DNA from: Heterodontus francisci
Lineage: Eukaryota
Reading direction: 5' to 3'
Assembly: GCF_036365525.1 (NCBI RefSeq)
Contig: NC_090415.1
Span: 11,036,001 to 11,100,000, forward strand
DNA: 64,000 bases
Shown here: one piece after another, positions 1 to 64,000 of the stretch
Layout: every line of letters starts with the position of its first letter
How positions within the stretch are numbered: position 1 is the stretch's first letter
Made by a program: the position numbers and the translations under genes
Notes under the pieces: model-generated
The model's input: the letters and a program-made list of their open reading frames with translations, nothing else
Database searches by the model: none
What the model was told of the DNA's origin: nothing

Positions 1-1053
1 GCATCTGTGGAGAGAGAAGCAGAGTTAACGTTTCAGATCAGTGACCCTTCTTCAGAAATGGTAAATATTAGAAATGTGAAAGGTTTTAAGCTAGTAAAGT
101 GGGGGTGGGGCACGAGATAACACAGGAGAAGGTGTAGAAAGGACAACATCACAGAATATCTGACCAGAAGGTCATGGAGCAAAGGCAAACATTATGTTAA
201 TAGCGTGTTGAAAGACAAAGCATTAGTACAGATAGGGTGTTAATGGATGAAAATTGAATAGCCACAAGTACCAACATGGAAAAAAAAGTGGGTAAGCAAA
301 CTGTACCAACTAAGATGATATAAAATAAAATAACAAGAAAAATAAATATAAATAAGAAAGAATAACTAAAAATAAAAGTAAAATGGGGGGCCAGTCATGC
401 TCTGAAATTATTGAACTCAATGCTCAGTCTGGCAGGCTGTATTGTGCCTGATCAGTAAATGAGATGCTGTTCCTCGAGCTTGCATTGATGTTCCCTGGAA
501 CATTGCAGCAATCCCAGGACAGAGATATGAGCATGAGAGCAGGGGGAAATGTTGAAAAGGCAAGCAACCGGAAGCTCGGGGTCATGCTTTCAGACTGAGC
601 AGAAGTGTTGTGCAAAGCGGTCACCCAGTATGCGTTTGGTCTCCCCAATGTAGCGGAGACCACTTTGTGAGCAGCGAATACAGTATACTAAATTGAAAGA
701 AGTACAAGTAAATCGCTGCTTCACTCGAAAGGAGTGTTTGGGGCCTGGGATTGTGAGAAGAGAGGAGGTAAAGGGACTGGTATTACACCTCCTGTGATTG
801 CAGGGGAAGGTGCCGTGGGAAGGGGACAAGGTGGTGGGAGTAATGCAGGAGTGGACCAAGGTGTCGCGGAGGGAATGATCCCTTCGGAATGCTGACGGGA
901 AGGGAGGGGAAGATGTATTTGGTAGTGGCATCACGCTGGAGGTGGCAGAAATGGCGGAGGATGATTCTTTGGATGTGGAGGCTGATGGGGTGGAAAGTGA
1001 GGACAAGGGTATCCTCGGTTGAGGAAAAAGGAAGACATATCACAAGCGCTGTC
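1..1053 (-). mobile_element. Penelope-like element 3' fragment (GIY-YIG endonuclease, terminal repeat), degenerate and internally deleted
   Basis: ORF 590-1006 has CNHRRCNTSPF...FTCTSFNLVYCIRCSQSGLRYIGETKR..GDRFAQH (GIY-YIG of PLEs). 1004-1053 reads DMSSFFLNRGYP on minus. Runs off the window start; paralog at 56602-57686. Confidence 0.85.
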
Positions 1054-1446
1054 ATATAAATCTTTCATGTGGTTACTTGTGACTGCAGCTGACCAACCTT
1101 ATTTGGCACGCTACATGGAGATAAGGACTTGCACTTCAATGCTCGCATTTGTCCCACTCTGACCCCCACTAAACTGGACGATTCGGTCCTGTTGATGGAC
1201 GGAAGTGCAGAGGGGCGCTACATCCTGATAAGGGAGGGAACTATAGAGAAATTATACGCAGAGTGAAAAAAGAGACGAGTTCGTACTAGCAAAATAGAAA
1301 TGGTTGATGAGGAAGAGGGACTCAGAAAGTCACTGATGTAGATGGATAAGGGCCGGCAAAGGGGTTTGGACGATCTGACCGCTGCGACAGTTTGTGGCTG
1401 TGAGAAGCACAAAATGTGATTGGTTACTTTAGACACCCAATCAGAT

Positions 1447-4423
1447 TCTTTTGGGCCTCCTTATCTCGAGAGACAATGGATACGCGCCTGGAGGTGGTCA
1501 GTGGTTTGTGAAGCAGCGCCTGGAGTGGCTATAAAGGCCAATTCTGGAGTGACAGGCTCTTCCACAGGTGCTGCAGAGAAATTTGTTTGTTGGGGCTGTT
1601 GCACAGTTGGCTCTCCCCTTGCGCCTCTGTCTTTTTTCCTGCCAACTACTAAGTCTCTTCGACTCGCCACAATTTAGCCCTGTCTTTATGGCTGCCCGCC
1701 AGCTCTGGCGAATGCTGGCAACTGACTCCCACGACTTGTGATCAATGTCACACGATTTCATGTCGCGTTTGCAGACGTCTTTATAACGGAGACATGGACG
1801 GCCGGTGGGTCTGATACCAGTGGCGAGCTCGCTGTACAATGTGTCTTTGGGGATCCTGCCATCTTCCATGCGGCTCACATGGCCAAGCCATCTCAAGCGC
1901 CGCTGACTCAGTAGTGTGTATAAGCTGGGGATGTTGGCCGCTTCAAGGACTTCTGTGTTGGAGATATAGTCCTGCCACCTGATGCCAAGTATTCTCCGAA
2001 GGCAGCGAAGATGGAATGAATTGAGACGTCGCTCTTGGCTGGCATACGTTGTCCAGGCCTCGCTGCCGTAGAGCAAGGTACTGAGGACACAGGCCTGATA
2101 CACTCGGACTTTTGTGTTCCGTGTCAGTGCGCCATTTTCCCACACTCTCTTGGCCAGTCTGAACATAGCAGTGGAAGCCTTACCCATGCGCTTGTTGATT
2201 TCTGCATCTAGAGACAGGTTACTGGTGATAGTTGAGCCTAGGTAGGTGAACTCTTGAACCACTTCCAGAGCGTGGTCGCCAATATTGATGGATGGAGCAT
2301 TTCTGACATCCTGCCCCATGATGTTCGTTTTCTTGAGGCTGATGGTTAGGCCAAATTCATTGCAGGCAGACGCAAACCTGTCGATGAGACTCTGCAGGCA
2401 TTCTTCAGTGTGAGATGTTAAAGCAGCATCGTCAGCAAAGAGGAGTTCTCTGATGAGGACTTTCCGTACTTTGGACTTCGCTCTTAGACGGGCAAGGTTG
2501 AACAACCTGCCCCCTGATCTTGTGTGGAGGAAAATTCCTTCTTCAGAGGATTTGAACGCATGTGAAAGCAGCAGGGAGAAGAAAATCCCAAAAAGTGTGG
2601 GTGCGAGAACACAGCCCTGTTTCACACCACTCAGGATAGGAAAGGGCTCTGATGAGGAGCCACCATGTTGAATTGTGCCTTTCATATTGTCATGGAATGA
2701 GGTGATGATACTTAGTAGCTTTGGTGGACATCCGATCTTTTCTAGTAGTCTGAAGAGACCACGTCTGCTGACGAGGTCAAAGGCTTTGGTGAGATCAATG
2801 AAAGCAATGTAGAGGGGCATCTGTTGTTCACGGCATTTCTCCTGTATCTGACGAAGGGAGAACAGCATGTCAATAGTCGATCTCTCTGCACGAAAGCCAC
2901 ACTGTGCCTCAGGGTAGACGCGCTCGGCCAGCTTCTGGAGCCTGTTCAGAGCGACTCGAGCAAAGACTTTCCCCACTATGCTGAGCAGGGAGATTCCACG
3001 GTAGTTGTTGCAGTCACCGCGGTCACCTTTGTTTTTATAGAGGGTGATGATGTTGGCATCGCGCATGTCCTGGGGTACTGCTCCCTCGTCCCAGCACAGG
3101 CATAGCAGTTCATGTAGTGCTGAGAGTATAGCAGGCTTGGCTCTCTTGATTATTTCAGGGGTAATGCTGTCCTTCCCAGGGGCTTTTCCGCTGGCTAGGG
3201 AATCAATGGCATCACTGAGTTCCGATTTGGTTGGCTGTATATCCAGCTCATCCATGACTGGTAGAGGCTGGGCTGCATTGAGGGCAGTCTCAGTGACAGC
3301 ATTCTCCCTGGAGTACAGTTCTAGGTAGTGCTCAACCCAGCGGTCCATCTGTTTGCGTTGGTCAGTGATTATGTCCCCCGATTTAGATTTGAGGGGGGTG
3401 ATCTTCTTGATGGTTGGCCCAAGAGCTCTCTTCATGCCATCATACATTCCTCTGATGTTTCCGGTGTCTGAGGCCAGCTGAATATGGCTGCATAGGTGTT
3501 GCCAGTAGTCGTTTGCGCAACGCCTAGCTGTTCTTTGTGCAGTACTTCTGGCTGCTTTAAGTGCTGCGGATGTTAAATCGCTGGGGGCTTTCTTGTAGTT
3601 CAAAAGTGCAATGCGCTTAGCGGCTATGACAGGTTCCAGCTCTTCATTATGAGATTGAAACCAGTCTGCATTTCTCTTCGCACTTTTGCCGTAGGTGGTC
3701 AAAGCTGACTCATAGATGGCGTCTCTGATGTGGGCCCACTTGGTCTCAGCATCCCCTGTGGGAGTGTTTTGAAGGGCTGTTACAAGTGAATTTAGAAATT
3801 TTTGTAACAGCTGTGGGTGAGAAATTCTGCTCATGTTGATGCGCGGGTGGCCCTTCTGCTTGGAATGATGCAACTTCTTTGGTCTGAGTCTAACCTTGCT
3901 GCACACCAGGGAGTGGTCGGTGTCGCAGTCCGCACTGTGGAAGCTGCGTGTGATTTGAACACTGTTTAAGGCGGCTCGCCTTGTGACAATGAGGTCTAGC
4001 TGGTGCCAACGACGTGATCTTGGGTGCCTCCATGAAACCTGGTGACAGGGTTTAGTGTGAAAGAACGAGTTGGTGATGCAGAGGTTATGATAGGTACACA
4101 ACTCAAGCAGTCTCTGCCCGTTCTCATTCATCCTTCCAACGCCATAGCGCCCAAGGCAGGAGGGCCATGAGTCATGGTCGGCCCCAACCCTGGCATTAAA
4201 GTCCCCCAGCAGGAATAGGTGTTCGGTGTTGGGGATGCTGCTAATGATGTTATGGAGTTGTTCATAGAACTGGTCTTTAGCTTCAGGTGCGGAACAGAGT
4301 GTTGGAGCATAGATGCTGAGTAGGTGTACTGGACCAGAGGTGGTGAGCAGTCGGATGGACAGTATGCGTTCCGAGCCATTTGAGGGAGGCTCTATCATGC
4401 TGAGCAAGGAGTTTCTGATGGCG
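1447..4423 (-). mobile_element. RTE-clade LINE, 5'-truncated, flanked by 8-bp TSD AATCAGAT (1439-1446 / 4424-4431)
   Basis: Contains the APE-RT-ZnF ORF and a short 3' UTR ending GGAGGCCCAAAAGA. The empty site CCAATCAGATAGATAC is visible at 59021-59036. Confidence 0.93.
1498..4407 (-). CDS. RTE LINE ORF (partial APE endonuclease, reverse transcriptase, C-terminal C2H2-like knuckle); N-terminus missing
   Basis: 969 codons without a stop. Motifs SIYAPT, LLGDFNARVG, DTDHSLV, NYRGISLLS, FIDLTKAFD, GVKQGCVLAPTLF, LLFADD, FTYLGS, CSTCGRACHSRIGLYSH. The frame starts inside the APE domain at a TTG. Confidence 0.9.
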   Translation of the reverse strand: MLSMIEPPSNGSERILSIRLLTTSGPVHLLSIYAPTLCSAPEAKDQFYEQLHNIISSIPNTEHLFLLGDFNARVGADHDSWPSCLGRYGVGRMNENGQRLLELCTYHNLCITNSFFHTKPCHQVSWRHPRSRRWHQLDLIVTRRAALNSVQITRSFHSADCDTDHSLVCSKVRLRPKKLHHSKQKGHPRINMSRISHPQLLQKFLNSLVTALQNTPTGDAETKWAHIRDAIYESALTTYGKSAKRNADWFQSHNEELEPVIAAKRIALLNYKKAPSDLTSAALKAARSTAQRTARRCANDYWQHLCSHIQLASDTGNIRGMYDGMKRALGPTIKKITPLKSKSGDIITDQRKQMDRWVEHYLELYSRENAVTETALNAAQPLPVMDELDIQPTKSELSDAIDSLASGKAPGKDSITPEIIKRAKPAILSALHELLCLCWDEGAVPQDMRDANIITLYKNKGDRGDCNNYRGISLLSIVGKVFARVALNRLQKLAERVYPEAQCGFRAERSTIDMLFSLRQIQEKCREQQMPLYIAFIDLTKAFDLVSRRGLFRLLEKIGCPPKLLSIITSFHDNMKGTIQHGGSSSEPFPILSGVKQGCVLAPTLFGIFFSLLLSHAFKSSEEGIFLHTRSGGRLFNLARLRAKSKVRKVLIRELLFADDAALTSHTEECLQSLIDRFASACNEFGLTISLKKTNIMGQDVRNAPSINIGDHALEVVQEFTYLGSTITSNLSLDAEINKRMGKASTAMFRLAKRVWENGALTRNTKVRVYQACVLSTLLYGSEAWTTYASQERRLNSFHLRCLRRILGIRWQDYISNTEVLEAANIPSLYTLLSQRRLRWLGHVSRMEDGRIPKDTLYSELATGIRPTGRPCLRYKDVCKRDMKSCDIDHKSWESVASIRQSWRAAIKTGLNCGESKRLSSWQEKRQRRKGRANCATAPTNKFLCSTCGRACHSRIGLYSHSRRCFTNH

Positions 4424-4451
4424 AATCAGATAGATACAGAACATCAGGCAA

Positions 4452-4534
4452 TGACATCATTGTAAAGCAGCCAATCATGAACATGGCCTTCTCCCATCCT
4501 TCATTAGCATAGGGCTCTGGGGATGTCTATAAAA
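4452..4534 (+). promoter_or_regulatory. H2B promoter: CRE-like TGACATCA, CCAAT, octamer variant ATTAGCAT, TATAAAA
   Basis: TGACATCA 4452-4459, CCAAT 4471-4475, ATTAGCAT 4503-4510, TATAAAA 4528-4534. The same layout precedes the other two H2B genes. Confidence 0.8.
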
Positions 4535-4587
4535 TGCGAGCTTGGAGCGAAATTTCGGTTATTCTGTGTCTGAAGTTGATCGTGATC

Positions 4588-4968
4588 ATGGTTGACGAGA
4601 AGAAAACTGCAGCACCTTCCAAGAAGGGCGCCAAAAAAGTTCTGAAGAAGGCGCCACCAAAGGGCAGCAAGAAACGGAGAAGATCCAGGAAAGAAAGTTA
4701 CTCCATCTACGTGTACAAAGTAATGAAGCAGGTTCACCCTGACACCGGCATCTCCTCCAAGGCCATGAGCATCATGAATTCGTTTGTGAATGATATTTTC
4801 GAGCGAATCGCGGGTGAGGCTTCCCGCCTGGCCCATTACAACAAACGCAGCACCATCAGCTCCCGGGAGATCCAGACCGCCGTGCGCCTGCTGCTGCCCG
4901 GGGAGCTGGCCAAACACGCCGTGTCGGAAGGTACAAAGGCGGTCACCAAGTACACCAGCTCCAAGTGA
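4588..4968 (+). CDS. H2B: Histone H2B, replication-dependent (126 aa)
   Basis: MVDEKK...[27 protein letters not shown]...[29 protein letters not shown] chosen downstream of TATA; stem-loop follows. Confidence 0.97.
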
Positions 4969-5007
4969 ATATCCGCAATGTACTGAAACACACCCAAAAC
5001 ACAAAAA

Positions 5008-5023
5008 GGCTCTTTTAAGAGCC
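5008..5023 (+). terminator. Histone 3' stem-loop (H2B), followed by ACCCA and purine-rich HDE
   Basis: GGCTCTTTTAAGAGCC-ACCCA, then GAAAAAGCT about 15 nt downstream. Confidence 0.95.
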
Positions 5024-5718
5024 ACCCACAACTTCTCTGAAAAAGCTACAACATTGTCTGTATAGTATCGACTTATATTGATTTATATATCAAGTGTCCT
5101 TGCCTTTGTGATCTCTGTTTTACTCCCATAGATTCTGCTTAATGCAGTTTCACTGCCCGTGCGATCTTTCTGTCTCTAACTAATAATGTCCCGTATATAA
5201 ATTACTGGCCACTGACCATTTGTGAGGTTTGTTCTCGGACGTGTTCATATTCGGCCCCTTTTCTGTATTTCGACAATAAAAGCTGATTTAACGCACATAC
5301 ATCAGTTCGCAGTCACTTTTTTCCCTAGTTCAAGTTTGACCTCAGAAATTAATAAGTACATTATCTAGAACCCCGGGTGGTGTCGGAACCCTCCGTCTCA
5401 CACGCTGACACCTGACACTGAAAATCTACACTCCGCTGTTGTCTCCCACGAATAACAAACAATCGTTCATCAGTAATGCGGTATTATTATGAAAATTGAC
5501 ATGAAATGTGCCCGGTTGGAGAATGTTGTGAAAGAGACTTTCTGCTCGCTGTTTTCAAAAAGGACAGAGAGTAAACCCGAATAGATGTCAGAATGTAAAA
5601 GCCAATCTGGAACTTGTTACCAAATGTAGAATAACACAATATGAAAAAGGTTTTATTTATTTAACCGTAAAAAAAGAACTAGAAATGTGATATTTTATAT
5701 TGAAGCCGCCCCAATATA

Positions 5719-6355
<637 letters not shown>

Positions 6356-6385
6356 AGCTGCCTGACTTGAATCTGCGAACCCAAA

Positions 6386-6401
6386 GGCTCTTTTCAGAGC
6401 C
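6386..6401 (+). terminator. Histone 3' stem-loop (H2A)
   Basis: GGCTCTTTTCAGAGCC-ACCCA, then HDE-like GAAAGGGCTG. Confidence 0.95.
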
Positions 6402-6769
6402 ACCCACTTCATCTGTGAAAGGGCTGGTTACTGTGTGAGAGACGGTAATGTTATACTGTTCGCGTTATTTTGTGTTGCTATGAATTGTACTGGAGTCAAG
6501 CATTTATCTGCTCATCAGATGGAATGCATTTTAATTTTATCGCCATATTTGTAAGGCTTTTTTACAATTCTACCGTTTATATACCACTAAGGCGTGTCTT
6601 GAGTTCGAAAATGAGCTACTCTGATAAAATGACTTGTATACAATAGTGTCACTGCTCTCACACTGAGAACTGCTAGGTCCTGAAATTCCCAGCTGCAATA
6701 TGGAGACAAAGGAATCTGGGTCACTCTGCTCCGAGAGTTATCAGTGGATAGTAAAGAGGGTGGTCAAAT

Positions 6770-6896
6770 CCTTCTGAGACGTTTATGTGCTGGAATCAAC
6801 AAGAGATAACAGCTCTATCTTTTGCCAATTTGATGTTTCTTTGAAGAGCCGTTGTGTTATCTGATACCAAACTCAGTTCCGGGCAGGGTCAGTTTA
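6770..6896 (-). pseudogene. Orphan H3 3' UTR with decayed stem-loop; H3 CDS absent
   Basis: Aligns by eye to 30728-30854 (CCTTCTGAGACGTTTATGTGCTGGAAT...ACTCAGTTCCGGGCAGGGTCAGTTTA). Homology ends at the H3 stop codon (6894-6896). Confidence 0.8.
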
Positions 6897-6904
6897 TTTT
6901 TCAG

Positions 6905-7079
6905 AGCAGTTGTTTCAAAGAAGCTGAAGGCGAATTTTAAAAGAGATGTTGCGTTTCGTGTTTTATTTCTGTACATTGTGGAGATTTACAAGGAACTGGG
7001 ATAATTCGTCAGTCTTTTTGTCCCTGCCAAGGCGGCGTGCTTGGAGAACTCCCCGGGCAGCAGCAGACCCATTGCGGTC
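6905..7079 (-). pseudogene. Inverted decayed H2B C-terminal fragment plus 3' UTR
   Basis: Minus strand reads TAMGLLLPGEFSKHAALAGTKRLTNYPSSL* (stop 6986-6988) versus H2[31 protein letters not shown]. Downstream sequence resembles the H2B 3' UTR with a broken stem-loop. Confidence 0.85.
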
Positions 7080-7189
7080 GATATGTGTGTACACAAATCA
7101 CAAGATCCAAATGATTGTAGACTGATGCCATCTACTGGCTAAAAGTGAGTCATGCAAGAATATTCCCATTCCTTCAGAAATATCTGAAA

Positions 7190-7505
7190 TTGGAGAGGAA
7201 TAACATCGAGTGTGTTGGGGGCAGATTCAATCGAGACCCTGAAAACAGATTTGGATAATTATATCGAGAATAAAACAAAACTGCAGAGCAATGGAGAAAA
7301 GGCGGGTCGGTGGAGGAGGTCTTGCTGAGAGCCGGCCTTGACACGACGAATAACTAATTTAATAGAAACATAGAAAAATTGGAGCACGAGTAAATCATTC
7401 GGCCCTTCGAGCCTGCACCGCCAGTCAATACGATCATGGCTGATCATCCAAACTCAGTACCCTGTTCTCGCTTTGTCCGCGTATCCTTTGATCCCTTTAG
7501 ACATA
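7190..7505. mobile_element. Two decayed CR1-group LINE 3' tails in opposite orientation
   Basis: AGAAACATAGAAA...ATTCGGCCCTTCGAGCCTGCACCGCC...GATCATGGCTGATC matches CR1-type tails elsewhere in the window; paralog about 61795-62125. Confidence 0.55.
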
Positions 7506-7548
7506 AGCGGCGATCGTTTTAGAACTAAAAGACACGCTTTCGTAGTCC

Positions 7549-7850
7549 ATAGAGTCAGAGAGATACAGCACAGAAACAGGCCCTTCTGCCCACCCAGTCT
7601 GTGCCGACCATCAACCACATCAACCATACTATTCCAACGTTAATCCCATATTCCCTATCACATTTCCACCTTCCCTCAATTCTCCGACCACCTACCTGCA
7701 CTGGGGGCAATTTACAATGGCCAATTTACCGATCAACCTGCAAGTCTTTGGCTGTGAGAGAAAACCGGAGCACAAGGCGGAAACCCACGCGGTCACAGGG
7801 AGAACTTGCAAACTCCACACAGGCAGTACCCAGAACTGAACCCGGGTCGA
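7549..7850 (-). mobile_element. tRNA-derived SINE (HE1/V-SINE-like), 5' part lost
   Basis: V-domain-like GTGGGTTTCCGCC...GTGCTCCGGTTT and LINE-derived tail GGGCCTGTTTCTGTGCTGTATCTCT. Confidence 0.85.
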
Positions 7851-7914
7851 ATTGTAAAAAAAAAGCCTTACACAAATGACCAGAGTAAATTAAAATGCAT
7901 TTCATCTGATGAGC

Positions 7915-8165
7915 ATCTAAATGCCCGAATCCAGTGCAACAAACTCTCTTATGAATTTATTTAATAATTTGGCCTCAACTCTTTTCTATGGTAGAGAATT
8001 CCACAGGTTCACCACTCCCTGGGTGAAGAAATCCCTCCTCATCTCAGTCCTAAATGTCTTACCCCTTATCTTTAGACTGTCACCCCTGGTCCTGGACTCC
8101 CCCGCCATCAGGAACATCCTTCCTACATCTAGTCTGTCCAGTCCTGTTAGAATTTTTTCGGTTTC
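7915..8165 (-). mobile_element. CR1-group LINE 3' fragment
   Basis: Encodes GLDRLDVGRMF...RTRGDSLKI...RRDFFTQGVVNLWNSLP; paralog 63785-64000. Confidence 0.85.
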
Positions 8166-11100
8166 TCGGAGATGAGGTAACCATTCCATGATTCTATCCT
8201 CCAATGGGAACATGAACGTGGTGTTAAGGTGTAGATTGAAATGGTTGAAATGACATTTGAGTTCCAATGAGCTCTGGTGTGTATACTGTATAAATGACGA
8301 GCTACATGTATGCCAGCGATGCTGGTATAGTGGTGAGTATATCTGCCTTCCAAACAATTGACCCAGATTAGATTCCCGGTCATCGCAATGCCCACTCGCG
8401 GTCAAATATATTTCTGCAACCTTGCCATAGAATGTGACAAATGAAAAGCCATGACTGAATTGAAGTCGACAAATATTCTCAACATTATGTTCTTCTCCCT
8501 TAAAGTTGATGGTCAAGTGTGCTGTGGAATTTTGCAGCTTAAAAATGTCAATGCAAATTCAGAAAGAAAGCTTACAAAATATTGTCAACATCCAATCAGA
8601 CTCACTTCCTTGCTTGATCAGCATCGCCCTGCAGCAAGTTTGTTTCCTTCAAGTGTTTATCCAGTTTCTTATTGAAATCATTGATTCTCTCTCCTTCCAC
8701 CACACTTGTGGACAGCGAGGTCCAGCAGGTAAAACAGAAAAAGTTCTTCCTCACATTCCCTTCCATCTCTTGCCATAAACCATCAGTCTGTGTCTCCTAG
8801 TCCTTGTACCATCAGCTAATGGGAACAGGTTATCCTTGTCTAACTTATATACACCTCTAACAAACCTCCTCTCAATCTCCATTTCGCAAAGGAGAACAAC
8901 CCCTTACTTACAGAACACAATCCAGAGTCATCTATCCAAGCTTTTCAGGTGCAAAAGAATAGTTGTGTATTAAGTAGAATAGATAGGAGTATAAAACTAA
9001 GAGACTTTGATAGATCAACTGATTGTCTCTGCCCAATTCACTGGATTTTCTGTATCACCTGAACACTGCTATACTCTGTGTAAAGGTTAGAGCATTTCCA
9101 TGGCTTACATTTATGCAAGAACTGCTATGTCAAGGCTGGATGGCAAAGCATGACGGTCATCTTCACAGGAATATGTCAAAATGCCTTGTTGAGAGATGCG
9201 TCTGTGTGGATGATGCACTGAGTCACGACATAAAGGAAAAGTCATGCAGCAGGAGGGGTCCCACAATGTGGGGGTGATGGATCATGACATATTTTGCCTT
9301 TGTGAATAATAAGGACAGCCACTAGAATAGGACTAATTGTATGCTATGTACATCAATATATTACAGTCTGTTTGAGCTAATGCTTGCTTCATTATAAAAT
9401 GACATTACAAGGCTATAGTCCATTAAAACCTCTCTGTAAGAACAATGGGAGAGATAGGTTGAAGACCACAGCATCCTGACAGGGGGTGAGATGAGATAAA
9501 TAGGACACTGGAGAATTGCAAACTCAAAATGGCTTCCATCAGCGAGAATGTGACCTTTAGTATCCTTGTTAAAATAGAAAGGAACAGGAAGTATCTGTAA
9601 TGTGTGTAGATTGAACCATTAACTAACTAGGGTCAAACAATGATGTCAACTTGGTCCAGTTAGGATACTTCGAACAATTTAAAGCTAATATGGTGACATC
9701 CTTGCACCCAAAGAAGGGTAAAAGAAAGGGTGTTAAGGGACATTGTCGGCACTTACAGAGGGGTCCACGGAACATCGTTATCACACTTAGAAGGAGAAGA
9801 TAGAGTACGGTCAAGAAAACAGCAAGGGAAGCAGAAAGAGAGAAGTCCACGCCCCAGCAAGCACAGAAGCAAGAACCGGTGCTGAGTGATGCTGCATACC
9901 TATTGCTGTTGTTAAACATTCACTTTATCTATCTTAGTTAAGACTAATAAACTCTCAGACTTGATCACAGAACTTGAGTTTGTACCTTGTAGGTCTATTT
10001 TGGCCAATAATCACAGGACATTTTCTGTCACCACTTCCCCTCTCTATTCTATCTCCCTCCTCTCGCTCTCCTCCCTCTGCACTTTATTATTATTGATGAT
10101 GGTCATATTGACCTATTTATTCTCCTCCATCTCAGACAGTCCCCTGCGATTATGGATGACTTTTTACACTCCAGTTTGATGGGTTCTGAAATAGCTGATA
10201 AATCCAATGCATGATCTGCAGACTCTGCCACATGAGGGTTAGGTGGTGTTAGAAGGGTTCAGGTAAATGACCCGTTTGGAGGTATGGATGCTGCCTTCGA
10301 GCCTCGACTTCACATGTTACCGACAAATTTCCCTGAACTGTAAACTATCTTCCCAAATGAGAGATGATTTGAGGACATATCTAAAATGTTTCCACACTCA
10401 GACAGGGGTTCTCCTGCTACGACCAATTTCTGAGCAAAACATCTGCTTCCGGATTCTGCATTTGCAGGTTCTTGGAGGCACCTGTTCAGACTAAGTGAGA
10501 GACTAATACTGATGGTCTGAACACACATAGGCAACAGAAACGACACCAGTTCCCCTCCCTGAGTGCCGGTCACTGCTTCTATCCTGTGTGTAGGATTCAC
10601 CCTGAGTCCCTCTTTCCAGCTTTACCTGCTCTATCTGGAAAAGTGCTGAACCTTTCAGTATTTGGTCTGCTCAAACCGAGTTCAAGGCCTGAGTCGTGAA
10701 CAGAATGTCTCATTAATTCTTTGACTAATACTATGATTGAACAGCAGGTGATGATCGACTCGGCCAAAGATTGGAAATATTCCTGTCCATCAATCTTTCA
10801 ACAGGGATTGCGAGAATCTCCTGGCTGAGAGTGTTTAAGGGATAAAGACCGAGGCATCGGCAACTAACCCCTGAAAATCACAGCAAAGACTGTGTACATG
10901 AGGACATTTAACAACCGGGAGCTGGGACTCTGGGACGGTCCAGCTCTATTCTCACTGTGCTTGTGTGTCCGGTGTAATCGCGTGTCTCTTGTTTCAAATA
11001 AAACGATGAAGATTGCCGTCCGGTATTACTCTCATTGACCTGGGTTTTCACTCGGGTAAAATAAAATGTTGCTGGCTGATATTAACTCTGCAAAGTCCCA

Positions 11101-11364
11101 GCAAACACACCGGCTCCCTCATTCTTCCCATGTTTCTGTCGCTTTGAGAAGAGGGGCTCAATAGTAACAAACACCCTGCAGACAGAGTCCGCAATTTGAG
11201 CATCTAAATGGGACCAGCTGCCAGTTTTATATGTTCCATGTTCCCCCACACTTCCCCTCCCTCCCTCCCTCCCTCCCTCCACCCTAACCACATGTTTGAC
11301 TTTTCAATGTGGACATTGGGGAAAGTTCCCATTGATGTTTATTTGCTGAATTATTGCAGAGATC

Positions 11365-11460
11365 TGCGCACGCGCGAGAAGGGCCTGTCGAATGTGACGT
11401 CATAACGCGGAGAAGAGCGCATGCGCACCCCATCCCCCAGCTCTGCCTCTGAGCGCCATT
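11365..11460 (+). promoter_or_regulatory. CpG-rich promoter-like motif cluster (NRF1 palindrome, CRE)
   Basis: TGCGCACGCGC 11365-11375, TGACGTCA 11395-11402, GCGCATGCGC 11417-11426, in otherwise CpG-poor DNA about 60 bp before an ATG at 11488. Confidence 0.65.
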
Positions 11461-11487
11461 CACTGTGATTGTTTAAATCAGCTGCAA

Positions 11488-12502
11488 ATGGAGACATTAC
11501 AAGCCTGGGGTAAGTGAACAAACAGTATCTGCTCACAGCAGTACAACAGATTTGGGCCCGTGTCTGCCGATGTGCTGATAGATTAGCATTGATTACTGGG
11601 TACATTCAGCGGGAGTGGGGGACAGTTTGTAATGTACATTGTGGAGCAGGAACTGGTCCTGGAACATGGAGTGAGCCGGGGGGGGGAAGGGAGAGGTCTT
11701 TCTCAGGCAGTGTCTGGACAGGGAGAGAGAGACAGAATATGATGAACTCACTATTGAAAATCATTGCTGATTTCTCTCTCCAAACAGTAATGAATGTTAT
11801 AATAAAAAGCAAAATACTGCGGATGCTGGAAATCTGAAATAAAAACAAGAAATGTTGGAAATACTCAGCAGGTCTGGCTGTATCTGTGGAGAGAGAAGCA
11901 GAGTTAACGTTTCAGGTCAGTGACCCTTCTTCAGTAATGAATGTTCCTGGTTCAGATCCAGTATCTCACTATTTATTGTTATTGGATATTGAATAGCAGG
12001 AAAAAAAATGTCTGAACAATAAAGATACGGCAGATTTGAAGGGACCAGGTGAGAAGATTAAAGACACTTTTTTAAACAGTGCTTACTTGTTGTCCGTTGA
12101 ACAATGGGACACGGAAATAGAAATCTGGCTTACGCAAATGTCACTACTCGATCGGGTATTCCAATTCATGGAGCATTGCGGGGCTTGAGGTGTTTCTGAA
12201 TGTCACAGAATTGTTACAAAACCGCTCCAAATACCTGGTAAGCAGAAGCAGAGTTCTGCAGTACTGCAGTGGACTCAGACACTGACACTACTTGTGTCGT
12301 TGACTTTCCTTTTGTGATTGTTCAGAATGTTTATTGTTGAAAAGATTACTTTGATCAATTTTCTGTCTTCTCACTCAGCTGTTATTCAAGTATAAGAGTT
12401 GCCTTTCTTTTCCTGCAGGCAAAGACTTGAAGGAATCAGAATGAAAGTCGTGATTCCTCGACAGAAGAAAACGTGCATCCAGCTCGTTCCAATACACATT
12501 AG
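11488..12502 (+). pseudogene. Unnamed spliced gene, copy A (long exon 1 about 11488-12237; 84-nt exon 12419-12502), disabled
   Basis: Homologous to copies B-D. Reads ...MMNSLLKIIADFSLQTVMNVPGSDPVSHYLLLLDIE*QEKKCLNNKDTAD...EQWDTEIEIWLTQMSLLDRV... across a PLE insertion. Donor G|GTAAGC, acceptor TTTCCTGCAG|, donor AG|GTACAGT. In-frame stops present. Confidence 0.6.
11799..11931 (-). mobile_element. Short Penelope terminal-repeat insertion with 14-bp TSD CAGTAATGAATGTT
   Basis: TSD at 11785-11798 and 11932-11945; empty site in copy B near 20035. Sequence matches positions 1-56. Confidence 0.85.
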
Positions 12503-12942
12503 GTACAGTATCATTCACAAAGCACACTGAGATGGTCAGGTCGTCATTTCCACTGTAACAAACAAAATAAGTAGTCAGACCCACACTGATTCCAAGGTCG
12601 AGAGACACACTATCAATCCAATAGTCAAATAGAGCAGTAGAGATAGGAGTTGTTTCTATTTCACTCCAGCTGACTGGTAGATACATCAATCACAGTCCAA
12701 AAACACACACATTATCAGATTTGAATACACTGTGTCACCTTGGCTACAATTCAAATATCAAATCTTAAACAGAACAGACAAAATGTATCTGAATGAAAGC
12801 TACAGAATGAATCCCAATAACACACCCCACAATATAAACTGAGATACAAATTACACAGCAGTCCAAACATGTCACTAAGGGTCAGACAACAACATACACG
12901 ATTAATTCATTCTCTACAAACCAATGGAATTTGACATTACAT

Positions 12943-13284
12943 AGTTAGTTAGTTAGAGATGCAGCACTGAAACAGGCCCTTCGGACCACCGAGTCTGTGC
13001 TGACCATCAACCACCCATTTTATACTAATCCTACATTACTACCACTTCCCCACCTGTCCCTATATTTCCCTACCACCTACCTATACTAGGGACAATTTAT
13101 AAAGGCCAATTAACCTGGCAACCAGCAAGTCTTTGGCATGTGGGAGGAAACCGGAGCACCCGGAGGAAACCCACACAGACACAGGGAGAACTTGCAAACT
13201 CCAAACAGGCAGTACCCAGAATTGAACCCGGGTCGCTGGAGCTGTGAGGCTGCGGTGCTAACCACTGCGCCACTGTGCCGCCCC
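12943..13284 (-). mobile_element. tRNA-derived SINE (HE1/V-SINE-like), full length
   Basis: 5' GGGGCGGCACAGTGGCGCAGTGGTTAGC (A box), CCCGGGTTCAATTC (B box), V domain, (CTAA)n tail. Absent at the paralogous site near 21398. Confidence 0.92.
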
Positions 13285-13479
13285 AAATCAGGTCATGCTC
13301 TAAATTTGAAAGATCGTCATTCATAATTGCTTTTGCAGAGCTACAAATTGGATACCAAGCTGCAACTCACAAACAAGAATTGAATAAAACCTACAGCAAT
13401 AAAATATTGTTAATCCTTATTTTAAATTAAACACAACTAAACACATATTGATACATTAATGAGTTAAACAAAGCGTTGC

Positions 13480-13860
13480 CAACACAGTGCCTGAGATACA
13501 CCTTAAGTCCTGAATACAGCAGAATCTCAACTCACATACAGCACAAAGGCACATAGATGCAGAGTGAATCCTCCAGTCAAACAGGGTGCCAGAGCCTCTC
13601 AGATCAAGAATGAATCACGTATACAGACACAGTATCAGTAACTTACATATATTGAATGTGTCTATCCTGTGTGCACAGTAGAGATACTGGCAGATACAGA
13701 ATGTCTCCCACACTTACATACTCCCCCATAGACAGACACATAAGGAATGCATTCCAAACACACATTCAGTACCAGAGACATCAAATTCAGAATAAACCCG
13801 ACATTCACACACAGGATCAGAGACTGAAAGTCCTGAATGTGGCCCACATTCGTATACATA
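13480..13860. repeat. Very degenerate copies of the 41-bp tandem repeat
   Basis: Recurring CACACTTACATA / ACTGGCAGATACAGAAT-like words. Confidence 0.45.
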
Positions 13861-13869
13861 TCCTTAACC

Positions 13870-15830
13870 CTTATCCAATAGGTATGAGCTTCTTGCTCCC
13901 TGTGTGGACGAGGGCACAGGCTGCAGGGAGGATGAGCCAACTGTCCACAGCACCGTGGTTCAGAGCGCTATTCAAGTGGGGGGATGAGTAATCGGGGATT
14001 GCAGATTTAGGGGAATAGATTCCATTCTCTGGCATCAATAACAGGGAGTCCCAAAGGCTGTGTTGCCGACCTGGTGCCAAGATTAATGACATCTCTTCTT
14101 GACTGGAGAGTAACTTGTGTGGGAGGGGAAGGATCCAGCTGTCTTGGTCCACATAGGTAGAACAAGGAATCCGGTTCTGCTCAGGGCCTATGAGCAGCTC
14201 GGGGCTAAATTAAAAAGCAGAACCAGAAAGGTAATACTCTCCAGAATGCTACCAGAGCAACGTGCAAATTGGTGTAGGGTAAATCAGATTATAGAGGTAA
14301 ACGTATGGCTCAAAGATTGGTGTGGGAGAAATGGGTTCCAATTCCTGGGGCACTGGCACCAGTACTGGGAAAGGAGAGAGCTGTTCCACTGGGACAGGCT
14401 TCATTTGGACCATGCTGGGACCCATGTCCTGGCGAATCATATAACTAGGTTGTAGGTAGGGCGTTAAATTTATTAATGTGGGGTGGGGGGTGGCGTTCAA
14501 TTGAAGGGAAGTTTAAAAAATCAAAAAGGAACGAGAGAACAAAGGTACAGAGTAGTGAAGAGGCAAATGGTAATCAAAGTATGACAGGAAGGTGCAGCTA
14601 ATATAAGCAGCAGAGTTGAGCAGAAATTAGAACCAGAATGAATAATAATGATAAAAAGTCAAAGCCTCTTTATCTGAATGCACACAGCATTTGTAACAAG
14701 ATAGATCAGTTGGCGGCACAAATAGAACTAAATGAATGTGACTTGATAGCTATTACAGAGACGTAGTTGCAGGGTGACCAAGACTGGAAACTCAATATTC
14801 AAGGGTATACAATGTTCTGGAAAAATAGGCAAAAAGGAAAAGGAGGTGGGGTAACTTTGTTAATAAAGGAAGGTATCAGTGCGGTGTTGAGTAGTGAATT
14901 AGGTGCAATAGATCATGATGTGGAATCGGTTTGGGTGGAAATAAGGAATAGCAAATGGAAGAAGTCACGGGTGGGAGTCATCCCGAAGAGCTGTCTCACA
15001 GAAGGACAAAGTATAAATCAGGAAATAATGGAGCCATGTAAGAAGGGTGCTACAATAGTCACGAATGATTTTAATCTGCATATTGACCAGACAAATCAGA
15101 TTGGCAGAGGTAACATGGAAGGTGAATTTGTAGAGTGCAGCAGGGACTGTTACTTCGATCAATATATTGCAGAACATACCCAGGAACAGGTTATTTTGGA
15201 TCTAGTAATGTGTAATGTGATAGGATTAACAAGAGATATTGTAGTTAAGGATCCTCTATGGGGTAGTGATCACAACATGGTAGAATTTCAAATTCAGTTT
15301 GAGGGCGAGCAACTCGGGTCTCAAACCAGTGTCCTCAAATTAAACAAGGGCAATTGCTGTGGTATGAAGAAAGAGTTGTCTAAAGTGGGCTGGGAAAATG
15401 GACTAAGGGGAAGGTCAGTGGATGAGCAGTGGCAGACATTTAAACAGATATTTCATAATGCTGAGCAAAAATTTATCCCAGTCAAAAAGAGAAGGATGAA
15501 CCATCTGTGGTTAATAAATGCTGCCAAGGAGAATATCCAATCAAAAACGAAGGCATACCAAGAGGCAAAAACTAGTGGTGGGCCAGGGGATTGGGAATAT
15601 TTTAGGAATCAGCAACGGATTACTAAAAAGTGAATAAAGAGGGGGAACATTGATTCTGACAGTAAATTGGCAAGAAATATATAAACAAACAGCGAGAGCT
15701 TCTCCGGGTATATAAAAAGAACGAGAGTAGCTAAAGTGAGTGAGGGGACCTCAGAGGATGCAACTGGAGAACTGATAATGGGGAACAGGGAAATGGCAAA
15801 TAATTTATACCAATATTTTGCCTTGGTCTT
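13870..15830 (+). mobile_element. CR1-group LINE 5' half (ORF1 SGNH esterase, ORF2 APE), degenerate
   Basis: VLVHIG...VNVWLKDWCGRNGFQFLGHW...WDRLHL (esterase). KGGGVTLLIKEG, DFNLHID, ILDLVMCN, GSDHNMVEF (APE). Confidence 0.88.
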
Positions 15831-15831
15831 C

Positions 15832-17300
15832 ACACATTACACATACTCACATAGCAGACGTTGATTGCTGCAGAAAAAGGAAATGAGCACACAGACACCT
15901 ATAAGGAACTGTAAGATGCAGATAAGAACACAAACCTACAGACCAGAAATCGAAAGATTCAGAGAAAAAAAAACCCATATCACACACTAGAGTTTGAAAG
16001 ATACAGAATAAACCCACACTGTCATACCTTAACTTTACAGTTACAAATTAAAACTGAGACTCCCATACCAGAAACCAACAGGTGCAAAGTGAAACTCTGT
16101 CAAGTAACAGCAACTGACAGGTACAGATCAAAAACCAGATTCATATCACAGAAAATAACAGGTGCAGAATAAAACAACAGTCACACATCAGAATCTGGCA
16201 GGTCGAGAAATAAACCACCTTACTTTACCATAAACTGCCAGGTATAGACTAAAACAGATATTCATTTACTATCAATGGACAGGGACAGATCTAATCCTTC
16301 ATTCACTTAACAGAAGCAAAAAGGTATAGGATAAAGAATGTACTCAAATTCCAAAGATTGAAAGATCCAGAATAAACCCACATTCACATACCAGAAACTG
16401 ACAGGAAAAGATTGAAATCTTCACACATTTCAGAAAGTAACTGGTACAGAATAAATGCCTCCCTCACATATGAGAAACTGGTAGATACAGGTTGAAACAC
16501 AGACTCACACACTAGAAGCCAAAAGGTACAGATTAAAATCTCCATTCACATATCAGAAATTAGGAGATGAAGTATAAAAACCACACTTAACTACCAGAGA
16601 CTGACAGACACAGAGTGAAATCCATAGGGAATTGTAAGAAATTTACAGTTAGAGAGGGAAAGTCTGTGATGCATAACAGAGAGTGACAGGTACAAAGAAA
16701 ACCTGACAATTGGCACTTCAGACACTGACAAATACAGAGCAAAACATACGCATAAGGAAGAAGATTCATATACCAGATACTGACAGATACCGACTAAAAC
16801 TCGCACACAGGTAAAAGAAACTGAGAGGTTCAGAATAAAATTGGCAGTCACATACCAGAGAATGACATGTACAAATTAAACCTCAGAGCCATATGTCAGA
16901 AACTGGCATGTAGAGATTAAAAATCACATTCACATCCGAGACAATGTAGAGATGTGGTGAAAAATCCACAATCAAAAACCAGAATGTACCCCTTACTCTT
17001 GCAACAGATATTGACAGCGACAGGATAAAAACCACAGCAACACATTAGAAATTTAAGGGCACAGGTTAAACCTTAAATTGGCCTAACTGGACACTCAAAG
17101 ATGAAGTGTGAACCCCCACTCATATTCCCAAGAATGGAATATTAACGGTCAAATCCACACTCACATATTCTGAACTCATGGGGACAAAGTACAAGCCAGA
17201 CACACAGACTCAGCAAAATCTGAAAGATACAGAATAAGACGGTTCTCACATAAAACAGGTACAGATATACTCACACTCAAAATCAGAAACTGACAGAGAT
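15832..17300. repeat. Degenerate 41-bp tandem repeat array
   Basis: Consensus about CACACTCACATACCAGAAACTGACAGGTACAGAATAAAACC. The AGAA(A)C anchor recurs at 16392, 16431, 16472, 16513, 16554, 16595. Confidence 0.75.
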
Positions 17301-17304
17301 AAAT

Positions 17305-19858
17305 TGTAGACGAGGGAATTGAGAGGTAAACATGCTGGGACCAGTGTTCTGGCAAACTGCATAACTAGGGAAGCAGAGAGGGCTTTGAACGAAACAAAGG
17401 GGTAGAGGGATCAATCTTGGGTAGGTGCAACAAATCAAGGTGTAGAGTCAAGGTAAGAGAGCAGAATAGTAATATGGGAAATGAAGACCAGTGAATGGCG
17501 GAAGGGACAGAGAGAAAAAAACCGAAGAACACAGCAACAGTCAACACGAGGTGTTAGAAAGATAACAAAAATATAAGGCTCTGTATGTGAATGCACATAG
17601 CATTCATAACAAGGTAGAGGAACAGATAGTGCACATTGAAGTAAATCAATATGATATAATAGCCATTACAGAGACATGGTTACAAGACAACAATGGTTGG
17701 GTCCTGAATATTGAGGGGTATACAGCATTCAAGAAGAATAGGAAGTTAGATAAAGGTGAAGGGGTTGCACTGTTAATCAAGGATGGCGTTGGTACAATAG
17801 TTAGAGATGACCTTGGTTCCGGAGATCAGGATGTAGAATCGGTTTGGGTGACAATGAGGAATAGTTGGGGAAAGAAGTCACTAGTGGGAGTTGTGTACAG
17901 GCCACCGAGCAATAATGACAATGTAGGATGAAGTATACAAGAACAAATTTTGGGTGCTTGTGATAAAGGGATGGAAATAATAATGGGGATTTTATTCAAC
18001 ATATAAACTGGAAAAATGAGATTGGTTATAGCAGCCTGGACGAAGAGTTCATAGAATGCTTTTGAGATAGTTTCTTTGAGCAGTACATTCTAGAACCAGG
18101 TTATATTAGATTTGGTATTGTGTAATTTGACAGGATTAATTAATGACCTCAGTGTCAAGGGACCTCGAGGTAGCAGCAACCACAATATGACAGAATTTTG
18201 CGTCCAGTTTGAAATTGAGAGGAGTGGGTCTAAGACTAGTATTTTAAACTTAAATAAGGACAACTATGAGGGCATGAAAGCTGAGCTAGCTGAATTGAAC
18301 TGGGTTACTGGGCTAGGAGATAAATCAATAGAGAAGCAGTAGCAGACATTTAAGGCGGTCTTTCTGAATGCTCAAAGGAAGTATATTCCTCCAGTAAAGT
18401 AAAATTCCAAGGGGAGGACCCACCATCCATTGTTCACTAAAGAAGTTAAGGATAGCCTCAACCTTAAGAAAAAAGACGAGTGGCAGGTCAGATGATTGGT
18501 CAGAATATAATGAATGGCCGAGAATGACTGAAAGGTTAATCAGGGGAAAATAAATTAGATTATGACAGCAAACTAGCTAGAAATGTAAAAACGGATAGCA
18601 AGAGTTTCCATAGGTATTTAAAAAGGAAAAGTATAAGTAAAGTGAGTGTTGGTCCTTTGGAGAATGAGGATGGGGAGTTAATAGTAGATAATATGGAAAT
18701 GGTGGTTGAAATGAACAAATATTTGGCTTCTGTCTTCACTAGAGGATACACAAAATATTTCAGTAATAGCAGTTAATCAGGAGGTGGAAGGAAGAGAGGA
18801 ACTTGGTGAAGTTACAATCACCAGAGAAGTGGTACTGAATAAACTGATGGAGCTGCTGGCTGACAAGTCTCTGGGTCCTGATGGGCTTCATCCTCGGGTC
18901 CTTAAAGTTATGGCTGCTGAAATAGTTGACTCGTTATTTTTTCAAGATTCGCTAGATTCTAGAAAGGTTCCATCAGACTGGAAAGTAGCAAATATATCCC
19001 TTCTATTCAAGAAGGTGGGGAGGCAGAAATTGGGTAACTATAGGCCAGTTAGCTTGACCCCTGATTCAGGGAAGGCATTAGAATTGATCATTAAGGAGGC
19101 TATAGCTGGGCCTTTAGAAAAACACAAGGTCATTGGAAATGTTCAGCATGGCTATGTGAAAGGGAAATCATGGTTAACCAAAGTGTTCGAGTTCTTTCAA
19201 GGAGGAAAATGCACTGGGGATAAAGGAGAGCCCATTGACATACAGTATTTGGTTTTCAAGAAGGCCTTTGTCAAGGTGCCACATGAAAGGTTATTGTGCA
19301 AAGGTTATTGACCACATCTTGAATACTGCATGCAGTTTTAGTCTCCATATTTCAGGAAGGAAGTAAATGTGTTGGAGGCGTTTCACAGGAGGTTTATTAG
19401 ATTGATACCTGGAATGAGTGGGTTGTCTTATGAGGAAAGGTTGGACAGACTGGGCTTTTCTTCACTGGAGTTTAGAAGAGTGAGGGGAGACTTGATTGAA
19501 GTGTATAACATCCTGAATGGTCTTGACAAGTGGATGGGGAAAGGATGTTTCCTCTTGTGGATGAGTTCATAACTCGGGGTTGCTGTTTTCCAATTAGGGG
19601 TCGCCATTTTAGGACTGAGATGAGATTTGTTTTCTCTCCGAGGGTTGTGCAACTTTGGAATTCTCTGCCTCAGAAGGTGGTGGAGGTGGGGTAATTGAAT
19701 ATTTTTGAGGCAGGGGTAGATAGATTCTTGTTAGGCAAGGGAATCAAAGATTATCAGGCATAGATGGGAGTGTGGAATTCAACTCAGAAATTGATCAGCC
19801 AAGAACAAATTGAATAGCGGAGCAAGCTCGAGCGGCTGAATGGTCTACTTCTGCTAAT
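17305..19858 (+). mobile_element. CR1-group LINE (APE, partial RT, 3' tail), internally deleted
   Basis: NAHSIHNK...IAITETWL...GVVYRPP; GPDGLHPRVLK; NYRPVSLT; SYEERLDRLG. Confidence 0.88.
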
Positions 19859-19859
19859 T

Positions 19860-20964
19860 CAGCAGGACTGGGGGACTGTTTGTAATATGCACTGTGAAGC
19901 AGGAACTGGACCCGGAACATGGAGTGAGCCAGGGGAAAGGGAGAGGTCTTTCTCGGGCACTGTTTGGACAGGGAGAGAGAGACAGAATATGATGAACTCC
20001 CTTTTCAAAATCATTTCTGATTTCTCTCTCCAAACTGTAATGAATGTTCCTGGTTTGGATTCAATATCTCACTGTTTGTTGTTGTGGATAGTGAATTGGG
20101 TGGCAGAGTGGCACAGTGACTAGTACTGCAGCTTCACAGCTCCAGTGACATTGGTCCGGTTCTTCGTACTGCTTGTGTGGATTTTGCAAGGTTTCCCTGT
20201 GACTGCATGGGTTTCCGCTGGGTGCTCTGGTTTCCTTCCACATGCCAAAGACTTGTATATTGATAGGTAAACTAGCCATTGCAAAAAAAAAAATGCCCCT
20301 GGTGTAGGTATGTTGCAGGAGAATAGTGGGGACTTTAGAGGTAGAAATGGGATTAATATAGATTGGTATAAATGGGTGGTTGGTGGTCAACATGGACTCG
20401 ATGGGCTGAAGGGCCTGTTCAGGTATTGTATATCTCTATGAATGGCGAAAAAAAAATGGCTGAATAATGAAGACACGGCAGATTTTCAAAGACTGTCTAT
20501 TGCAGGATCAGGTGAGGAGATTAAGGACACTTTTTTAAACAGTTATTACTTCTTGTCCATTGAACAATTGGACATGGAAATAGAACTCTGGCTTGTGCAA
20601 ATGTCACTTCTCTATTGAGTCGTCCGAGTCATTGAGCAGTGCTGGGCATGGGTTGTTTCGGAATGTCACAAAATTGCTGTAAAACTGCTCCAAATACCTG
20701 GGAAACAGAAGCAGAGTGCTGCAGTACTGCAGTGGACTCAGACACTGACACTGCTTATGTGTGAACTTTCCTTTTGTGATTGCTCAGAATGATTATTATT
20801 GAAAATATTACATTGATCACTTTTGTGTCTTCTCACTCACCTGTACTTCAAGTGTAAGAGTTACCTTTTTTTTCTGCCAGGCAAACACTTGAAGGAACCA
20901 GAACGAAAGTCATGACTCATCAATAGATGGAAAAGTACCTCCAGCTCGTTCCAACACATATTAG
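19860..20964 (+). pseudogene. Unnamed spliced gene, copy B (5' end lost; 84-nt exon 20881-20964), interrupted by a SINE
   Basis: Close to copy A: RERQNMMNSLFKIISDFSLQTVMNVPG...KKWLNNEDTADFQ...EQLDMEIELWLVQMSLL. Exon bounded by TTTCTGCCAG| and AG|GTACAGT. Confidence 0.6.
20097..20438 (+). mobile_element. tRNA-derived SINE (HE1/V-SINE-like), diverged
   Basis: GGGTGGCAGAGTGGCACAGTG head, V domain, GGGCTGAAGGGCCTGTT tail. Confidence 0.85.
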
Positions 20965-21624
20965 GTACAGTATCAGTCACAAAGCACAGTGACACGGTCA
21001 GGTCGTCATTTCCACTGGAACAAACAAAAGAAGTAGTCAGAACCAGACTGATCCCAAAGAGACACATTATCAATCCAATAGTCAAACAGAGCATAGAGAT
21101 AGTATTTGTTTCTATTTCTCTCCAACTGACTGGTAGATACATGAATCACAGTCCAAAAACACACACATTATCTGATTTAAATACACTGTGTCACCTTGGC
21201 TACAATTCAAATACCAAATCTTAAACAGAACAGACAAAATGTATCTGATTGAAAGCTACAGAATGAATCCCAATAACATACCCCACAATATAAACTGAGC
21301 TACAAATTACACACCAGTGTAAACATGTCACTAAGGGTCAGACAAAAACATACAGGATTAGTTCATTTACTACAAACCGATGGAATTTGACATTACATGT
21401 CAGGTCATACTCTAAAATTGAAAGATTGTCATTCACAATTGCTTTTGCAGAGATACAAATTTAATAAAAAGCTACAACTCACAAACAAGAATTGAATAAA
21501 ATCTACAGCAATAAAACATTGTTAATCCATATTTTATATTAAACACAAGTAAACACATATTGATACATTAATGTGTGAAACAAAGAGTTGTCACCACAAT
21601 GCCTGAGGTACATATGAAGTACCG

Positions 21625-23165
21625 GATATTCCAAAATTCTGTAGACTCTGGAGCAGTTCGTACAGATTGGAGGGTGGAAAATGTAACCTCACTATTTAAA
21701 ACAAGGAGGGAGAGAGAAAAAAAGGAATTACAGACCAATGAACCTTACATCAGTAGTGGGGAAAATGCTGGAGTCTATTATAAAGGATGTGCTAGTTTTC
21801 CGAAAGAGAAGTCATGCTTAACAAATCCACTGGAATTTTTTGAGGATGTAACTAGCAGACTCGATAATGGAGAACTAGTGGATGTGGTGCCTTTGGATTT
21901 TCAGAAGGCTTTTGACAAGGTCCCACATAAGAGGTTAGTGTGCAAAATTAAAGCACATGGGATTGGGGGTAATATACTGGCAGGGATTGGGAATTAGTTG
22001 ACAGACAGGAAACAGAGTAGGAATAAATGGGTATATTTCTGGGTGGCAGGCAGGGTCCAGTGAGGTACTGCTGGATACTGTGCTTGAGCCCCAGCTATTC
22101 ACAATATATCTTACAGACTTGGGTGAGGGAAGTAAATGTAACATTTCCAGGTTTGCAGATGACACAGAGCTGGGGGTGGGGTTTGTGGGGGGGATTGTGA
22201 GCTCTGAGGAGGATGCAAAAGGCTCCAATGTGATTTGGACAAGTTGGGTGAGTAGGCAACTGTGTGGCAGATGAAATATAAATTGGATAAAAGTGAATTT
22301 ATCCACTTTGGTTTTAAAACAGTAAAACAGATTATCTGAATAGTGATAGATAGGGAAAGGGGGAGGTGCAACGAGACCTGGGTGTCCTTGTACATCAGTC
22401 GCTGAAAGCAAGCAGTCAGGTGCAGCAAGCAATTAGGAAGGAAAATGGTATGTTGGCCTTCGTTGCAAGAGGATTTGAGTACAGGAGCACAGATGTCTTA
22501 CTGCAGTTATACAAGGCCTTGGTGCGACTCATCTGGAGTATTTAGAGTCATAGAGTGATACAGCACTGAACCAGGCCCTTTGGGCAACCGAGTCTGTGCT
22601 GACCAACAACCACCCATTTTTATACTAATCCTACATTAACCCCATTTGACCAACAATCACCTATTTATACAAATCCTACATTAATCCCATATTCCCTACC
22701 TCTCACCACCTTCCCTACCACCAACCGAAACTAGGGGCAATTTACAATGGCCAATTTACCTATCAACCTGCAAGTCTTTGGCTGTGGGAGTAAATCAGAT
22801 CGCCCGGCGGAAACCCACATGGTCACAGGAAGAACTTGCAAACTCCGCACAAGCAGTCCCCAGAACCAAACCCATGTCGCTGGAGCTGTGAGGCTGTGGT
22901 GCTAACCACTGTGCCACCGTATTGTGTGCAGTTTTGGTCTCTTTATCTTAGGAATTTTGTTCTCGCCTTGGTTCCTGGGATGGCAGGATTGATGTACGAG
23001 GAGAGATTGGGTCAAGTAGGCCTACATTTACTTTGGTTTAGAAGAATGAGAGGGGATCTCATAGAAACCAATAAAATTCTAACAGGATTCATGCTGAATG
23101 CAGGGAGGATGTTCCCGATGGCTGGGGAGTCCAGAACCAGGGGTCACAGTCTCAGGATACGGGGT
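21625..23165 (+). mobile_element. CR1-group LINE RT fragment interrupted by a SINE
   Basis: KSCLTNPLEFFE...LDFQKAFDKVPH, SRFADDTEL, YEERLGQVGL. Confidence 0.85.
22543..22918 (-). mobile_element. tRNA-derived SINE nested in CR1, TSD GTATT
   Basis: SINE head, V domain and tail; GTATT at 22538-22542 and 22919-22923. Confidence 0.85.
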
Positions 23166-23178
23166 ATAGAACAGTACA

Positions 23179-23526
23179 GCACAGTGGCGCAGTGGTTAGC
23201 ACCGCAGCCTCACAGCTCCAGCGACCCGGGTTCAATTCTCGGTACTGCCTGTGTGGAGTTTGCAAGTTCTCCCTGTGTCTACGTGGGTTTCCTCCGGGTG
23301 CTCTGGTTTCCTCCCACATGCCAAAGACTTGCAGGTTGCTCGGTTAATTGGCCATTATAAATTGCCCCTAGTATAGGGAGGTGGTAGGGAAATATAGGGA
23401 CAGGTGGGGATGTGGTAGGAATATGGGATTCGTGTAGGATTAGTATAAATGGGTGGTTGATGGTCGGCACAGACTCGGTGGGCCGAAGGGCCTGTTTCAG
23501 TGCTGTGTCTCTAAACTAAACTAAAC
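23179..23526 (+). mobile_element. tRNA-derived SINE, near-consensus, inserted in a CR1 tail
   Basis: ACAGTGGCGCAGTGGTTAGC...CCCGGGTTCAATTC...GGCCGAAGGGCCTGTTTCAGTGCTG, then (CTAAA)n. Confidence 0.92.
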
Positions 23527-24562
23527 AGTACAGGCCCTTCGGCCCACGATGTTGTGCCGAACCTTTCACCTACTCTAAGATCAAACTACCTGCAAACCCT
23601 TCTTTCTACTATCATCCATGTACCTATCCAAGAGTCGCTTAAATGTTCCTAATGTATCTGCTTCTACTACCAGCACTGACAGTGCATTCCACGCACCCAC
23701 CACTCTCTGTGTAAAGACCCGACCTCTGACATCGCCCCGTAACCTTCCTCCAATCACCTTAAAATTATGCCCCCTGGTGATAGCCCTTTCCACCCTGGGA
23801 AAAAGTCTCTGGCTCTCCACTCTATCTATACCTCTCATCATCTTGTACCCCTCTATCAAGTCACCTCTCATCCTTCTTTGCTCCAATGAGAAAAGCCCTA
23901 GCTCCCTCAACCTTTCTTCGTAAGACATGCCCTCCAGTCCAGGCAGCATCCTGGTAAATCTCTTCTGCACCCTCTCTAAAGCTTCCACATCCTTCCTATA
24001 ATGAGGCGACCAGAACTGAACACAATATTCCAAGTGTGGTCTAACCAGGGCTTTATAGAGCTGCAGCATAACGTCGCGGCTCTGAAACTCAATCCCCCTG
24101 TTAATGAAAGCCAACACACCATATGCCTTTTAACAACCCTTATCAACTTGGGTGGCAACTTTGAGCGATCTATGGACATGGACCCCAAGATCCCTCTGTT
24201 CCTCCACACTACCAAGAATCCTGTCTTTAAGCCTGTATTCTGCATTCAAATTCGACCTTCCAAAATGAATCACTTCACACTTTTCCAGGTTGAACTCCAT
24301 CTACCACTTCTCAGCCCAGCTCTGCATCCTGTCAATGTCCCATTGCAACCTACAACAGCCTTCCACACTATCCACAACTCCAGCAACCTTCGTGTCATCG
24401 GCAAACCTGCTACCCCAACCTTCCACATCCTCATCCAAGTCATTTATAAAAATCACAAAGAGCAGAGGTCCCAGAACAGATCCCTGTGGAACACCACTGG
24501 TCACCGAGCTCCAGGCTGAATACTTTCCATCTACTATCACCCTCTGTCTTCTCTGGGCCAGC
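23527..24562 (-). mobile_element. CR1-group LINE 3' fragment (RT C-terminus), fairly well preserved
   Basis: [22 protein letters not shown]...FADDTKV; LVRPHLEYCVQFWSPH; WNALS. Confidence 0.92.
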
Positions 24563-24564
24563 CA

Positions 24565-25345
24565 AAAACCAGAAGAGATCAATAAATCAAATGGCAGATA
24601 CAGCATGAATCCCAACTTCCCATTGCAGTGACTGACATGCACAGAGTAAAACTATCATCTATTTAGCAGAAGTTAACAAGCACCCTTCAAATGTACACTC
24701 ACAGAGTAGAAACTGTCAGTTCAAGGCAGAAGCAGATTCACACAGAACAAGATGAAAGATACAATGTGAACCTCATACTTAAATACCAGAAGCTGATGGG
24801 TATACAGTAAAACTTGCAATAGGATACCAGACACAGACAGATAGATAAAAGACAATATCACATAGCAGAATCTGACAAGTGCAGAGTAAACTGTATAGTA
24901 GCATATCAGAGAGTGACTGTAAAAGTGTAAATCAAGGACTACCATAAACCAACAAGTACAGAATAATGACCATCCTCACAAGAGTGATTCTGATAGATAC
25001 AGGGGAAATGTTACACTCACCATAGATGCACAGAAACAGAATACAACATATACACATAAAGTAACTGAGGTACATAGCAAAATCCACATTCAGAAACATA
25101 CAGGGAAAGTAAAACACATACTCACAAATCATGCACAGACAAAAGCCACATTCACATTACAGAGACTGGCAGATGCAGAGTAAAACCCACAATCAATTAC
25201 CACAAACAAAATGTTCCAGAATAAAACAGATATTTGCATTGCAGTAACTGACAACATGCTCGGTAAAACCCACATTTACAGATCAGAAACCAAAGGTTAA
25301 AGATTGATCCCACATTCATTTGCCAGAATATACGATGTACAGTGG
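24565..25345. repeat. Degenerate 41-bp tandem repeat array
   Basis: Same CACAT..CAGAAACTGACAG..CAGA motif; paralogous to 48900-49790. Confidence 0.65.
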
Positions 25346-25530
25346 AAATGAAAACAGAAAATGCTGGAAATAATCTGCAAATCTGGCAGCACCTGTAGAG
25401 AGAGAAAGTGAGTTAACATTTCAGGTCAATGACCTTCGATCAGAACAGACCTTTCTGATGAAAGACCATTGACCTGAATGGTTATCTCTGTTTCTGTCTC
25501 CACAGATGCTGGCAGGCCTGCTGAGTATCT
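25346..25530. mobile_element. Palindromic pair of Penelope terminal repeats
   Basis: Two inverted arms of about 80-90 bp around AACAGACCTTT; paralog 49790-50030. Confidence 0.75.
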
Positions 25531-26505
25531 GTGGAGAATGACTGCAGAATTCTGAGGTGCAGAGGGATCCAGGTGTTCTTGTGCTTGAGTCACAAAAAGT
25601 TAGTATGCAGGTATGGCAAATCACAAAGGGAATTGGAAAGTTATCCTTTATTACAACAGGAATTGAAAATTAATCTAAGGATGTTATGCTTCAGTTATAC
25701 GGGGCTTTGGTGAGACCACAGCTCGAATACTGTGTGCAGTTTTGGTCTCCATATTTAAGGAAGGAAGTAAATGTGTTGGAGGTGTTTCACAGGAGGTTTA
25801 TTAGATTGATACCTGGAATGTGTGGATGTCTTATGAGGAAAGGTTGGACAGACTGGGCTAGTTTTCACTGGAGTTTAGAAGAGTGAGGGGAGACTTGATT
25901 GAAGTGTATAAGATCCTGAATGGTCTTGACAAGGTGGATGGGGAAAGGATGTTTCCTCTTGTGGATGAGTTCAGAAATCGGGGGCGCTGCTTTAAAAGTA
26001 TGGGTCACACTTTTAGGACCGAGATGAGGAGATTTTTTTTTCCCTCTGAGCTTTGTGAGACTTTGGAATTCAGTGCTTTAGAAGGTGGTGGAGGCGGTGT
26101 CACTGAATATATTATTTTTCAGTCAGGTATTGATAGATTCTTGTCAGGCAAGGGAATCAAAGATTACTGGGAGGAGATAGGAGTGTGGAATTCAAGTCAG
26201 AAACAGATCAGCCATGATTTAATGGAAGAAGCAGGAAGTTTAGAGTGGATTTGAGGATTGTTTTGTTTTTTCATTTTCACCCAGATGGTGGTTGGAATCT
26301 GGAACACATTACCTGAAAGGGGTGGTAGAGGCAGGACCCCACACAACATTTAAGAAGTATTTAGATATACATTTGAAACGCCATAGCATACAAGGCGATG
26401 GGCCAAGTGCTGGAAAATGGGATTAGAATAGATCACTGATTGTGCCTGTGCCGGCCATCAATGTGTCTAAGGGCCTGTTTCTGTGCTGTATAACTCTATG
26501 ACTCT
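25531..26505 (+). mobile_element. CR1-group LINE 3' fragments
   Basis: LVRPQLEYCVQFWSPYLRK, RGDLIEVYKILNGLDKVD; tail AAGGGCCTGTTTCTGTGCTGTATAACTCTATGACTCT. Confidence 0.85.
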
Positions 26506-27490
26506 AGATGACAAATACAAAGTAAAACCAACATTCACATCGCAGAACTTGGCAGATTGAAAGCAAATCCACCATACAGTTCAGCAGAAACTAACAGAAC
26601 AGAAAGAACACATTATCACATACCATAAATTGGCATAGAGAATAAAATTCACATGCCCGTACCAGAAATTAACTTGTCCAGATGAAAATCCATAATCATA
26701 CAGCAGAGAGTGAGCTGTACTATTAAACCCAGCTTCTGCACTTGAGGCTAACATGCACAGAGTAAAAACAATGCTCATGTCTCATACCAGAAACGGCCAG
26801 CCGTAGATCACAACCCACACTCACATATCAGAACGGGCAGGTACAGTGTAAAATATCTCTTAATGAACCACTGACAGGGACGTGATACAGACCACATTCA
26901 TTCATCAGAAACTTACAGATACAGATAATAAACAGTACTTACATACAACAGATTGAAAGGAACAGGTTAAAACCCATCCTTATATGAAGATGTCTGATGG
27001 GTACAGAACACAGGTGAGGCTCCAAACCAGACACTGACATGTTGAGTGAAAACAACGCTGACGTGTCATCAATTAACATGTGCTGTGTAAAGCTACACAA
27101 AAATGTCACTTACTAACAGGTACAGAGACAAAATCAAACAACATTTCATACCAGAAACTGACAGGTGCAGATTAAAATCCAAATTCACAATTCAGAAATT
27201 GACAGATAAAGAGAAACACCCAGACTCCAAAAGCAGATATTAACAGATACATAGCAAAACCCACACTCACTCAGCAGAAGCTCATAGGGACAGAACAAAA
27301 CCCATAATCATCCACTTAGATACTGAATGTTACAGAGAAAGAAAGAAAAAACAGAATCACCTATTGAAGATTGAAATTACTGAATTAAATCACAAAATCA
27401 TTGACCATAGATTGCCCAATACGGAGTAAAAGCCACAGTTAAATATCACATACTGATAGGCACAGAATGAAACCCACAATCACATGTCCG
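26506..27490. repeat. Degenerate 41-bp tandem repeat array
   Basis: Same motif; paralogous to 55365-56315. Confidence 0.65.
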
Positions 27491-27529
27491 GCAGGGAAGG
27501 ACAAACATGACACGACCCAGAATGTCCAT

Positions 27530-27850
27530 GCATTTCCTCCTGCCATATTCCGTAAATATGACCAAATAGATTCTTTTGTTAACAGCTCAAAAACATCATC
27601 GCTGCCAGTGTTATCATATTATATTTGATCAACTCTTTCCACTCCACAACCCTCCATATTTTTTCAGACCTGTCTTGCTGAATATTTGTAGCCAGTAATA
27701 ATAAGTTCCCATGCCTCGCCTAGTTTCAGCCAGAATTATGTAATTGCCACTATATAAATCTTTCATGTGGTTACTTGTGGCTGCAGCTGACCAACCTTAT
27801 TTGGCACGCAACATAGATTTAAGGACTTGCACTTCAATGCTTGCACTTGC
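27530..27850 (-). mobile_element. Old CR1-like APE fragment upstream of H2B
   Basis: Minus strand LNLCCVPNKVGQLQPQVTT resembles the CR1 ORF2 start (NARSIxNKxxEL); shared by the three H2B upstream regions. Confidence 0.45.
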
Positions 27851-28145
27851 CCATGTCTGACCCCAACTATACTGGACGGTTCCGTCCTGGTGATGGACGG
27901 AAGTGCAGCAGGGACGGTACATCCTGATAAGGAATGGAAGTGTCGAGAAATTATATGTACAGGGTGAAAAAATAGACGTGTTCGTACCAGCAAAATGGAA
28001 ATGGTTGAAGAGGCAGAGGGACACAGAAAGTCATGGTTAAGGGCGGGCAAAGGGGGTTGGACGATCTGACTGCTGCGTCGGTTTGTGGCTGTGATAGGCA
28101 TGAAGTGTGATTGGTTACTTTAGATATCCAATCAGACAGATATAG

Positions 28146-28487
28146 CTTATATTTTTGAGATACTGCTCTGAAACAGGCCCTTCGGCCCACTGAGTCTGTG
28201 CCGACCATCAACCACCCATTTATACTAATCCTGCACTGATTCCATATTCCTACCACATCCCCACCTGTCCCTATATTTCCCGACCACCTACCGAGACTAG
28301 GGGCCATTTTATAATGGCCAATTAACCAATAAACCAGCAAGTCTTTGGCATATGGGAGAAAACCGGAGCACACGGAGGAAACCCACGCAGACTCAGGGAG
28401 ATCTTGCAAATTCCACACAGGCAGTACCCAGAATTGAACCCGGGTCGCTGGAGCTGTGAGGCTGTAGTGCGAACCACTGCGCCACTC
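28146..28487 (-). mobile_element. tRNA-derived SINE inserted in the H2B promoter
   Basis: Sits between CCAATCAGACAGATATAG and AACATCAGGC, which are contiguous at 59021-59049. Confidence 0.92.
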
Positions 28488-28499
28488 AACATCAGGCAG

Positions 28500-28582
28500 T
28501 GACATCATTGTAAACCAGCCAATCATGAACATGGTCATCTCCCATCCTTCATTAGCATAGGGTTCTGGGGATGCCTATAAAA
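28500..28582 (+). promoter_or_regulatory. H2B promoter (CCAAT, ATTAGCAT, TATAAAA)
   Basis: CCAAT 28519-28523, ATTAGCAT 28551-28558, TATAAAA 28576-28582. Confidence 0.8.
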
Positions 28583-28635
28583 TTCAAGCTCCGAGCGAAA
28601 TTTCGGTTATTCTGCGTCTGAAGTTGGTCGTGATC

Positions 28636-29016
28636 ATGGTTGACGAGAAGAAAACAGCAGCACCTTCCAAGAAGGGCGCCAAGAAAACTCAGAAGAAGGC
28701 GCCAACAAAGGGCAGCAAGAAACGGAGAAAATCCAGGAAAGAAAGTTACTCCATTTACGTGTACAAAGTGATGAAGCAGGTTCACCCTGACACCGGCATC
28801 TCCTCCAAGGCCATGAGCATCATGAATTCGTTTGTGAATGATATTTTCGAGCGAATCGCGGGTGAGGCTTCCCGCCTGGCCCATTACAACAAACGCAGCA
28901 CCATCAGCTCCCGGGAGATCCAGACCGCCGTGCGCCTGCTGCTGCCCGGGGAGCTGGCCAAACACGCCGTGTCGGAAGGTACAAAGGCGGTCACCAAGTA
29001 CACCAGCTCCAAGTAA
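28636..29016 (+). CDS. H2B: Histone H2B (126 aa)
   Basis: Canonical H2B fold; N-tail [26 protein letters not shown]. Confidence 0.97.
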
Positions 29017-29055
29017 ATATCCGCAATGTACTGAAACACACCCAAAACACAAAAA

Positions 29056-29071
29056 GGCTCTTTTAAGAGCC
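29056..29071 (+). terminator. Histone 3' stem-loop (H2B)
   Basis: GGCTCTTTTAAGAGCC-ACCCA. Confidence 0.95.
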
Positions 29072-29818
29072 ACCCACAACTTCTCTGAAATAGCTACAAC
29101 ATCATCATGATTATCGAATTTTTTTTCTGTTAATATGAATACTTTGCAAATTTTTGATGGCGGTTGTAAATCTCTGTTTAAATCAGTTCAGGTTAATGCA
29201 GATTCATTTTGGCCCCTTTGCTATATTTCGAAAATGAAAGCTGATTTAACGCATGATTTAAAGATGTTCTCAGTTACTTGGTTGCCGTGTTGAAGTTTGG
29301 CTATCTTTATGAATAAGTACATTGTTAAGAAACCCCGTTGGTTTAGGCACCCTCAGTCTCTAACCCGTGACACTGAAAATCTATACTCCGCTTTTGTCTC
29401 CTACGAAAAGGGATCAATCTAGAATCAGTGAGACAGTATAATTACGAAGATTGACCTGAAATGTGTCCGGTTGCAAAATACTGTGAATGAGTCTTTCAGC
29501 CGCTGGTTAGACTGCATCATGAAAAAGAATAAAGCAGAATACATGGCGGATTTACAAAAGCGAATCTGGGACAAAATGTGGAATAAAAAAATGAAAACGT
29601 TTTTGCAATGTTTTCTGCAAAACAATATAACCTATAAATGTGATATTCTATATTGATGCCGCTCCTTGTTTTACAAATATATTGGCGGGCTTTTCAAATG
29701 TGAAATATCGTTGGGAGCCTGACCATTTCGCGCTCTTATTTTCCGCTCTCAACTCACTGTCTTCTTGTGATTGGTGAATTGAGCAGCTCTCTGATTGGTT
29801 ACATGTACAGCACAATGA

Positions 29819-30328
<510 letters not shown>

Positions 30329-30358
30329 AGCGGCCTGACTTGAATCTGTGAACCCAAA

Positions 30359-30374
30359 GGCTCTTTTCAGAGCC
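30359..30374 (+). terminator. Histone 3' stem-loop (H2A)
   Basis: GGCTCTTTTCAGAGCC-ACCCA. Confidence 0.95.
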
Positions 30375-30792
30375 ACCCACTTTATCTGTGAAAGGGCTGG
30401 TTACTGTCTGAAAGACTGTAATATTACACTGTTATCATTGTTTTGTGTTGGAATGAAGTGTACTGGATTTTGGCATTTAGTTGCTCATCAGATGAAATGC
30501 ATTCTAATTCCCTCAGACCCTATTGGAAAGGCACTTTTACCATTCTACCCTTTATGTACCACAAACATTTGTTCAGTCCTAAAACGATCGCCGGTCTATT
30601 AAAATGCGCTGTGCACATTGGTATCGCGACTCTCGATCTTACAACTGTCACGTCATGAAATCTCCAGCTACCGGATGCAGATATAAGTAATTGTGTCTCC
30701 CGGCTTTGAGTAAATAAGTGATCAAAACCTTCTGAGACGTTTATGTGCTGGAATGAACAAGAGATCACAACTCTTTCTTTTGTCGATTTGGT

Positions 30793-30808
30793 GGCTCTTA
30801 AAAGAGCC
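30793..30808 (-). terminator. Histone 3' stem-loop (H3)
   Basis: Minus strand GGCTCTTTTAAGAGCC-ACCAAA, then HDE-like AAAGAGTTG. Confidence 0.95.
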
Positions 30809-30851
30809 GTTGTGGTATTTGATGCCGAACTCAGTTCCGGGCAGGGTCAGT

Positions 30852-31292
<441 letters not shown>

Positions 31293-31319
31293 TTAATGCT
31301 GAAGCTGCTCAGGGACTGC

Positions 31320-31491
31320 CTATTTAAGACAGTCGAAGGACCGCCCTAATGTTGTGATTGGATGAAGCCCCGTCCATCATCCAATTTGAAACGATGTCTG
31401 GGATGGAAAAGGGCGGTGGGAATTGCTGCTCCCTGATTGGTTGAACTGCAACTGAAATTTCATCAATTTCAAAAAGCCCGCCAATTTCAAA
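31320..31491 (-). promoter_or_regulatory. H3 promoter: TAAATA, CCAAT boxes, E2F/CHR-like element
   Basis: TATTTA 31321-31326, GATTGG about 31355 and 31435, TTTCAAAAAGCCCGCCAATTTCAAA 31467-31491. Confidence 0.7.
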
Positions 31492-31857
31492 TTAGCAAAC
31501 TACTCAAAGATTAAATAAAACCTAATTCGGCGGGAACAATTATAAAATCTCTGCTTTTAGCGTGATTTTTTTCCGCCCTGGATCCCCCTCTGTGTCTTCC
31601 AACACGGTTTGAATTGGGATTCATTCCCTGTTCGGTCTCTGGCGGGAATAAAGCTCCAGCCATTTCTTACTCCAACGGGAGTAAATCCGTTTCCACATCT
31701 TTACCGGCAGTTCAGGTCGGCAATGGACATGATCAAATGCAACCCAATACTGATCTGATAAAGTCCACATAACATTGGATGAGCTACAACAATTTCACAT
31801 CCCAAGACATCCCCGCTGCAGTTTCAAGGTCACTTATCTCTATATGAGGTTTTGGGT

Positions 31858-31873
31858 GGCTCTTATAAGAGCC
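31858..31873 (-). terminator. Histone 3' stem-loop (H4), loop TATA
   Basis: GGCTCTTATAAGAGCC followed on minus by ACCCAAA. Confidence 0.9.
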
Positions 31874-31903
31874 TTTTGTTTTTGGTAGACAAGGTCGATT
31901 TGT

Positions 31904-32224
<321 letters not shown>

Positions 32225-32270
32225 TTACACAAACCTAGTTCTGAATGAGAAACGAGTAGTTTCTGCTGCC

Positions 32271-32415
32271 TTTTTATACAGCCTGCCCCGACCTGACTGA
32301 GAAAGAGACAGAGAGCCAGAGGCGGGTCTGGAGGAAACTGAGTGATAGACAGAGCAGAGAAATGTCTTTGATCCTCTCGCTCCGCCTCCCACTTGCTCGA
32401 ACCGCCAATTCAAAC
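32271..32415 (-). promoter_or_regulatory. H4 promoter: TATAAAAA, site-II-like CAGGTCGG, E2F/CHR-like element
   Basis: TTTTTATA 32271-32278, CCGACCTGA about 32288, CCGCCAATTCAAA 32402-32414. Confidence 0.65.
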
Positions 32416-32931
32416 AAAAAACAATTCTCGACATTAGAGCTCAGCATAAAACATGGAGATTCGGCCTTTGTCACCAATGATAACAAAAACCGGCGGTCTA
32501 AATACGGATCTGTAACAATTAAAAGTTAGTAAAATACAAGCCTAAGTGCAGTGCTTCCGATCACAAGTCAACCTGTTTCCGCACACCTCTCCTCCCAGAC
32601 GGATTGAGCAGTTTACTGAAACCGAACCCCAGCTGAATTATACAAAATCATGTATTGGGGTTTGAGATGTGACGCGGGGTATCTCGCCCGTGTTACTGTG
32701 TTACAGGCTGTCACCCTGAAACGGGCATGAACTGAGACTTCACCGAACATATACCCAGGTACAGTGAGGCCCGGACATCCCTGATTTGTTACAGAGAGTG
32801 AGGAAGGGCTGGGTTGAGAGTCACCAGGGAACCTGGATTTACTTCAAATCATTTCTAGGTGAAATGTGCACACGACTGCGGGACAGGGATCATTTGATCG
32901 GGGGATCAGCTCTTTCCTGAGAGACGTGGGT

Positions 32932-32947
32932 GGCTCTGAAAAGAGCC
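32932..32947 (-). terminator. Histone 3' stem-loop (H1)
   Basis: Minus strand GGCTCTTTTCAGAGCC-ACCCA, then GAAAGAGCTG (HDE) at 32907-32916. Confidence 0.95.
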
Positions 32948-32983
32948 TTTGGGTTCAGATGTCTACAAGTTTCCCGTGCTGTT

Positions 32984-33697
32984 TCACTTCTTTCCAGGGG
33001 CTGCTTTCTGAGCCTTTGCTGCTTTCGGCTTCTTCCCGCCCCTTGATGATTGAACTTTCTTGGGCGGCTTTCCGCCCGTGGCCCTCTTGGTTTTATTGGC
33101 ATTCTTCGCTGGAGATTTTTTTGGAAGCGTTGCTTTCTTTACCGCCTTCTTTGGCGTTGCCGTCTTCTTGCTGCTCACTTTCTTGGCTGCTGTCTTCTTG
33201 CTGCTCACTTTCTTGGCTGCTGTCTTCTTGCTGCTCACTTTCTTGGCGACTATTTTCTTCCCTGGGGATTTCTTGGCTGTTTTCTTTGTGATCTGTTTCT
33301 TGGCAGCTGTTTTCTTCACTAAAGATCTCTTGGCTGCTCCTGTCTTAATCTTCTTCACCACATTTCCCTTCTTTTCCTGTTTCGCGATTTTGAAGGTGCC
33401 GGAGGCCCCCGTGCCCTTCGTCTGCACCAGGAAGTCTTTCGCCACAAGCCGCTTGATACTTTGCTTGATTTGGAACTTGCTCTTCTCCACATCGACACCT
33501 TTAACACGCAGAGCCTTCTTTATTGCCTGCAGTGACATCCCACTGCGGACACTGCATTCCGCCACAGTCTTGAGGATCAGCTCGCCCAACTTGGGACCGC
33601 CTGACCCCTTCCGAGGAGCCGCCTTCTTCTTCTTGGGAGTCTTGACTTGAGCGGCGGCGGCTGGAGGAGCCGTTTCGGCGGCTGCAGTATCGGTCAT
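32984..33697 (-). CDS. H1: Linker histone H1 (237 aa), divergent globular domain
   Basis: MTDTAAAETAPPAAA...GPKLGELILKTV...LVQTKGTGASGTFKI, then Lys/Ala-rich tail with S/TPKK motifs. Stem-loop downstream, H1 box upstream. Confidence 0.95.
   Translation of the reverse strand: MTDTAAAETAPPAAAAQVKTPKKKKAAPRKGSGGPKLGELILKTVAECSVRSGMSLQAIKKALRVKGVDVEKSKFQIKQSIKRLVAKDFLVQTKGTGASGTFKIAKQEKKGNVVKKIKTGAAKRSLVKKTAAKKQITKKTAKKSPGKKIVAKKVSSKKTAAKKVSSKKTAAKKVSSKKTATPKKAVKKATLPKKSPAKNANKTKRATGGKPPKKVQSSRGGKKPKAAKAQKAAPGKK
33162..33247 (-). repeat. 30-bp coding minisatellite, about 2.9 perfect copies (AKKVSSKKTA)
   Basis: GTCTTCTTGCTGCTCACTTTCTTGGCTGCT repeated. Confidence 0.95.
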
Positions 33698-33774
33698 GTC
33701 CAGGAATCTGCACAAAGTCTCTCTGTCGGTCAGAACTGGGTCAGAAATGAAGCTGGTGGTGGCGGCACTGAGCA

Positions 33775-33850
33775 ACTTAAAGGCAGTGAGCGGACGGGGC
33801 GGAGACAACCTGCTGTCAGCACCCGGCTCCTGCTGCCTCTCTGTGTTTCT
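33775..33850 (-). promoter_or_regulatory. H1 promoter: H1 box AAACACA, GC box, TTTAAG
   Basis: TGTGTTT 33842-33848, GGGGCGG 33796-33802, CTTAAA 33776-33781. Confidence 0.7.
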
Positions 33851-34877
33851 CTCTGGTCCTAAACTCTCCAATTCCACTGAAATTCGGGTATTCCAGAGTC
33901 CCAGGCTAGATCCTTCCTGTCTCTGACATCAGAATGTTTGCTGTCACAAAGGTTTCACTTGAAGTAAAGACTCCATTTTCGACTGAAACCCGTTTCATTG
34001 CTGCACTGATGACTCTCTCTCAGCCGATCGCTGACATGTTCCATACTTTTCGACTAAAATCTTGAAATAAACAAACAAACAACACTGAATTCCCACATTG
34101 AGGATTAGAAGGGGAGCAAAGTGCTTCTTTGACTGGAAAATCTTGTCATTTTACACAAGAGGGACTCGGAAATCCGGCGATGAGACCAGACCCACAAACA
34201 CAGTGGCATTAGACTAACGCGCCCGTCCCTTTAATACACTCTCTTCCACAATATTCACATCCACACAATCTCAGGCCGAACTGTTCGTTAAATTTAGCGT
34301 TTCCAGGACAGGATTTCCCCTCCGCTCGGCCTGTTCTGCGGATTCGCGGCGGGTATTTGCATTTTCTAGACTCAGTAAGTGTTAAACACTCTGAGACTGG
34401 CGCTGCGAATGTTGTCTGTTTATCAGGTTCGACGGCAAGAGCCAATCACAGCTTTGAATCTGTTCAAACCAATATCGGCTTTGATGTTATTATATTGATC
34501 ACACACAAACATGTTTCCTGACGGTGAAAATACAAATTATGCCCTGTCTGTCCCTACATTCCATCCATATTTTTTTCTCGGTGTCCTGGACATCCCATTC
34601 TCAAGGAGAGACGTCCAGTTGCACAATAATCCCACATTCATACACAGTGTTTTTATTTTGTTCCAGGCAGTGACAGGCTGGTTCTCTCCGTGCTTAGTTT
34701 CAGGACTGAAGATGGATAAATACACCGTCAGATTCGAACATCCGAGCGGAGAAGTGACAGTGACCGTCTCACCTGCGGCACCGGTGGCGTGTTCACTGTT
34801 CCAATACCGTACGTCTCTTCAGCGTATCCATAACACGCTCAATAACTTCATTCCTCTTTCATATACAACAACAGAGC

Positions 34878-34930
34878 GACAGAGAGAGGGAGAGTGAAAG
34901 AGAGAGAGGGGTGAGAGAGGGAGGGAGACA
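34878..34930. repeat. GA-rich simple repeat
   Basis: (GA)n / GAGG runs. Confidence 0.7.
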
Positions 34931-35204
34931 GACCGTTTCAGTCTTACAATTTCCAACTGTGTGTCCCTTTCACACAGAATAACAGTATTTCACCTTCACC
35001 TGAATATTCAGAGAGAGAGACTATCAGTTCTCCAATAGAATGCATACATATAACACTCAGTAACTGTATCTCCAACATAGATACAGCACCAAAGGCAGAG
35101 GGAGAGAGACAGCATCAATAGCGAGAAAAAGGCAGAGAGAGAGAAAGATCTGGATTGGGGGAGAGGCTTGGAGGATGGTGAGATAGAGAGATATGTATTC
35201 ACTT

Positions 35205-35430
35205 AGAATCATAGAAGCATCGAAATTTTATGGCACAGAAAGAAGCCACTTGGCCCATCGTGTCTGTGCCAGCCGAAAAGAATTCCACCTATTCTAATCC
35301 CAGCTGCCAGCATTTGGTCCGTAACCCGCAGATTACGGCACTTGAGATGCATATCCAGACCTCTTTTGTATGAGTTGAAGGTTTATGCCTCAACTCCCCT
35401 TTCAGGCAGTGAGTTCCAGAACACCACCAC
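35205..35430 (-). mobile_element. CR1-group LINE 3' tail
   Basis: TAGAATCATAGAA...GGCCCATCGTGTCTGTGCC...GGCAGTGAGTTCCAGA. Confidence 0.65.
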
Positions 35431-35444
35431 ACACTTTTTTTCAA

Positions 35445-37518
35445 AATCATTCATATGATGTGGGTGTTGCTGGCTCGGCCAGCATTTATTGCCCATCCCT
35501 CACTGCCCTTGAGGAGGTTGTGGTGAAATGGCTTCTTGAACTGCTGCACTCCATGTGAGGTAGGTACAGCCACAGTGCTGTTAGGAAGGGAGTTCCAGGA
35601 TTTTGACACAGTGACAGTGAATGAACAGCAATATAATTCTAAGTCAGAATGATGTGTGACTTGGAGCGGAACTTGCAGGTGGTGGTGTTCCCATGCATCA
35701 GCTGCCCTTGAGATTCTAGTTGGTAGAGGTCGCGGGTTTGGAAAGTGCTGTCTAAAGAGCCTTGGTTCGTTGCTGCAGTGCATCTTGTAAATGTTACACA
35801 CTGCTCTGATGTGTGTCGGTGGTGGCGGGAGTGAATGTTTGTGCATGGGGTGGCAATCAAGTGGGCTGCTTCGTCCTGGATTCTGTCGAACTTCTTGAGT
35901 GTTGCTGGAGCTGCACACATCCAGGCAAGTGATGAGTATTACATCACACTCCAGACTTCTGCCTTGTAAATGGTGGACAGGCTTTGGGGAGTCAGCAGGT
36001 TATTTGCTCGTCGCAGGATTCCTATCCTCTGACCTGCTCTTGTAGCCACGGTATTTATATGGCTACTCCAGTTCAGTTTCTGGTCAATGGTAGCTCCTGG
36101 GATATTGATAGTGGGGGATTCAGCGATGCTAATTGCCATTGAATGTTAAGGGGAGATGGTTAGATTCTCTCTTGTTGGAGATGGTAGTTGCCTGGCACTT
36201 GTGTGGCACGAATGTTACTTGCCACTTATCAGCACAAGCCTGGATAATGTCCAGGTCTTGCTGCATTTCGACACGGATTGCTTCAGTAGCTGAGGTGTCA
36301 CGAATCATGCTGAACATTGGAGAATCATCAGTGAACATCCCCACTTCTGACGTTATGATTGAAGGAAGGTCATTGATGAATCAGCTGAAGATGGTTGGGC
36401 CGAGGACATTACCCTGATGAACTCCTGCAGTGAAGTCCTGGAGCTCAGATGATTGACCTCGAACAACCACAACCATCTTCCTTTGCACTAGGTATGACTC
36501 CAGCCAGCGGAGAGTTTTCCCACTGATTCCCATTGACCCCAGTTTTGCAAGGGTTCTTTGATGCCATACTCGGTCAAATGCTGCCTTGATGTCAAGGGCA
36601 GTCACTTTCTCTTCACTTCTTGAATTCAGCTCTTTTGTCCATGTTTGAACTAAGGCTGTAATGTGGTCAGGAGCTGAGTGGCACTGGAGCAACCCAAACT
36701 GAGCGTCACTGAGCAGGTTATTACAAAGCAAATGCCGTTTGATGGCACTGTTGATGACATCTTCCATCACTTTTATGATGATTGAGAGTAGGCTGATTGT
36801 CCAGCTTGGACATGACCTGCTTTTGGTGTCAAAGACATACTTGGGGAATATTCCACATTGTCAGGTACATGCCAATGTTGTAGCTGTACTGGAACAACTT
36901 GGCTAGGGGCAGATCAAGTTCTGGAGAACAGGTCTTCAGAACTATTGCCAGAACATTGTCGGAGCCCAGAGCCTTTGCAGTCTCCAGTGCCTGCAGTCGT
37001 TACTTGATGTCACACGGAGTGAATCGAAATAGCTGATGCGTTCAGGAGGAGTCCGAGATGAATCATCAACTTGGCACCTCGAGCGAAGATTGTTGCAAAT
37101 GCTTTAACCTTATCTTTCACACTGATGTGTTGGGCTCCCTCATCATTGAAGATGGGGATAATTGTGGAGCCACCTCCTTCAGTTAGTCTTTTAATTGTGC
37201 ACCACCATTCATGGCTGGATGTGACAGGACTGCAGAGCTTAAATCTGATCTGTTGGTTCTGAGATCACTTGACTCTGTCTATCGCATGCTACCTATGCAG
37301 TTTGGCCCCCAAATAATCCTGTATTGTAGCTTCCCCAGGTTGACACCTCATTTTGAGGTATGCCTGGTGCTGCTCCAGGCATGCCCTGCTGTCCCCTTCA
37401 TTGAACCACGTTTGGTCACCTACCTTGATGGTAATGGTAGACTGGGGGATATGCCGGGCCATGAGATTACAGTTTGCAGTTGAGTGCAATTCTACTGTTG
37501 TTGGTAACTCGATCCTCA
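35445..37518 (-). mobile_element. Non-LTR LINE (second CR1-group-like family), RT region, degenerate
   Basis: LLSDAQFG...LDIKAAFDRVWH...GVHQGNVLGPTIFS, GMFTDDS, TIDQKLNWSSHI. The same family occurs at about 50450-50920. Confidence 0.82.
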
Positions 37519-38088
37519 TGTACGAACATACGAATTATGATCAGGAGTAGGCCACTCGGTCCTTCGAGCCTGCTCTGCCATGCCATTCAATAAGTTTTTG
37601 TCTCTACTGATTACTTCACATTTCCACCACCCCCCGGTAATCCTCCACTCCCTTGCTCGTCAAGAAACTATTTACACTGCCTTAAAAATATTCAAAGACT
37701 CCGCTTATATCGCCTTTTGAGGATGAGAATTCCAAAGGCTCACGAGCCTCCGAAAGAAAATAAAAATCTCCTTATCTCTGTCTTAAATTTGCGACCCCTG
37801 ATTTTTAAACAGTGACCCCTAGTTATAGATTCTCCCACAAGGAGAAACATCCTTTCCACATCCACCCTGTCAAGACCCCTCAGGATATTATACGTTTCAA
37901 TCAAGTCACATCTTACTCTTCTAAATTCCAGTGGATACAAGCCTAGCTTGTCCAATCCTTCCTCGTAAGACAGCCCGTCCATTCCAGGCATTAGCCTAGT
38001 AAACCTTCTCTGTGCTGCCTCCAACGCATTACACCGTTCCTTAAATAAGGAGACCAGTACTGTACACATTAATCCGAATGGCCCACAG
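37519..38088 (-). mobile_element. CR1-group LINE 3' fragment
   Basis: ALEAAQRRFTRLMPGMDGLSYEE...RGHCLKI; tail ACGAACATACGAA. Confidence 0.85.
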
Positions 38089-38119
38089 AGCCTCATGGAT
38101 GCTCAGTTTTGCATTGCTA

Positions 38120-40265
38120 GGTGAGGAAAACTTTCCCTTATCTCCCCTCTAATCTTTCTACCAAACACTTTCAGTCTTTGTCCCCTCGTCACTGACCTCC
38201 CTGCGAAGGCAAATAGGCCCTTGACATCCACTCTATCCAGGCCTCTCAAAATGTTATACATTTCAATCAGATCTACCATTCTCTGTTCCAAGGGGAACAG
38301 TCCCAGCCCACCCAATCTTTCCTCATAGCTGCATTTTTTCCAGTCCCGGCAACATCCTTGTAAATCTCCTCTGTACCCTCTATAATGCAATTCTTCTTTG
38401 GCTTCCTTATCTCGACAGACAATGGGTAAGTGCCTGGAGGTGGTCAGTGGTGTGTGGAGCAGCGCCTGGAGTGGCTATAAAGGCCAATTCTAGAGTGACA
38501 GGCTCTTCCACAGGTGCTGCAGAAAAAATTGATTGTCGGGGCTGTTACACAGTTGGCTCTTCCCTTGTGCCTCTGTCTTTTTTCCTGCCAACTGCAGGAA
38601 CTCGCCACACTTTAGCCCCGCCTTGATGGCTGCCCACCAGCTCTGGCGAACGCTGGCAACTGTCTCCCACCACTTGTGATCAATGTCACAGGATTTCATG
38701 TCGCGTTTGCAGACGTCTTTAAAGCGGAGACATGGACGGCTGATGGGTCTGATACCAGTGGCGAGCTCGCTGTACAATGTGTCTTTGGGGATCCTGCCAT
38801 CTTCCATGCAGCTCACATGGCCAAGCCATCTCAGGCGCCGCTGACTCAGTTGTGTGTATAAGCTGGGGATGTTGGTCGCCTCGAGGACTTCTGTGTTGGA
38901 GATACGGTCCTGCCACCTGATGCCAAGTATTCTCCGGAGGCAGCGAAGATGGAATGAATTGAGACGTCGCTCTTGGCTGACATACGTTGTCCAGGCCTCG
39001 CTGCCATAGAGCAAGGTACTGAGGACACAGGCCTGATACACTCGGACTTTTGTGTTCCGTGTCAGTGCGCCATTTTCCCACACTCACTTGGCCAGTCTGG
39101 ACATAGCAGTGGAAGCCTTTCCCATGCGCTTGTTGATTTCTGCATCTAGAGACAGGTTACTGGTGATAGTTGAGCCTGGTAGGTGAACTCTTGAACCACT
39201 TGGAGAGCGTGGTCGCCAATATTGATGGATGGAGCATTTCCGACGTCCTGCCCCATGATGTTCGTTTTCTTGAGGCTGATGGTTAGGCCAAATTCATTGC
39301 AGGCAGCCACAAACCTGTTGATGAGACTCTGCAGGCACTTTTCAGTATGAGATGTTAAAGCAGCATCGTCAGCAAAGAGGAGTTCCCTGATGAGGACTTT
39401 CCGTACTTTGGACTTCGCTCTTAGATGGGCAAGGTTGAACAACCTGCCCCCTGATCGTGTGTGGAGGAAAATTCCTTCTTCCGAGGACTTGAACGCATGT
39501 GAAAGCAATTACATGACTTCTTAACAACCTTGTAGACCTGTCCTACTACCTTCTGGGTCAGTGGACATTTACTCCAAGGTCCCTCACATTCTCTACACAA
39601 CTCAGTATATTCCCATTAATCATGTATTCCTTTGCCTTGTTTGACCTCCCAAAATGCATCGCCTCACACTTATCCGAATTTTATTCCATTTGTCATTTTT
39701 TTGCCCATATGTCCAGAGCATCAATATCTTCCTGCAGCCTACAGCAATCCTCCTCGCTTTCTATCACACGACCAATTTTTGTGTCGTCTGTAAGCTTCTT
39801 GATCATTTCCCCGACATTTACGTCCAAATCATTAATATATACCACAATGAGCAGGTGACCCAGTACTGAGCGGAACGCCAATGGAAACAGCCCTCCAATC
39901 GCAAAAACACCCGTTAATAATTACCCTTTATTGCCTGCCACTAAACCTAATTTACATCCAGCTTACTGTATTTTCCCGCATCCCCCGGGATTTTATTTTT
40001 GAAACAGTCTCCCATGTGGGACCTTGTCAAAATCCTTGTTAAAGTCCATGTCGACCGCATCAACTGCAGTGCCCTCATACAACTTCCTTGTTACTTCTTC
40101 AATAAATTCGCTCAAGTTGGTCAGACGAGATCTTCCCTTCACAAATCCACGCTGACTATTCTTGACTAATCGATGCCTTTCTAAGTGACAGTTTATCCTG
40201 TCTCTCAGAATGATTCCAATATTTTGCTCACTACTGAGGTTAGACTGACTAACCTGTAATTATTG
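38120..40265 (-). mobile_element. CR1-group LINE RT fragment split by an RTE insertion
   Basis: SYEERLGGLGLF (38103-38390); YINDLDVNVGEMIKKLTDDTKIG (39693-39881). Confidence 0.8.
38393..39504 (-). mobile_element. RTE LINE, 5'-truncated, frameshifted; likely TSD GCAATT
   Basis: Closely similar to 1447-2570; GCAATT at 38387-38392 and 39505-39510. Confidence 0.92.
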
Positions 40266-40789
40266 AGTTGTCGGCTGAAATGTCAGATTCGTTTTATCTC
40301 GAAAGATCCACCCGGGGAGACTGACGATACAAACTTATCTCTCACTTATTTGGTGCCACAAGCAGCCACATTATTAATCTCACAATCTGAGGACGTGTCC
40401 GAAAGTGAGTCACACAATGTCCCAAATGTAACTTTTTTTCTGCCCTGTTGAGGTCTCTGCAATGTTTCAGCTCGAACCGTTCGCTGTGACACTCAGTGAC
40501 AGACATTTTCAATGTGATTACATGAATCTAGGACTGTTACTGTCAGATATTAAATCCTGCGCGATCCCAGCAAACACACCGACTCCCTCCAAGGATTGCT
40601 TTGAGAAACTGGGCAAACATACTGCAGAGAATAATCTCAAATTGAACTTTATAAAGGGGTAATCTCCCAGATGTGAACCTTCTCTACCTTACCCGCAGCC
40701 CCTGTTCCATTGCTCACAATGTGATAAAACTGAACTGAATAAAGTTCCAATTGTTTGTATTTTTGTTTTTCAAAGCGTTGCCGAAAGAA

Positions 40790-40852
40790 GCGCATGCGCG
40801 GTAAAGCCCCGCCCACGCCTCTGATCGTTGATGACCGACAGAGCGCATGCGC
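40790..40852 (+). promoter_or_regulatory. Promoter-like cluster: two NRF1 palindromes around a GC box
   Basis: GCGCATGCGC 40790-40799 and 40843-40852; GCCCCGCCC 40806-40814; ATG at 40925. Confidence 0.7.
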
Positions 40853-40924
40853 CCCCCTGTGCCTGCAAGGCTATTGAACGGCATTTATTCAAAGAGGGGA
40901 AAGGGTTTGTTTTTAACAGAGGGA

Positions 40925-42309
40925 ATGGAGATATTACAGTATCGGGGTAAGTCAGCAAACAGCAGTCTCCTTCCAGCAGCACTTTGTTTGGGGAAACTTG
41001 TCCGCAATCTGGCTCAGAGATCGTCATTGACTTTGGGGCAAGTTCAGGAGGGTTGCGAGTTGTTTGCAAGAGACAGAGTGAGGCAGGAAGTGATCCGGTA
41101 ACATGGAGTGAGCGGCGGAAGGCAGAGGCATTTCTTGGGCTGCGTGTGCACTGCGTAAGTGAGACAAAACGTGAAGAAGCTGCTGTTGAAATTCATGGCT
41201 GTTTTTAACCTCAAACCTGTAATGCTTGTTCCTGGTTTAGCTCCTATTTCACGCTGTTTGTTGTTATTGACAAGTGAATAGTGAAAACAGAGCCGGACTG
41301 TTGGCATTTATTGCAAGGGGGATGGAATATAAACGTCAGTTGTTGGTGAGACCTCACCTGGATTACTGGATACAGTTGTGGTCTCCTTCGCTCATGAGGG
41401 ATATATACGTGCATTGGATGCAGTTCAGGCAAGGTTCGTTCCGTTGCTTCCTGCGATGAAGAGGTTGCGCTTTGAGGAAAAGGTTGAGCAGGTTGTGTTA
41501 CACTCATTGGAGTTTGTCATGATCAGATCTAATCTTATTGAAAAATGTAAGATTCTGAGGGGTCTTGACAGAGTAGATGCTGCAAAGATATCTCCCCTCG
41601 AGGGAATCAAGAACCACGTCGCGCAGTTTCAGAATAAGGGGTCTCCCATTTCAGACAGAGGTAAGGAAGAATTTCTTCTCTCAAAGCGTCATTAATCTAT
41701 GGAATTTTCTACCCCTGAGAGCAGTGGATGCTGATGATTAAATATATTCAAGGATGAGTTAATTTTTTGATCTACAAGGGAGTAATGGGTTTTTCGCCAG
41801 GCAGAATAATGGAGCTGAAGCCAAGATCAAATCAGACATTATTTTATTGAATGGTGGATCAGGCTGGAGAGGCTGAATGGCTGACTCCTGCTCCTAGTTC
41901 TTAGGTTATTATATTATAATGCCAGATGGAAATAGAAATCTGACCTGCACAAATATTCCTGCTCCATCAGGTCATCCCAACCTTGGAGCAGTGTAGATGT
42001 TGGCTTGTTTCTGGATGTCCCAAAATTGCTGTGAAACTGCCAAGACATCTCGTCAGCAGATGCTGAGAGCTGCAGTGGAATCAGACAGTGATATTCTTTG
42101 TATTTCTGTTTAGCATTTGTGATTAGTCATAATGATTATTCATTGAAATGTTACATTAATCTTATTTCTAGCTTCCAACTCAACTGCTCGTGACTTACAA
42201 GACATAGTTTTCTTCCTTTCTGGCGGTGAATAGTTCAAGGGAGCAGAATGAATGTGATGATTCCCAGGCACAAGGGAAAGTGCAGTCGGCTTCTTCCATC
42301 ACAGACAAG
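40925..42309 (+). pseudogene. Unnamed spliced gene, copy C (exon 1 broken by CR1; 84-nt exon 42226-42309)
   Basis: MEILQYRGKSANSSLLPAALCLGKLVRNLAQRSSLTLGQVQEGCELFARDRVRQEVIR*HGVS...QNVKKLLLKFMAVFNLKPVMLVPGLAPISRCLLLL, homologous to copy A. Exon VNSSREQNECDDSQAQGKVQSASSITDK|GTACAGT with acceptor AG mutated to CG. Confidence 0.6.
41295..41915 (+). mobile_element. CR1-group LINE 3' fragment inside copy C
   Basis: LAFIARGMEYK...LVRPHLDYWIQLWSP; duplicated at about 44150-44790. Confidence 0.8.
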
Positions 42310-42479
42310 GTACAGTACCACTCCCATAGGCCTTCAGTTCATGTCATTGTCACAAGGAGCAGATGTAGTCAAACTCTCACTGATCCCAAGTTCAGAGACA
42401 CATTTCCAATTCAGCAATCAAACAAAGCAGAAGAGACAGACATTGTATCCAATCCATTCCAACTCAACACAATAGTAAT

Positions 42480-44062
42480 ATGGGAAATGAAGGCCAAAGA
42501 ATGGCAGGAAGGGGCAGAGAGAAATAACCTCAGAGCAGATCAACAGTCAACACTAGATGTGACAAAGATAACAGAAAGATATCACCAAAGGCCCTTTATG
42601 TGAATGCACATAGAATTCATAACAAAGTAGAGGAACTGATAGCACACGTTGAAGTAAATAAGTATGATCTAATAACCATTATGGAGACATGGCTGCAGGA
42701 TGACAAGGATTAGGTCCTCAATATTGAGGGATATGTAACATTCAAGAAGAATAGGAAGCTAGGTAAAGGTGGAGAGCTGGCACTGTTAATCAAGGATTGC
42801 ATTGGTGCAATAGTTAGACATGACCTTGGTTCAGGAGATCAGGATGTAGAATCGGTTTGAGTGGAGATGAGGAATAGTCAGGGAAAGAGGCACCAGTCGG
42901 AACAGTCTACAGGCCCCCAGACAGTAATCACAATTTAGGATGAAGGATACAAGAATATTTATTGGGTGCTTGTGATAATGAGATGGAAAGAATCACAGGT
43001 GTTTTAATCAACACAGTGGCACAGTGGTTAGCACCGCAGCCTCACAGCTCCAGCGACCCAGGTCCAATTCTGGGTACTGCCTGTGTGGAGTTTGCAAGTT
43101 CTCCCTGTGACTCTGTGGGTTTTCGCCGGGTGCTCCAGTTTCCTCCCACAGCCAAAGGCTTGCAGGTTGATAGGTAAATTGGCTATTATAAATTGCCCCG
43201 AGTTTCGGTAGGTGATAGGAGAATTGAGGAAAGGTGGGGATGGGGGAGGAATATGGGATTAATGTAGGATTAGTATAAATGGGTGGTTGATGGTTGGTAC
43301 AGACTCGGTGGACTGAAGGGCCTGTTTCAGTGCTGTATGTCTAAAGTAAATAATTATAAACTGGAAAGAATGAGATTGGTAATAGAAGCCTGTATGAGGA
43401 GTTCATAGAGTGCTTTCGAGATAGTTTCTTCCAGCAGCATGTTCTAGAACTTGCTCGACTTGGTATTGTGCAATTTGACAGGATTAATTAATGACCTCAG
43501 AGTAAATGCACCTCTTGGTAGCAATGATCACAATATGATTGAAGTTTGCATCCAGTTTGAAAGTGCGAGGAGTGGGTCTAAGACTAATATTTTAAGCTTA
43601 AATAAGGACAACTATGTGGGCATGAAAGCTGAGCTAGCTGAAGTGAACTGGGATCAATTGAGAAGCAGTGGCAGACATTTAAGTGGATATTTCAGAATAC
43701 TTTAAATAAGTATATCCCTACTGTAAAGAATAATTCCAAGGGGAGGACCCTCCATCCATGGTTGATTAAAGAAGTTAAGGAAGGCATCAACCTGAATGAA
43801 AAGGCATATAATTGTGCAAAGATGAATGGCAGGTCAGATGATTGAGTCATTCTCTGTCATTCTATATATTCTGACCAAAGGTTAATCAGGAGAAAATAAA
43901 TTAGAGCATGGGAGTAAGCTAGCTAGAAATGTAATAACGGATAGCAAGGGTTTCTGCAGGCATTTGAAAAGGAAAGGTTTAAGTAAAGTGAGTGTTGAGA
44001 ATGTAAATTGGAAGTTCAAGTTTGGTAATAAGGAAATGGCAGAAGTAATGAACAAAAAAATA
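42480..44062 (+). mobile_element. CR1-group LINE APE fragment with nested SINE
   Basis: Paralogous to 17470-18720 and 47470-48740; LDLVLCN...LGSNDHNMIE. Confidence 0.8.
43012..43355 (+). mobile_element. tRNA-derived SINE (HE1/V-SINE-like)
   Basis: CACAGTGGCACAGTGGTTAGCACCGC head, V domain, GAAGGGCCTGTTTCAGTGCTGT tail. Confidence 0.9.
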
Positions 44063-44065
44063 GTT

Positions 44066-45182
44066 TCTCAAACCTGTAATGCTTGTTCCTGGTTTAGCTC
44101 CGGTTTCACGCTGTTTGTTGTTATTGAAAAGTGAATAGTGAAAACAGAGCCGGACTTTTGGCATTACCTGCAAGGGGGATGGAATATAAATGGAGGAAAG
44201 TTTTGCTACAAATTTGCAGGGTGTTGGTGAGACCTTACCTGGAATAGTGGATACAGTTGTGGTCTCCTTCGTGCATACGTGCATTGGATGCAGTTCAGGC
44301 AAGATTCGTTCAGTTGGTTCCTGAGATGAAGAGGCTGACTTATGAGCAAAAGGTTGAGCAGTTTGTGTTACAAACATTGGAATTAGTAATAATCAGAGCT
44401 AATCTTATTGAAAAGTGTAAGATTCTGAGGGGTCTTGACAGAGTAGATGCTGAGAAGATATCTCCCCTCCTGAGGGAATCAAGAACCACGTCGCACAGTT
44501 TCAGAATAAGGGGTCTACCATGTTAGACAGAGGTAAGGAAGAATTTCTTCTCTCAAAGCATCATTAATCTATGGAATTCTCTGCACCAGAGAGTAGTGGA
44601 GGCTGGATTATGAAATATATTCAAGGATGAGTTAAACTTTTGATCTACAAGGGAGTAATGGGTTTTTGGCCAGGCAGGATAATGGAAATGAAGCCAAGGT
44701 CAAATCCGACATGATTTTATTGAATGGTGGATCAGGCGCGAGAGGCTGAATGGCTGACTCCTGCTCCTAGTTCTTAGGTTCTTATATTGTAATGCCAGAT
44801 GGAAATAGAAACCTGACCTGCACAAATATCCCTGCTCGATCAGGTCGTTCCAACCTTGGAGCAGTGCAGATGTTGGCTTGTTTCTGGATGTCTCAAAATT
44901 GCTGTGAAACTGCCAAGACACCTCGTCAGCAGATGCTGAGAGCTGCAGTGGAATCAGACAATGATATTCTTTGTATTTCTGGTTAGCATTTGTGATTAGT
45001 CATAATGGTTATTAATTGAAATGTTACATTAATCTCTTTTCTAGCTTCCACCTCAACTGCTCGTGACTTACAAGACATAGTTTTCTTCCTTTCTGTCGGT
45101 GAATAGTTCAAGGGAGCAGAATGAATGTGATGATTCCCAGGAACAAGGGAAAGTGCAGTCGGCTCCTTCCATCACAGACAAG
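44066..45182 (+). pseudogene. Unnamed spliced gene, copy D (partial tandem duplicate of C; 84-nt exon 45099-45182)
   Basis: Near-copy of 41210-42470, offset 2873 bp at the exon. MEIET*PAQISLLDQVVPTLEQCRCWLVSGCLKIAVKLPRHL then VNSSREQNECDDSQEQGKVQSAPSITDK. Confidence 0.6.
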
Positions 45183-45349
45183 GTACAGTATCACTCCCAT
45201 AGGCCTTCAGTTCATGCCATAGTCACAAGGAGCAGATGTAGTCAAACTCTCACTGATCCCAAGTTCAGAGACACATTTCCAATTCAGCAATCAAACAAAT
45301 CAGAAGAGACAGACATTGTATCCAATCAATTCCAACTCAATACTGCTGA

Positions 45350-47185
45350 AAATTAGGTAAAGTTCAAAAGCAGAACCCACTATCAGATTAAAAGGCACTC
45401 TGTCAATCTCACAAGAGGGACGCATCCTGGAGACAGAGAATCTCACCCTCACAAACCTGAAACTGATGTTTACAAAATTCATAGAACGTAAACAGACAGA
45501 CACAGAGTGAAATTCACATTTACAAATTATTAAAGAGTTTAAGTAAAGATTAAAACCTCCAGCCACTGAAGGGAAACTGACAGCTACAGAGAAGAAAATA
45601 AAACCACTCACATGCAAGAGACTGTCAGATAGAGAATCACACCAGAGTCACTTAACAGAGACAGACAGTTACCATGTAAAACCCATGGACACGTTGCAGA
45701 GACTGAGATGTTCAAAGGAAAAGCAATTCTTGAATGACAGAAATTGAAAGATAAGAATAACACACATACTCATGTAGTAGACGTTGATAGCTGCAGAAGA
45801 AAAGAAAATGTGCTCACACACCTATCAGGAACTGTAAGTTGCAGTTTAAAACTTACAGTTACAGAGCAGAAATCGACAGATTCAGAAAAAGGCCCCATGT
45901 CACAGACTAGTGTTTGAAAGATACAGAATAAAACCACACTATATTACCTTAACTTTACGGGTCCAGCTTAAAACCGACACTCACATACCAGAAGACAACT
46001 GGTGCAAAGTAAAACTCACTCAAGTAATAGAAACTGACAGATACAGATCAAAAACTGCAATCATATCCCAGAAAATAACAGGTACAGAATAAAACAACAG
46101 TCACATATCAGAATCTGGCAGACAGAGAAATAAAACCACCTTCATTTTTCATAAACTGACAGATACAGACTAAAAACTACATTCATTTACTATCAATGCG
46201 CAGGTACAGATTTAATCCCTCATTCACTTAACAGAAACAAACAGGTATAGGGTAAAGCACAGACTCAAATTCCAAAAATTGAAAGATCCAAAATAAACCC
46301 ACCTTCACACACCAGCAACTGACAGAAGAAGATTAAAACCTTCTCACAATTCAGACAGTAACAGGTACTGAATAAATGCCACCCTCACATAAGAGAAACT
46401 GGCAGAAACAGATTTTAGCCCAGACTCGCATAGGAGAAACCAACAGGTACTCATTAATATCTACTTCCACACATCAGAAATGAGGAGATACAGTATAAAT
46501 GCCGCACTTAACTACCAGAGACTGACAGACACAGAGTGAAATCCATAATGAATTGCAAGAAGTTAACAGTTAAGAGAGTGAAAGCCTCTCATCCACAACA
46601 GACACTGACAGATACAGAGCAACACACACATAATTAAGAAGATTCATATATCTGATACTGACAGATACAGGTTAAAACTCACACAGACAGAAAATAAAAT
46701 GACAAGTTCAGAATAAAATTGTCAGTCACATATCAGAGAATGACAATGTACAAAGTAAACCTCAGCCAAATGTCAGAAACTGGCATGTACAGATTAAAAC
46801 TCACATTCACATCCGAGAGAATGTAGAGATGTGGTGGAAAATCCCCACTCAAAAACCAGACTGAAACCCTTACTCTTATATCAGACAGTGACAGAGACTG
46901 GTTAAAAACCACAGCTACACATGAGACATTTAAGGGCACAGGTTAAACCTTAAATTGGCTACCAGACAATCAAAGATAAAGTGTGAACTCCCACTCATAT
47001 ACACAAGAATGTAATATTAACTGTCAAATCCACACTCACATACCCTATACTGATGGGGACAAAGTACAAGCCAGAACACACACACAACAGAAGCTGAAAG
47101 GTACAGAATAAGACGTTTCTCACATAAAACAAACTGACAGGTACAGTTAAAGCCACACTCAAAATCCGAAACTGACAGAGGTAAA
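45350..47185. repeat. Degenerate 41-bp tandem repeat array
   Basis: Same motif; 45760-47185 is paralogous to 15840-17310. Confidence 0.72.
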
Positions 47186-47189
47186 TTGT

Positions 47190-48898
47190 AGACTAGGGAT
47201 TGAGAGATATACAGTGAAACTTACACCCGCCAAGACTGGTGTGGGAGAAGACAGGTTCAGTTTGTGGGGCACTGGCACCAGTACTAGGGAAAGTGGAGGC
47301 TGTACCGTTCGGACAGTTCAGACCTGAGCCAAGCTGGGACCAGTGTTCGAGCAAACCGTATAACTAGGGATGTAGAGAGTTACTTGATCTAAACAAAGTG
47401 GGAGGAGAACAAGCTTTAGCAGATGTAACAAATCAAGGGATAAAGTCAAGGCAGGAAAACAGAATAGTAACCGGGGAAATGAAGGCCAGAGAATGGCAGG
47501 AAGGGACACAGAGGAAAAAAAAACTAAGAGCAGACCAACAGTCAACACTAGATGTTACAAATATAACAAAAAGATAAAACTAAAGGCTCTGTATGCGAAT
47601 GCACAGAGCATTCATAACAAAGTAAAGAAACTGATAGCACATGTTGAAGGAAATAAATATGATCTAATAGCCATTATGGAGACATGGCTGCAGGATGACA
47701 AGGATTGTGTCCTCAATATTGAGGGGTGTGTAACATTCAAGAAGAATAGGAAGCTAGGTAAAGTTGGAGAGCTGGCACTGTTAATCAAGATTGGCATTAG
47801 TGCAATAGTTAGACATGTCCTTGGTTCAGGAGATCAGGATGTAGAATTGATTTGGCTGGAGATGAGGAATAGTCAGGGAAAAAAGGCACTAGTGGGAGTA
47901 GTCTACAGGCCCACAGACAGTAATCACAATGTAGGATGAAGTCTACAAGAATAACTAATGGGTGCTTGTGATAAAGAGATGGAAATAATCGTGGGTGATT
48001 TTAATCAACATATAAACTGGAAAAAATCAGACTGGTAACAGAAGCCTGTATAAGGAGTTCATAGAATGCTTTTGAAATAGTTTCTTTGAGCAGCATCTTC
48101 TAGAACCATCCAGTGAGCAGGTTATATTAGACTTGGTATTGTGTATTTTGACAGGATTAATTAATGACCTCAGAGTATATGCACCTCTTGGTAGCAATGA
48201 TCACAATATGATTGAGGTTTGCATCCAGTTTGAAAATGAGAGGAGTGGATCTAAGACTAGTATTTTAAACTTAAATAAGGGCAGCTATGTGGGCATACAA
48301 GCTGAGCTAGCTGAAGTGAACTGGGTTACTGGGCCAGGAGATAGTTCAATAGAGAAGCAGTGGCAGACATTTAAGTGGATATTTCAGAATACTCAAAATA
48401 AGTATATCCCTACTATAAAGAAAAATTCCAAGGGGAGGACCCTCCATCCATGGTTGATTGAAGAAGTTAAGTAAGGCAACCACCTGAATGAAAAAGCATA
48501 TAATTGAGCAAAGATGATTGGCAGGTCAGCTATTTGGTCATAATATATAGAATGGCAGAGAATGAATAAAAGGTTAATCAGGAAAAAAAAAAATAGAGCA
48601 TGGATGTAAGCTAGCTAGAAATCTAAAAACGGATAGCAAGAGTTTCCACAGGTATTAGAAAAGGAAAAGTGTAAGTAAATTGAGTGTTGGTCCTCTGGAG
48701 AATGAAAATTAGGAGTTAAAGGTTGATAAGAAGGAAATGACAGTAATACGAGAGGAATTGAAAATGAAAATAATCACGTTATACTTCAGTTATACAGGGC
48801 ATTGGTGAGACCACATCTAGATTACTGTGTGTAGTTTTGGTCTCCCTATTTAATGAAGGAAGTAAATGTGTTGGAGATGGTTCATAAGACGTTTACTT
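47190..48898 (+). mobile_element. CR1-group LINE (end of ORF1, APE), internally deleted
   Basis: KLKALYANAQSIHNK...IAIMETWL...GVVYRP. Confidence 0.85.
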
Positions 48899-48899
48899 C

Positions 48900-51690
48900 A
48901 GAGAAGTGAGTGTGACAGCTAACCAGAAGAAAAAGACACAAACTCATATACCAGAGAATGAGGGTTACCGACTTAAACCCACATTTACTTATCGGTAATT
49001 GCCATTTTCAGAATTAAAAACTTTTCCCAACTTCCCATTGCAGCAACTGACATGCACAGAGTAAAACAAACAGTTATTTAGCAGAAATTAACAAGTACAC
49101 TTGTAAATGTACACTTACAGAATAGAAACTGTCAGTTCAAGGCAGAAGCAGATTCACACAGATCAAATTGAATGTTACAATGTGAACTCTATAATTAAAT
49201 ACCAGAAGCTGATGGGCACACAGTAAATCTTACAATAGCATACCAGACGCAGACAGACTGAGAAACAACATTATCACAGAGTGGAATCTGACAAGTGAAG
49301 AGGAAAATTTACAGTAGCATATCAGGGAATGAGAGGGAAAGAATAATTCAAGCAGTACCATAAACCAACAAGTGCAGAATAATGGCCATACAAAGAAGTG
49401 TGATGCTGATAGGTACAGGGAAAATGTGAAGCTCGCCACAGATGCACAGAAACAGAATAAAGCACATACACATAAAGTAACTGAGGTACATAGCAAAATC
49501 CACATTTACATGTCAGAAACAGACACAGAGAGGAAAACAAACACTCACAAATTGTGCACAGATAAATACAGAGTAATAGCCACATTCACATTACAGAGAC
49601 TGGTAGATGTAGGGTCAAACCCACAATCAATTACCACAATCATAAAGTTACAGAATAAATCAGATAATTGCACTGCAGGAACTGACAACATGCTGGGTAA
49701 AATCCTCATTTGCATATCAGAACTGAAAGGTTAAATATTCATCCCACATTCACTTGCCAGAACATGTACATGTCCATGTACAGTGTAAATGAAAATGGAA
49801 AATTCTGGAAATACTCTGCAAGTCTGGCAGCACCTGTGGAGAGAGAAATTCAGTTCACATTTCAGGTCAATGACCTTTGATCAGGACAGACCTTTCTGAT
49901 GAAAGGTCATTGACCTGAAAGGGTAATTCTGTTTCTGTCTCCACAGATGCTGGCAGTCCTGCTGTGTATTTACAGAATTTTCTGCTTTTATTTCCAATTT
50001 CCAGCATTAACAGTATTTTGCTTTGTATTAGGTGCAGTTTAAAGATCTTACTTCAATACCAGTAATTGACAAGTACGAAGGAATACTCATATTCATGTAA
50101 CAGAAAGTGAGCGATTCAAACCAAAACCACCGTTCAATTCATCAGTAAATGACAGGTACATAAAAAAATCCACTCACATCAGAAGCTGGCAGGTAGAGTG
50201 AAAAGTGCACATGCACATAGCAGTAAGTGACAGAGAAAAATATAGTCACATTCCACATTCTGAGATAAAGAATGAATCCCTCACACACATACCGTACAAA
50301 GAGGGACAGACATTTAGACAGATCTAGGTGTGAAAGAGCTCCTTCATTGTTCCTAAAATATAAACAAACAGATCCTGTCTTTCAGAGTGGCAGATGCAGA
50401 ATAAGTTCTACACTCAGACTGTACCAGTGATGAACAGCTACAGAATGAATGTCATTCATAAAAGTGGGAGTTCCAGAATTTGGGCTGAGTGATGATGAAG
50501 GAATGGTGTTATATTTTGAAGTCAGGATGTTGTGCAAACTGGAGATGAAATTGCAGGTGGTAATGTTCTCATAAGCTTGCTGCCCAGTTCCAGTCAGTAG
50601 CAGATGTCATGGGTTTGGAAGGTGCTGTTGTACGGTACTTCCTCAGGTTGATGCAGTACATTTTTTAGATGGGACACACTGTGCACTGGTGGTGGAGGGA
50701 GTAAATGCATAACCTGGTGAATGGTAAGATAATCAAGCCTGCTGATTTTTCCTGGATGGTATCAAGCTTCTTCAGTGTTTTTAGAGCTGCACTCAACCAA
50801 GCAAGTGGAGAGTAATCCATCAGAATTCTGACTTGTTGCTTGTAGGTGGTGGAAAGACTTTGGGAAGTTAGGACATGAGTTGCTCATCACAGAATTCCCC
50901 GTCTCTGACCAGCCCTTGAAGCCAGAGATGACAGATGACATATGGCAGAAAAAAGAGTAAATCCTATAGTCATTTCCCATAAAGCAACATGCACATAAGA
51001 ATGGGCATGTGCAAACAAGATACTGACATGCCTTGGACACAGCTGTAATCACTAATCATAGGCTCGTGGAGACAGAATAAAAACACGATCACATACCAGT
51101 AACTGAGAGGTACATAGTAAAATTCACATTCACATGTCAGGAACAGAAAGGCAAAGAAAAACACTTGCTGGCAAATCCAATACAGACAGACACAGAGTAA
51201 GAGCCACATTCACATTCCAGAGACTGACAGATCAAGAGTAAACACTCCAATTAATTACAAGTAACAAACAGGAACAGAATAGAATACATACTTGCATTTT
51301 AGTATCTGACAGGGACCCAGAATAAAATACACATTCACGTATCAGAAACTGACAAGTGAAGAGTAAAAGTCACAGTAATATGTCACAAACTGACAGAAAC
51401 AGGGTGATCTCACATTCATTTGCCAGATTATAAAAGGTAACGAAAAAAATCTTTCTTCCAAACCTGAAACTGACAGGCACAGAATAAAGGAGTGACTTAC
51501 ATTGCAGTAAGTGACCAGAATTAGGAAAATCCATATTCACATGTCAGAAACTGACAGCTGAAGAGTAAAATCTGAAGTAACATCACACTCTGACAGATAT
51601 GGATTGATGTCACAATCACTTGCCAGCAACTAGCAGGTACAGAGTAAAGATCTTTATTCCATACCAGAAACTGACAGGTACAAAGAGGGA
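48900..51690. repeat. Degenerate 41-bp repeat arrays interrupted by a PLE palindrome and a LINE fragment
   Basis: Motif evident at 48900-49790, 50030-50450 and 50920-51690. Confidence 0.65.
49790..50030. mobile_element. Palindromic pair of Penelope terminal repeats with hammerhead-like core
   Basis: Arms about 49805-49884 and 49896-49974; CTGATGA-AAGGTCATTGACCT-GAAA at 49896-49920. Confidence 0.78.
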
Positions 51691-51699
51691 TGAGGTCAT

Positions 51700-54600
51700 G
51701 CAACATGAACTTCGGAAGCTAGGTAGCAGATTAAAGAAAAGGGGTCCACAAAGGTTGTAATCACTGGATTACTCCTGCTGCCATGTGCAGGTGAGTATAG
51801 GAATAGGAGGATAGAGCAGATGAATGTGTGGCTGAAGAGATAGTGCAGGAGGGAGGGCTTTAACTTCCTGGATCACTGGGTCTGTTTCTGGCCAAGGTGG
51901 GAATTGCACAAGTTGGACAGATTGCACCTGAACTGGATCGGGACCAACATCCTTGCTGGGAGGTTTACAGGTGCTTTTGGGGGTGGGGGGTGAGGGGTGG
52001 TTGTTGTAAACTAACTTGGCAAGGGGGTGGGATACAGAGGGGATGTACAGTAAGGGTTGATGCACAGTCAAATCTAGAAGATAAACTGAGTCAGTCTGGA
52101 AGGCAGAGAAAAGGCAGACCTGTTAAGACACAAGCTAACACTGCAAGGCTGGATTGCATCTATTTTAACACAAGGAATCTTACTAGTAAGGCAGATGAAT
52201 TGAGGCCATTTATTAACACATGGAAATATGATATTATTCCTGTCACAGAGACATGGTTGAGGGAAGGGCAGGACTGGTAGCTCAATATTCCAGGGTATAG
52301 AAACTTCAGGCCTGATTAGGGAGGGTATAAAATAGGAGGTGGCAGTGCACTGTTGATCAAGGAGTCAATTACTGTATAAGGAGGGATGATATCTTAGAAG
52401 ATTCCTCAAATGAGGCCATATGGGTAGATTCTTTTTTTTTCTTTTGGGCCTCCTTATCTCGAGAGACAATGGCTACGCGCCTGGAGGTGGTCAGTGGTTT
52501 GTGAAACAGCGCCTGGAGTGGCTATAAAGGCCAATTCTAGAGTGACAGGCTCTTCCACAGGTGCTGCAGAGAAATTTGTTTGTCGGGGCTGTTGCACAGT
52601 TGGCTCTCCCCTTGCGCCTCTGTCTTTTTTCCTGCCAACTACTAAGTCTCGTCGACTCGCCACATTTTAGCCCCATCTTTATGGCTGCCTGCCAGCTCTG
52701 GCGAACGCTGGCAACTGACTCCCACGACTTGTGATCAATGTCACAGGATTTCATGTTGCCTTTGCAGATGTCTTTATAGCGGAGACATGGACGGCCGATG
52801 GGTCTGATACCAGTGGCGAGCTCGCTGTACAATGTGTCTTTGGGGATCCTGCCATCTTCCATGCGGCTCACATGGCCAAGCCATCTCAAGCGCCGCTGAC
52901 TCAGTAGTGTGTATAAGCTGGGGATGTTGGCCGCCTCGAGGACTTCTGTGTTGGAGATACGGTCCTGCCACCTGATGCCAAGTATTCTCCGGAGGCAGCG
53001 AAGATGGAATGAATTGAGATGCCGCTCTTGGCTGACATACGTTGTCCAGGCCTCGCTGCCATAGAACAAGGTACTGAGGACTCTGGCCTGATACACTCGG
53101 ACTTTTGTGTTCCGTGTCAGTGCGCCATTTTCCCACACTCTCTTGGCCAGTCTGGACATAGCAGGGAAGCCTTTCCCATGCGCTTGTTGATTTCTGCATC
53201 TAGAGACAGGTTACTGGTGATAGTTGAGCCGAGGTAGGTGAACTCTTGAACCACTTCCAGAGCGTGGTCGCCAATATTGATGGATGGAGCATTTCTGACG
53301 TCCTGTCCCATGATGTTTGTTTTCTTATGGGTAGAACATAAATACAAAAAGGGGGGCAATCACTTGGTTGGGAGTGTACTACAGGCCTCCAAACAGTCAG
53401 GGAGAGATAGAAGAGCAAATATGTAGGCAAATCTCAGAGAGGTGTAAAAATAATAGGGTAATAATTGTAGGGGATTTCAACTTACCCAATATCAACTGGG
53501 ATTGTCTTCGTGCTAACGGCTTAAAGGAGGCAGAATTCTGAAGGTGCATTTGGAGATCTTTTTGAGCCAGCAGGCAGAAAGTCCTACAAAAGAAGGAGCC
53601 GCGCTCGACCTAATCCTAGGGAGTGAAGCCGGACAAGTGGGAGGAGTGTCAGTGGGGGAGCATTTCCGAGATAGTGGCCATAACTCTGTAATATTCAAGG
53701 TAGTTTTGGAAAAGGACAAAGAGGGACCAGAAATAAATGTACTCAATTTGGGGAAGACCGATTTCAATATGATAAAACAGGATCTGGCCAAAGTGGACTG
53801 TGAGAAGCTACTTAGAGGACAGTCTACATCAGACTAGTGGGATTCATTCAAAAAGGAAATAATGAGAATTCAGGGCCAACATGTTCCCATAAAGGTGAAG
53901 CGTAGGATGAACAAATCCAGGGAACCCTGGATGTCAAGGGATATAGAGGATTGGATAAGGGGAAAAAAAAGAGGCTTAGGGCAGAAAACAGCAGAGGCCC
54001 AGAGGAGTATAGAAAATGTCGGGGAGTGGGGGCGGGGGGTGGGTAGGTGGTACTTAAAAAAATATATAAGAATAATAAGCAGAGTGAGGAGGTGAGTTGA
54101 AATAAAAATGGTGTCTAACAAACTTGATTGAATTTTTTGAGGAGGTGACTCGATGTGTAGATGCGGGTAAGGCAGTTGATGTAGTCTACATGGACTTCAG
54201 TAAGACTTTAGATAAGGTCCCGGATGGGAGATTGGTTAACAAGGTAAGAGCCCATGGGATCCAGGGCAATTTGGCAAATTGAATTCAGAATTGGCTTAGT
54301 GGCAGGAGGCAGAGGGTGATGGTCGAGCGTTGTTTTTGTGAGTTGAAGTTTGTGACCAGTGGTGTACCACAGTGATCAGTGCTGGGACCATTGCTGTTGG
54401 TAGTGTACATGAATGATTTAGACGTGAATGTAGTAGATATGATCAGTTAGTTCGCAGATGACACGAAAATTGGTGTCATAAATAGTGAGGAGGAAAGCCT
54501 TAGATTACAGGATGATATAGATGGGCTGGTAAGATGGGTGGAGCAGTGGCAAATGGAATTTAATCCAGAGAAGTGCAAAAATGTGAGGTGATGCATTTTG

Positions 54601-55365
54601 GGAGGCCTATCAAGGCAAGAGAATATACAATGAATGGTCAGATCCTAAGATGTACAGAGGCTCTGAGGGACATTGGTGTACTTGTCCATAGATCACTGAA
54701 GGCAGCAGCACGAGGAGATAAGGTGGTTAGGAAGGCATATGGGATACTTGTCTTTATTAGCCGAGGCATAGAATATAAGAGCAGGGAGGTTATGAGGGAG
54801 CTGAATGAAATGCTAGTTAGGCCACAGCTGGAGTACTGTGTACAGTTCTTGTCAACTCACCAAAGGAAGGACGTGATTGCAATGGAGAGCGTGCAGAGGA
54901 GATTCATCAGGATGTTTCCTGGGCTGTGGCATTTCAGTTATGAAGAGAGACTGGATAGGCTAGGGTTGTTTTCCTTGGAGCAGAGAAGGCTGAGGGGGGA
55001 ACTGATTGAGGTATACAAAATTACACGGGACATTGATAGTACAGATCGGAAGAAAACGTTCCCTCAGTGGAGGGATCAACAACCAGGGGAGATAGATTTA
55101 AGTAATGGGCAGCAGGTTTAGAGGGGACTTGAGGAGAAAATATTTCACGCAGAGTGTGGTTGGAATCTGGAACACACTACCTGAAGGGCTGGTAGAGGCA
55201 GGACCCCTCATAGCATTTGAGAAGGATTTCGATGAACACGTGAAACGTCATAGCATACAAGACTATGGGCCAAGTGCTGGAAAATGTGATTCGAATAGAT
55301 TCATGCTTGATGGGAGGCAAAGACACAGTGGGCCAAAGGGCCTGTTTCTATGCTGTATAACTCTA
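51700..55365 (+). mobile_element. CR1-group LINE (ORF1 end, APE, RT, 3' tail), degenerate, split by RTE
   Basis: LDCIYFNTRNLTSKADEL...TETWL; ALDLILG...DSGHNSV; FADDTKIG; LVRPQLEYCVQF. Confidence 0.88.
52429..53325 (-). mobile_element. RTE LINE, 5'-truncated, TSD TATGGGTAGA
   Basis: TSD at 52419-52428 and 53326-53335; C-terminal 222 aa nearly identical to the 1498-4407 ORF. Confidence 0.93.
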
Positions 55366-56315
55366 TGACAAATGTAAAGGAAAGCCAACATTCAGATAGC
55401 AGAAATTCACAGATCCAAAGCAAATCCACCATACAGTTCAGCAGAAAGTGACAGGACAGAAAAAACACACACTCACATACCAGAAATTGGCATACAGAAT
55501 AAAATTCACACGCCCGTATCAGAAACCAACTTGCACAGATGTAAATCCACAATCATACAGCAGAGAATGAGATGTATGACTAAACCCAGCTTCTGACACT
55601 TGAGGCTAACGTACACAGAGTGAAAACAATGCTCATGTCTCACACCAGAAACGGCCAGATGTAGATCACAACCCATACTCACATATCAGAACTGGCAGGT
55701 CCCTTGTAAAATATCTCTTAATGAACCACTGGCAGGGAGACGATACAGTCCACATTCGTTCATCAGAAACTTACAGATACAGATAATAAACAGTACTTAC
55801 ATACAACAGATTGAAAGAAACAGGTTAAAACCCATCCTTATATGTAGACATCTGATTGGTACAGAACACAGGTGAGGCCTCCAAACCAGAGACTGACATG
55901 TCGAGTGAAAACAACGCTGGCATGTCATCAATTAACATGTGCAGTGTAAAGCTACACAAAAATGCCACTTACTAACAGGTACAGAGACAAAACCAAACAA
56001 CCTTTCATACCAGAAACTGACAGGTGCAGATTAAAATCCAAATTCACAATTCAGAAATTAACAGATAAAGAGAAATGCCCAGACTCCAAAATCAGATATT
56101 AACAGATGCATAACAAAACCCACACTCACAGAACAAAACCCATCATCACCCATTTAGAAACTGAATGTTACGGAGAAAAATAAAACAGAATCACCTATTG
56201 AAGATTGAAATTATTGAATGAAATGACCAAATCATTGACCGTAGATTGACAGATATGGAGTAAAAGCCACGGGTAAATATCACATACTGATGGGCACAGA
56301 ATGAATCCCACACTC
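55365..56315. repeat. Degenerate 41-bp tandem repeat array
   Basis: Paralogous to 26506-27490. Confidence 0.65.
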
Positions 56316-56601
56316 ACATGTCCGGCAGGGAAGGACAAATATTTCACGACCCAGAATGTCCATGCATTTCCTCCTGCCATATTCCACATATGTGACCAAA
56401 TAGATGCTTTTGTTAACACCTCAAAAACATCATCCCTGCCAGTGTTATCATATTATATTTGATCAATTATTTCAACTCCACAACCCTCCATATTTTTTCA
56501 GACCTGTCTTTCCTGAATATTTGTCGCCAGTAATAATAAGTTCCCTTGCCTCGCCTAGTTTCAGCCAGAATTATGTAATGGTCACGATATAAATCTTTCA
56601 T

Positions 56602-57686
56602 AATGAAAACAAGAAATGCTGGATATACTCAGCTGGTTTGGCAGCATCTGTGGAGAGAGAAGCAGAGTTAACATTTCAGGTCAGTGACCCTTCTTCAGAA
56701 CTGGTAAATATTAGAAATGTGAAAGGTTTTAAGCAAGTAAAGCGGGGGTGGGGCAAGAGATAACAAGGGAGAAGGTGTAGAAAGGAAAATGTCACAGAAT
56801 AGCTGACCAGAAGGTCATGGAGCAAAGGCAATTATGTTAATGGTGTGTTGAAAGACAAAGCATTCGTACAGATAGGGTGTTAATGGATGAAAATTGAACA
56901 GCCGCAAGTACAAATATGAAAAAAAAGTGGGTAAGCAAACTGAACCAACTGAGGTGATATTAAATAAAATAAATATAAAAATAAAGATAAAAAGGAAAGA
57001 ATAACTAAAAATAAAAGTAAATGGGGGGGCCCGTCATGCTCTGAAATTATTGAACTCAATGCTCAGTCTTGCAGGCTGCATTGTGCCTAATCGGTAAATG
57101 AGATGCTGTTCCTCGAGCTTACCTTGATGTTCACTGGAACACTGCAGCAATCCCAGGACAGAGATGTAAGCAGGGGGGAGTGTTGAAATGACAAGCAACC
57201 GGAAGCTCGGGGTCATGCTTTCGGACTGAGCGGAGGTGTTACGCAAAGCGGTCACCCAGTATATGTTTGGTCTCACCAATGTAGAAGAGACCACATTGTG
57301 AGCAGCGAATACAGTATACCATATTGAAAGAAGTCCAAGTAAATCGCTGCTTCACTCGAAAGGAGTGTTTGGGGCCTGGGATTGTGAGTAGAGAGGAGTA
57401 AAATGGGCAGGTATTACTTCTCCTGTGATTGCAGGGGAAGGTGCCATGTGAAGGGGACAAGGTGGTGGGGGTAATGGAGGAGTGGACCAGGGTGTCGCGG
57501 AGGGAATGATCCCTTCGGAATGCTGACAGGGGAAGGGAGGGGAAGATGTATTTGGTAGTGGCATCACGCTGGAGGTGGCAGAAATGGTGGAGGATGATTC
57601 TTTGGATGTGGAGGCTGATGGGGTGGAAAGTGAGGACAAGGGTATCCTCGGTTGAGGAAAAAGGAAGACATATCACAAGCGCTGTC
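56602..57686 (-). mobile_element. Penelope-like element fragment with 15-bp TSD ATATAAATCTTTCAT
   Basis: VYCIRCSQCGLFYIGETK (GIY-YIG); TSD 56587-56601 and 57687-57701; empty site 27752-27766. Confidence 0.88.
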
Positions 57687-57792
57687 ATATAAATCTTTCA
57701 TGTGGTTACTTGTGACTGCAGCTGACCAATCTTATTTGGCACGCTACATGGAGATAAGGACTTGCACTTCAATGCTCGCATTTGCCCCACTC

Positions 57793-58755
57793 AAAGAACA
57801 AAGAAAATTACAGCACAGGAACAGGCCCTTCGGCCCTCCAAGCCTGCGCCGATCCAGATCCTCTATCTAAACATGTCGCCTATTTTCTTAGGGTCTGTAT
57901 CTCTTTACTTCCTGCCCATTCATGTATCTGTCTAGATACATCTTAAAAGACGCTATCGTGCCCGTGTCTTCCACCTCCGCTGGCAACACGTTCCAGGCAC
58001 CCACCACCCTCTGTGTAAAGAACTTTCCACGCATATCCCCCCTAAACTTTTCCCCTCTCACTTTGAACTCGTGACCCCTAGTAATTGAATCCCCCGCTCT
58101 GGGGAAAAAGCTTCTTGCTATCCAACCTGTCTATTCCTCTCATGATTTTGTACACCTCAATCAGGTCCCCCCTCAACCTACGTCTTTCTAATGAAAATAA
58201 TCCTAATCTGCTCAACCTCTCTTCATAGCTAGCGCCCTCCATACCAGGCAACATCCTGGTGAACCTCCTCTGCACCCTCTCCAAAGCATCTACATCCTTT
58301 TGGTAATGTGGCGACCAGAACTGCACGCAGTATTCCAAATGTGGCCGAACCAAAGTCTTATCCAACTGTAACATGACCTGCCAACCCTTGTACTCAATAC
58401 CCCGTCCAATGAAGGAAAGCATGCCGTATGCCTTCTTGACCACTCTATTGACCTGCTTTGCCACCTTCAGGGAACAATGGACCTGAACACCCAAGTCTCT
58501 CTGTACATCAATTTTCCCCAGGACTTTTCCATTTACTGTATAATTCACTCTTGAATTGGATCTTCCAAAATGCATCACCTCGCATTTGCCCTGATTGAAC
58601 TCCATCAGCCATTTTTCTGCCCAACTCTCCAATCTATTTATATTCTGCTGTATTCTCTGACAGACCCCTTCACTATCTGCTACTCCACCAATCTTAGTGT
58701 CGTCTGCAAACTTGCTAATCAGATCACCTATACTTTCCTCCAAATCATTTATGTA
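57793..58755 (-). mobile_element. CR1-group LINE 3' fragment, open frame, upstream of H2B
   Basis: YINDLEESIGDLISKFADDTKIGG...LVRPHLEYCVQFWSPH; absent at the paralogous site near 1159. Confidence 0.92.
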
Positions 58756-59000
58756 TCTGATACCCACTATACTGGACGATTCGGTCCTGTTCATGGACGG
58801 AAGTGCAGAGGGGCGCTACATCCTGATAAGGAAGGGAACTATAGAGAGTGAAAAAAGAGACGAGTTCGTACTCGCAAAATAGAAATGGTTGATGAGGAAG
58901 AGGGACTCAGAAAGTCACTGATGCAGATGGATAAGGGCCGGCAAAAGGGTTGGACGATCTGACTGCTGCGACAGTTTGTGTCTGTGAGAAGCACAAAATG

Positions 59001-59133
59001 TGATTGGTTACTTTAGACACCCAATCAGATAGATACAGAACATCAGGCAATGACATCATTGTAAACCAGCCAATCATGAACATGGTCTTCTCCCATTCCT
59101 CATTAGCATAGGGTTCAGGGGATGTCTATAAAA
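59001..59133 (+). promoter_or_regulatory. Uninterrupted H2B promoter (ATTGG/CCAAT pair, TGACATCA, CCAAT, ATTAGCAT, TATAAAA)
   Basis: ATTGG 59003, CCAAT 59021 and 59070, ATTAGCAT 59102-59109, TATAAAA 59127-59133. Confidence 0.82.
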
Positions 59134-59186
59134 TGCGAGCTTGGAGCGAAATTTCGGTTATTCTGTGTTTGAAGTTGATCGTGATC

Positions 59187-59567
59187 ATGGTTGACGAGAA
59201 GAAAACTACAGCAGCTTCCAAGAAGGGCGCCAAGAAAGTTCTGAAGAAGGCGCCAGTGAAGGGCAGCAAGAAACGGAGAAAATCCAGGAAAGAAAGTTAC
59301 TCCATCTACGTGTACAAAGTGATGAAGCAGGTTCACCCTGACACCGGCATCTCCTCCAAGGCCATGAGCATCATGAATTCGTTTGTGAATGATATTTTCG
59401 AGCGAATCGCGGGTGAGGCTTCCCGCCTGGCCCATTACAACAAACGCAGCACCATCAGCTCCCGGGAGATCCAGACCGCCGTGCGCCTGCTGCTGCCCGG
59501 GGAGCTGGCCAAACACGCCGTGTCGGAAGGTACAAAGGCGGTCACCAAGTACACCAGCTCCAAGTAA
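59187..59567 (+). CDS. H2B: Histone H2B (126 aa)
   Basis: Canonical H2B fold; N-tail [26 protein letters not shown]. Confidence 0.97.
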
Positions 59568-59606
59568 ATATCCGCAATGTACTGAAACACACCCAAAACA
59601 CAAAAA

Positions 59607-59622
59607 GGCTCTTTTAAGAGCC
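59607..59622 (+). terminator. Histone 3' stem-loop (H2B)
   Basis: GGCTCTTTTAAGAGCC-ACCCA. Confidence 0.95.
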
Positions 59623-60438
59623 ACCCACAACTTCTCTGAAAAAGCTACAACATTGTCTGTACAGTATCGACTTATATTGATTTATATATCAAGTGTCCTT
59701 GCCTTTGTGATCTCTGTTTTACTCCCATAGATTCTGGTTAATGCAGTTTCACTGCCCGTGCGATCTTTCTGTCTCTAACTAATAATGTCCCGTACATAAA
59801 TTACTGACCACTGACCATTTGTGAGGTTTGTTCTCGGACGTGTTCATATTCGGCTCCTTTTCTGTATTTCGACAATAAAAGCTGATTTAACGCACATACA
59901 TCAGTTCGCAGTCACTTATTTCCCTAGTTCAAGTTTGACCTCAAAAATTAATAATTACATTATCTAGAACCCCGGGTGGTGTCGGAACCCTCCGTCTCAC
60001 ACGCTGACACCTGACACTGAAAATCTACACTCCGCTGTTGTCTTCCACGAATAACAAACAATCGTTCATCAGTGATGCGGTATTATTATGAAAATTGACA
60101 TGAAATGTGCCCTGTTGGAGAATGCTGTGAAAGAGACTTTCTGCTCGCTGGTTTCAAAAAGGACAGAGAGTAAACCCGAATAGATGTCAGAATGTAAAAG
60201 CCAATCTGGAACTTGTTACCAAATGTAGAATAACACAATATGAAAAAGGTTTTATTTATTTAACCGTAAAAAAAGAACTAGAAATGTGATATTTTATATT
60301 GAAGCCGCCCCAATATATTGGCGGGCTTTTCAAATTTGAAAAATCGGTTGCAGTCTGACAATTTGGCGCCGTTATTTTCCGCCTTCATCTCCTTGGCGTC
60401 TCCTGATTGGTGAATTCAGCAGCTCTCCGATTGGTTAA

Positions 60439-60954
<516 letters not shown>

Positions 60955-60984
60955 AGCTGCCAGACCTGAATTTGACAACCCAAA

Positions 60985-61000
60985 GGCTCTTTTCAGAGCC
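60985..61000 (+). terminator. Histone 3' stem-loop (H2A)
   Basis: GGCTCTTTTCAGAGCC-ACCCA. Confidence 0.95.
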
Positions 61001-61370
61001 ACCCACTTTATCTGTGAAAGGGCTGGTTACTGTCTGAGAGACGGTAATGTTATACTGTTCGCGTTATTTTGTGTTGGTATGAATTGTACTGGAGTCAAGC
61101 ATTTATCTGCTCATCAGATGGAATGCATTTTAATTTTCTCTTGCCATATTTGTAAGGCTTTTTTTACAATTCTACCGTTTATATACCACTAAGGCGTATC
61201 TTGAGTTCTAAAATGAGTTCCTCTGATAAAATAACTTGTCTCCAATGGTGTCACTGCTCCCACACTGAGAACTGTAAGGTCCTGAAATTCCCAGCTGCAA
61301 TATGGAGACAAAGGAATCTGGGTCACTCTGCTTCGAGAGTTATCAGTGGACAGTAAAGAGGGTGGTCAAA

Positions 61371-61683
61371 TCCTTCTGAGACGTTTATGTGCTGGAATCA
61401 ACAAGAGATAACAGCTCTATCTTTTGCCAATTTGATGTCTCTTTGAAGAGCCGTTGTGTTCTCTGATGCCAAACTCAGTTCCGGGCAGGGTCAGTATTTT
61501 TTATCAGGGCAGTTGTTTCAAAGAAGCTGAAGGCGGATTTTTAAAGAGATGTTGTGTTTCGTGTTTTATTTCTGTACACTGTGGAGATTTACAAGGAACT
61601 GGGATAATTCGTCAGTGTTTTTGTCCCTGCCAAGGCGGCGTGCTTGGAGAACTCCCCGGGCAGCAGCAGACCCATTGCGGTCG
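61371..61683 (-). pseudogene. Orphan H3 3' UTR (about 61371-61495) plus inverted decayed H2B 3' fragment (stop 61589-61591)
   Basis: Paralog of 6770-7079. Confidence 0.8.
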
Positions 61684-62173
61684 ATATGTGTGTACACAAA
61701 TCACAAGATCCAAATGATTGTAGACTGATGCCATCTACTGGTTAAAAGTGAGTCATGCAAGAATATTCCCATTCCTTCAGAAATATCTGAAATTGGAGAG
61801 GAATAACATCGAGTGTGTTGGGGGCAGATTCAATCGAGACCCTGAAAACAGAATTGGATAATTATATCAAGAATAAAATAAAATTGCAGAGCAATGGAGA
61901 AAAGGCGGGTAGGTGGGAGGTGGTGAGCTGGTCTTGCAGAGAGCCGGCCGCGACACGACGGGCCGAATGACCAACTTAACAGAAACATAGAAAGATAGGA
62001 GCAGGAGTAAGCCATTCGGTGCTTCGAGCCTGTACCGCCAGTCAATACGATCATGGCTGATCATCCAAACTCAGTCCCCTGTTCGCGCTTTGTCCGCGTA
62101 TCCCTTGATCCCTTTAGACATAAGCCGCGATCATTTTGGAACTAAAGACACGCTTTAGTAGGACAGAGAGTCA

Positions 62174-63375
62174 GAGACCCGTTTCCTATCCTGAGTGGTG
62201 TGAAACAGGGCTGTGTTCTCGCACCCACACTTTTTGGGATTTTCTTCTCCCTGCTGCTTTCACATGCGTTCAAGTCCTCTGAAGAAGGAATTTTCCTCCA
62301 CACAAGATCAGGGGGCAGGTTGTTCAACCTTGCCTGTCTAAGAACGAAGTCCAAAGTACGGAAAGTCTTCATCAGGGAACTCCTCTTTGCTGACGATGCT
62401 GCTTTAACATCTCACACTGAAGAGTGCTTGCAGAGTCTCATCGACAGATTTGCGGTGCCTGCAATGAATTTGGCCTCACCATCAGCCTCAAGAAAACGAA
62501 CATCATGGGGCAAGACGTCAGAAATGCTCCATCCATCAATATTGGCGACCACGCTCTGGAAGTGGTTCAAGAGTTCACCTACCTAGGCTCAACTATCACC
62601 AGTGACCTGTCTCTAGATGCAGAAATCAACAAGCGCATGGGAAAGGCTTCCACTGCTATGTCCAGACTGGCCAAGAGAGTGTGGGAAAATGGTGCACTGA
62701 CACGGAACACAAAAGTCCGAGTGTATCAGGCCTGTGTCCTCAGTACCTTGCTCGATGGCAGCGAGGCCTGGACAACATATGTAAGCCAAGAACGACGTCT
62801 CAATTCATTCCATCTTCGTGCCTCCGGAGAATACTTGGCATCAGGTGGCAGAACCGTATCTCCAACACAGAAGTCTTCGAGGCGGCCAACATCCCCAGCT
62901 TATACACACTACTGTGTCAGCGGCGCTTGAGATGGCTTGGCCATGTGAGCCGCATGGAAGATGGCAGGATCCCCAAAGACACATTGCACAGCGAGCTCGC
63001 CACTGGTATGAGACCCACCGGCCGTCCATGTCTCCGCTTTAAAGACATCTGCAAACGCGACATGAAGTCCTGTGACATTGATCACAAGTCGTGGGAGTCA
63101 ATTGCCAGCGTCCGCCAGAGCTGGCGGGCAGCCATAAAGGCGGGGCTAAAGTGTGACGAGTCGAAGAGACTCAGCAGTTGGCAGGAAAAAAGACAGAGGC
63201 GCAAGGAGACAGCCAACTGTGTAATAGCCATGACAAACAAATTTTTCTGCAGCACCTGTGGAAGAGCCTGTCACTCTAGAATTGGCCTTTATAGCCACTC
63301 CAGGCGCTGCTCCACACACCACTGACCACCTCCAGGCACTTACCCATTGTCTGTTGAGATAAGGAGGCCAAAGAA
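62174..63375 (+). mobile_element. RTE LINE, 5'-truncated, frameshifted; likely TSD AGAGTCA
   Basis: KQGCVLAPTLF...LLFADD...CSTCGRACHSRIGLYSH; AGAGTCA at 62167-62173 and 63376-63382; absent at paralogous site near 7551. Confidence 0.92.
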
Positions 63376-63706
63376 AGAGTCATAGAGAGATACAACACTG
63401 AAACAGGTCCTTCGGCCCACCGAGTCTGTGCCGATCATCAACCACCCATTCATACTATTCCTACATTAATCCCACATTCCCTACCACATTCCTATCTTCC
63501 CTCAATTCTCCTACCTGTACTAGGGGCAATTTACGATTGCCAATTTGCCTATCAACCTGCAAGTGTTTGGCTGTGGGAGCAAACCGGAGCTCCTGGCGGA
63601 AACCCAAGCATTCACAGGGAGAACTTGCAAACTGCGCACAGGCAGTACCCAGAACTGAACCCGGGTCGCTGGGGCTATGAGTTTGCGGTGTTCATCACTG
63701 TGTGGC
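63376..63706 (-). mobile_element. tRNA-derived SINE (HE1/V-SINE-like)
   Basis: Positional paralog of 7549-7850, retaining more of the 5' head. Confidence 0.85.
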
Positions 63707-63784
63707 CCTAAAAGGTAGTACTGTTAAAAAAAAAAGCCTTACAAATATAAGAGGAAATTAAAACGCATTCCATCTAATAAGCAT

Positions 63785-64000
63785 CTAAATGCCCAAATCC
63801 AGTAGTACAAACTCTTTTATGAATTTATTTAATAATTTGGCCTCAACTCTTTTCTGTGGTAGAGAATTCCACAGGTTCACCACTCCCTGGGTGAAGAAAT
63901 CCCTCCTCATCTCAGTCCTAAATGTCTTACCCCTTATCTTTAGACTGTCACCCCTGGTCCTGGACTCCCCCGCCATCAGGAACATCCTTCCTACATCTAG
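63785..64000 (-). mobile_element. CR1-group LINE 3' fragment
   Basis: RTRGDSLKIRGK...FFTQGVVNLWNSLP. Confidence 0.85.

Follow-up and report, generated by a model that had tools for sequence, protein, structure and literature searches.

The analysed window is a 64,000-nt stretch of the 6.0-Gb Heterodontus francisci assembly (C45:11036001-11100000; positions given without a contig name are those of the window). It contains a full histone set (H2B, H2A, H3, H4 and H1, with stem-loops) at 28636..33697 and H2B/H2A pairs with stem-loops at 4588-6355 and 59187-60954, which form the context of the module described here. Self-comparison of the sequence showed that the two ends of the window are repeats of each other, so that the window represents approximately one unit of a tandem array; its LINEs and SINEs are of a shark-like kind. 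The orientation of the array units changes block by block across C45:8.8-14.3 Mb, and a cluster of C2H2 zinc-finger genes occupies 0.4-2.9 Mb of the same contig. A minus-strand LINE at 1498-4398 retains an intact 966-aa endonuclease/reverse-transcriptase frame and ends just upstream of the H2B promoter, with partial copies of the same element at 38.4, 52.4 and 62.2-63.4 kb. A tRNA-like remnant (8316-8387; 31.1 bits with Rfam, negative with ARAGORN) is located upstream of the first copy of the module.

Four homologous copies of the module, A to D, are present on the plus strand of the window, as the first-pass annotation had recognised, with identities of 86-89% (A/B), 90% (C/D) and 67% (A/C and A/D). 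The homologous core spans 11340-12940 in copy A, 19857-21398 in B, 40740-42466 in C and 44064-45410 in D, and around copy A the duplicated module extends beyond it in both directions: the upstream part (10550..11340) is 72% identical over ~830 bp to E-type copies on C21/C50, and the downstream part (12503..13800), split by a SINE at ~12945-13280, gives colinear 70-76% matches to the E and F subfamilies. At 11800..11937, copy A carries an inserted short, very-high-copy element (depth near 1e6) with a target duplication of ~10 bp, which is missing from copies B, C and D and from two natural copies elsewhere in the genome (L128 and L152). Copy B (19857..21628) has its 5' end cut by a LINE fragment and is interrupted by a SINE at ~20098-20438. 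Copy C (40560..42466) possesses two NRF1 sites (40790 and 40843) and an intact exon-1 donor, is interrupted by a LINE fragment at ~41300-41920 and has lost the exon-2 acceptor. Copy D (44064..45410) is a 5'-truncated duplicate of C that also lacks the acceptor; the sequence after it consists of degenerate A/C-rich repeats up to ~47200.

The word GCGCATGCGC occurs at 11417-11426 and 40843-40852, with ATGs following by 61 and 72 bp at 11488 and 40925, respectively. The sequence features of the proposed gene start are present in copies A and C, whereas the 5'-truncated copies B and D have neither promoter nor ATG. A similar distinction applies to the 84-nt exon said to be kept in all four copies. 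The spacing ending in AG/GTACAG does recur in each (12419-12502 in A, 20881-20964 in B, 42226-42309 in C and 45099-45182 in D), but in C and D the segment is preceded by CG instead of AG, which makes it unusable as an exon there. Copy A would be the only copy in the window that still works.

The splice signals of copy A outline two short plus-strand leader exons. Predicted exon 1 has its 3' end at 11488..11509 and is followed by the donor GTAAGT (11510-11515), which is intact in 24 of 24 A-type pieces; over all subfamilies the GT is found in 39 of 55 pieces and is missing in E, H and J, which counts against the module as a gene start. A second candidate donor, CAG/GTGAG at 12049..12054, might serve as an alternative end of a longer exon 1 (GTGAG in 41 of 50 covering pieces). 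The sequence of 12370..12418 comprises a branch-point-like CTCAC, a pyrimidine tract and a CAG acceptor, the AG of which is present in 72 of 104 pieces overall and in 23 of 23 A-type pieces. Next comes the predicted non-coding exon 2 (12419..12502), recognised by its splice signals and a depth peak, which would measure 84 nt, or 80 nt with a donor 4 nt upstream. The donor of the 84-nt form, as the first-pass annotation had placed it, shows GT in 102 of 104 pieces and in 23 of 23 A-type pieces; the stronger-looking donor 4 nt upstream (GTAGGT or GTAAGT) shows it in 65 of 104 and has been altered by mutation in each of A to D. A further donor proposed at 12238 could not be upheld, with GT in just 4 of 19 A-type copies.

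Eight sequencing runs contained the stretch in part, and depth was taken from X1, X2 and X5 (probable RNA) and X8 (recorded RNA). These data are contigs that carry neither strand nor expression level, and their depth pools every paralog, with none assigned to copy A. With this in mind, depth peaked over exon 1 in X1 and X2 (442 and 790 vs 13 and 143 in the next bin) and over exon 2 in X1, X2 and X5 (812-3,664 vs 100-400 around it). In X8, which covers 9 of 30 bins with a word share of 0.06, a 189-nt contig aligned at 12418-12503 only, with 4 differences; a lone exon-limited contig of this kind is a hint. The peaks cannot be put down to DNA copy number, since the genome candidates numbered 777 for the exon and 538 for the intron, a 1.4-fold difference, and exon 2 is no better conserved than the intron. 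RNA splicing is hence suggested as the simpler cause of the exon-shaped peaks, and the spliced-gene anatomy suspected from the letters gains a hint of support from them and from the retained splice signals. Three observations weigh on the other side: X1, X2 and X5 are only probable RNA, X5 has no peak over exon 1 (depth 33), and no splice junction (12237>12419 had been proposed) was found among 15 of the 52 joints, those being repeat-derived or genomic.

The protein that these exons were thought to encode did not withstand analysis. The first-pass annotation had described a frame of about 200 codons and assigned it to a birth-and-death gene family whose intact members were likely to lie elsewhere. 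This frame exists by threading only: in 7 of 8 clusters (one truncated singleton omitted) the changes were distributed 35/33/37 over the codon positions with a dN/dS of 0.92, and the other five frames of the same stretch gave 0.61-0.93. Between A/B and C/D, for which a dN/dS below one had been expected, values of 0.66-1.03 were obtained vs 0.25 for the H2A control. The frame is broken by the majority of indels, since lengths that are multiples of 3 accounted for 18 of 140 in pairwise comparison (a count of non-independent events that includes alignment noise in J and K). The stretch at 12114..12237, which supplied the proposed peptide and is intronic under the new reading, bears no coding signal, and exon 2 had no codon bias in the subfamily alignment. 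When exon 1 is spliced to exon 2, the frame from the ATG meets a stop after 15 residues in 17 and after 18 residues in 2 of the 19 A-type copies, and in the F subfamily it stops at codon 4. A second stretch of 32 codons gave noisy dN/dS values of 0.30 (A/B), 0.34 (A/C) and 1.54 and 1.68 (A/E and A/H), the former two being the ones that speak against a non-coding module.

Searches beyond the window pointed in the same direction. The threaded frame is open for 57-104 codons in the A, B, E and H types, which would suit a coding family; the longest open frame in a six-frame search was 161 codons and most were 90-107, among 150 scored out of 2,279 candidates; these 150 belonged to a single subfamily, a selection that leaves a coding family some room. 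No intact copy occurred among these 150, and natural copies free of TE insertions (L128, L152, E and H types) had no ORF in common. None of 4 peptides matched Pfam, the ESM atlas gave no usable match, and homolog searches with two peptides found none. When a profile built from 8 peptides was run over 1.84 billion proteins, it returned one match, an unnamed singleton which was rejected as an artefact, being a translated 67-residue tandem repeat. Similarly discarded was a minus-strand ORF of 103 codons (12375-12686) that is open in the A type and cut in B, with an empty Pfam result and an acceptor not common to F, G and H. Overall, the block shows no sign of protein coding and exons 1-2 have no coding capacity; with neither codon-position bias nor an intact homolog found, a coding family is extremely unlikely.

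Upstream of the leader exons, copy A has a CpG-rich, promoter-like region (11341..11487, plus strand) with an NRF1 site at 11417-11426 and a second NRF1-like word near 11366. The observed/expected CpG ratio is 0.9 here vs 0.45 for the window, with promoter values of 0.9 and 1.0 over ~180 bp that exceed the 0.6 taken as the limit for CpG retention; the CpG-rich part, ~150-200 bp long, stays below the classical island length. The NRF1 word was the top-scoring 10-mer for conservation among 1,128 windows (0.97 vs a mean of 0.62) in ten subfamily representatives, six of which cover it, although this score is raised partly by local alignments anchoring there; 6 of 5,000 column shuffles reached it. 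In 41 of 51 pieces, the word reads GCGCATGCGC or GCGCCTGCGC, both given as NRF1 motifs in PMC3575792. In the 19 A-type copies, the TG/CA share at 11 promoter CpG sites was 0.07, compared with 0.42 for the intron and 0.21 for the SINE, with similarly low decay in three further segments of 1-4 sites each. Nearby are words which we take to be CRE-like, GC-box, ETS-like and YY1-like. Based on the conserved NRF1 word and the CpG retention, the module can be classed as a putative NRF1-type CpG promoter. The earlier suggestion of retained CpG promoters consequently holds for copies that still have one, and these look unmethylated judging from the low CpG decay; it fails for B and D.

Nucleotide diversity among the 19 A-type copies is highest in this promoter (0.077 vs ~0.03), which counts against an active promoter module. 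The adjacent 11488-11799, by comparison, has a diversity of 0-0.012 vs 0.03-0.04 elsewhere: 11488-11510 does not vary at all and the 290 nt that follow have a value of 0.012, which reflects either constraint or a recent conversion sweep. The high promoter diversity would be at home in a silent passenger, namely the 5' end of an ancient gene which lost its body, was amplified for no other reason than its position within the histone repeat unit, and today is neither transcribed nor functional. The divergence, about even over 3 kb, the many truncated or TE-filled copies and the missing splice junction fit such a relic as well. It would not account for an NRF1 word and CpGs retained across 25-35% divergence, for depth peaks shaped like exons, or for the invariant 11488-11510 with its little-varied continuation, and we regard it as unlikely.

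The count of four copies, correct for the window, greatly understates the abundance of the module. A genome motif search gave 362, 431 and 1,499 matches for three motifs, the last being 30 nt long and searched with up to one mismatch, and none for any reversed control. The first 100 matches per motif give the locations; among these listed matches, the module is found on C21, C28, C35, C45, C50 and many scaffolds, with a concentration in histone-gene arrays, while C1-C20 hold 2 matches to the most frequent motif, both 300-bp fragments, and none to the other two. Genome searches with copies A and D placed the best 40 of 2,482 and the best 40 of 1,456 candidates, respectively, on C45 at 8.8-14.3 Mb, and the union of three lists comprised 68 A-type places with a median gap of 67 kb. 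A total of 74 core copies fell into 8 clusters that are 64-86% identical, with copies of greater divergence at the array edge; altogether, there are about ten old subfamilies within this identity range. Copies occur in both orientations, including head to head. The association with histone genes noted at the outset was well borne out, as 14 of 20 ten-kb module loci contain them and an H2B gene and a module segment moved to C28 together. At dispersed sites, in contrast, a histone gene lies within 20 kb in only 1 of 10 cases, which counts against the link.

More than 1,499 non-coding copies in both orientations might also be the work of a transposable element or solo LTR, so far uncharacterised, that favours histone loci. 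Its homology would be expected to end at fixed points, but that of the module extends ~800 bp beyond the NRF1 word on the upstream side, reaches at least 13800 in the other direction and then passes into degenerate A/C-rich repeat; the ends are variable and cut by unrelated insertions, and copies share their flanks within long duplications. Defined termini, target duplications and genome-wide dispersal were absent from the copies and motif places examined. The distribution, including the near-absence from C1-C20 among the listed matches, and the lack of termini argue against such an element, which is very unlikely. The shared long flanks, the lack of fixed ends and the histone clustering indicate segmental duplication rather than transposition.

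Several individual loci deserve a record. At L152-L153 (C28:4.26 Mb), an H2B gene and a TE-free A-type module were copied beside a two-exon GPCR gene, presumably GPR139-like. An 85-bp piece of the first intron of the module has become a minisatellite of ~30 units at L150 (C21:63.157 Mb) and L154 (C28:42.311 Mb). At L136:6780-7135 (C5:40.82 Mb), unrelated, transposase-like DNA harbours an A-type fragment of 345 bp that starts at the exon-1 donor, the start expected of an insert derived from an intron; this is a single event, and chance is possible. One E-type copy has exon 2 and its acceptor tandemly duplicated (L080:1700-1950). A histone H4 gene is represented at L049:5425-5560 by its 3' half, which has a stem-loop-like end and is fused straight to the degenerate repeats that follow the module.

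Such neighbours raise the question of whether the module is the promoter and 5'-UTR exons of a downstream coding gene, for instance a zinc-finger gene, a GPCR gene or spliced replication-independent histone genes. The housekeeping type of promoter anatomy agrees with this, as do an exon 2 that ends in phase 2 and, in several subfamilies, contains an ATG in frame, the orientation of window copies B and D towards H2B/H2A genes 7-14 kb away, the H4 half directly after the repeat tract at L049 and the GPR139-like gene 15 kb downstream of a TE-free copy. In the samples examined, however, the candidate genes did not fit. The GPCR possesses its own exon 1 and was therefore ruled out, and the histone genes come with promoters and stem-loops of their own. 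A zinc-finger leader was rejected because none of 7 zinc-finger regions (200 kb, a small sample of such loci) had a module match below E 0.05; two zinc-finger 5' regions read by eye differ from the module, and neither the window nor 200 kb of cluster DNA from C21/C50 contains a C2H2 array. Considering also the lack of codon bias in exon 2, a coding-gene leader appears quite improbable.

Probably, then, the block is a multicopy gene-start module with no coding signal that is copied together with histone genes and likely drives a spliced non-coding RNA from its intact copies. In this scheme, segmental duplication would copy the module along with the histone genes, and NRF1, to judge from the sequence, could bind its site and keep intact copies unmethylated. 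Pol II would start just downstream of the NRF1 site, exon 1 (ending at 11509) would be spliced to exon 2, and the RNA would then extend across repeat and LINE sequence. Most copies would be passengers, exemplified by B and D, which lack promoters, and by C and D, which lack the acceptor; selection, if any, would act on promoter activity and not on the RNA sequence. No 3' end or third exon was found, which weakens this reading. The product is apparently not a structured non-coding RNA or miRNA, as Rfam and folding were negative and revealed no conserved RNA structure (best E 0.28; covariation term +1.05).

The module is real and non-coding, a multicopy, histone-linked case of promoter and leader duplication. 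With its recognition, a spurious 'new protein family' disappears, and gene predictors and readers are alerted to a block which they will encounter time and again in the histone clusters of sharks. Should the promoters be active, this would be a vertebrate histone locus with about equal numbers of non-histone promoters and histone gene groups; if they are silent, the subfamilies still serve as markers of array growth. A more far-reaching and rather doubtful idea is that shark histone arrays have a family of more than 1,000 NRF1 promoters of their own, preserved over some ten ancient duplications, whose non-coding transcription would cross the TE-filled spacers independently of the cell cycle and so hold multi-megabase histone loci open and unmethylated or feed small-RNA silencing of incoming LINEs. 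No such module was found in the titles and abstracts of the literature searched; a repeat library in supplements could hold the block.

Among known systems, elasmobranch histone gene clusters are described as co-located with tRNA loci (bioRxiv 10.1101/2025.06.08.657570). The present locus resembles them in its large histone clusters, the small chromosomes and the tRNA remnant in the window, and differs by an interspersed promoter module, which goes unmentioned in the part of that preprint available to us. With vertebrate NRF1-type CpG-island promoters, the module shares the NRF1 word, a high CpG ratio, a short first exon with a strong donor and nearby words of the four kinds named above. It departs from them in having more than 1,000 copies, a CpG-rich part of limited length and no downstream coding gene found. 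Also comparable are multicopy lncRNA loci and duplicated 5' gene fragments that lie within segmental duplications, of which primate duplicon-derived transcribed pseudogenes are an example: these, too, combine a promoter and leader exons with the absence of a gene body, mosaic flanks and many dead copies. The module differs in that no parent gene was identified, in its roughly ten divergent subfamilies and in its tie to histone arrays. It belongs with the duplicated 5' gene fragments and would function as NRF1 CpG promoters followed by leader exons ordinarily do.
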